A DNA stretch of 52,324 nucleotides from Macrostomum lignano (Eukaryota): positions 1 through 52,324 of the forward strand of contig NIVC01004268.1 of assembly GCA_002269645.1 (NCBI GenBank), read 5' to 3'. Shown here piece by piece: positions 1 through 52,324 of this stretch. A program made the position numbers and the translations under genes. How positions within the stretch are numbered: position 1 is the first letter of the stretch; every line of letters starts with the position of its first letter. The notes beneath the pieces were generated by a model. It was not told the DNA's origin, did not search any database, and saw only the letters and a list, made by a program, of their open reading frames with translations.

Positions 1-624
1 AAAAAATATTGCATAGAAATATGCTATTATACGAGCCTCGTACGTATACCGGAGCAAGATTTCTGTTTATTCGGACTGTGGCAATCTACTGTTAATTTAT
101 ATACATTTTCTGACTTTTATCAACGCGTTTTGTCTAAATTGTTAAAAATAAATAAATAAACAAATAAATCGTAACTAAATTTTAAGAGCCTGACGATATG
201 CCTGACGCGAGCGCGAAACATGTCGCATAGCAAAAAATGATAGCGCTCACGTTCTTAATTTTGCTTTTCATCAGACGCGCTACCACAGTTCTGTTCATCC
301 ATTTTCAGAACTGAATGTGCTGCTTAAGTTCACATCCACGCAGCTACATTTTTTGTACCTAGCGACAGCGTCAAATTCTCGCAGCAGTAAGACTCACTGA
401 CGCAGTTGTTTCTAACAACAAGCTGTCGTTTCTGCAATGTGCTTTCAGAAATATATTTTAATTGAACTTGGAACAAGAGCTATCCATGGGCGTTCGCATG
501 CATTACATGGGCGGTTCGGGATATTCAGCAGAACTCTAATAGGTCGATCAATAAATATTCTAAGAAATGGCTTATATCAGATAAAGGAATAAAAGTATCG
601 ATTTCACAACTTTTCGGCCGCGGA

Positions 625-857
625 TAGAATGCATTGCTAATCTATCTGACAGGTGAGGGAGTAGAATGCATTGCTAATCTATCTGACAGGTGAGGGAGTA
701 GAATGCATTGCTAATCTATCTGACAGGTGAGGGAGTAGAATGCATTGCTAATCTATCTGACAGGTGAGGGAGTAGAATGCATTGCTAATCTATCTGACAG
801 GTGAGGAGTAGAATGCATTGCTAATCTATCTGACAGGTGAGGGAGTAGAATGCATTA
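625..857. repeat. 37-bp tandem repeat, ~6 copies
   Basis: Unit TAGAATGCATTGCTAATCTATCTGACAGGTGAGGGAG at 625, 662, 699 and onward. Confidence 0.95.
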
Positions 858-1119
858 GGGAGTCAGAAATGACAGAAATTTCTCTAACTTATTCCTCGTG
901 ATAATTAAAACGTAGCTAAGAACATGATAGAAAGAGGACGCCAATTGCAGCAGTAGTGATCGAAATTCGATCATGATCTAGTTAAAGCTACGGTGGTGCA
1001 ACTACAGATACATTTAATATATGTACGCTCATACATGAAGATCTAGCTAATATTCTCGCACGTTGCACAAGTATTAATGTAGTCCAGTCCTGCTGGTATA
1101 ATGTATCAACAAACACATC

Positions 1120-3330
1120 TGATGTAACCGCCCTTGTCGCCCGTCCGCTCCGTAGAGAGACGAACGCATGACTAGAGGGGGCAATGACCGTAGGCTGCCT
1201 ATGACCGGGCAATGACCTGACGGACCTCCAGCACCAGACTGTCCCGCCCACATGATTAGTAGCTTTGGTAGCGCTTCGTGACCAGAGGGCCAAGGACCCA
1301 CATGGACCCCACCTGTAGCCAAGGTGCAATAGTTGGTCACTCGGTCATAGTATGACCGAGTGGCTGCCACCACTCTATGTGACCTGGCGCACCTGGATCT
1401 TTCTACCAGACCTCTCGAGGCTAGAGCCCCGCCTGGATTGGTTACCAGGGGATTTAGGCTAACAGGGGAGACGCATGCAGCCGAGTACAGGGACTCTGCT
1501 TGGGGCATGATCGGGAACTCTGGGCTCAATCCTGGAGGATTTCTCAGCAGGGGATCCTTTGTGGCTGTGAGCGAGGCTGACTTGCGACTTTGATTACTAA
1601 GAGTAGTATGAGGCGAACATGTACTGTCTACAGTTTAGATTGCTCAGGGCGAAGGGACGCGTTAGCATGGGGTTGCAACCTTCCTACTGCCATTCTGTGC
1701 CAAGACTCGCTAATCCCTCTACTGCACGCACACGCGGCCCGCAGCACGCACTCACAGGCGGGCTTTGCACGGGGAGAGGCCATTAGCTTACCCAAACTTC
1801 CTTATGCTTTGCCACCCCGGGAGAAAGGCTTAGCAAGCCATGAGTGAAATGATGGTGAAAGATTGAATAATGATGAAGTTAGTTAATAGTTAATAATTAG
1901 GCCCTTAGGCAAATAAGCAGGCAATTAGGCGGCTTCACTATTGAGTAAAATACAGCAAAAGATACGGTATCACAATTGGCTCAGCTCTCTAATCAGACAA
2001 TGGAAAATAGGCAAACCCCGGATAAGCAAAGGCAATTAGAGCACAAATTAGTAGCAGGAACTTACCGGCAGCTGCACAGAGAGAGAGAGAGGCGGAGTGA
2101 CCGAGGGCGGCTGTAGGCTGCAGTCAGGCAGACGGTGAAGCGGCGATGCGCTGGAGCGACGAGGCGCTGATGTAGATCAGGCGATGCTGATGATGCGGGC
2201 GGTATCAGACCGCTGGCCGATAGGCGAGCTCACTTGGGGAGCTAAGGATAACTTGGCGGTAACAGACCGCGGCCGGCAGGGATTCGTCTTATAGACGAAT
2301 GGGTCAGAACTCAATCTGACAGCAAGTCCAAAGAAGGACGAGGAGAGGAACAGAGATAAACTCAGTTGAGTATTCTCATGCCGAAATCGCTTCCTTTTAT
2401 AGACCTCACAGCCGCCTCCTCAAGGTCGTTACCATGGCTCCCTCTCTCTGATTGGCTGCCGGCAGAATGACGTCAGAATGAGTCATGATGAGAAGCATGA
2501 GACCGGCATAGCAACATGAGAAATCGGGAAATTGCGCAATCCGGAGGTGGGGTGGGGGGATAATTGGCGCAGCGGGTGGTCGCGAAAGTGTTGCGCAAGC
2601 AAACATTGAGAACAATAGGGCTGGGGTCGAGAACAAAGGAATTGGAAATCGGGGATAATTGGGGAAAACTGAGAACAATGGAAAAGTAAACATTGGAGAA
2701 AAGGTGATAATTAGGTGCGAAAACGAGAACAAAAGAAAGAGAAAATCGGAGAAAATGTGATAATTGGTGGGGTCGAGAGAACAAAAGAAGCAAAAACGAG
2801 AACAATAGAAGCGGAGGTGGGGTGGGTGTCACATGAGAAATTTGGGAAGGAGAACAATAGCGTGAGAAAAGGTTGCGCAAGAGAGGGGGATGAGTCATCG
2901 ATGAGTCACCGAGGGGAGAAGGGGTCACACGACTTGCGTCACCGTTTGGGAGTTTGAGAGGGGATGGGGAGACGGTGAGCACACAAAGTACTGTAAGTAG
3001 ACACAGGGAAAGAGGGGACAGCGCAGGAAAAGAGTGCAGAGGGAGACAAAAAAAGGAGGAGGTAGAGAAAGTACAGGAAGAATAGGGCGGGAACAGAAGA
3101 GATAGGGTAGAGGGGGAGGTACAGAAAGGGGTAGGGGCTCCGGAAAGGCAGGTGTGGCGGCAGGAGAGACGGGACCAAGGCAGCAGGAGGGTGCAGCAGA
3201 GCGGGAGTCTCCAGGCCCGGTCGGAGACCTGGCCGAGTCTCGACAGCTCTGTGCAGAGGGTGCACGGGATAGGAGGCACTTTCGAAAAAGTTCCCATGCC
3301 CTATCCCGCGACCAGAGCGTGGTTACATCA
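1120..3330 (-). repeat. 3' LTR (2211 bp)
   Basis: Near-identical to 12033-14244; 10-bp terminal inverted repeats. Confidence 0.95.
2393..2908 (-). promoter_or_regulatory. LTR U3 promoter/enhancer (second copy in the 5' LTR, TATA at 13306-13314)
   Basis: TATAAAAGG 2401-2393; CCAAT 2455-2451; CRE TGACGTCA 2468-2475; AP-1 TGAGTCA at 2479, 2891, 2902; C/EBP ATTGCGCAAT 2531-2540 plus TTGCGCAA at 2591 and 2873; about 7 GAGAACAA(T/A) SOX-like motifs. Confidence 0.7.
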
Positions 3331-3340
3331 CACCCCCACT
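3331..3340 (-). other. Putative polypurine tract
   Basis: AGTGGGGGTG immediately before the 3' LTR; short and imperfect. Confidence 0.5.
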
Positions 3341-3934
3341 GCCTTTTGTGACGGAACTGGTTCCGTCATCATCACTGCCCAACATGGAACCACACAGACG
3401 GGAGCGGGATCTCAACCGAACGTGAAATCACAGAATTAACAAACCGCGAGCGGGAATGGAAAAAGGCGATAAAATAGAGGGGATAGCAATAAATTCACAA
3501 AACGAGATACATAGGTTGGAGTGCAATACAGAATTTCAAAAATTTCAACTGTTGCTGTGGCTAAAGTGGGAGGGGGGAAACACAGACAGCGCAATAGTAG
3601 GGAGAAAAATAGCGAATTGTCAACAATAAATTATCATAATTGGATAGAAGCGCAGCTGGGAAAGAGAGGAAACGGGGAAGGGTGAGGGAAGTGGGGAAAA
3701 AGAAGGGGGAAGGGTTGCTAGCACACAGCCAAGGGCAGAGCCTCGGGGAGAATGACGATTACACAGGGGAAAAATACTAATGCAGCGCAGTAAATTAATA
3801 AGCTAATTTCGCCGGGAGTTCAACCGCACGGAGGCCTAGCGTCCTTGAAGGCTCGGACCCCGCTTCAGCCAGTCAGAGGGCTTCGGGGCGATCGGTTGTA
3901 GGCTGGGAGGCGCCGCGCCGTGCGCTGGCCACTG

Positions 3935-4047
3935 TATAAAAGGCGCCACTGATAACGGGAGCCGGCTGCCTGCAACCTACACGGAGTCGCAGTTTCCAAC
4001 CAAGGCACTCAGCGCGATTTTCCAAACTATACAACTACTCGGTAAGT
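3935..4047 (+). promoter_or_regulatory. Internal antisense promoter and non-coding exon 1
   Basis: TATAAAAGG 3935-3943 after a GC-rich stretch; donor G|GTAAGT at 4041/4042; no ATG in the exon. Confidence 0.5.
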
Positions 4048-4389
4048 CCCATCACCAACCTGATTTCCTTTCGCCTATACGTTAAACGAAATCTACCCAC
4101 TCGCCATGCCTTTCGTTTTAAACTGAGCCAATTGCAGTAATAATATATGGCCTTTCTTACGGTAAAAGTAGTGAGCAGCCAACACAGAGCCATTTTTAGG
4201 AATTTTTAGAATAATGACACAACAATGACTCGTATATTGGTTATTAAAGTTTAAAAATGAATATTATGGAAGAACCGAATATTAATAGGATAATTTCACA
4301 CACACACACACGACAAACACACAACGCAAGGGGGCGGAAAGGCGGGTCGGACCGGCCGGCGGACGTCGCTCAGCAGGCAGTCAGCATCC

Positions 4390-5738
4390 TTACTCGAAAT
4401 GGGCCTCTTGATTTAGCTGGTACGGGCCATATGCCGCCACCTGAGCCATGGCACTTGCCCATGCTTCCACATAACGTTGGGCTGCCGCGGCCGTGAGCAC
4501 CACTCGGTGCCATCGGCTAGGCAAGATGTCGTTGCGCAGCACGCCCCTCAACTGCGGCAGAGTCGGGATGCCCAGGGCTTGGCATTGGACGACGAAGGCC
4601 GCATTCCGTACTTGTTGCAGCCGTGTCAGAGTTGGTGCAGACAGGGGCGGCTGCGCGATTGCAAAATGCTGCAAAGTGCCACGGGGCACCTCGGCCAGGC
4701 CCGCGTAGCCGGGCTCAACGTCGCCCAGGGCCGCCAACACCCACCCACAGCGGCGATTGAACCGTTGCGAGAGAGTGGCGGCCCAGGCCACTGTGGCAAA
4801 CGGCGCATAGAGGAGGGGCGCAGAGGCCGGCGCGGAGGCCGCAAGAATGCCGTCGTGGATGACGAGAGCCTCTTCCCATTCGGCGCCCTCGCTCAGGAAG
4901 CCCCAGAGCAGCCCTGGCAGGTCCGCAGGAAGCATGCCCCAGCGGCTGGCCAAGCTGGCCAGGCCAATCAATAGCCGGGCTCTCTGGGTTGGTGTCAGTT
5001 GTCTAGTCATCTGAGAGGAGGCTGCGCAGCTGATGATCACCTTCTTGTAGACCGGCCGATCGCAGGTGCTGAAGATTGCTGTGATGGGGGCACAGGACGG
5101 CGGCCGGGCTGTCAGGTGTGATGGTTCCTCATCCACAACCTTGCGGAGGAACTTGGCGGCCTGCCGGACTAGGTCGCCGAGGGCGTATTTGTAGGCGCTC
5201 TGGGCCGCTGCCTCGATGTACATTAACAGCGTATTGTCAACCAATCCCAGCAGGGCCGCTTTTGACAGGATGAGCAGACAGGGCCGGTCCAGGTTGTCGC
5301 GAAGTTGGCGCTCTAGAGTCGCATGCCTGTCCTCGGCCTGGAGTGGGCCATGATAGGACTCAGGCCCGACCCAGTGCACCAGATCCATAGCTGTCGCCGA
5401 AGGTTCGCCAGCCACCTGACCCCAATCGACTTCTTCTCTTTGCAGGGCGATGTCCACACTTCGGCGGCTGTTGGGCAGAACATCACGCAGGCGGCGGGCC
5501 GCCTCGCCGAATTCGGCCGCCAGTCCGAAATGTCCGCGGTGTCGCCCCCAGCATTGGCCGGGTCGATTGTCTCGTCACCTTCTTCGACCCTGGCGGAGGC
5601 CGCCGCTGGCGGCTCGGGGCCGTCCTCCGCCTCTTGGATGGCGTCACGGGGCCGCTTTCGGCTAACTGGGCTGGCAGGACGCTCAGACGGTAAGCTGGAG
5701 CATAGCTGAATTCGATTGATGGTAGGCTTCGTGTCCAT
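4390..5738 (-). CDS. Accessory ORF3 of the LTR element, unknown function (~449 aa if one base is restored at AAA 5528-5530)
   Basis: 355-aa open frame 4390-5457 joins the ATG at 5738 (GACATGG context) via +1 nt in a homopolymer, reading ...DTADIFGLAAEFGEAARRLRDVLP...; RKRPR motif; no domain recognised. Confidence 0.65.
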
Positions 5739-7147
5739 GTCAAGCTGGATAGTTCATAGAATGCTTCAGCGATTGAAGGACAGAATGATTTCTCTGATTG
5801 ATGATTTCCAGCTCTGGCAGGCGTGGGTCTTCTTATAGTGCCGGGGCTGGCTTCCCATTGGTTGAGCACATTGGGAGGCACACCTGCTGCGGCCGGGGTC
5901 GCCGTTGGCTTGGGACCGCTCGCTCTAGTCTCCGTGCGCTCTGATTGGCTGGTTCCGCCGCTTCCTGTTTCCTCACCTGTGAGAAGGGGCAGACCCGAGA
6001 CCACCTCCGGTCGCGCCCGCGGCAGATCCGTACTCCAGCCGACAGAGATCGCACTCCCACCTCACATGCACACATTCAGATCAGGCACACAAATTAATTT
6101 GGTTAATATGAATAGAAGAGGGATTTGGGAGATTAGACTCCGGAGGATAAATGATGATGCGGCCCAACTCCCTTCGATTTCTTCCTTCAACGCCACGCGC
6201 ACGCAGTTCTCATCCATGCCTCCGAGACCCTCATAAACTTAACAGCCGAAAGAATTCGAAAGAGGAATTAATCATTAATTTGACTGCCACCAGTTTGATG
6301 TACTATTATAAAAGAGAAAGGGGAACCTACCACCATCTTGGCGCATTACCAAAGAAAAGAAAAGGAGGATCAGCCACCATTTTGAGAGAGGTTGCTAGGG
6401 AAAACTGCCACCAATTGTACATTAACAGGGAAGAGAAAGAGGGAACCCGTCACCAATTAGAGTGGATTGCCCGGGGAAACTGCCACTATTTGCCCTTCTA
6501 CCAGAGGAGAGGAAGACGAAAAACTGCCATCCTTAGAGGTGTATCATTAAAAGAAGGCGGGGAAGAAGGCTACCACTACTTGATCACCTAGAGCTCAAGG
6601 GAAGGAGAGGGAATGAAGAAAGGAAGAAACCCCCAGGAAGGCCACTACCACACGCCATAAAGTTAAAATCCCCATCTATCTACATCCTAATACCCGGCTA
6701 GTTCCCTACTTCTATTTCATCCCTTAAATCTCATTTTCAGGATTCCGGCCGCTAGTAGCCGAGCCCATCCTTGAAGAGGAGTCCGACTACGAAGCGCCCG
6801 AAGACAGCCATTCAGAGCCGGACGCCCCCTCTGATTCTGGGCCGGCTGCGCCATCTGGTGACATAGGCGCCGCGGCTCCCGGGCCATGCGACCGCCGGGC
6901 CGCCAGCGAACCAGCGTCCGGGGCCGGTTGGCATCCGGTACCACCGCCGTTGTCAGCCCGAGCGCACGCTCCGCCGCCGGTCGCCGCGGTGACGCCCGTG
7001 GCTGCCGCTCCACAGCCCTTGCCAACCCCTGTGGTGGAGACCGACGGCTCCTGGCATTTGGTCGTGCTGTCGACGGCCCTAATAGCCGGTCTCACAATGC
7101 ACTGGCTACTGCTCTTGGAGCTATTTCTGCGGCTTCCCAACTGCTGA
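5450..7147 (+). CDS. Predicted spliced antisense gene (exons 5446-5689 and 6741-~7150), 188-215 aa, C-terminal hydrophobic anchor
   Basis: Acceptor TTCTTCTCTTTGCAG|5446; donor G|GTAAGC 5689/5690 (phase 1); acceptor TCATTTTCAG|6741 in matching phase; frame open to TGA 7145-7147; the unspliced frame is closed at 6725 with no ATG before the exon. Confidence 0.55.
6284..6655 (-). repeat. Array of ~9 degenerate PBS/LTR-junction mimics
   Basis: CT(G/A)CCAC(C/T)A motifs at 6284, 6327, 6371, 6405, 6447, 6480, 6524, 6570, 6645; 6284-6302 matches 12021-12039 at 18/19 nt. Confidence 0.75.
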
Positions 7148-7733
7148 TGCTGGTGGTTCTTAATGCTTACTTACTAATTCTGAACTATCTGTCCCCATAA
7201 CTTGACTTTAATTACTTACCTGACTTTACATTGACTAAACCACTGGCCTACTCTAAACTAATTGCTGCCCCATTTGCCTGATAAACTTAATTACATTGAA
7301 TGCCCCCCCTATTGCCTCATCGAAACCAATTAAAAGTTTCCCAAAATCGGACTTTCACAAAGTGTGAACAAACACACGAAATCAGACCTAAAGGTGCTAA
7401 TTTCCTACGGTCCCAGACTTCCATTGTTCCCAGAAAATCTTAAACAGCGGGGCAGGACCTCCTGTGGAGCAGACCCATAGAAATTTTACTAGTTTCCAAG
7501 TTAATATTTACTGATAGGGAATTAACGCATACTGTACGGGCCTAATTTTCGAGCTAAAATCTTAGATATTTAAACAACACCAACGAGCACGAGGTCACAA
7601 CATAAATTCGAGTAATAGAGGGCATACGTAAATACGCGAAAAGCGGTCTCCAACGGGGCAACACGAGCAAAATTTCGACACGCGAATCGGGGGGGGGAAT
7701 TAAGCAATCACTGGCTAGCTACCGATCTGTTAC

Positions 7734-8258
7734 TCAGCGGGGGTCGAATGGGAGACTCACACCTAGCAAGTAAACCTTTTCTGTTCGATAGTCTATGATA
7801 GCATGCGTACTGGCTAGAAAAGCACTACCCAGGAGGGAAACTGCTGCTGAATTGCCAACGACCAGAAAGAGGATTCTCACCTCTTCTAGCCCAATAACTG
7901 CTGTGAGGGTGGCCTGGCCTAGCATCTCTAATTCATTGCCCGTGTAGGACACGGCCTTCACACATGGGGGCTCCAGGGCCTCCACACTCTGTCCGGTAAT
8001 TTTAGTAAAGTCTTTGACTGTTAGCAAAGACAGCGCACTGCCCCCATCTACCAGGAGGCGGGTGGGAACATTCTCAATTGGCAACTCTACAACAATATCT
8101 CTCCCGCGTTGTCCTCTAGCTGGTCTTGGCTGATAGAAATCGGGTACCTTCTCAAATCTAAACTTCTTGCTGGGCGGACGTGGCAGGTTAAGCTGGGCCC
8201 TAGAGAGGGAACGGGGCTGAGTTCGGGCCGGGCCATTCAGCCCTCCCACGGGTTTCCC
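7734..8258 (-). CDS. pro: Retropepsin-like aspartic protease, -1 frame relative to gag, followed by a stop
   Basis: LLVDGGSALSLL active-site-like motif and C-terminal SLLGSAFL; overlaps the gag end. Confidence 0.85.
   Translation of the reverse strand, partial: GKPVGGLNGPARTQPRSLSRAQLNLPRPPSKKFRFEKVPDFYQPRPARGQRGRDIVVELPIENVPTRLLVDGGSALSLLTVKDFTKITGQSVEALEPPCVKAVSYTGNELEMLGQATLTAVIGLEEVRILFLVVGNSAAVSLLGSAFLASTHAIIDYRTEKVYLLGVSLPFDPR
8190..8258 (-). promoter_or_regulatory. -1 ribosomal frameshift signal
   Basis: G GGA AAC (8258-8252) in the gag frame; 8-nt spacer; stem GGGCTGA/TCAGCCC; loop GGCCC can pair with downstream GGGCC. Confidence 0.75.
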
Positions 8259-9680
8259 GAACCCGGGGGCTCTTCAGGCGTGGAAGGAGGAGGCATCAGA
8301 GCTTGCGCGCGCAGCTGGGCGAGCCTCTCCTGCCTCTCCCTGGTAGCCTCGTCTAACATATCTCTGCCCCACTCCTCTAAATCTTGCCTATGGCGATCAG
8401 GTGGCGCACGAAGCTGCAATTGCTGCTGCTGCACACCCGGCGCCGGCGGCGTGGGCGCCTCCTGAATTGCAAGCGGCGGGGGCTGGGGTTGGCGCCAGTT
8501 CCTACTGCTATTAGAGCCGCCCTGCCCCTGCCTCCAGTTCCTGTTGGGAGTGGCGGGGCGAGGGGGCCTCATCTGCTGGGGCAGCTGGGCAACAGACTCT
8601 GCTGTCGCCTTCATAGTTTCATTGAGCTGCACCAGCTGGTTGCGCAGATCCTTTTGCGTTTGCTCTAGCGCGCCCAACCTCTCTTGCATCTCTGATAGGC
8701 CGTCACCGTCCTCCTCCGTCTCGTCAGCTTCCTGGTTCACCATCCTGACCCACTTGCGAGGGGGCCTGGGTGGCTGCTGAGGTTGCAGACGGACTTCGGT
8801 GCGGGACTCAGACCTGGGCGGGCCACTACTGTCCCATTTCCCGGCTAAGTCTGCGGCTTCTAACAGGGCTTGCTGCTGTTCTAACACCTGCTCAATTGTC
8901 TGCCAGCGACGGCTCAACAGATCTTGTCTGACCTGGCGGGGGAGCTTAGCGTGTTCCAAGTAGGTGTACACGATTTCTTGTTCTCTCTGCTCACCCTGAA
9001 TCTGAGGAAACATGGCCGTTATCTGAGATCTTATCATAGCAGCAAAAGCACTATGTGATTGGCCGGGTTTCTGGCTCAGATTCTTCAGCTTATTTCTCTT
9101 AGCCAGATCAGTGTTGGCCTCGCCCAACTGCTCTCCTAATCTAGATACGAACTGCTCAAAGGGCAATTGCCCGTCCAATCCTAAGGCTAAGTTCTGAAAT
9201 TCACCTGGGAGGTGCGAGATGAGCACCTGCTTCCTAGCCTGATCTCCTACAGTTCTCTCCGCGTCCAGCTTGTAGATCATTCTCTCTACCCATTGCACAA
9301 AACAGTGTTCGCCGGGAGAGAACTTTCTACGTAGATTTTCGGCCTCTGGGCGTCTTGGCCCATGTTTAGCTGGTTAAACGCATTGGCTATAGCGGCAACT
9401 AAGTCTCCTAGCTGCGGGACTGCCTGAGGAGGATTCTGGGCTGCGTCCGGGGGAGCAGCGGCGGCTGCTGCGCACCCTGATTGGGAGCGGGAGCTGCTAC
9501 TCCTTCATCTGGTTCCTCAACTACTACTGCTTCTGGAGGCTGAGGGACCTGGTTACCAGCGGCTGCGGCCATTGCGGCTGCGGGGGCGGCAACTGCTGGG
9601 GTGTCAGCGGCCGAGGGTGGTTGACCAGGGGCGTCTGCGCACACAGCTTCTACGACCCTATCTCCACGCGCCCGTGACAT
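8237..9680 (-). CDS. gag: Gag (Ty3/Gypsy capsid-like, no zinc knuckle), with two single-base frameshifts
   Basis: ATG 9680 after a pyrimidine tract/AG acceptor (9696); capsid-like segment KFSPGEHCFVQWVERM...LKNLSQKPGQSHSAFAAMIR; shifts between 9408-9505 and at TTTT 9336-9339. Confidence 0.8.
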
Positions 9681-12011
9681 GTGAATGCCGGATAGCTGGG
9701 GAGTACCCACCACCGGGAAGGAAAAGAAAAGAAAACCGGGGCAACTACAGGTAAAGACCGAAAAGTTGATCCGAAACACACAAACACAGACAAAACTCAC
9801 ACACTTGCGGCGTCGAAGAAAACAAATTGAAAAACGGGTGGCTCCACATAATTCCATTTAGGCAGTCCTAACGGCTTCACTCGGCAAAGCACACTGACTC
9901 AAACTGCGGCTACCACTACCAGTTGTCTATGGCACATCCTGACAGGGAAAAATTGGCTATTCAGAGAGACTTGACCTTCATTTTGCGGCCATGCTAGGGA
10001 ACCCAAATGCCGACCGTAAACGGACTTACGGCACCTGTACAAATTCTCCCCTAGGGTTGCGCGCCGGACCCCATTTCCTTAAGAAAGCTACTACGAAGAA
10101 GCGTTGGCGCCTGGACCCAAAAACCCAAGTGGCGGGAGCAATCCCCATGGAGGTCCTCCCACTTTACTGCCCTTGCACAGCCGGAAAACCGTCGGAGTCC
10201 AGTGGGGCTTCCACCTCAGGACTACCAATCTTGTACACGCAGCTTCACAAAAGGCGGGAATCCAGCTCCCCTACGTCTAGCAGAATCCACAAAAACCAAG
10301 ACCTCCCCCTTCTGTTCAGAGCGAAGGCGCGCAGCGGGAGTCCAGACTAAACTGTCCCCGAAGTTTTCAGGTTAGGCGGATTACAAGCCTGAAACTCTCG
10401 CCCGCTTTCCTAGGATAAACAGACCTAAGTGAGTATCTTCCTGAAATGCTTGCCCCTCCGATACTCCACCTTTGCTGCAGCTCGAAATAGCATACTTGGG
10501 ACCTTTATCTGATGGCGGAGAAAGTCCTACAGTTGTCAGCCTCTCCACTTTACTGTACTTGAACGCCCGGTTCTACCAGGAGACAGCGGTACCTCCATCT
10601 AGGTTATTCCAAGTTGCCAGAGACGTCAACCCGTCTTATTGACCTTGCGGGGCACTGGGGTGGCACTCTATGTACCGGGGCTTTACATTAGGGGACTGCA
10701 TGCAACCCTGCGTCTAAGCGCTTAGTGGGCTGCAGTGGCCAGAGGGGAAAAGAGTTGCGCAATAGCGCCTTCCTGGGCCAGGCTGACAAGTCGGGCAGGA
10801 GCGCCGTTCTACCGGGTCGGGCTGATTGGCACACCCACCTCCCCTATCAGACTGACAGCAGGGGGGAGGAATTACTAAAGGAGGAGAATGCAGCAGGAAA
10901 CATTACGAGATCACTGGGGGCCACCAGACTTCCAGTACACCATTCCAATACTCACTGAACTCCACTATCAATAGGATACTATGGGATCTACTATTTCCAG
11001 CCACTGCACCAGCCCAAATGCAACCAAAGCAGTTACTACCGGGTCTGCAATACAGTGGGGAGAGTCAGCAGACACGTTGGGATCGAATCCCAGCCATGAA
11101 GGCACCAGGGGTTACCGCAGAATTCAGGTCCGGGCTGATCGCAGGTATTCCATAGGAGGTGACACTTTTTTTAGCCCGAGATTTTTGAGTCACACTGATA
11201 CCCTACAGAGATACAATCACACCGCTATTCCCATTCCTGCGAGACTTTGGTATCCCCCAATGTTTCCAAGGCCATGACTACTGCTTCCCTTACTATGCAT
11301 ATATAGCGAGTTCCCCATAGCCCTTGATAGCTGTTCATTCTAATGGACAAACAAAACACGCTCCGGTCTCTACGCATTTCTAGGATTAACTGAGCGATCA
11401 GGGAGAGCGACTGTTACACTCCCCCGAGTAAAAGAAAGAGGTAGGACAAAGGAAAGAAATGCTTCGCTTCCAGCTTCCCTGTGCTTGCGTGATGAGGCTT
11501 CCGTACCTGGCTGGCTGTCCACCTCAACACTCACACAGTTCTGCTGTAGGCTAGGCGAGAGAAAGAAAGGGAGGGGAAATAAAGCATATTACCATGAAAT
11601 AGAAAGTGAGTCCGGAAAATTCACTTTCGCAGTTCTTCACACACTCCGTTACCAGGTAGCTATTCTGATTGTAATCAAATCCGCTCGTCTACCACTTCAC
11701 ACTTTCTAGCGCTGAAACTGATCGGCTAAATTAATTTTAAATTGAATCAGGGGCTTTTGGCGAATGAATGAATTTGGAAATTTCGAATGAATTGAACGAA
11801 TTCGCAGCCCGAAAAATTTGAAAAGTTACATTAATATTTTTGGATTTTGTTGCCTCACGCCATGGGAGAAGAGAATGACGATTGGCGATTTTTACGATTG
11901 GTAGATTTAGACATGGCACTCTTTGCGCTTCGGCCACCATTCTGAGGGATGCCACAGGTGCGCTTGTCACATCTAAACCACCAGTCCGAAACTCAGCGCT
12001 GTTTGCACCAG

Positions 12012-12029
12012 ATCCCACCGCTGCCACCA
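12012..12029 (-). other. Primer-binding site, tRNA-Leu
   Basis: TGGTGGCAGCGGTGGGAT is complementary to the 3' 18 nt (ATCCCACCGCTGCCACCA) of metazoan tRNA-Leu; 3 nt from the LTR end. Confidence 0.9.
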
Positions 12030-12032
12030 TTT

Positions 12033-14244
12033 TGATGTAACCGCCCTTGTCGCCTGTCCGCTCCGTAGAGAGACGAACGCATGACTAGAGGGGGCAATGA
12101 CCGTAGGCTGCCTATGACCGGGCAATGACCTGACGGACCTCCAGCACCAGACTGTCCCGCCCACATGATTAGTAGCTTTGGTAGCGCTTCGTGACCAGAG
12201 GGCCAAGGACCCACATGGACCCCACCTGTAGCCAAGGTGCAATAGTTGGTCACTCGGTCATAGTATGACCGAGTGGCTGCCACCACTCTATGTGACCTGG
12301 CGCACCTGGATCTTTCTACCAGACCTCTCGAGGCTAGAGCCCCGCCTGGATTGGTTACCAGGGGATTTAGGCTAACAGGGGAGACGCATGCAGCCGAGTA
12401 CAGGGACTCTGCTTGGGGCATGATCGGGAACTCTGGGCTCAATCCTGGAGGATTTCTCAGCAGGGGATCCTTTGTGGCTGTGAGCGAGGCTGACTTGCGA
12501 CTTTGATTACTAAGAGTAGTATGAGGCGAACATGTACTGTCTACAGTTTAGATTGCTCAGGGCGAAGGGACGCGTTAGCATGGGGTTGCAACCTTCCTAC
12601 TGCCATTCTGTGCCAAGACTCGCTAATCCCTCTACTGCACGCACACGCGGCCCCGCAGCACGCACTCACAGGCGGGCTTTGCACGGGGAGAGGCCATTAG
12701 CTTACCCAAACTTCCTTATGCTTTGCCACCCGGGAGAAAGGCTTAGCAAGCCATGAGTGAAATGATGGTGAAAGATTGAATAATGATGAAGTTAGTTAAT
12801 AGTTAATAATTAGGCCCTTAGGCAAATAAGCAGGCAATTAGGCGGCTTCACTATTGAGTAAAATACAGCAAAAGATACGGTATCACAATTGGCTCAGCTC
12901 TCTAATCAGACAATGGAAAATAGGCAAACCCCGGATAAGCAAAGGCAATTAGAGCACAAATTAGTAGTAGGAACTTACCGGCAGCTGCACAGAGAGAGAG
13001 AGAGGCGGAGTGACCGAGGGCGGCTGTAGGCTGCAGTCAGGCAGACGGTGAAGCGGCGATGCGCTGGAGCGACGAGGCGCTGATGTAGATCAGGCGATGC
13101 TGATGATGCGGGCGGTATCAGACCGCTGGCCGATAGGCGAGCTCACTTGGGGAGCTAAGGATAACTTGGCGGTAACAGACCGCGGCCGGCAGGGATTCGT
13201 CTTATAGACGAATGGGTCAGAACTCAATCTGACAGCAAGTCCAAAGAAGGACGAGGAGAGGAACAGAGATAAACTCAGTTGAGTATTCTCATGCCGAAAT
13301 CGCTTCCTTTTATAGACCTCACAGCCGCCTCCTCAAGGTCGTTACCATGGCTCCCTCTCTCTGATTGGCTGCCGGCAGAATGACGTCAGAATGAGTCATG
13401 ATGAGAAGCATGAGACCGGCATAGCAACATGAGAAATCGGGAAATTGCGCAATCCGGAGGTGGGGTGGGGGATAATTGGCGCAGCGGGTGGTCGCGAAAG
13501 TGTTGCGCAAGCAAACATTGAGAACAATAGGGCTGGGGTCGAGAACAAAGGAATTGGAAATCGGGGATAATTGGGGAAAACTGAGAACAATGGAAAAGTA
13601 AACATTGGAGAAAAGGTGATAATTAGGTGCGAAAACGAGAACAAAAGAAAGAGAAAATCGGAGAAAATGTGATAATTGGTGGGGGTCGAGAGAACAAAAG
13701 AAGCAAAAACGAGAACAATAGAAGCGGAGGTGGGGTGGGTGTCACATGAGAAATTTGGGAAGGAGAACAATAGCGTGAGAAAAGGTTGCGCAAGAGAGGG
13801 GGATGAGTCATCGATGAGTCACCGAGGGGGAGAAGGGGTCACACGACTTGCGTCACCGTTTGGGAGTTTGAGAGGGGATGGGGAGACGGTGAGCACACAA
13901 AGTACTGTAAGTAGACACAGGGAAAGAGGGGACAGCGCAGGAAAAGAGTGCAGAGGGAGACAAAAAAGGAGGAGGTAGAGAAAGTACAGGAAGAATAGGG
14001 CGGGAACAGAAGAGATAGGGTAGAGGGGGAGGTACAGAAAGGGGTAGGGGCTCCGGAAAGGCAGGTGTGGCGGCAGGAGAGACGGGACCAAGGCAGCAAG
14101 AGAGGTGCAGCAGAGCGGGAGTCTCCAGGCCCGGTCGGAGACCTGGCCGAGTCTCGACAGCTCTGTGCAGAGGGTGCACGGGATAGGAGGCACTTTCGAA
14201 AAAGTTCCCATGCCCTATCCCGCGACCAGAGCGTGGTTACATCA
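12033..14244 (-). repeat. 5' LTR (2212 bp)
   Basis: Matches 1120-3330 with about ten differences seen by eye, mostly homopolymer indels. Confidence 0.95.
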
Positions 14245-14758
14245 CATCAACGAGTTATTACATGTATACGTATACATTAGTTCAATATACGAGCATTTAT
14301 ATATTCTAAAAATCAGAATGGCACCCAGTTTGAATGACAGATTTCGGCCATTTTTTACAAGCTCTTTATTTATCTGCATGTACGTTTACCTGCAGCCTGC
14401 AGGCAGATAAACACAGTTCTGCTCAAGCCCGACTGCACTCCCACATGTAAGCAGGCTACTAGAGTGCAATACACACAACAGTTACGCGTAAAAACAGAGC
14501 CAAGTATTGAGTTCCTCACCGCCTTGCGTACAGTGTACTCGTAGATACATGCAATTAAGCCACGCCAACAAAATGATAATGAATGCAGTCAAAAAATGTC
14601 TGACACTCAAACAGTACAACTCTGATAAGAGATTTCCTTAAAAAATGCATGGATCGAGCCCTTGCATTTGTAAAAGCATGATTCAAAGACAGTCAAAAAA
14701 AACAGAACTACATGTAAGTCCAAAGCCGAAAACAACTTACTAGCAAAAAGTAACTGCA

Positions 14759-16531
14759 ATGGCATTTGCATGCAGAAAACTGCCTGAGCCGATCAAACGA
14801 CACTGGCGAGTCCTGCCGCTGCTGCTGGCGCCGGTGCTGCTGTCGCCACTGCTGACGATGGGCTCCGAGAAGGCCCGCTGCGCCTACCTGCTGCTGCTGA
14901 TGGCCACCTACTGGGTGCTGGAGCTGCTGCCGCTGAGCCTCACCGCCGTGCTGCCCTTCTTCCTCGGTCCGCTGCTGCGCATCGGCACCTGTCATGAGCT
15001 CGCCAAGTCCTACTTCACCGACATCCACTTCCTCATGATTGGCGGCGTCATGCTGTCCGTGGCCATGGAGGACACAGGACTCAGCCGTCGGTTCGCCCTT
15101 CGAACTGTGGCGCTGCTGGGAACGCGGCCGCGCTGGCTGCTGCTCGGCTTCATGCTGCCCTCCTGGCTCATGTCCATGTGGATGAGCAACACCGGCACCA
15201 CCATCCTCATGTTCCCCTTCGTGATGGCGGCAATCGCCGAAACAGAGAAGGCTACCGAGCAGCTGCAGGACGCCCCTGATCGAGAGTCGCTCGCGCTCGA
15301 CCAGCGAGAAAAGCACCCTACAGCGACTGACTGCGAAGGCGCCGCTGCAGAGCCTCCGCCGCCGTGCGAGGACGGCCTGGACTCCAACACTGTCGGCAAG
15401 ACGCGTCACAAAACACACACTCGAAGCCACGCAGTCTGCTACTGTCTCTCCGTGGCCTACGCCTGCAACGTAGGCGGAGTGGCCACTCTGATCGGCACCG
15501 GAACCAACCTCGTGCTCGTCGGACAACTCCAGCAGATCTACCGCGTCTCCAATGTGGTCACCTTCTCCAACTGGATGGCCTTTAGCTTGCCGTTGTCGCT
15601 GTTCAGCCTGTTGCTCATCTGGTTGCTGCTCCAGCTTGTTTTTGTTGGTCCGCGCGACACCTTTAACTGGCGCTCGCAGTCGGCCGAACAGAAGCGACAG
15701 GAGGCTCGGGTGAAGCTCTACTTCCACCAGCAGCTGGAGGCTCTCGGGTCAGTTTCGTTCGCCGAGTGGGCCACCATGGCCGCTTTTCCGTGCGTACTGC
15801 TGCTCCTGCTGACAGGCAAGCTGACCTCCAGCTTCGGCTGGCACTACCTGTTCGGCTCCGTCAACGACAAGCCGGTCGTGTCCGACGCCACCGGAATGCT
15901 GCTGGTCGCTCTGCTGCTCACTCTGATCCCCAACCCCGACCTGACCGAGGAGCACGGACCGACCAACAGTCTGGGATATCGAGCCGTCGCTCGGTGGGAT
16001 CGAGTCCTGCTCAAGATCCCGCTCGACATCATGCTGCTCATCGGAGGAGGCCTCGCTCTAGCCAAGCTCACTAAGGACACCAAGCTGTCAGAGACCATCG
16101 GGTCCGCGCTGACTCCCACACTGCAGGCGCTGCCCACCGAGCTGACGCTGCTGCTGCTCAGCTTCTGCGTCATCTGGCTCACGGAAGTCACCTCCAACAT
16201 GGCCACCGCCTCCGTCCTGCTGCCCATAGTAGCCCAGATCGCCGCCTGTCTCGGACACAATCCGCTGCTGTTCATGGTCTCGCTCACCGTCACCTGCTCG
16301 TTCGCGTTCTGCCTACCGACCGCCACACCGCCAAATGCCATCGTGTTCGGCAGCGGCCGGGTCAGCATTCCCAGCATGGCCAAGGCCGGTCTCGTGCTCA
16401 ATCTGGTTTTCTCGACTATTGTGCCGTTCTACACGATGCTAGTGGGTCGTTGGGTGTACAGCGTACACGAACTCCCTGAGTGGGCTGAGACCTCGTCGAG
16501 CTTGTGTGCCAACGAGACGTTTTCGGGATAA
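14759..16531 (+). CDS. SLC13: SLC13/INDY-family Na+-coupled di/tricarboxylate or sulfate transporter, copy A, intronless
   Basis: 590 aa, multi-TM; motifs SMWMSNTGT, TEVTSNMAT, FCLPTATPPNAIVF. Confidence 0.92.
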   Translation: MAFACRKLPEPIKRHWRVLPLLLAPVLLSPLLTMGSEKARCAYLLLLMATYWVLELLPLSLTAVLPFFLGPLLRIGTCHELAKSYFTDIHFLMIGGVMLSVAMEDTGLSRRFALRTVALLGTRPRWLLLGFMLPSWLMSMWMSNTGTTILMFPFVMAAIAETEKATEQLQDAPDRESLALDQREKHPTATDCEGAAAEPPPPCEDGLDSNTVGKTRHKTHTRSHAVCYCLSVAYACNVGGVATLIGTGTNLVLVGQLQQIYRVSNVVTFSNWMAFSLPLSLFSLLLIWLLLQLVFVGPRDTFNWRSQSAEQKRQEARVKLYFHQQLEALGSVSFAEWATMAAFPCVLLLLLTGKLTSSFGWHYLFGSVNDKPVVSDATGMLLVALLLTLIPNPDLTEEHGPTNSLGYRAVARWDRVLLKIPLDIMLLIGGGLALAKLTKDTKLSETIGSALTPTLQALPTELTLLLLSFCVIWLTEVTSNMATASVLLPIVAQIAACLGHNPLLFMVSLTVTCSFAFCLPTATPPNAIVFGSGRVSIPSMAKAGLVLNLVFSTIVPFYTMLVGRWVYSVHELPEWAETSSSLCANETFSG

Positions 16532-17861
16532 TCTTTAATCTTTTATTATTGTTGGTTGCTGCATAGCAAGTAGATATCTTTACTGTTCCAATGTTTCAGC
16601 AAGATACGAGTTTGCACTGATTTATACACGCCATCATCTTTAGTTATGCACTTAAACAGATATATAGAGCATCATGCCTTTACCTATATGTACCTTGTCA
16701 GTATTTGTTATTGTTTCATATACTATAGCTACAGTATAGAATTCTGCGGCTCTAAAATAACTTTTCTTTAGAAGATACAGAAACTTGTGTTCATTGGTTA
16801 GGGTTTGGAATTAGGGTTCAAATTAGAGTTATAGTTCAGTTCGGTTTAATGTTGAAAAGGTTTGGGGCTAGTGCTAAATTAGCAGCAAAATTCCAGAGGT
16901 TAAATGTAGCCCGGCAGTTAAATTGCGGCAGTCGATTTTCATAGGACCGAAAATGTCATTGTTGTTTGACGGCATCCTTGCAACGTGAAAACGTCCATGA
17001 CACGGCAAGTTGGACCAGCAACAACAACGACGACAACAATGAGGACGACCGCAGCAACAAATACAAATACAACCCACAAATGAAAGGAGAGATAAGATGG
17101 TTAACACCAAGTAGACGACGAGAACAGACTAAAATATTAGTGTGACTATGACGGCTACTGCAAGATATGTCTTAGCAAAGTCAGACTGGCTCTCCAACAG
17201 ATCAAGAGAATGCACAGAAAGGCGAGCAAAGCGATAGTCTTTCTCTGTGAGAAATTCCAACTAGACCTTCCGGAAAGAAGTCAACATGAAGAACGAAACA
17301 AAATACACCTAGGTGAGACACGGAAAAGTACAACAACAATCAAATGCAACACATGCAGCAAATTATCAACAAGACGAACACAGCTCGACATCGTAGGGCA
17401 TGCGAAAGGACAGCAATACCAATGCACAATATCAACCAGTAGAACACAACAAAAGCCCGAAAGTACCAAGCCAAGAGAAAGACATGCGAACTCTGCGGCC
17501 GGGAACTAGCTAGCGGCAACAAATACGCTCGTATAGCACGACGGAGGAGAATGTGCAAGTCACGATACTACAACGGCTAAGGTCCTACGCCTCGCGACGA
17601 CAAAAGGGATGAAGGAAAAAAGACAACTAAACTATATTTTAAATGACAATATTTTCTGAGTATACAAAAATAGCCTAGCGCATAAATTTTTCTTCATGCG
17701 CCAAGCTCAAAAAAGTTTTTTGTGTTGCATTATCGATCGACTACGTTTTTGATAAGTTTGAAAGACTGAACGATGCGTATCACGCAGTGTAGTTCTGATA
17801 CGCAACATTGCAGGACAATGGTCCTGCACCATGTTCAGCATTCAGGTCTGTCTGGACGACC

Positions 17862-18078
17862 TCCGAGACCTTCAACGGAGTGCCACCACGCGACCCTGAC
17901 GAGCGAACACCCCAACATCGTGATCTGTAACTGTCCAATTTAACATGGTGCAAAAGCATTGTACTTCAAAAGTATAATATGCAAACATGCCTAGTTTGGT
18001 GCCTTGATAGAAAAATCACAATGTTGGGGGTGCCAGCTTGTCAGAGCCGCGTGGTGGCACTCCGTTGAAGGTCCCGAA
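17862..18078. repeat. Imperfect ~65-bp inverted repeat, ~90-bp spacer (MITE-like)
   Basis: GACCTTCAACGGAGTGCCACCACGCG (17867-17892) vs its reverse complement at 18048-18073; weaker similarity extends inward. Confidence 0.75.
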
Positions 18079-18658
18079 GGTTGCCTGTATGTCTACAGGT
18101 CAGTCTAGAAGGTCGCCACCGTTCATTTTATTCACCGATTATCTCTACAGAATGAATGCTGCATGCAGAAGAGGATTCTTCGATTTCAGTTTTGGGAACG
18201 TAACCGCCTATGAGATGCCGATCGGGTGCTTTTGTTGAAGGTTGCGACGGTCGCCGCCGATGCTCCAGACGGTGATGAAGGGGACCCTGGTGCCTGGGAT
18301 GCTGAGAAAAAAGGCCTTTACGACAGATGGACTCAGATTATTGAGCCACCACGGATTCACCATAAAGGTTTATACAGTGTAGTGTTGGTTGTCCTTGCCA
18401 CCAGTGTCTTCGACAAGAAGCGTTGAATATCTTGACGATGCTGACGTCGGATGACTTTGAAAATTAATTGGTCGGAAAGGGCGGAAAATTTTGATCCATA
18501 TGGTGGACTTTTACGAAAATTGGTAATTCGGTTTGAGAGAAATCGTGAAATTGGTCGTGTGTATTTGTAATACACCCCCGTGGTCTTTCCCCATGGGGAA
18601 AAATAGCGTGGTCTTTCTACTGTTAAGAACCCTGTAATTAAATTTTAAATCTCAGTAA

Positions 18659-18880
18659 GGGTTGTGGCTTAGTTGTTAGATCGTCGGACTGACGACTGAA
18701 AGGTCGGAGGTTTGATTCTCGAAACAGTTTGTGTCCTTCAACAAGACACTTTGCATTGACTTTGCAAAACTTTTCATTGCTTCAGTTCAACCAGCTTAAA
18801 AATGGGTACCAGCATTAGCTAAGATAATTGAGGGCGTGTGGCGACCCCCCACCAGTCCTTGGACTGAACAGCTATGTACG
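18659..18880 (+). mobile_element. tRNA-derived SINE with CORE-like central domain
   Basis: A-box TGGCTTAGTTG, B-box GGTTTGATTC, then TGTGTCCTT..CAAGACACTT and AAATGGGTACC motifs; 3' end uncertain. Confidence 0.6.
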
Positions 18881-19361
18881 CAGCCTTCAGATGCGCCGCG
18901 CAATAGCTGCGGCTGGCCTGCCGGTTGCACATCTGCCCATTAGGGCAGGTGCATTCAATTATTTAAAAAATTTATTATTACTTAATTTTGAGTCATCCTA
19001 CTTTATTGCCGACTAATGCAGAGACACTATTGGATAGAACAGTTACTTCTGGCGGTCCATGTTTTAGTCTGTCTCAGGCACAAATGGTTTTTAAAAAAGA
19101 ATATTATTCGTACCTTTTTTGTAGTTTTGCTTTTCATTGAGTAAAAACCAAAGATAAATAGAAATTACCTATAGGACTTCTAAGTCACACCTGCTTCAAG
19201 CAACTGCTGTGTGACAAATAGCCAGACGGAAAAAAACTACTCTGACAAAATCAGTATACTTAAGGATAAGAGAAATTCATCTAACCGCTTTAAGCTGCAA
19301 ATTAAAGAAATTCGAGTTTAAAGTTTGAACTACGAAGCCCTATACTCAATAATACGGCGTA

Positions 19362-21140
19362 CTAACCACCCAGCTTTGTAGAGTTTATGTAGTTACTCGA
19401 CGTTTGATTGCTGCCGGAGCAGGAAGTCGACGAAGACTCCGCCCACTTGGGCAATTCGTGCACGCTGTATACCCAACTACCGACTAACAAAGCGTACAGA
19501 GGAATAAAAACCGAGAAAACCAGATTGAGCACGAGACCGGCCTTGGCCATGCTGGGAATGCTGACCCGGCCGCTGCCGAACACGATGGCATTTGGCGGTG
19601 TGGCGGTCGGTAGGCAGAACGCGAACGAGCAGGTGACGGTGAGCGAGACCATGAACAGCAGCGGGTTGTGTCCGAGACACGCGGCGATCTGGGATACTAT
19701 GGGCAGCAGGACGGAGGCGGTGGCCATGTTGGAGGTGACTTCCGTGAGCCAGATGACGCAGAAGCTGAGCAGCAGCAGCGTCAGCTCGGTGGGCAGCGCC
19801 TGCAGTGTGGGAGTCAGCGCGGACCCGATGGTCTCTGACAGCTTGGTGTCCTTAGTGAGCTTGGCTAGAGCGAGGCCTCCTCCGATGAGCAGCATGATGT
19901 CGAGCGGGATTTTGAGCAGGACTCGATCCCACCGAGCGACGGCTCGATATCCCAGACTGTTGGTCGGTCCGTGCTCCTCGGTCAGGTCGGGGTTGGGGAT
20001 CAGAGTGAGCAGCAGAGCGACCAGCAGCATTCCGGTGGCGTCGGACACGACCGGCTTGTCGTTGACGGAGCCGAACAGGTAGTGCCAGCCGAAGCTGGAG
20101 GTCAGCTTGCCCGTCAGCAGGAGCAGCAGCACGCACGGAAAAGCGGCCATGGTGGCCCACTCGGCGAACGAAACTGACCCGAGAGCCTCCAGCTGCTGGT
20201 GGAAGTAGAGCTTCACCCGAGCTTCCTGTCGCTTCTGCTCGGCCGACTGTGAGCGCCAGTTGAAGGTGTCGCGCGGACCAACAAAGACAAGCTGGAGCAG
20301 CAACCAGATGAGCAACAGGCTGAACAGCGACAACGGCAAGCTGAAGGCCATCCAGTTGGAGAAGGTGACCACATTGGAGACGCGGTAGATCTGCTGGAGT
20401 TGTCCGACGAGCACGAGGTTGGTTCCGGTGCCGATCAGAGTGGCCACTCCGCCTACGTTGCAGGCGTATGCCACGGAGAGACAGTAGCAGACAGCGTGGC
20501 TTCGAGTGTGTGTTTTGTGTCGCGTCTTGCCGACAGTGTTGGAGTCCAGACTGTCCTCGCACGGCGGTGCAGGCTCTGCAGCGGCGCCTTCGCAGTCGGT
20601 CGCTGCAGGGTGCTTTTCTCGCTGGTCGAGCGCGAGCGACTCTCGATCAGGGGCGTCCTGCAGCTGCTCGGTAGCCTTCTCCGTCTCGGCGATTGCCGCC
20701 ATCACGAAGGGTAACATGAGGATGGTGGTGCCGGTGTTGCTCATCCACATGGACATGAGCCAGGAGGGCAGCATGAAGCCGAGCAGCAGCCAGCGCGGCC
20801 GCGTTCCCAGCAGCGCCACAGTTCGAAGGGCGAACCGACGGCTGAGTCCTGTGTCCTCCATGGCCACGGACAGCATTACGCCGCCAATCATGAGGAAGTG
20901 GATGTCGGTGAAGTAGGACTTGGCGAGCTCATGACAGGTGCCGATGCGCAGCAGCGGACCGAGGAAGAAGGGTAGCACGGCGGTGAGGCTCAACGGCAGC
21001 AGCTCCAGCACCCAGTAGGTGGCCATCAGCAGCAGCAGGTAGGCGCAGCGGGCCTTCTCGGAGCCCATCGTCAGCAGTGGCGACAGCAGCACCGGCGCCA
21101 GCAGCAGCGGCAGGACTCGCCAGTGCCGTTTCAGCTGCAT
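19362..21140 (-). CDS. SLC13: SLC13 transporter copy B, intronless, inverted relative to copy A
   Basis: Core differs from copy A at 5 aa; first ATG 21140 (MQLKRHW); frame open from 21224. Confidence 0.92.
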   Translation of the reverse strand: MQLKRHWRVLPLLLAPVLLSPLLTMGSEKARCAYLLLLMATYWVLELLPLSLTAVLPFFLGPLLRIGTCHELAKSYFTDIHFLMIGGVMLSVAMEDTGLSRRFALRTVALLGTRPRWLLLGFMLPSWLMSMWMSNTGTTILMLPFVMAAIAETEKATEQLQDAPDRESLALDQREKHPAATDCEGAAAEPAPPCEDSLDSNTVGKTRHKTHTRSHAVCYCLSVAYACNVGGVATLIGTGTNLVLVGQLQQIYRVSNVVTFSNWMAFSLPLSLFSLLLIWLLLQLVFVGPRDTFNWRSQSAEQKRQEARVKLYFHQQLEALGSVSFAEWATMAAFPCVLLLLLTGKLTSSFGWHYLFGSVNDKPVVSDATGMLLVALLLTLIPNPDLTEEHGPTNSLGYRAVARWDRVLLKIPLDIMLLIGGGLALAKLTKDTKLSETIGSALTPTLQALPTELTLLLLSFCVIWLTEVTSNMATASVLLPIVSQIAACLGHNPLLFMVSLTVTCSFAFCLPTATPPNAIVFGSGRVSIPSMAKAGLVLNLVFSVFIPLYALLVGSWVYSVHELPKWAESSSTSCSGSNQTSSNYINSTKLGG

Positions 21141-22505
21141 AATGTTTGGGTTGCTTTTGAACGAAGTCCAGATTTTCCAGTCAGTTTTCTGCTTATCACT
21201 AGAAGCACGTGGTGCGCCAACCACGCTTATTATTGTTGTGTCAGGAGTTCTCCTTGTCAGTCTTTTATCAGCAGTCAGTTAAGATAAAGTTAGCAGCTGT
21301 AGCTATGGTTGCTGGAGTTTATATTGTGTAGCTGTATGGGCGCTCTCGCTTTTTAGCTCGTATCCAAGATTTGTCACGTGAGTCCACGTCTCTAGCCAGG
21401 CATTTGCATTTCTTCAAGTGCTGACTAAATTTTGTGACTTCACAGTTCACTGTGCTGAAATAGCTAACTGTAAATTGTAATGAGCCTCGCGTTACATACG
21501 CAGTTTAGCGTCGCTTGTAAAACCTGTAATCTGCCAGCTCCAAAGATTTGTGAGGGATTTTATGTCTTTTCAATAAATAAGCTTTATTAGCCTTTGGTAA
21601 TGCGCCATTGGTATAATTTTTTCTTGGTTGCACTCAAAGGGAGTGGAAAGTATTGGTGGCATGCTGATCATTTTACTTAATCCCAAAATTAAGTGTAGAA
21701 TTAAATTTCTAATAAATTCATTTCAGAAAGTTCGTCATTTGCATGCAGTACGCTCGTAATAAGTACGCAATCAAATTGAGGTACTCTCCGACTGATGGCA
21801 CCTTTTTTAACTATGTAGATGGCAAGCTGCCCATGAATTCGGCTCATTCTGTTGTTCATTCTCGTTCTGTATGATTCTAATTCACTTTAACAGATTTAAC
21901 AGAGTAAGCATATTTTAGCCTGTGCCAGAATTAATCGGGGTTAGCATTGGAAGTGACTTCATTACCGGTACATATATGCTGTTTTTTATTAACTGCATAT
22001 GCTCTTGAATGCATTCGATTCCTGATTTAGTAGAACCATGGCATCCTATTCGCACACTGTAATTCTTTCTTATTCAGAAATCTGACGTCAGCGACCCAAG
22101 CTGACGTTTAAGGCGTCTACCGACGTCTACCGCGTCGCTAAATTGCAGCGAAGTTCGGCCGACATGCCAGAATATTATGGACGGGTTTTATGCTGATATT
22201 TCGATCGTATTAGTTCAGTTGACAATTTTATCGCTTCAAATGTTTTGAATAGACTTTCTGATTGCCTATACCTAATTTAATCAAGGGACAGCTATCACGA
22301 GGTTTTATCTGAGATAACACTTGACCAATAGGCGTTGGCTGAAGAATCAAATTTACGATGCACCCATTCATCAAACGGACCAATCAGGACTTACGCTCGT
22401 ACCTACTGAAATCAGTATAAATGCAAACGCTCTACGAGTACGATACAATTTAGCTGAAACTTTAGTTTAAAAACAAAACTCACTGACAAAATTCTGTAGA
22501 CAAGC

Positions 22506-23689
22506 ATGTCGAGACTCGAACCCGAATGGTTTGATGACGGCTTGCCGAGCTTCAACGTCTCTCGGAACTCATCAACGCGAAAACCGAGCTGGCAGCTCGA
22601 CTATCGTCAGTTTCATGTCCACGTCTTCTCGTGGCTCTTCCCGCTGCTGATGTCGCTGGGAGTCTGGGGCAACGCCAGCTGCCTGCTGGTGCTGCTGCGG
22701 CACCCGAAGTGCTTCCCGTTCTCTGTGCGGCTCTGGATGCTCACCACCTGCTGCGTGGACCTCCTGCTGGTCGGAGGAAAGTCGGTCACGCACTACCTGG
22801 CGCCCAGCGTCCTCGGACAGACTCTGGGCGTGCCGATCTTCCGAACCGAGTCCAACTTCCCGGTGTGCGTGGCCTACTACCTGGCCACCCTGTGGCTGCT
22901 GCACGGCAGCCCTTTCTTACGCCTGGGCTTCTGCCTGCACTCGCTGGTCGTCACTCTGGCGCCCATGCGGCAGCGCAGTCTGCTGCGTCAGCGGAACATT
23001 GTTGCCTGGCAGGCGCTGCTGCTGCTGCTCAGCCTCCTGCCCTGCGTCCGGGTGGCCAGCGCCTTCTGGAGCAGACAACAGTCGCGCTGTCTGTTCCGGA
23101 AAAACGACTGGATTGAAGTAGTGTACCGGCTGTACACAGTATTAGCCTCTCGCCTGCTGGTGTTCGTGGCTCTCCTGACGTCCCTGGCCGTTATCCTGGT
23201 CAGTCTGAGACGCAGCCAGCACAATGTCAACAGCTCCATAACGTCTGGCCCTGGCGTCAGAAGCAACGTCAGCCATCTGGCAGCTACCGCAGCCTCCGCG
23301 CAGACGCGGATCTTTGCCTTTACCAGCCTGATCTTCATTGCTTGTGAAGCGCCGTATTGCGTTCTAAAGCTGCTGCCCACCTGGGCGCGGTGGACTGTAC
23401 CCAGGTCACTCACCGGCTAGCTGTCCTGCTCAATCATGTGATGTATCTGAATCCCGCGCTGAATTGGCTGCCCTATCTAGTTGCGACGAAGTTTCGACGA
23501 CACTATCGAGCCATGCTGACCCCAGCTGGATGCTGCTGTAGCTGCTGCGATGGTGGGAATTTCAAGCACTGGCAGTCTGGATCTTCTAGAGCAGCTACAT
23601 GTAACATGCCAAGTGCCTATGATGCTGCAATCGGGGCTGTTGAGACCGCGACCCCGATTGCTTGTTCCGACAGAGTGTGCCAATTATGA
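22506..23689 (+). CDS. Rhodopsin-like (peptide-receptor-type) 7TM GPCR, one frameshift near 23400
   Basis: TM1 GxWGN, TM2 CVDLL, TM6 CEAPY; TM7 LNWLPY lies in the next frame; +1 C in CCC 23400-23402 joins them (~394 aa); CCAAT and TATA-like motifs upstream. Confidence 0.82.
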
Positions 23690-24003
23690 GCAGGAGGTTA
23701 TCTTCCGTTTAAAGTTTGTGAGAAGATTTACGAGAAGCTTGTAGAAATAGTGACAATTTCTTCTGGTCTGGTTTCATCTGAGTGGTTCCGGCATGGATGT
23801 TTGATGGCTACGAGCGAGTTGACTCGCCGTATTCATTCGACATACAATCTTGTTGTTATTTATCGCACGAAATGTAGGCAAACGCCATGCAGTTGAACGC
23901 AGACCCTATAGTCACACTGTGTCTAGATGCAAGCAAAGGCTATTTAGGTCCTGGCGTCCATATTCAAGGAATTGTAAGCAATCGAGTCAGATTACCGAAT
24001 AAA

Positions 24004-24186
24004 TGTTGTAAGCTGCGCCTCATTCCCTTGCCCTGACCCCTGCGCTCTCCACCTCTCCTCTCCCTGTCGCTGGTTCATTCTGATCTCCCCCCTCCGTCTT
24101 AAGCTGCCATTCTTCACTTTATTTGTCTCGTTTTCATTTTCATTGGCTGGCGTCTTTTCACCTCTCTCTCTCCCTCCCCTCTCTCC

Positions 24187-24229
<43 letters not shown>

Positions 24230-24762
24230 TGGGCTAGTCCAATCATGTCTCTCGCCGCGGAGACACCTGATTGGCTGGCCTTCCCCTTCTTTCTCCCTCG
24301 CCCTTCAACTCTGTGAGTTTTGCCCCCCCCCCGGACCCCCAGCCCTGCGTGGCTTAGTCCCACCCAGCCCCCTGCTCTCACCCTTGCAGTATTTATGTGT
24401 GCGCGCGGTCCTTGCCCGGCTTTCGCCCTCCCTGCTCTCTCTACCACTACATACTTTGAGTGATTCGCTCGGGTCTGTGAATGTCCGTACGCCTCTGCAG
24501 ACCCGTGTCCACGTCTCTGGTGCTGCTGAGTCTCCTCATCCGAACCGATCCTTCTTGTCGTAGGGCTGGGCAACTGTCCGTCTGTCCGTACGCTCCCCGC
24601 CCCTCCACTTCCGCCCTGAAGTGTCCGTAAGCTCCTCGCCCCTCCACTTCCGCCCTGAAGTGTCCGTACTCCTCAGGGGTGGCCGCTCTCCCACCTATTA
24701 TACCCGGCAAGCTCTGGGAAATCCCTAATCCGTCCGGATGGACGGAAGCGGGAAATACAACA
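24004..24762. mobile_element. Solo LTR (759 bp)
   Basis: TGTTGTA...TACAACA termini; TSD TAAA at 24000-24003 and 24763-24766; internal (TC)n 24191-24226 and 39-bp tandem duplication 24586-24668. Confidence 0.8.
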
Positions 24763-26504
24763 TAAATATATTGTTTAAGCAACGATGCATCAGAAACATA
24801 ACTGCAAGCAAAGAACTTTTGAAACAACAGTCTATCATTTTTTCGCGTTTTTGCATTTATTTCTCTTTATACGCACCGTACAATGTATGTACGAGTACAT
24901 GTAGCTATAGAAGTTAATCCAAGTGCTTGCGTGCAGCCATCAATTTCGTATATGAGTTTGGGACTAGAACTAATGGGAAAGTTTTTAAATCACATATGCT
25001 GGACAGTGGGGGGGGGCAGAGCAACTCATCGTTAAAAAAACGCGTCTGGCTCCTGGGATTCGATTCCAAGCGCGGCCACAATAATTTGTTCCGGCAAATT
25101 GGTCAGGAAGTTGTCGTACGATTAATACGACATATAACTACGTAAATATACTTAATTATGTAAATATTTGCACTCTACATGGGGCATAGCACGTTTAGTC
25201 TACCAGCACTGAGGCGATTCTGCCCATTCCAGCGCTCCTGACTTCTGAGCACATACAAGCGCGCGGAGACTGTACGCAGGCACGCACTTATGCATGTGCC
25301 ACACACTAACACAGGGGGTAGCCGAGGTGCACGGAAGCGAACCAGGGGTCGTGGCGCAAGAGTCAGACGCGACTACCGCTGAATGATTCCGCAATGAGCC
25401 CTGAATGAGCCCTGAATGAGCTCCTGAATGAGCCCTACGACAATGATTCCGAATGCTTCGCGCACTCGTGCTTTTGCCATTAACGCACTCATCGGCGTGT
25501 TGGAATCCCATTGTCGATTGACTGCTGAACGTCTTGAATAAATCGCACGAATAAAGCTTGTGCAGGAAAGACATCCTGCACGCATAAGTGTGCAGGAATG
25601 AAATCTTGCACGCGTGGTCAATCGACAATGTGCTGCTCAGCTGTCCCGCTCTCTTTGTTTCTGTACACAGTTAAATTGCATCCTAAATATGTACACGTGC
25701 ACTCTCCGTAGCGCTCTCAAACTTCAAAGACACAATCTGCTTTCATTTGGAAGTTTTGTACAGCCGGTCTCCAGAGAAATATTCGTAATGAGAAGCATGA
25801 TAATGGCGGTAAAATTACTCGTAGTCCAGAATTAAAACTTTTATTAAATCTCACCGACAAATTGCGAGTTATACAGTGTATGTGCGTACGTACATAATCC
25901 AATCCAATTTTTAGCTCGAACTATCCTACCTACAAGCCTCATAGCCCACTTGTCACTTTTACGTTGTGACATCGTCTCTCATTAGACTAAACGGTACGCA
26001 TCAGTTGGATGATGCTCTCTGCAGTCTACCAGGCTGCCCCCAAAAAGAATCATTTTGCGTACGCCTTTGCGTAATAATGCAGCGTAACTGTCACTGATTG
26101 TGCTGTCTGGGTCACGAGTATCTCGTATCGTTGTTAAAGTTTGTCTGTTGCCCAAACAAGACCGAGACTCCCAAATGTACGAAGTTTGCGACGGTATTTT
26201 TCCTATCTTTAATGGTTTGAAACACTGCCGGCTACGAGAGCACACAGTGCATGCAAGGAATTAAATGATTACACGATTGATTCTTAGCAGAATTGGGAGT
26301 GTAACGCTTCTCTGCGTAAAGTTAGCAGTTATTTTGCTTCAGAATCTATTTCACTTCTACGAGTTACTTTCTTTAATATTTTCACAACAGAAGATAACAA
26401 AACTAACTTTAAAAGTAAATAATCAAAACTGAAATTTTCTTCTTCCGTCAATCGCTGTCTCGCGCTCCATCTGCTGCTCAGACGGCTGCTTTCGCAGTTT
26501 CCGG

Positions 26505-26900
26505 TCAAATGCGCAGTCTAGGAAACCAAGTTCTCCAACGCTTCGAAACTAGTATAGTGTGCCTCAGAACCTGCTTCTGCAACTGGTTGAGCTCATTGTC
26601 GGCGTAACCAGCTCTGTTTTTCAGTCCTTCTCCTGAAGTAGCCGCAGCAGATACAGATGGGAAGCGCTCTTCCACCGGTTCGCCCCTGAGCTTCGTGTTC
26701 GGTAGCTCTTCTTCCATCAATTGCGGATCAGCTAGAACAGAATGGCGCTCTGAAAATGAAACAAATGCCACTATATTTTTTATCAAGGATATTCAATTGC
26801 ATGAAATGTTGTTCGCTGACTAGACCTAATTAGACTCACGGTGCAGCAGAGTCAGCAGAAGGCAGAGCAGAGTCCAGAGAGTCCAACTACAATCGCGCAT
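26505..26900 (-). CDS. Two-exon secreted peptide precursor, 101 aa (exons 26900-26840 and 26749-26505)
   Basis: TATATAAG 26988-26981; signal peptide MRDCSWTLWTLLCLLLTLLH; donor C|GTGAGT; acceptor TTCATTTTCAG; phases match; KR followed by WRTWFPRLRI-stop. Confidence 0.7.
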
Positions 26901-27562
26901 GTCTCTTCTTGTCTGTCAGTTTGTCTGCGTTTCAACAGTCGATTTTGGAATAGAATTCTCCTTAGTCGATGCCTGCCTCTCTTATATAGACTTCTGCAGC
27001 GCCTGCTACCTGCTACAAACCAGAAAAAACAGCTGGTATTGGCACCTGCGACCACGCGGCGGAGCTAGACGAATCTCTTTGACTTTGAAGAACCTCCCAG
27101 GCTTTAATTCTGTTTGATACTAACTTGCTCAGGTGTCTAGAGATACTGAAATTATTTCACCAAAGGGACCAATTGGTAAAGCTTTGTGCCTGGCACACGT
27201 GGATAAAATTTTCCTACCCCAAAATTGATTCAGCCCAACAGCCTCTGCGTCACGGCCGGTTAGAAACCAAAAGATGCCTTTCTTTGCCAACAGAAAGAGT
27301 TTTTGGTAGTTTAAGCTACACATATTTAGCAAAAAGCAACAGCAAAACTGCTGAAAACCGCTCTTTCTTTTTCATACGAGATTTTTTTAAACTACGCGTT
27401 TTTTTTCTATATTCATCAAGTTGATACCGAGACCTCTAAAATTTTCAAATAAGTTGTACCTGTTTCTTCTTTTAAAAAAGAAATCCACACAGGATAACCA
27501 ATACTGAGAATGGTGAGCACAAAACATCTAAAGTGGCCCGTTCTGTAAACACCCGTCGTTGC

Positions 27563-27876
27563 CAGCGGCGTCGCCATGGATTTTATGGTTGGGGACAAAG
27601 CCATCAAGAATTCTACATGTACCGTGTACACTATTTTCAGAATCAGTGTTGTCAGCGGTCATAGGCACTCATTTTGGCGCCGCAGGCACTCATTTTAGCG
27701 CCGCAGGTACTTATTTTGGCGCTGCAGGCGCTATATTTTGTAGCCCTGAAGCAAAATTATTGATTTCCATAACGGGTCAGAGGTTGAGTGGGGGGACAAA
27801 AAATTGGCATGTCCCCCCATAGCTTTTACTGGGGGGGGGATTGTCCCGCCTTGTCCCCCCGGTGGCGACGTCCCTG
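27563..27876. mobile_element. MITE (hAT-like TIRs) with internal 21-bp repeats
   Basis: TIRs CAGCGGCGTCGCCA / TGGCGACGTCCCTG; flanks GTCGTTGC vs ACCGTTGC (6/8). Confidence 0.6.
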
Positions 27877-28190
27877 ACCGTTGCTGATGCAAGCTTTAGT
27901 TGCTAATGTAGACAACCGTTGCTCATGCAAGCTTTAGTTGCTAATGTAGACAACCGTTGCTCATGCAAGCTTTAGTTGCTAATGTAGACAACCGTTGTTC
28001 ATGCAAGCTTTAGTTGCTAATGTAAACAACCGTTGCTCATGCAAGCTTTAGTTGCTAATGTAGACAACCGTTGCTCATGCAAGCTTTAGTTGCTAATGTA
28101 GACAACCGTTGCTCATGCAAGCTTTAGTTGCTAATGTAAACAACCGTTGCTCATGCAAGCTTTAGTTGCTAATGTAAACACCCGTTGCTT
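27877..28190. repeat. 38-bp tandem repeat, ~8 copies
   Basis: Unit ACCGTTGCTCATGCAAGCTTTAGTTGCTAATGTAGACA. Confidence 0.95.
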
Positions 28191-30094
28191 ATAAGCTTTA
28201 ACTAGTTGCTAGTGTAAGCTACTGTTACTAGTTTGAACGCTTGCTAATGTAAGCAACTCACACCCGTTGTGGATGTAAACATTCGTTACTAACGTAGACC
28301 ACGCGTCTTCGATATACTTCAGTTGTGAAATGTACAGTATGTAAGAATCTGTATAGATTGCTTGTGATAAAACGGCTTATTTAATGCTACATGCTGCAGC
28401 ATGCTTTTTGCAAAAAACGTTTTGAGAATAGCTGCTGTATACAGGGTAACTACATGTGTAGCATTTCCTGGCCTTCAGCAGATACGTCGAGTATATTACG
28501 AGCCTATAAAGGAATTTTACACTGTTCTCCACGAGTCGATATGCATCAAAAAATGAATGACAGAATAATTTCGATAAAATTGCAGATTTCAACAGCCAAT
28601 TATAATGATTATTCAAGGCAGCTGGATACACAGCCCTAGAAATAAATTAGTGCTTTCGAACCACACCTGGCAAATTATGAAGCAATCTTCAGCCTCCCTA
28701 GAGAACAATTATAGAACTGATTCGTGGACGTCATATTGAGAGTCTTATTGTTCGTTTTGTATCTTAAACCCGTGCCATTTGAAAATAACCCAGCGTTATT
28801 TTCTTATAATCACAGCTAGATAACAATACAACGAGGGTCACACACTACTATGGTTGACCTTTCATACAGTCAGAAGCTTAAAGTTGTTAAAACTAATGTG
28901 TAAATGTTTACGTGTTATAGATAAAATTAACTTTTTTATAAAAAAATATTAATGTAGTCACGTTCTGCCCCCCCCCTACTATTTTTTGCGCACCCTTCCC
29001 TCCTTCGCCTGTGGTTCCTGCGCCCAGTGATGACTCATTAGGTTCATGATGACTCACGCACCAATTCACGCTTATCCCACACCCCACTCCTCCGCGCACC
29101 AATCCTCACCTTTCTATTGTTTAAAATCGTGTGACAGTTTTATGATCCCCTATCTTCCTAAGCTTCTTCCTGCCTGTACGTTACACGTAATCCCCCATTA
29201 TAAATCTTTTTTATTCGCTGCGCCCCACCCCAATTTCTCGTCCAATCACAGCGCGGCTGACGGATGACGTCATCAGGGTTGTTTGGTCAAGTACAATTAA
29301 GTCACGGCCTTCAATTAATATCTCGCATCACGCTCTCGTGATCGCGTGACACGTGATCTCAGGGCTGTAAAATAAGAGACTGTTTTGAGGCCTGAGCGGC
29401 ACTTTCCATTTCCATGTCACTTTGCTCCCCCCTTTCCACTTTCCGCGTTTCCTTCCCCTTCCCCTACTGTTTCCTTAAACGGACCTTTCGGAGCTGTAAC
29501 AACCGTTCGGAGCCCTTTCTCCCTTTTCGGTGCTGAGCTGCAACCACCGTGCTGAGCTGTAACTTCCCTTGGCTTTATAACCTCCTGACGCGTCTCGTCT
29601 GGACTGATCGTCCGTGACTGTAGCCGCCGCCGAGACTATCCGACGACCACCTTGCCAAGCAGACCCGCCGTCGGCCGCATCTGTACGGTACATGTATTTC
29701 TTTCTTTGTTGCGCTGCCCTGGGTATAGTCAGCCCGGTGTAGCTCAATCATCTATATAGCTCCTACTTTTTCAATCTTAACTTATTAATATTAGGCCAAG
29801 TTGAGGGCTAGTAATTCAGGAAATTAGTTATTCAACTATCGTTTGCTTCTGACTGTTAACTTTATAAGACCGTGGGTTGAGTTGCAGTGAATAACAAAAC
29901 GTGAGGAGACCTCACTGGCTCACGCCAATATATTTATTGCCAAAGTTGGGTTGGGTGTAATCACCCTAAGCACACACACGCCGCAGCGTTAAACCCCAAC
30001 CCCCAAACAAGCCAGACGTGCACATCTAAGTGCACGCGCACCCACAAGCCAGACTACACTACTTCCCCCCTAGAAGCAAAAGACATTTCCCGAG

Positions 30095-32212
30095 TCAAGC
30101 AAAGCCCGCCATGTACAAATCAGGTGGCCGCCGCTCTCTCGCCGACCGCCGCGGAACCTTGACCGGCTTGGCCGGTGCCGCCGGCGGCTCCTCCGGTGCC
30201 TTGTCTGCCTGCAGCTCGGGCCAGAAGGTCACTGCGTCGCCGCTAGGATCGGCCGCCTGCCCGGGCGGCTCTGCGGCGGTGCCGTCGTTGTCGAAGTCGG
30301 CGGCCAGCGGCCGGCGGTCTGCTGCGGCCGGAAGCTCCAGTGACGCCCGCCGCTGCACGAAGCGCTTGAGGCGGTCGTGGTGCACCACCAGCCGGCGCCT
30401 GCGGCCGGTCTCGTCCTGGATGCGGTAATTGACCTCGCCCAGGCGCCTCAGGACTCGGTACGGCCCCTTCCACTTGGCGCTCAAACACTGCGTCTGGCCG
30501 CGCTTGATGACGGAGTTGCATCATCACGAGCTGGCCCTCTTCGAACGGTACGAACCGAGAGTCCTGGTTGGCCAGCCGGTTGCGCTCGATCTGGGCGCTC
30601 CGCAGTCGGCCGTGCACCGTGTCGAAGGCGCTCTGCAGGTTCTGAGTCCGTCGCAGAAAGCCATGATGTCCACTGTCGGCTGCCGGCCGGTCGCCGCTTA
30701 TCAGCCAGCTGTCGAGAGCCAGCCTCGGTGGCCAGCCGTGGAGGACCTGGTACGGACTGAGGCCGGTGGTGCTGTGCACGGAGGTGTTGTAGGCCCAGGT
30801 CACATACGGCAGCTTGCTGTCCCAGTCCTGCTGGTTCTCGGCCACCATCGTCGCCAGCATGTCGCCGAGCGTCCGGTTGCCGCGCTCGACGATTCCGTTG
30901 CCGCGCTCGACGATTCCGTTGCCGCTCGGATTAAACGACGACGTGCGCGTCTTCTCGACGCCCAGCTGCTCACAGAGCCGGCCGAACACCTCGCTCTCGA
31001 ATTGTCGCAGCTGGTCACTGAAGTGCAGCACCTGAGGAGCGCCGTAACGCAGAACCACCGACTTGAGCAGCGCATCCGCCACCGTCACCGCACCGCCAGG
31101 ACTGCCGTCTCTATCCACTTGGAGAAGGCGTCGCACATGCTCAGGATGTACGCCTTGCCATCCGTCGTACGCCGAAGCGGCCCTTTGATGTCGATCTGCA
31201 CCAGCTGCCACGGAGCCGTCGGCTGGCACGTCGACTGCAGCGGCGCCATCTGCGGCTTGGTTGGACTCTTCTTGGCCAGGCAGACCGCGCAGCTGGCCAC
31301 CCAGTTCGTCTCGTCGCAGACCAGGCCACCAGCAGCGCTCAGACAACCTCGCTCCGGTCCTGTCGACGCCGAGGTGTCCGCTCTGGTCGCACGAGTGCGC
31401 CTGCTGCAGGAAATGTGGCCGCAGATGACCGGGAATGACTGGCCGGCCACGCACCAGCAGGACACCCGCCGAGCTCACCAAGGCCTCGTCCAGCAGCTTG
31501 CGAACCTGCGCCGCCCATGAATCGGACAGGATGTCAATCCCTTCGGTCAGCGCCTGGAACGTCCTGCTTAGCAGCGGCTCTTGCAGTTGCTCCTCGCGCA
31601 GGCTGCTGTCGTCCCACCGAGGCTGCAGGCGCGTGCCGGCCACCCGGCTCAGCGCATCCGGCACGACGTTGTCCCTGCCAGGCCGGTACAGCAATTCGAA
31701 CGAAAACTGCTGCAGCGTCGAAAGCCATCGCGCCAGCCGACCTTCGGGGTCCTTCGTTACCAGCAGACCTTTGCAGTGGCCGGTGGTCCGAGTAGACCCT
31801 GAAGCTCGGGACACTCAGCAGGTACGTCCTGAAGTGCTTCAGACTCCAGACCAGCGCCAGAAGCTCGCGGTCGGTCGCCGAGTAGTTGCGCTCGGCCTTG
31901 TTGAGGGTGCGCGAGGCGAACGCCACAGGCAGCTCGGCGTCTCCGTGCAGCTGGCTGAGCACCGCGCCGACGGCGAACTGACTGCTGTCGCAGATGAGCA
32001 CGAACTGCTTGGTGAAATCCGGCAGCCTCAGCACCGGAGCCGTCGTCAGCCGGTCCTTCAACTCGTGGAACGCTCGCTCGCAGTCGCTGCTCCACTCGAA
32101 GTCTCTCGATTTCACGCTGACGTCGTGCAGGACCCTCGCCGTCTGGCTGAAGCCTGGGATTAACCGGTGGACGGCGGCGGTAGAACCCCAGCATTCCGAG
32201 AAACCGCTTCAC
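30095..32212 (-). pseudogene. pol: pol remnant: RT thumb, RNase H, integrase (HHCC, DDE, GPY/F), frameshifted
   Basis: VKRFLGMLGFYRR; CDSSQFAVGAVLSQ; YSATDRELLA; IDIKGP; GNGIVERGN; KWKGPYRV. Confidence 0.9.
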
Positions 32213-33007
32213 CTCAAGTTTCCATGCGGCTGACCAGTTGGTGTCGGGCACACCGCGGCGGAGTGACTCTTGCCTGAGCACCAGCTGCAGCGGCTGCCGA
32301 TCGCCTTTGGGCACCGCCTAGCGATGTGACCCGGCTCGCCGCAGCTGAAGCACTTGATGGGTCCCTTCTGACGCCTGTCTCTTCCGGGTTATCCCGTTCG
32401 CACGCTGGCTGTCAGCTGCTGCATCTGCTGCTCCAGCTGGCTCAGTCGTCTGTCTTCCACCGACACCGCAGCTGATGAGGCTGTAGTCGCGTGGCTCAAC
32501 AGCTCAAGCTTGCAGCTCTGTTGACGATGGCGGCCAGCGAACACGAGTCCGCGTCCTGGTCCTTCAACAGCGCATCTCTCACGGCAGATGGCAGGAGGCG
32601 CATCAGGCGAAGTTCACGTCCTTTTCCCGAGCCGCCACGGAGTCGTCTGGGCGGGCCCGAAGGTGGAGAAGCTTCAGGCTGTAGCCGAGCTCCCTCAGCG
32701 ACTCGTTGGGCTTTCACTTTCGCCCTTCAAACTCCTCCATTTGCTCTGTAGCAGCTCAGACTATTGCCGAAGCACTCGATCAGCTTTTCCTTCAGCTTTT
32801 CATATAGCTGGCTGACACGTCTGCCGGCTGCTCCCAGACGAAGATTTGCGCTTCTCCTGTCACCAGCAGTCTCAGCTTCTTTGACTTCTTCTTGTCGTCC
32901 CATTCGCAGTCGTCGACGAAGTCTTCAAAGGTGCTTAGCCTCATTCTCACGTTGGAGTCGCCGCTAAACTTTGGAGGCAATAAACTGGCTTGCTCTGATT
33001 TGGGCAT
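32207..33007 (-). pseudogene. gag: gag remnant with two CCHC knuckles
   Basis: PPKFSG start; CFSCGEPGHIARRC and CSWCSGKSHSAAVC; interrupted by stops and frameshifts. Confidence 0.8.
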
Positions 33008-35058
33008 ACTGAGACCGCTGCCACCAGTGTAAGACCGTGGGTTGAGTTGCAGTGAATAACAAAAACGTGAGGAGACCTCACTGGTTCACGCCAATATATA
33101 AATTGCCAAAGTTAGGGGGGGGGGTGTAAAACCAACCCTTATAAGCACATGCACACACACGCCGCAGCGCTAAACCCCAACCCCCAAACAAGCCAGACGT
33201 GCACATCTAAGTGCTCACGCACCAACAAGCCAGACTACTTGGGGGCAGTCTTATTATTTATACTACCATGAGACGTGGTATGAAATGTGAGTGCGCCTGC
33301 AGTCGCAGAATATTGGATAGACGCTGCATGAGGATCAGAGGGTAAGATCACCAAAGTATTGAGCCGAACTTAACCAAATCAATAGCAGTAACTTCTAAAT
33401 TTAGTCCCCGTACGATGCGAACCACGAGAGAGCTCTGGGACCAGCACTGATCCCCATCCCCTGCGCTGCATCGAACCTAATCTACGTATACTGTAGGAAG
33501 GAAATTGCATTAAGATTGATTAAGATATTATTATCCACTCTTGGAATCTTGGGGCTTAGGAGGGAATTATAGTCTAAAACCGCTGACCGCTAAAACATCC
33601 CCCTATTGCAAAAGTCTAAAACGGTTAATCAAGCTAGAACCTTCGTCAGTTACAGTGTACAGATCGGGAGTCCAGTCTCGTTAGCTATAGTGGGAGTTTT
33701 TACCGGGTGTACGATCCTACACAGGTACCTGGTGGCGGCCGCGCCTCTTTGGCGTGTACCTTCAAACAAAACACCGCGCGGGCCGCTGTCATATACATGT
33801 ACTGGATGGCCGGGGGATCTTGGCCGCAACTTCAGCTTAATACCACAGCATCCAGAGCCGGACAAAGTCTTAGGGGACAAGAGTGCCTAATGCATGCAGG
33901 GGTTTGCGAGATACATGTAACGTGTTTGTATTGTATAGTAACGACTACAAACGGGGATTACATAGCTATACTCAGCTAAAAATCATCAGAGTTCAATCAA
34001 AAGCGTTATTTTGTTACATAGGAAATAACCTAACTTTCATGCATATGGAAGAATTCCTTCGTAAAAATATTCGCTGGAAAAATCTGCGCTATAAAAACTA
34101 CATGCTTCATCCATTCTACTTTAGCAGCTTCTAGCCATTTTACTTTGGTAGACCATCCAATGGTTTCGATAATACATGCACTTTTAGATTGCTTAGTTAT
34201 CAAAACAGCAACCCTTAGACTCTTGGCAGGCAAAGGTCCACTTTATCTTGTTTAAACAAGTGTATGCTTTGCAGAAATTCGGCGGCAAATTCAAACTCAT
34301 GATAATCACTAATTTCTGAGATCGATCGCCAATAAATCTTTAAGTGACGTACCTGTCACAGCTCACAGTCCAGTCACCCCACCCGGCGGTGGCGGTCTGG
34401 CGGACAGTCAGTGTCGTGTCGACAACACAGCCTCAGTTCCGTTAGTACCCCAAACGATAATGTCTTCCTCACGATTCACGAATCTATTAGACTTGACGAC
34501 CCTACTCTGCATTCTGCAATCTGCATTGTTTTCTTTTTTAACTTTGTATTTCATTTTCAGTAGGGCCTACGTCGTACGAGATTCGAGAAGTAGGCCTAGG
34601 GCCTATCAGATCAGTCCCAGAGTATGAGTAGTTAGGCTTGCTAGACTCGAGTCGAGGCTTATAATATATTATAATTTATCAGCCAGTCAGGTAGGTGTGA
34701 AACAACATCACAAGGCACATTTTATACAATTATAATACAATTACAATTATAATCATAGCGGTCCTAGGCCCCTAATAAATTCAAAAAAGAAATAGTTTCA
34801 GATTTTGGGCTTCCTAAAGTTTAGCCTACCTAGGCCTAGTTAGATAAATTGGTGTAGGCCTAGGCCTAAGAGTAAGACCAAGATGGCCCCAGCATTGAAT
34901 CTTTATTAGGCCAATATCTATTCTTTTTCTAGGCCTACCATTAATTAATTAGTACTTAATAGGCCTAGCTATTGTTATATTAATTATTATGTTGAATCAG
35001 TCATATTTATAAATACTGAATGCAATAATATAATTGAAACTAATTACTTAGGCCTATC

Positions 35059-35703
35059 CCATACTTAGGAAGGTGGCCTGCACGCGGGAATTTTCCCGCG
35101 GGCACAAGCCACGCTAAAATTTTGGTGTGCAAAGTTGGCGTGCAAATAGGGGTCTCAAGCCACGCCTAAATTTTCAGCGTACAAGTTTTTTACTTAGCGT
35201 GTAACCTTGGCCTGCAATTACAAACTGACAGTATATCAACAAGTCAGATATAGATGTATACACTATATATAGGCCTACAAGTTAAACGTGAACAATTGAA
35301 TTTGAATATTGATTAAACCAACTAGTTGAGGCTATAGCCTAGCCTACAGCCAGGCCTACACTCTACAGCCTACATTAAAATTAAAATATCCAATAACTTT
35401 TAAATGCTCTTATTTTGTGACTCTTGTAGACTTTTAGTTTTATTTGTTTCTTGAAATGTGAAGAAAAAGTTTTTGATACTCACTATGCTCTTTGTAGCAA
35501 ATTTCCTTTTTTATATAAACTTTGTTTAACGTAAGTAGAAAATTTATTTAAAAATAGTATCTAATACAGTTAATATTCAAGATTTTTGGCGTGCAACAGA
35601 AACGTCATGTTAAGGGTTTTAAAAAATTGGCGTACATTGGCGTGCACCAAGGATTTTTCCATAAATTGATTCCCGCGTGCACTTGCCACCTTCCTGACTA
35701 TGG
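35059..35703. mobile_element. hAT-type MITE (645 bp)
   Basis: ~30-bp TIRs CCATA(C/G)T(T/C)AGGAAGGTGGC...; 8-bp TSD GGCCTATC at 35051-35058 and 35704-35711. Confidence 0.85.
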
Positions 35704-36989
35704 GGCCTATCCAGAAAGCATAATACAAAAACTTTAATCTTTTTCAGTGTTTGTACTAATTTTCTTATCATTAGGCCTATATCTATCTATCAAATCTATT
35801 ACTATATTAATACTAGGCTTATCAGTTTACCAAAAAGCCATTGCTACTTGTAGTATTGCTATGCAAAAATTGGGATAAGTATGCAATGCAACAAGATATT
35901 TATTTTGTAGTAGGCTATTTGCTTTATTTAGCAGATAAATATCTATATAGGTCAGGCTACAATAAAAGCTAAAGCCAAAGGGAATGTTTTTAATACAATA
36001 TAATTCTATTATAGCAATTATCTCCCTAACATTTAAAGATCTATATCTAATATAAATTATTACCAATAGAAAAAAATGAATAAAATATATAGACCTAGCC
36101 CTAGGTCCTAGGCTTATCATCTATTTAGATATTTAAAGCTGCGGCCATCTTGGTGTATGGCCATCTTAGTCATGCATCAATAAATTAGTTGCAATTTTAA
36201 TGCTAATAGGATTATTTTTTATTTGAAATAATTTTTGGAATGCTTTTATCAATGAACCTTTTATTTTGTTAGGCCTTGCTTATTAGGCTAGGTTTAGAGT
36301 TTGGAAAAAAGCCTTGAAGTTTTTTACCATAGGCATATATATTATTCATATAGCTAGGTTAGTGGTCATTTCATTTGCTACCAGACAAAATGACTTTAAA
36401 ATAAGAAATAAAGAAAAGTTACATTTATTATAAAGCTTTTTTCAAATTAGATAACTAGGCTAAGGCCTATTGTAATTTTTTGTATGGTAAGATGTAAAAA
36501 AATTATGTTAAAGCCTAAGGTGTCATTTTTGTATATGTATATAATTTTGTTTATGACAATGACAATATTTCAAAAAAATTGATAACCCATTTAGGGCCTA
36601 CGCATTATATAATAGGGCCTATTTAAGCATCTAATAATATATAATAATTTTTATCAAAGAATATTAAAATAAATAAATGAGCTTATTTCTAAAAATGGCT
36701 TACTAATAGTAGCTAAACTATACACAAAGTATAGTATATATGACAAAATCCAAAAATTAGGGGAAAGTTTTTTGAAAATTAATTTTTAGAAATTTGATGA
36801 AAGCAATTAAGAAATAAAATAAATTTATTCTAGTTACAAAAAGTTAAAAAAATCTAGATCTATAATTATAAAAGCTCAAATTATATCCTTATCTTTAATA
36901 AAATGGTTTGTTAAAATTGTTATATTATGACTAAAATGATTCTACAAAAAATGAAAGAAAAGCTTTTGATACAACAACAACTAAATATG

Positions 36990-37245
36990 TGACCCTACAT
37001 GCATAGTCACAGTTAGCAGAATGCGTCAGATGGCACGCCGCAGAGCCTGGGAGCGAATAAAGTCCACTCCATTGGCAATGTTAGGTGCCCTAGCGTCACA
37101 CAGTAGGCAGTCCACGTATCAATGGGTTTGGGCCTGACCCCGCCTGAATGGACCCTGCAAGGTGATCAGCAGGACATCCTGAACAGGTTGGGGGCAGTAT
37201 CCCCTTGGCCTAGATCATGTGACCCACCAGTTGAGGTTGTTGCCA
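36990..37245 (-). mobile_element. 5'-truncated RTE-like LINE 3' fragment
   Basis: GC island in AT-rich intron; degenerate translation QLVGHMI...PVQDVLLITLQGPFRRGQ..YVDCL resembles an RTE ORF2 C-terminus. Confidence 0.5.
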
Positions 37246-38556
37246 GCATAGATTTTGATAATATATTTATTAACTTTAGTTTAAGTATCCTATATTATTA
37301 ATTTCTATAATGCTACAACATATTTAGCATTATTTTCAAGGGTTTATTTGTTTATATCACTTTGTTAGGGCCTACTATTGACAACAAATAATGCTATTGA
37401 TAACAAATAATTCTATTTTTTTAGAATTTATCTGCAATAATTATTGTATTCAGTATAAGTTTATTATTGAGTATACAAGTTCCCTAAAGGATTGTAAATC
37501 ATAATTTCTTGCTTTTAAAAAATCAATTTAGAAAATCCTTTCTTTTTTATATATACAACACAATGATACATATTTTAGTGTAATTTCATTGTTTCTTTGT
37601 CACTTAATAAGCTATTTACTTTTAGAGAGAAATATTTGCTGGCAAACTTTGCACTTGAAGATAGCATGAATTTTTGAGAGTTTGCGTTTTTTAGAAAAAA
37701 GTTAGAAATCCTTAAAATAAAATAAAAAGCAATTTGAAAACATAAATCATTTTTATGAATTTAGGCTTTATATTGATCAGATAGAAATGAAAACACATTT
37801 TCTATAGACAGTGGTAGCAAGTGTTAAGTGATATTATATCCTATCTCCTAAATTTAAAACATTGTATAGCATTGTTTTTAAAAAAAAAATTCTGAAAATA
37901 ATATATACCCTACATCTCAAGAGCCTTTTTGCAATATAGCTTTGCTCTCTATAATATAGAACTTTTGTATCTAGAGATATTTTTGTCCTGTGTACCTCTA
38001 AATGTTTTTTAGTGCTTGGTTGATCAGTTTAGGCCTACTTGCCTTAGCAATTTTTATAAAAAATAAAACCCAGTTTAACTTTTTTTACTTTTGATTTTTA
38101 AATTTAAAATAGTTCTGCTATTTTACTATTTAATTGAGTAGGTGTACAAGGAGTTGATATTTTGATGTTTTGTACTACACACAATTTTAGCTCATATTTT
38201 TATGTCTGTACAAATATATAAGAAAACTATACAAATTGCAAACAAGCATTATAAGATCAATAGAGTGATATGAAAGGCTATAAAGACAAGCCTTCACTCT
38301 GCTTTTAACAAAGCAAATTATCTTGTTATTTATTACAGCTCCTGAATATTGAACTTTATATTGTGCTTGATAAGTTGTTGTTTATGTCAAGAAAGATAAA
38401 CAAGTTCTTTAAAAGTTCTAATTTATGAAGGAAGTTTTAAAAACCAAAAAATTAAACACTATTAACTTTACTCCAACTGTTTTGAAAAATTTATGCTTAA
38501 AAAGCAACTAGTAACAGAAATCACTGATTTTTTCAACTTTGCAAAATTAAGGCAGA

Positions 38557-39459
38557 ATGTCTTACCAGCAGCCACCACCGCCACCGCCGCCTTACTACCC
38601 TCCACCTGGTGGTCAGCCGCCTCACACTACACAGCCGCCAAAGTATGAAAGCGATCCATTGAATACTGGAGTCGCTGGTGGCAGGGGCTATTATCAGGTA
38701 ATGCTTACAGTCTGTTGCTTGAATTATGTATATGTCTCGCATTGGGTCAACAAAAGCCCGGATCCTCAGTTGCTGGGCCAGCTTCCTAGATCCTCAGTTG
38801 CTGGGCCAGCTTCCTAGATCCTCAGTTGCTGGGCCAGCTTCCTAGATCCTCAGTTGCTGGGCCAGCTTCCTAGATCCTCAGTTGCTGGGCCAGCTTCCTA
38901 GATCCTCAGTTGCTGGGTCAGCCTCCCAGATCCTCATTTGCTGGGCCAGCCTCCCAGATCCTCAGTTGCTGGGTCAGCCTCCCAGATCCTCAGTTGCTGG
39001 GCCAGCCTCCCAGATCCTCAGTTGCTGGGTCAGCCTCCCAGATCTTCAGTTGCTGGGTCAGCCTCCCAGATCCCCCCCCCCCAGTTGCTGGGACAGCCTC
39101 CCAGATCCCCCCCCCCAGTTGCTGGGTCAGCCTCCCAGATCCCCAGCTGTACACTACCAGTCAATACTTCTCACCCGCAGGCCACCGGAGGCCCAGGCCC
39201 GTCCGCCGGCACCACCACCATCATAATCCGCGAGTTCGGGCCCTACCCGTCCAGCATCGAGTGCCCGTTCTGCCGCTGTCACGTGCTCACTAGCGTGAGC
39301 TACACCCCCGGCTGTCTGGCCTGGCTCAGCGGCTCCCTGCTGTGCCTGTTCGGCCTGTGGCCCTGCGCCTGCATCCCCTGCTGCATCAACGACTGCCAGG
39401 ATGCCAGGCACTTTTGCCCGCACTGCGGCCAGTATCTGGGCACCTATGCTAGAATTTAA
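38557..39459 (+). CDS. LITAF: LITAF-domain protein, 139 aa (coding exons 38557-38697, 39181-39459)
   Basis: Pro-rich N-terminus with PPPY/PPKY-type motifs; CPFC, hydrophobic Cys-rich segment, HFCPHC; GT/AG phase-0 intron. Confidence 0.9.
38761..39146. repeat. 28-bp minisatellite in the LITAF intron, ~13 copies
   Basis: Unit GATCCTCAGTTGCTGGGCCAGCTTCCTA. Confidence 0.95.
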
Positions 39460-39659
39460 ACTATACTTTTACTTTTCAATATAAAAAGTGTTTTTGAGGA
39501 TGGTTTTAAACAAGCTTTGTTATTTTGCTTTTTTGTCTTAATTCACAAAGAACTAAACATGTATTTTTTTCGTTTTTAGAAGTACCGACTGATTATTCCT
39601 GAATCATTAAAAAATTATTATTTTTTAATTTATACAATTTCGAAGCACTAATTATCAAT

Positions 39660-40283
39660 TCTACTCTGAGAATCGTCTCAAATCTATCCTAGAATCACCT
39701 CAAATCTACCCTGAGAATTGCTTCAAATCTACTCTGAGAATCACCTCAAATCTACCCTGAGAATCGCTTCAAATCTACTCTGAGAATCACCTCAAATCTA
39801 CCATGAGAATCGCTTCAAATCTACTCTGAGAATCACCTCAAATCTACCCTGAGAATCGCTTCAAATCTACTCTGAGAATCGCCTCAAATCTACCCTGAAA
39901 ATCGCCTCAAATCTACTCTGAGAATCGCCTCAAATCTACCCTGAGAATCGCTTCAAATCTATCCTGAGAATCACCTCAAATCTACCCTGAGAATCGCTTC
40001 AAATCTACCCTGAGAATCGCTTCAAATCTACTCTGAGAATCGCCTCAAATCTACCCTGAGAATCGCTTCAAATCTATCCTGAGAATCACCTCAAATCTAC
40101 CCTGAGAATCGCTTCAAATCTATCCTGAGAATCACCTCAAATCTACCCTAAGAATCGCTTCAAATCTACCCTGAGAATCGCTTCAAATCTACCCTGAGAA
40201 TCACCTCAAATCTACCCTGAGAATCACCTCAAAAAATCTACTCTGAGAATCGCTTCAAATCTACCCTGAGAACTGTCTCAAAT
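39660..40283. repeat. 23-bp tandem repeat, ~26 copies
   Basis: Unit TCAAATCTACCCTGAGAATCGCT. Confidence 0.95.
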
Positions 40284-40455
40284 CAGTCATGCGCAACCTT
40301 GGGATTCACTCGGCCGTTTCTATTGGCGACACACACATGTAAGTCGCTATTGGAGGGAATAGTAGTCACGTGACAGCTCTCAGCCAATAGCGACTTACAT
40401 GTGTGTGTTGCCAGTGGAGGCGGCCGGGTGAATCCCTAGGTTGCGCCCAAGCATG
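40284..40455. mobile_element. Foldback hAT-type MITE (172 bp)
   Basis: ~65-bp inverted arms; CA...TG ends; 8-bp TSD TCTCAAAT at 40276-40283 and 40456-40463. Confidence 0.8.
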
Positions 40456-40979
40456 TCTCAAATCTACCCTGAGCATCGCTTCAAATCTTCCTTAAACTAA
40501 GATTTAAACCGCGTTCAAAACTACTCTGCAGAATTGCACTTAAGATGCAAATAGTTCCGCTACCATTTAAAGTACAAGAATTTGATAGGTGTACTTTTAA
40601 TTATCAACATCGTGTTGATCTGTAAAACAACCGCATGCCCGCATTTCGTGTCACTGTCACTATTTCTGATTTCAGAGACTCGCTTGTGATCTACTTTGAG
40701 TAGTATTTTTCTAATTAAATTTTTTTTCCGGCACTGGTGGATAGCCTTGTGTATGGCTGTGTAAATTAGAAGTTCTTCAAATGTACATTATAAATGGTGT
40801 ATGGGCATTGTACCTCTTAAAATGATTTTTTAAGTCCTTGATTTTTATTCTTGATTCTATTGTCATTCACTGTCATTCCCTTCATGCGTTCTGAGCTTTC
40901 CGTAAAAGTTGTGTTATTTCTCAGTATTTATCTATTCCACTGGAAGAGAAATGAAAACGAGTATGAATTGGGATTAGAT

Positions 40980-41260
40980 GGGTAAGAGGGGAGAAGACAG
41001 AGGAGAGAGAAGGGAGAGAGGAAGGGAGCGGGGGAGAGAAGAAGGGATCGGGGGAGACAAGAAGGAAGAGGGGGGAGAGAAAAGGGAGAGGGGAGAGAAG
41101 AAGGGAGCGGGGAGAGAAGAAGGGAGCGGGGAGAGAAGAAGGGAGCGGGGGAGAGAAGGGAGCGGGGGAGAGAAGGGAGCGGGGGAGAGAAGAAGGGAGA
41201 GGGGAGAGATGAAGGGAGAGGGGAGAGAAGAAGGGAGAGGGGCGAGAAGGAAGAGCGAGA
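40980..41260. repeat. Polypurine low-complexity tract
   Basis: GAGAAGAAGGGAGCGGG-type units. Confidence 0.9.
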
Positions 41261-41846
41261 ATAAAGGATATCATATTAAACAGAGGAGGATATTGAGAGG
41301 CTCATAATAACAGGGACTGAGCTGTTGACAAAAGGCAACATCAAAGGAACAAGAGCGGCAAAGGAACAGACCTATCTGTAAAAAAGCAGGCAACTGTGTT
41401 TGCTTTTCAATCTGAACAGGACAGACAGCGTTATGCTTGGCTCAGCTTCAGTCTCAATGTATTCTAGAGCGCGTCTGTCATTGAGAGAAAGTGCAAATCT
41501 GGCTAATTGGTCTCACCCTCTTTCCTAATGCTTCTTTCTATTTTGTTGCTGCGAATGGGTATTGCTCGTAATTACAAAGTTTATCACAAGAAGGCTTTGC
41601 CTATTTTTTCTCTTTCCTAAATTCTCAATCCACTCTTTATCCAGCCTGTCGGAATAATTGCGATAATACAGTTTTGTTAATTCGGTGCCAGCCTTTTGCT
41701 ATTTATTCAGTGCAAAATACTTCAAAATCTTGATGCTGTTCGTGTTTGAATTTCTTTTAATTTTTGAAGTTTCTGTCGCCATGCTAGGCATGTCTGTAGA
41801 AAGAGTCTAATAATTCACTTCTAGAGCTGGGTAAAAATTAACCCAG

Positions 41847-42880
41847 GTGACACTTCATTTGGCGCCTCCTGTGACACTTAATTTGGCGCCTCCTGTGACA
41901 CTTAATTTGGCGCCTCCTGTGACATTTAGTTTGGCGCCTCCTGTGATACATAATTTGGCGCCTCCTGTGACACTTTATTTGGCGCCTCCTGTGACACTTA
42001 ATTTGGCGCCTCCTGTGGCGTCATTTGGCGCCTCCTGTGGCGTCATTTGGCGCCTCCTGTGACACTTAGTTTGGCGCCTCCTGTGACACTTCATTTGGCG
42101 CCTCCTGTGACAGTTATTTTGGCGCCTCCTGTGACACTTCATTTGGCGCCTCCTGTGACACTTCATTTGGCGCCTCCTGTGACACTTCATTTGGCGCCTC
42201 CTGTGCCATTTAGTTTGGCGCCTCCTGTGACACTTCATTTGGCGCCTCCTGTGCCATTTAGTTTGGCGCCTCCTGTGACACTTCATTTGGCGCCTCCTGT
42301 GACAGTTAGTTTGGCGCCTCCTGTGACACTTCATTTGGCGCCTCCTGTGACACTTCATTTGGCGCCTCCTGTGCCATTTAGTTTGGCGCCTCCTGTGACA
42401 ATTCATTTGGCGCCTCCTGTGACAGTTAGTTTGGCGCCTCCTGTGACATTTTATTTGGCGCCTCCTGTGACAGTTAGTTTGGCGCCTCCTGTGACAGTTA
42501 GTTTGGCGCCTCCTGTGACATTTAGTTTGGCGCCTCCTGTGACATTAAGTTTGGCGCCTCCTGTGACATTTAGTTTGGCACCTCCTGTGACAGTTAGTTT
42601 GGCGCCTCCTGTGACATTTAGTTTGGCGTCTCCTGTGACATTTAGTTTGGCGCCTCCTGTGACAGTTAGTTTGGCGTCTCCTGTGAAATTTAGTTTGGCG
42701 CCTCCTGTGACACTTCATTTGGCGCCTGTAACACCTAATGTGGCGCCCTGTGACACTCAAATGTGTCACTTCTTTGACACTCAAATGTGTCACTTCTTTG
42801 ACACTCAAATGTGTCACTTCTTTGACACTCAAATGTGTCATCATTGTGACACCAATGTGTGACACCTAATGTGACGCCAC
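41847..42880. repeat. 24-bp minisatellite (~36 copies), then a 24-bp GACACTCAAATGTGTCACTTCTTT tail
   Basis: Unit TTCATTTGGCGCCTCCTGTGACAC. Confidence 0.95.
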
Positions 42881-43229
42881 TGTCAGATGCCCAGTGCAGT
42901 GAATCGCCTGGGCGATTATGCTGAGTGAATTGCAGTCAGAGCCAATCAGCGATCTCGTCGATATGCCTGCCTACTTGTACTCGAGTTACCCCGCTCTATC
43001 TTGCCTTTATACAGTCAAACTGCAGCTCTGCCGCAATTGCGTTGCCTCAAACGCATATCTTAGCGACCTAGTCGTATTATTGCTGCCTGCTTAAAAATTT
43101 AACGAATCTGCAGTGATACCGGCGCTTCGAGATTCGGTAAGTGAGCTAGCCGTTCACGAAAATAAGTGATAATATCACTATTGTCCAATGTCATAAAGCT
43201 GATCATATTTATGTTCATTAGTGACTTGC

Positions 43230-43604
43230 GCAATCAATTTTTATTAACTTGCCATAATGAGTGCCTGCGGCGCCAAAATGAGTGCCTGCGGCGCCAAAAT
43301 GAGTGCCTGAGGCGCCAAAATGAGTGCCTGAGGCGCCAAAAGGAGAGCCTGAGGCGCCAAAATGAGTGCCTGCGGCGCCAAAAGGAGAGCCTGAGGCGCC
43401 AAAATGAGGGCCTTCGGCGTCAAAATGAGAGCCTGGGGCGCCAAAATGAGAGCCTGAGGCGCCAAAATGAGAGCCTGAGGCGCCAAAATTAGTGCTAGCA
43501 ACACCGATTTTCAAAATAATGCACATGCAGGAACTTTAGTCGTGTACAAGCAGAGTTCTTGGCTTCCCCCCCCCCCACCATGATAAAATACATGGCGACG
43601 GCCC
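43230..43604 (-). mobile_element. Partial relative of the 27563 MITE with expanded 21-bp array (43257-43490)
   Basis: Shares CGTCGCCATG-ATTTTAT end and CATTTTGGCGCC(G/T)CAGG units in the opposite orientation; other TIR not found. Confidence 0.55.
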
Positions 43605-44029
43605 ATCTCTCAGGTCAGCAGTCCTTGCTGTCATGCAGTCAGTCTCTTACTCCGCTAAATGCAGAGCCAGTATGGATTTATGCATATTTCATATTTCATA
43701 TCGCGATATCTTCAAGTACGGGAACACTGCCGCTGCAGGCTCCCTGCTGTGCGTGTTAGGGGGGTGTAATGCTGCTGACACCTATATTTAGCTGAGAATT
43801 CCCCAAGGAGCTGTAGGCCGCTGGCTCAGCAAATGTTGATTGCAGCTATCGGCATATGCAATTTTTTGTTTCTGGCTTCAATGTAATGTTTACACTTCCT
43901 GTATGACTGTTGCATGTACATAGCATGTGCATGTAATAGCTCAAACTACTTTCGTTATTATTGTCAATTTATGTAATTTATAGTCATTTTTACAGCCCTA
44001 CATAATAGATATAGTAACTGAGTCTATTA

Positions 44030-45045
44030 CTAGTAACTGAGTCTACTACTAGTAACTGAGTTTCTTACTAGTAACAGAGTCTATTTCTAGTAACTGAGTC
44101 TATTACTAGTAACTGAGTCTATTACTAGTAACTGAGTCTATCATTAGTAACTGAGTCTATTACTAGTAACTGAATCTACTACTAGTAACTGAGTTTCTTA
44201 CTAGTAACAGAGTCTATTTCTAGTAACTGAGTCTATCATTAGTAACTGAGTCTATTACTAGTAACTGAATCTACTACTAGTAACTGAGTTTCTTACTAGT
44301 AACAGAGTCTATTTCTAGTAACTGAGTCTATCATTAGTAACTGAGTCTATTACTAGTAACTGAATCTACTACTAGTAACTGAGTTTCTTACTAGTAACAG
44401 AGTCTATTTCTAGTAACTGAGTCTATTACTAGTAACTGAGTCTATTACTAGTAACTGAATCTACTACTAGTAACTGAGTTTCTTACTAGTAACAGAGTCT
44501 ATTTCTAGTAACTGAGTCTATTACTAGTAACTGAATCTACTACTAGTAACTGAGTTTCTTACTAGTAACAGAGTCTATTTCTAGTAACTGAGTCTATTAC
44601 TAGTAACAGAGTCTATTTCTAGTAACTGAGTCTATTACTAGTAACTGAGCCTATTACTAGTAACTGAACCTATTACTAGTAACTGAGCCTATTACTAGTA
44701 ACTGAACCTATTACTAGTAACTGAGCCTATTACTAGTAACTGAGTCTATTACTAGTAACTGAGCCTATTACTAGTAACTGAACCTATTACTAGTAACTGA
44801 GCCTATTACTAGTAACTGAACCTATTACTAGTAACTGAGCCTATTACTAGTAACTGAGCCTATTACTAGTAACTGAGCCTATTACTAGTAACTGAGCCTA
44901 TTACTAGTAACTGAGCCTATTACTAGTAACTGAGCCTATTACTAGTAACTGAGCCTATTACTAGTAACTGAGCCTATTACTAGTAACTGAGTTTCTTACT
45001 AGTAACTGAGTTCATATTACTAGTAGATGAATCCAATACGAGTAA
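44030..45045. repeat. 19-bp satellite, ~50 copies
   Basis: Unit TATTACTAGTAACTGAGTC with patterned variants. Confidence 0.95.
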
Positions 45046-45504
45046 CTATTTCCAAAAACCTGTTTAAAACTTGAAGCTCATCTGAACTTTGCTTTTTCTG
45101 TATTTTCTGTGTGTCTGACCATCAGGGTTTCCCTAATCTATGTCTGTAGTCGAAGTTCAATGTCTCAAACACGAGCTATTTCGAAGAAATTGTCCGATTT
45201 CTAGTTCGCCAAAGTCTTAAGCCACTCGCTGGGATTTGAGTTGCAGAAAGCTGATAGCACCCGACCCAGTTTCCAGGCCGCGTCCGCTCGGCTGCATCAG
45301 GAGAACTTGATCTGGCTTTTCCGCATGAAAAGTTTTCTTTCTCTGTAGCGAGTCTTTGACTATGAATTCGAGTTTGAATTCGCCTTGAGGCGCGAGACGG
45401 ACTCGCAGCTTTGCTGCTTTGCGGAAAATCCCAGTTTTCAGACTCTCCATTGTCTATTGATTTCTCAGCTGTTTGTCTGCCTTTGCTCGACTAATTTTTT
45501 CTGA

Positions 45505-45620
45505 TTGATTGATTACCTGCTTGCTTTCTTTCTTTCTTGCTTGATTGATTGATGGACCGATTGGTTGATTGATTGGCTGATTGTTTGATTGATTGATTGA
45601 TTGATTGATTGACTGATTGG

Positions 45621-45654
<34 letters not shown>

Positions 45655-45740
45655 AGCTGATTGATTGATTGAATGATTGATTGATTAGCTGATTGATTGA
45701 TAGATTCATTGATTGATTGATTGATTAACTGATTGGCTGG

Positions 45741-45773
<33 letters not shown>

Positions 45774-45860
45774 GGAATTACGGATTGAATTGATCAACTG
45801 ATTGATTGATAGATTGATTAACTGATTGATTAGTTAAATGATTAATTGACTAATTCATTT
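45505..45860. repeat. (GATT)n microsatellite
   Basis: Direct reading. Confidence 0.95.
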
Positions 45861-46144
45861 GATTACTGGTGTACATATGCGAGCAAGATATTTCTGATGC
45901 TCATTGTTTACAAACAAGATTAGCAAGCAATTTTCGCTCTTAAACCATGCAGACACCTGGGATTTACGCTTCAATTTCGTTCGACAAAAAATCCCCATTA
46001 GCTCGGGGCTTTACGGCTGAGCAACCTGAGACTGTCTCCATCAGTCAGAATCTCTCCGCTGTTTCCAGTCGAACAGCAGATCCGGCATACGGCTGCCCGT
46101 CAAGAAATTCGGTTAAAATTAAAATTTAAAATTTCTACAATGTG

Positions 46145-46430
46145 AGATTCTCAGTTAGATAGTGAGAGTGAGAGTCTATACTATGAGATTCTCAGTTATG
46201 CAGTGAGAGTCCATCCTATGAGATTCTCAGTTAGGCAGTGAGAGTCCATCCTATGAGATTCTCAGTTAGGCAGAGATTCTATGAGATTCTCAGTTAGGCA
46301 GAGAGTCTATGAGATTCTCAGTTAGGCAGAGAGTCTATGAGATTCTCAGTTAGGCAGAGAGTCTATGAGATTCTCAGTTAGGCAGAGATTCTATGAGATT
46401 CTATGAGAGTCTAGCCTATGAGATTCTAAG
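46145..46430. repeat. 28-bp tandem repeat, ~9 copies
   Basis: Unit ATGAGATTCTCAGTTAGGCAGAGAGTCT. Confidence 0.9.
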
Positions 46431-46619
46431 CTAAGGCTGAGTCTGCAATCCCGTGAACTTTCGCGGACTTGAGAAGAAAAGTTCGCCTGTGATCTTGGAT
46501 TACCAAGTGATATTAAATGGAATTTGTAAGGAAAATTCCCTAATGACATTGAGAAGACTGCAAATACAGTGTAATCACTAAATATTCTTCTATTAGTGCA
46601 CCAGAAGTCCAATATCGGC

Positions 46620-48290
46620 ATGTCTGGTGAGCCCCAAGAGCATCAGCAGCAGCAGCAGCTTCTACAGACGCCTGCCGGGTCATCTGCAGCGGCGACGGCT
46701 GCTGCCGGAAGCAGTCGGCAGAGCAGGCGGCAGCAGCTGCAGGCGGCGACATCAAAGACGGCGGTCGATGCTCGCCTTCTGCAGCAGAGCAGTGGCGACA
46801 CTGGACTGGGCAGCAGCTTTGATATCTCGCCAACGGCTACGCCAGTGCGGACCGGCTCTGCGGAGCATCCCGCGCCGGTGCAGCAGCAGCAGTCGCTGAC
46901 GAAACCTCCGTCTAGAAGGTATGGAACATCCTGAAGCAGAAATTCTAGCTATGGTAGGATATTTATGATTGAAAATACCTGCAACCATGAGTCACCCGTA
47001 GAAGGAATACTCCAATGACCTTGGCACGGCTGTGTAAGCAAAACTCCAATGACCTTGACACGCCTGTGGAATGAAAACTCCAATGACCTTGACACGGCTG
47101 TGGAATGAAAACTCCAACGACCTTGACACGGCGTTGGAATGAAAATTCCAACGACCTTGACACGGCTTTGGAATGAAAACTCCAACGACCTTGACACGGT
47201 TTTGGAATGAAAACTCAAACGACCTTGGCACGGCTGTGGAAGGAAAACTCCAATAACCTTGACACGCCTGTGGAATGAAAACTCCAATGACCTTGACACG
47301 GCTGTGGAAAGAAAAACTTCAACGACCTTGACACGGCTTTGGAATGAAAACTCAAACGACCTTGGCACGGCTGTGGAATGAAAACTCCAATAACCTTGAC
47401 ACGAGTGTAGAAGGAAGCAAGCAGTCCGGTAACCATGAAGTGGATGCTGGAGGTGTCGCGGGATTAAAATGGAAAATTCCTGTCACCTACTGAATAAAAA
47501 GCTTATGCGTCATCGCGCTGCCTTAAGCTGCAGTTAAATGGATTATTTTTTCACAACAGGGTGTCGGCCGAATCGGCTGGGGGAGAAGTTACTTCTAGAA
47601 TCGATGGAGATCGGCCACAGAAGCGGCAGCAGCAGATTCAGACTCAGAGGCATCCAGACGAACCTGGCACCAGTGGCACCAGCGGTGGCATCGTCGGTAA
47701 CACGCTGGCAACCACCGAGTCCGCCTGGATGCGCTGGTCACGTGACCGACGCTCGATGCAGCAGAGACGACTGCGGCTCCAGCAACAGCAGCAGCAGCCG
47801 GCCAACCTGTCAGATCAGGATGCCGACTTCGATCCGGAGTGCAACGTTGCCGATGTGGTTGAATCGCCGATGCGTCGAATTTCCACGCCGATAATGAAGG
47901 CGCGTGAGGAGAGCGCCAACCTGGTGGCGCCGGAGCTGTACAATCGGCGCCTGCAGCACCTGCAACAGCACGGCCTCATCGATCCAGCCTCCGCCGCAAC
48001 CATCGGCATCGCCGCGACCTCTAATCGGTCGACGGCATTGGTGTCGACGTCGGCGAAAGCGCAGCCGCGCGTCGATGATCGCGGACGTAGCCGTCGACAG
48101 AAGAGGCGCCGGCGGAGCCTGCGGATGGCCTGCCAGGAGCTCACGCCGGCGCAGTGGAGCCGTCTGCGCGAGTACTGGGAGCACCCGACTTTCATGCAGC
48201 TGCGCTTCCTGGCCGCCATCCTGGCTCTGATCAGCGTCGGCGTGCTCGGCTACTCAGCCGCGAGCGTCAGGTGGTCGCACCATGCCCCAG
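46620..48290 (+). CDS. 5' exons (46620-46918, 47560-48290) of a membrane protein: long Q/S/A-rich N-terminus, then a TM helix; possibly PMP22/claudin-like; continues downstream
   Basis: AG|GTATGG donor and CACAACAG|G acceptor in phase; FLAAILALISVGVLGYSAASVRW; donor CAG|GTGAGT 48290/48291. The family call is tentative. Confidence 0.65.
46990..47405. repeat. 34-bp intronic tandem repeat, ~12 copies
   Basis: Unit GGAATGAAAACTCCAATGACCTTGACACGGCTGT. Confidence 0.93.
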
Positions 48291-48344
48291 GTGAGTCAGG
48301 TGAGGGCTGGCGAGTGGACTTGACACAGGGTGTGCGGGTCACAT

Positions 48345-48772
48345 CATTTTCATTTGACTGTGGCGCCATTTTTATTTGACTGTGGCGCAATTTCATTTGA
48401 CTGTGGCGCCATATTCATTTGACTGTGGCGCCATTCCATTTGACTGTGGCCCCATTTTCATTTGACTGTGGCGCCATTTTTATTTGACTGTGGCGCAATT
48501 TCATTTGACTGTGGCGCCATATTCATTTGACTGTGGCGCCATTCCATTTGACTGTGGCCCCATTTTCAGTTGACTGTGGCGCCATTTCACTTGACTGTGG
48601 CGCCATTCCATTTGACTGTGGCGCCATTTTCATTTGACTGTGGCGCCATTTTTATTTGACTGTGGCCCCATTTCATTTGACTGTGGCCCCATTTCATTTG
48701 ACTGTGGCGCCATTTTCATTTGACTGTGGCCCCATTTTTAGTTGACTGTGGCGCCATTCCATTTGACTGTGC
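48345..48772. repeat. 21-22-bp tandem repeat, ~20 copies
   Basis: Unit CATTTGACTGTGGCGCCATTT(T). Confidence 0.93.
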
Positions 48773-49269
48773 CAGTTCTGCCAATTCCGCTGACTCCTGG
48801 GCAAATACAAGCGCGCCAATGCTGTACACAGAGACGCGCACACTCACACAGGGTGAACAGCGACCCCAATAGTCAGGCATTCACACACTCTCTGCCTTGA
48901 TGGCAGGCCCTCATGGCTGTGACTCGTACATTCTAGACCACTGGCAACCTCAAAATATTGGGCGTTAAAATATTGGAGGTTCATTTAACTCACATTGGTA
49001 CACATTTGGATTTCACCACTTCTTCACCAATATCTTAGCTAGCTTTGATTTTCCCGAGATATTAACAAAAGTACAGAGAAAGAGATGAGCACTCGGAGTG
49101 GCACTTGAACTGCTCACAGGCCTTCTTCCTTCATCCTGGGCACACGCCCAGGTTCAAGTGCTCAGTTCTTGGTCCTCTTGAGACTCTCCTTGGAAACTCG
49201 AACACTTGCACTACTGTCCGATGTCAGTTGTACTTAGTTTGCTTGTTTTTGCAGTCCTAACAAATTCCT

Positions 49270-52140
49270 AGATCTTTTGGTTCTCATCTCAGCCTGTCTC
49301 TGCTCCCTGCATTGTGTCTCAGCCTGTATCTCTGATGTCTGCCTTGTGTCTCAGCCTCTGTCTCTGCTCCCTGCATTGTGTCTCAGCCTGTATCTCTGAT
49401 GTCTGCCTTGTGTCTCAGGCTGTGTCTCTGATCTCTGCACTGTGTCTCAGCCTGTGTCTCTGATGTCTGCCTTGTGTCTCAGGCTGTGTCTTTGATCTCT
49501 GCCTTGTGTCTCAGGCTGTGTCTCTGCTCCCTGCATTGTGTCTCAGCCTGTATCTCTGATGTCTGCCTTGTGTCTCAGGCTGTGTCTCTGATCTCTGCCT
49601 TGTGTCTCAGGCTGTGTCTCTGATCTCTGCACTGTGTCTCAGCCTGTGTCTCTGATGTCTGCCTTGTGTCTCAGCCTGTGTTTTTGATCTCTGCCTTGTG
49701 TCTCAGGCTGTGTCTCTGATCTCTGCACTGTGTCTCTGATCTTTGGCCTGAGTCTCTGATCTCTGCCTTGTGTCTCAGGCTGTGTCTCTGATCTCTGCCC
49801 TGTGTCTCAGCCTGTGTCTCTGATCTCTGCCTTGTGTCTCAGGCTGTGTCTTTGATCTCTGCCTTGTGTCTCAGCCTGTGTCTCTGATGTCTGCATTGTG
49901 TCTCATCCTGTGTCTCTGATGTCTGTTTTGTGTCTCAGCCTGTGTCTCTGATCTCTGCCTTGTGTCTCAGCCTGTGTCTCTGATGTCTGCCTTGTGTCTC
50001 AGCCTGTGACTTTGATCTCTGCCTTGTGTCTCAGCCTGTGTCTCTGATCTCTGCACTGTGTCTCAGCCTGTGTCTCTGATGTCTGCCTTGTGTCTCAGCC
50101 TGTGTCTCTGATCTCTGCACTGTGTCTCTGATCTTTGGCCTGAGTCTCTGATCTCTGCCTTGTGTCTCAGGCTGTGTCTCTGATCTCTCGCCCTGTGTCT
50201 CAGCCTGTGTCTCTGATCTCTGCCTTGTGTCTCAGCCTGTGTTTCTGATCTTTGGCTTGTGTCTCAGCCTGTGTGTGTCTCTGATCTCTGCTCTTAATCT
50301 CATCCGCACAGCTCCATATCTGAGTATGTACTTTTACCATAAAGTTTTGATAATGAATTATTACATTATTTTTTGGTTGCGGCCACTAGAATATTATGGA
50401 GTGGGAGCGAATGTGCATGTTTCTGTTTTTTTATAGCCACTACATCACACGCGGTAATCCAGTCTCTCTTTATCCCATAACCGACTTCCCAATGTTATAA
50501 AGTGCTTGTGCTTTGCTAGCACTCAGAAGCAATGGACTTCCTTTGTCTGCTGTGAGACCACGCGTTCGGTACTTCTATTCTGTACACTTAATCGAGGGGG
50601 TGGGTGTGTTACATGTAAAGAGGGCGGTAGAGAAGTCTGAAGAGGGAGACACAAAGAGACACAGTCTGAGCCTGAGACAAGTCAGAGATCAGAGACACAA
50701 TTCAGAGATCAGAGACACAATTCAGAGATCAGAGACACAATTCAGAGATCAGAGACACAATTCAGAGATCAGAGACACAATTCAGAGATCAGAGACACAA
50801 TTCAGACAGATTCAGAGACACAATTCAGAGATCAGAGAGAGACACAATTCAGAGATCAGAGACACAATTCAGAGATCAGAGACACACATTCAGAGATCAG
50901 AGACACAATTCAGAGATCAGAGACACAATTCAGAGATCAGAGCTGATATCAGATCAGAGATCAGATCCACAGACCTGACAAGAGGCCTGACACTCCTGAC
51001 GAGAGGAGTCTGACAACTCTGACTAGTTTTTGTGTTGTGTACAAAGCTCTTCTTTATCGCAGTAGGACCTAGCGGGGCCGTAGCCAAGAGGTCAATGGGG
51101 TCCGTGACCCCCATTGGCTGACTAAAGAACATGGAGTCCCCTGACCAGCAGCTCCGGCTCTTCCTTCAAAACTTCCTGTGCCCCCCTACTGAAACTCCTG
51201 ACTGCTCCTGCAGCCAGTGCCAATACCCGTACAAGTAGGTCTCGAACGCACCAGAAATCGTCTCTAAGCTCTCAAACGCCCCCACACCGAGTCTCAATGT
51301 CTCAAACTACTCAAAATATTTTATCAAGTGCAATCAGTAGCAAGTCTGCAGGCGTACTGGCTTTTGTATCTTAATAAGCGCTCGCTTTTGTCCAGAGCAA
51401 ATATGCAAGAAGGACTTCATTTTAGTTTCTTGGCATCCAAACAAGTGCCTCAAGTACATTATCCACACCCTGATATTAAGGTAGAGCTTGTGTCACGTGC
51501 TCAGTAGTGGCTGTGTCTCTGATCTCTGCTTTGTGTCTCTGATATCTGAATTGTGTCTCTGATGTCTGCCTTGTGTCTCTGATCTCTGAATTGTGTCTCT
51601 GATCTCTGAATTGTGTCTCCTGATCTGTGAATTGTGTCTCTGATCTCTGAATTGTGTCTCTGATCTTTGAATTGTGTCTCTGATCTCTGAATTGTGTCTC
51701 CTGATCTGTGAATTGTGTCTCTGATCTCTGAATTGTGTCTCTGATCTCTGAATTGTGTCTCTGATCTTTGAATTGTGTCTCTAAACTCTGAATTGTGTCT
51801 CCTGATCTGTGAATTGTGTCTCTGATCTCTGAATTGTGTCTCTGATCTCTGCCTTGTGTCTCTGATGTCTGAATTGTGTCTCTGATCTCTGCCTTGTGTC
51901 TCAGGCTGTGTCTCTGATCTCTGCCTTGTGTCTCAGGCTGTGTCTCTGATCTCTGCCTTGTGTCTCAGGCTGTGTCTCTGATCTCTGCCTTGTGTCTCTG
52001 ATCTCTGAATTGTGTCTCTGATCTCTGAATTGTGTCTCTGATCTCTGAATTGTGTCTCTGATCTCTGAATTGTGTCTCTGATCTCTGAATTGTGTCTCTG
52101 ATCTCTGAATTGTGTCTCTGATCTCTGCATTGTGTCTCAC
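49270..52140. repeat. Three arrays of one 20/32-bp satellite family in alternating orientation (49270-50290 F, 50680-50960 R, 51510-52140 F)
   Basis: TGTGTCTCTGATCTCTG(AAT/CCT) vs CAGAGATCAGAGACACAATT. Confidence 0.92.
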
Positions 52141-52324
52141 CCTGTGTTTATTTCAGCTTTTCCCATCAACGGATATCAACCAGGATGCAATTTGCGTATC
52201 ATATTAAAAAATATTTTTCTGAATAGCTGGCTTTTGTAGAGCGAAAAGTCTTTCGGATAATTTTACAGATAATGGTTCCGGCATTTAACCTAAATTGTTG
52301 GACAATTTTGCTTTTTTACAGTAG

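What the first reader, a model, noticed from the sequence alone, without database searches (positions are those of the whole stretch)
1120..14244. Young LTR element with Gag-protease, no pol, and virus-like accessory genes
Seen: intact TSD, near-identical LTRs, perfect 18-nt PBS, gag, a protease ending in a stop, and no RT/RNase H/IN motif in 8.7 kb of internal sequence. Established: reverse transcription and integration need RT and IN, and gag-only non-autonomous LTR elements are known from plants. Inference: this element builds and matures its own particles but borrows Pol in trans. It also carries sense and antisense accessory genes, splice sites (donors at 10029, 7219 and in the LTR) and a 2.3-kb leader, like a complex retrovirus or satellite. 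I do not recognise this architecture in an animal.
Basis: partly seen in the sequence, partly recalled or inferred. Interest (0 to 1): 0.88.

Follow-up and report, generated by a model that had tools for sequence, protein, structure and literature searches.

The report
Pol-less flatworm LTR retrotransposon copy
This is a recently inserted 13-kb LTR retrotransposon in the flatworm Macrostomum lignano that keeps a capsid gene, a protease gene and one unknown gene but has no reverse transcriptase or integrase; it must have been copied by another element's enzymes, which is a known lifestyle but in an uncommon form for an animal.

Summary
Window 1120-14244 is a complete LTR element on the minus strand of a Macrostomum lignano contig. 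It has two 2.2-kb LTRs differing by 3 substitutions, TG..CA inverted ends, a 4-bp CATC target duplication, an 18/18 tRNA-Leu(AAG) primer site and a polypurine tract. The interior encodes a capsid-fold Gag and, in the -1 frame behind a G GGA AAC slippery heptamer, a retropepsin-fold protease. No RT, RNase H or integrase is detectable in any of six frames. It is best read as a non-autonomous Ty3/Mdg4-derived element mobilised in trans. Nothing shows that it builds and matures its own particles. The Gag frame has no start codon ahead of its conserved region and no zinc knuckle, and the protease active-site triad is non-canonical. Only one 'accessory gene', sense ORF3, looks coding, and it has no relatives and is not env-like. 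The antisense and leader ORFs are indistinguishable from chance, and splicing is untested. Pol-less LTR elements are already known in animals, flatworms included. Copy number and the helper could not be examined, because the tools do not reach the rest of the genome. This is a new variant of a known kind, of modest interest.

The parts
1116..1119 (.). Target-site duplication, left copy (CATC)
   Evidence: Identical 4 nt flank both LTR outer ends.
1120..3330 (-). 3' LTR in the element's orientation, 2211 nt, TG..CA ends
   Evidence: Direct repeat of 12033-14244 with 3 mismatches and 7 one-base indels. The terminal 10-mer occurs only at the LTR ends.
3333..3347 (-). Polypurine-tract-like run, 2 nt upstream of the 3' LTR
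   Evidence: Read directly from the sense strand.
3348..4389 (-). Region between the ORF3 stop and the PPT, with no supported coding
   Evidence: No ORF of 100 aa or more on the sense strand. No Pfam hit.
4390..5574 (-). ORF3: 394-codon open frame plus stop, first in-frame ATG at codon 63. It looks coding but has no known relatives.
   Evidence: Longer than every one of 300 dinucleotide shuffles, whose maximum was 344. GC1/2/3 is 0.70/0.51/0.70. Frame contrast under a host codon model is 0.314, above all 55 null ORFs. No Pfam, PDB-sequence or protein-database hit. The AF2 single-sequence model has pLDDT 36. No sequons and no clear signal peptide or TM segment.
5575..7733 (-). Spacer between the protease stop and ORF3, where RT would lie in an autonomous element. 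There is no pol remnant.
   Evidence: Pfam six-frame scans and tblastn were negative. The short ORFs here are at or near null level.
7734..8273 (-). Protease open frame (179 codons plus stop), -1 relative to gag. It has the retropepsin fold with a non-canonical active-site triad.
   Evidence: PDB phmmer gives E=2.2e-7 to retroviral-like aspartic protease 1 over the whole domain. BLASTP gives E=5e-8 to the protease of the Ty3/Mdg4 element on L002. PF13975 matches end to end at E=0.021. There are 0 internal stops.
8252..8258 (-). G GGA AAC slippery heptamer in the gag frame, 13 nt before the gag stop
   Evidence: Read from the sequence. It is the same heptamer as in PEG10 (PMC2800197). Both Gag relatives carry A AAA AAC at the equivalent place, with the protease in the -1 frame. 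The downstream fold is no better than shuffles (z=-0.87).
8237..9373 (-). Gag open frame (378 codons plus stop). It has a two-lobe capsid region followed by a coiled-coil, Q/P/R-rich tail. It has no zinc knuckle and no ATG ahead of the conserved region.
   Evidence: Exhaustive HMMER gave one hit, P0001, at E=3.4e-4. Pairwise BLASTP gives E=8e-11 over residues 17-188. P0001 is a Gag (PF03732 plus zf-CCHC) encoded upstream of an RT-RH-IN ORF. The AF2 model has pLDDT 70-92 over residues 30-178. The top Foldseek hits are all retroelement capsids. The first in-frame Met is codon 32. No CCHC motif.
9374..12011 (-). Long 5' untranslated leader
   Evidence: The longest open frame, 149 codons, is matched by 86 of 300 shuffles. 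Frame contrast is inside the null. No Pfam hit.
12012..12029 (-). Primer-binding site, 18 nt, complementary to the tRNA-Leu(AAG) 3' end, 3 nt from the LTR
   Evidence: It is identical to the first 18 nt of a published Leu(AAG) 3'-end probe and is the reverse complement of the published 3'-tRF-Leu(AAG/TAG).
12033..14244 (-). 5' LTR in the element's orientation, 2212 nt
   Evidence: On the sense strand it has one TATAAA, no AATAAA, no heat-shock element and a pyrimidine-rich tract of about 600 nt.
14245..14248 (.). Target-site duplication, right copy (CATC)

Best explanation
This is one recently integrated copy of a non-autonomous LTR retrotransposon descended from a Ty3/Mdg4 (gypsy-type) lineage, in the flatworm Macrostomum lignano. 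Shown: it carries every cis signal needed for reverse transcription and integration, namely two near-identical LTRs with TG..CA inverted ends, a tRNA-Leu(AAG) primer site, a polypurine tract and a 4-bp target duplication. Shown: its coding layout is the front end of a Ty3/Mdg4 element, a capsid-fold Gag followed in the -1 frame by a retropepsin behind a slippery heptamer. Shown: RT, RNase H and integrase are absent, and unrelated sequence that includes one coding-looking orphan gene (ORF3) sits in their place. Inferred: its RNA, transcribed from the 5' LTR, was packaged, primed by tRNA-Leu, reverse-transcribed and integrated by the enzymes of an autonomous helper. By analogy with other such pairs, the helper should share the LTR termini, the PBS and the 4-bp duplication length. 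Inferred: the element's own Gag and protease are probably not required, and may not work in this copy. The reasons are the missing start codon before the conserved capsid region, the missing zinc knuckle and the atypical catalytic triad. ORF3 is most likely either a captured sequence or a lineage-specific gene. Its codon usage is closer to host genes than that of gag or the protease. Its function is unknown.
For: Structure. PBS identity. Gag. Protease. Frameshift design shared with two relatives. Absence of pol, with a positive control in the same window. ORF3 coding signal. Host and assembly. Animal precedents for trans-mobilised pol-less LTR elements, and the criteria for matching a helper: PMC4558846 and PMC3286476. 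Published M. lignano LTR surveys seed on RT or discard unclassified elements, so such a family would not have been catalogued: PMC12801592 and PMC5730564.
Against: Only one copy could be examined, so 'family' and 'helper' are inferences. No helper with matching termini or PBS is present in the window. The decayed pol at 30-32 kb belongs to a different, older element. Gag and the protease remain fully open, with a preserved slippery heptamer. That is more than a purely passive RNA parasite needs, and it could mean they are used. The assembly is PacBio-based, and 6 of 7 LTR indels lie in homopolymers. The missing Gag start could therefore be an assembly error rather than biology.
Confidence: 0.68

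Rival explanations
1. It is a one-off chimeric copy. During reverse transcription of an autonomous parent, template switching to another co-packaged RNA replaced pol with foreign sequence, including ORF3. The product integrated once and has never moved again, so there is no family.
For: Pol is replaced rather than deleted. ORF3 codon usage differs from gag and the protease and is closer to host genes (GC3 0.70 against 0.63 and 0.53, host 0.80). Only one copy was seen, and no relative of gag or ORF3 from this species exists in the protein collections.
Against: TE ORFs of this assembly appear not to have been called in those collections. Only 1 gene is on record across 21.7 kb, so their silence says little about copy number. 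No host homologue of ORF3 was found either. The gag is extremely diverged from any known autonomous element, with a best match of 22% identity. That fits a long independent history better than a recent accident.
Confidence: 0.2
2. This is a satellite-like element that makes and matures its own particles with functional Gag and protease, expresses accessory proteins from spliced mRNAs, and borrows only RT and integrase.
For: The gag and protease frames are open, with 0 internal stops. The slippery heptamer is preserved. The capsid and retropepsin folds are supported. ORF3 looks coding. A consensus-quality donor hexamer lies downstream of the protease.
Against: No start codon precedes the conserved capsid region, and there is no zinc knuckle. 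The catalytic triad is non-canonical. The antisense and leader ORFs are at chance level. Donor hexamers are not enriched. There are no expression data.
Confidence: 0.1
3. It is an assembly artefact: a mis-join of repeats in a PacBio/Canu contig created an apparent element.
For: The genome is repeat-rich and redundant, and the assembly was difficult (PMC5730564). Homopolymer indels are visible.
Against: Matching 4-bp duplications sit exactly at both outer LTR ends. The PBS and PPT lie in the correct places and orientation, and gag then protease follow in the correct order. A mis-join would not produce this arrangement.
Confidence: 0.02

Closest known systems
LARDs and other coding-poor non-autonomous LTR retrotransposons (plants; Culex cqUNK families; mammalian MaLR)
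   Same: It has intact LTRs, PBS, PPT and TSD with a long interior lacking RT and IN, and it is presumably mobilised in trans. Culex examples reach 14.6 kb with LTRs more than 98% identical, and one has a Leu PBS (PMC3286476).
   Different: Those elements lack coding sequence. This one keeps open gag and protease frames and a coding-looking ORF3, and its LTRs are unusually long at 2.2 kb.
TR-GAG elements of plants (terminal-repeat retrotransposons with a GAG domain)
   Same: It is a non-autonomous LTR element that retains gag but not pol.
   Different: TR-GAGs are described from plants and are gag-only. Here a protease in the -1 frame and a third ORF are also present, the host is an animal, and there is no sequence relationship.
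ta-TRIM and its candidate helper 'lennie' in taeniid flatworms (PMC4558846)
   Same: It is a flatworm non-autonomous LTR element with a tRNA-Leu PBS and a 4-5 bp TSD. That paper supplies the logic for finding a helper: shared LTR termini, PBS and TSD length.
   Different: ta-TRIMs are under 1 kb and non-coding.
PEG10 (domesticated Ty3/Mdg4 gag-protease gene of mammals)
   Same: It has a capsid-fold Gag followed by a retropepsin in the -1 frame behind the identical GGGAAAC heptamer, and no RT or IN (PMC2800197). The gag relative P0001 hits the Pfam family named PEG10_N-capsid.
   Different: PEG10 is a single-copy host gene without LTRs, PBS or TSD. This locus has all of them and near-identical LTRs, so it is a recent insertion rather than a domesticated gene. 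PEG10 Gag also keeps a zinc knuckle.
The Ty3/Mdg4 element on metagenome contig L002 (P0001 gag plus RT-RH-IN), with its relative P0002
   Same: They are the only detectable relatives of this gag among 1.84 billion representative proteins. They share the gag / -1 / protease layout and a slippery heptamer.
   Different: Identity is 22% for gag and 27% for the protease. They have a CCHC knuckle, a canonical protease triad and a full pol. They are far too distant to be the helper.

Membership tests
LTR retrotransposon (structural definition) | Two long direct terminal repeats with TG..CA inverted ends | tested here: met
   The LTRs are 2211 and 2212 nt with 3 substitutions between them. The ends are TGATGTAACC..GGTTACATCA.
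LTR retrotransposon (structural definition) | Target-site duplication flanking the element | tested here: met
   CATC lies on both sides. The chance of a 4-nt match is about 1 in 256.
LTR retrotransposon (structural definition) | tRNA primer-binding site next to the 5' LTR and a polypurine tract next to the 3' LTR | tested here: met
   The PBS matches the tRNA-Leu(AAG) 3' end 18/18 and lies 3 nt from the LTR. The PPT is at 3333-3347.
Autonomous LTR retrotransposon or retrovirus | Encodes RT, RNase H and integrase | tested here: not met
   There is no Pfam hit in six whole frames. There is no tblastn hit with a full pol, which did find the control element.
Ty3/Mdg4 (Metaviridae) superfamily | RT phylogeny and the pol order PR-RT-RH-IN | not testable with these tools
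   No RT is present. Assignment rests only on gag and protease similarity to one Ty3/Mdg4 element, so descent is inferred and membership is not shown.
Ty3/Mdg4 (Metaviridae) superfamily | Gag with a capsid domain and a CCHC nucleocapsid knuckle | tested here: inconclusive
   The capsid fold is met. The CCHC knuckle is absent from all sense frames.
Retropepsin (family A2-like aspartic protease) | Retropepsin fold with a catalytic Asp-Thr/Ser-Gly triad | tested here: inconclusive
   Whole-domain matches are at E=2e-7 and 5e-8. The Asp is present, but the next residue is not the Thr/Ser of all comparators.
Non-autonomous LTR retrotransposon family (LARD / TR-GAG type) | Multiple dispersed copies sharing the pol-less interior, each with its own TSD | not testable with these tools
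The exact-protein look-ups and the metagenome and viral scans were empty.
Non-autonomous LTR retrotransposon family (LARD / TR-GAG type) | An autonomous helper sharing LTR termini, PBS and TSD length | not testable with these tools
   None is present in the window. The literature supplements were not held as text.
Complex retrovirus or env-bearing endogenous retrovirus | An env gene (signal peptide, glycosylation sites, TM anchor) and spliced subgenomic mRNAs | tested here: not met
   ORF3 has no sequons and no clear signal peptide or TM segment. There is no env Pfam hit. Splicing was not testable, and donor hexamers are not enriched.
Domesticated gag-protease gene (PEG10-like) | A host gene without LTRs, PBS or TSD, conserved at an orthologous locus | tested here: not met
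   Near-identical LTRs, a PBS, a PPT and a TSD are all present.

The most novel reading that the evidence does not exclude
M. lignano hosts a multi-copy family of LTR elements that have given up RT and integrase but keep, under selection, their own capsid, their own protease and a new protein (ORF3). These would be capsid-encoding parasites of an autonomous retrotransposon, an animal counterpart of plant TR-GAG elements and loosely of satellite viruses. ORF3 would act in competition with the helper or against host silencing.
Probability: 0.12. Interest if true: 0.6.

Novelty: new variant of a known kind. Interest (0 to 1): 0.33.

Why it matters
If this copy represents a family, it shows that animal LTR-element parasites can retain structural genes while losing the enzymes. 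It would also offer a tractable pair, parasite and helper, in a flatworm model where LTR elements make up about a fifth of the genome. There is a practical point as well. RT-seeded mining (PMC12801592) cannot see such elements. The genome paper's LTRharvest run required a 5-bp minimum duplication and then discarded unclassified elements (PMC5730564). A slice of this genome's LTR content may therefore be uncatalogued. If it is a single rearranged copy, it is an ordinary defective insertion.

Tried and rejected
2. The exhaustive search with gag gave a single marginal hit. Searching with that hit added one more protein, so the alignment is only 3 deep.
3. The AF2 model of ORF3 without an alignment had pLDDT 36, so no fold search was run on it.
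4. I tested whether the upstream frame (9289-9504) holds the missing Gag N-terminus. BLASTP gave no support (E=0.28 and 27), so no frameshift in gag is claimed.
5. The RNA fold downstream of the slippery heptamer is no more stable than shuffles. Pseudoknots cannot be assessed with the tool.
6. The LTR has no heat-shock elements of the kind reported for other M. lignano LTR families.
7. The window has no tRNA genes and no Rfam matches.
8. The interior shows no meaningful internal repeats or signs of a nested element.
9. Searches for other copies or a helper all came back empty: exact-protein look-ups, metagenome scans by gag profile and by LTR-end-plus-PBS pattern, a viral-contig scan and the paper's supplements.
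10. The decayed pol at 30-32 kb was rejected as helper or parent. It has different terminal repeats and none of this element's termini or PBS.


Full report
**Where the window comes from.** The transporter ORF at 14759-16531 is recorded, with exactly this product, on contig NIVC01004268.1 of assembly GCA_002269645.1. That contig is 52,324 bp, so the window is the whole contig. [quoted passage not shown] The assembly was built from PacBio reads with Canu and polished with Pilon. LTR retrotransposons make up about 21% of the genome.

- **LTRs.** A direct repeat of about 2.2 kb occupies 1120-3330 and 12033-14244. A global alignment shows 3 mismatches, all transitions, and 7 single-base indels in 2215 columns. 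Six of the 7 indels sit in homopolymer runs, which is the usual signature of residual long-read consensus error. The true LTR divergence is therefore probably about 0.14%.
- **Ends and target duplication.** The LTRs begin TGATGTAACC and end GGTTACATCA. That 10-mer occurs exactly four times in the window, all at LTR ends. CATC flanks the element on both sides.
- **Orientation, PBS and PPT.** The element lies on the minus strand. Three nucleotides inside the LTR at 12033, the sense strand reads TGGTGGCAGCGGTGGGAT (12012-12029). This is unique in the window even with three mismatches allowed. Searching the literature with the window's own sequence shows that it is the exact reverse complement of the published 3'-tRF of tRNA-Leu(AAG/TAG). 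It is also identical to the first 18 nt of a published Leu(AAG) 3'-end probe. The comparators are human, and no flatworm tRNA was available. A purine run (3333-3347) ends 2 nt before the other LTR.

**Gag.**
- **Homology.** The 378-codon open frame 8240-9373 (-) has no Pfam hit and no hit in the word-indexed collection. An exhaustive HMMER pass over 1.84 billion representative proteins found one match, P0001, at E=3.4e-4. The pairwise BLASTP E-value is 8e-11, with 22% identity over residues 17-188.
- **What P0001 is.** P0001 is a 304-aa Gag with weak PF03732 (PEG10_N-capsid) and zf-CCHC matches. On a metagenome contig it lies just upstream of a 1,299-aa ORF carrying RVT_1, RNase H, an integrase zinc domain and the rve core. 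It therefore belongs to a Ty3/Mdg4-type element. Its only relative is P0002, at 43% identity.
- **Fold.** An AlphaFold model from the three-sequence alignment is confident (pLDDT 70-92) over residues 30-178 and all-helical. Its best PDB matches are all retroelement capsids: Arc (probability 1.00), Copia, PNMA2, MOAP1, Ty3 and lentiviral CA. The E-values are modest, with the best at 8e-3.
- **Departures from the relatives.** Both relatives carry a CCHC knuckle, but no CX2CX4HX4C motif exists in any sense frame of the interior. The open frame starts right after a stop codon, and its first in-frame ATG is codon 32. That is inside the region that aligns with the relatives. I tested whether the missing N-terminus lies in the neighbouring frame and found no support.
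- **Tally.** Gag has 0 internal stops and 0 demonstrable frameshifts. It has one missing or unidentified start and one missing domain. Given the homopolymer errors, an assembly artefact at the 5' end cannot be excluded.

**Protease and the gag-protease junction.**
- **Homology.** The 179-codon frame 7737-8273 (-) overlaps the end of gag in the -1 frame. It matches solved structures of retroviral-like aspartic protease 1 across the whole domain (E=2.2e-7). It also matches the protease region of the L002 element (E=5e-8, 27% identity). PF13975 aligns end to end at E=0.021.
- **Active site.** The catalytic Asp is present. The next residue is Gly where every comparator has Thr or Ser. From established knowledge of retropepsins, that residue takes part in the hydrogen-bond network at the dimer interface. 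Activity is therefore doubtful, though it was not tested.
- **Frameshift site.** In the gag frame, 13 nt before the gag stop, lies G GGA AAC (8252-8258). This is an X XXY YYZ slippery heptamer identical to the one used by PEG10 (PMC2800197). Both relatives have A AAA AAC in the gag frame shortly before their gag stop, a -1 protease frame and a canonical triad. Programmed -1 frameshifting is thus the ancestral design, and it is preserved here. The downstream RNA folds no better than shuffles (z=-0.87).

**Is pol really absent?** Yes, within the reach of these methods. Pfam scans of all three sense and all three antisense whole-frame translations of the 8,702-nt interior, with stops masked as X, found no RT, RNase H or integrase family at E<=1. 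tblastn with the complete L002 pol hit RNase H and integrase remnants of a different, decayed element at 30.7-32.2 kb (E=2e-28 and 1e-16). It found nothing inside this element. The protease frame ends three residues after its alignment with the relative's protease. The following 4.4 kb has no similarity to pol, so pol has been replaced rather than partly deleted.

**The 'accessory genes'.**
- **ORF3.** ORF3 (4393-5574, sense) is open for 394 codons, longer than in any of 300 dinucleotide-preserving shuffles of its surroundings (maximum 344). Its codon-position GC is 0.70/0.51/0.70, compared with 0.60/0.45/0.81 for the host transporter ORF used to train the model. Its frame contrast under a codon model trained on the window's host genes is 0.314, above all 55 other ORFs of 100 aa or more in the window. 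It therefore looks like real coding sequence, and more host-like than gag (GC3 0.63) or the protease (GC3 0.53).
- **What ORF3 is not.** It has no Pfam, PDB-sequence or protein-database relative. The single-sequence model is unusable. It has no N-glycosylation sequons, and no clear signal peptide or membrane anchor. It is not env-like.
- **Other ORFs.** The antisense ORFs (4417-4971 and 9943-10347) and the leader ORF (9411-9857) fall inside the null distribution. The leader's longest ORF is matched by 86 of 300 shuffles. Two short sense ORFs (6790-7170 and 5316-5753) are borderline.
- **Splice sites.** The donor-like GTAAGT hexamers at 10029 and 7219 are real and on the sense strand. Such hexamers are not enriched, with 11 on the sense strand and 5 on the antisense strand against about 6 expected. 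Nothing here can show that they are used.

**How it most likely works.** The cis apparatus is complete and the insertion is recent, yet the element encodes no polymerase or integrase. Its RNA must therefore have been reverse-transcribed and integrated by proteins of another element. This is the established behaviour of non-autonomous LTR elements. Following the logic used for the taeniid ta-TRIMs (PMC4558846), the helper should share the LTR termini, the tRNA-Leu PBS and the 4-bp duplication length. None is present in the window. Whether the element's own Gag and protease contribute is open. Their frames are intact and the frameshift site is preserved. However, the missing start, the missing knuckle and the atypical triad argue against full function in this copy.

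**Comparison with what is known.** Pol-less LTR elements are well known in plants (LARD, TRIM, TR-GAG) and have been reported in animals. Examples are TRIMs in ants and taeniid flatworms, 38 non-coding families of up to 14.6 kb in Culex and MaLRs in mammals. This locus differs in three ways: it retains gag plus protease plus one coding-looking orphan ORF, it has 2.2-kb LTRs, and its gag is almost without relatives. Its gag / -1 / protease layout and heptamer resemble PEG10. The LTRs, PBS and duplication show that it is an insertion, not a domesticated gene.

**Why it would have been missed.** Published M. lignano LTR surveys would not have catalogued it. The 2025 survey starts from RT. The genome paper's LTRharvest run required a duplication of at least 5 bp and discarded unclassified elements.

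**Limits.** I could not reach the rest of the M. lignano genome. The protein collections hold no called gene for this element; only one gene is on record across 21.7 kb of this contig. Exact-protein look-ups, two metagenome scans and a viral scan were empty. Copy number, conservation of the ORFs among copies, the helper's identity and expression all remain open. The rival reading, a single chimeric copy made by template switching, stays alive at about 0.2.

**Verdict.** This is a new variant of a known kind, a non-autonomous LTR retrotransposon, and interest is modest until a genome-wide census is done.

Noticed in passing
window 29865-33238: This is a second, old LTR-type remnant on the minus strand. 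Direct repeats of about 200 bp (29865-30057 and 33030-33238) are 87.6% identical. RNase H and integrase remnants are spread over at least three overlapping reading frames. No RT hit was found. It shares neither termini nor PBS with the element studied.
   Followed up: partly
window 14759-16531 (+) and 19362-21140 (-): Two intronless Na+/sulfate-symporter-family ORFs (PF00939) lie in inverted orientation and are 97% identical over 1.7 kb, with different first codons. Only the first is on record as a called gene. The element's 5' LTR ends about 510 bp upstream of that gene's ATG and points away from it.
   Followed up: partly
window 625-856: A 37-bp tandem repeat of 6.3 copies at 98% identity lies about 260 bp outside the element's 3' LTR.
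   Followed up: no
window 27877-28217, 38757-39146, 39655-40284, 41847-42860, 43251-43495: There are several short-period satellite arrays, with periods of roughly 21-38 bp. Some create long repetitive open frames on both strands. This fits the reported 15% simple and tandem repeat content of the genome.
   Followed up: no
window 12033-14244 (and its copy 1120-3330): The LTR is unusually long. On the sense strand it has a tract of about 600 nt that is roughly 75% pyrimidine, and an internal 53-bp repeat of 2.2 copies. It lacks AATAAA and heat-shock elements. A 275-codon S/P/L-rich open frame inside it shows no coding signal.
   Followed up: partly
LTR pair, window 1120-3330 vs 12033-14244: Six of the seven indels between the LTRs are one-base length differences in homopolymer runs. 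This suggests residual long-read consensus errors in the assembly, so apparent single-base frame problems in repeats of this assembly should be treated with caution.
   Followed up: yes
L002 (JGI metagenome 3300040801) and L003 (Logan SRR21285602): The only detectable relatives of this gag form a tiny, otherwise orphan Ty3/Mdg4 lineage. Both have an A AAA AAC heptamer before the gag stop and the protease in the -1 frame. Their source organisms are unknown.
   Followed up: partly
window 22500-23417 (+): This is a 306-codon open frame with multiple hydrophobic segments, and it looks like an intronless GPCR-type membrane protein. Its codon usage matches the transporter genes. It was not searched against any family library.
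   Followed up: no
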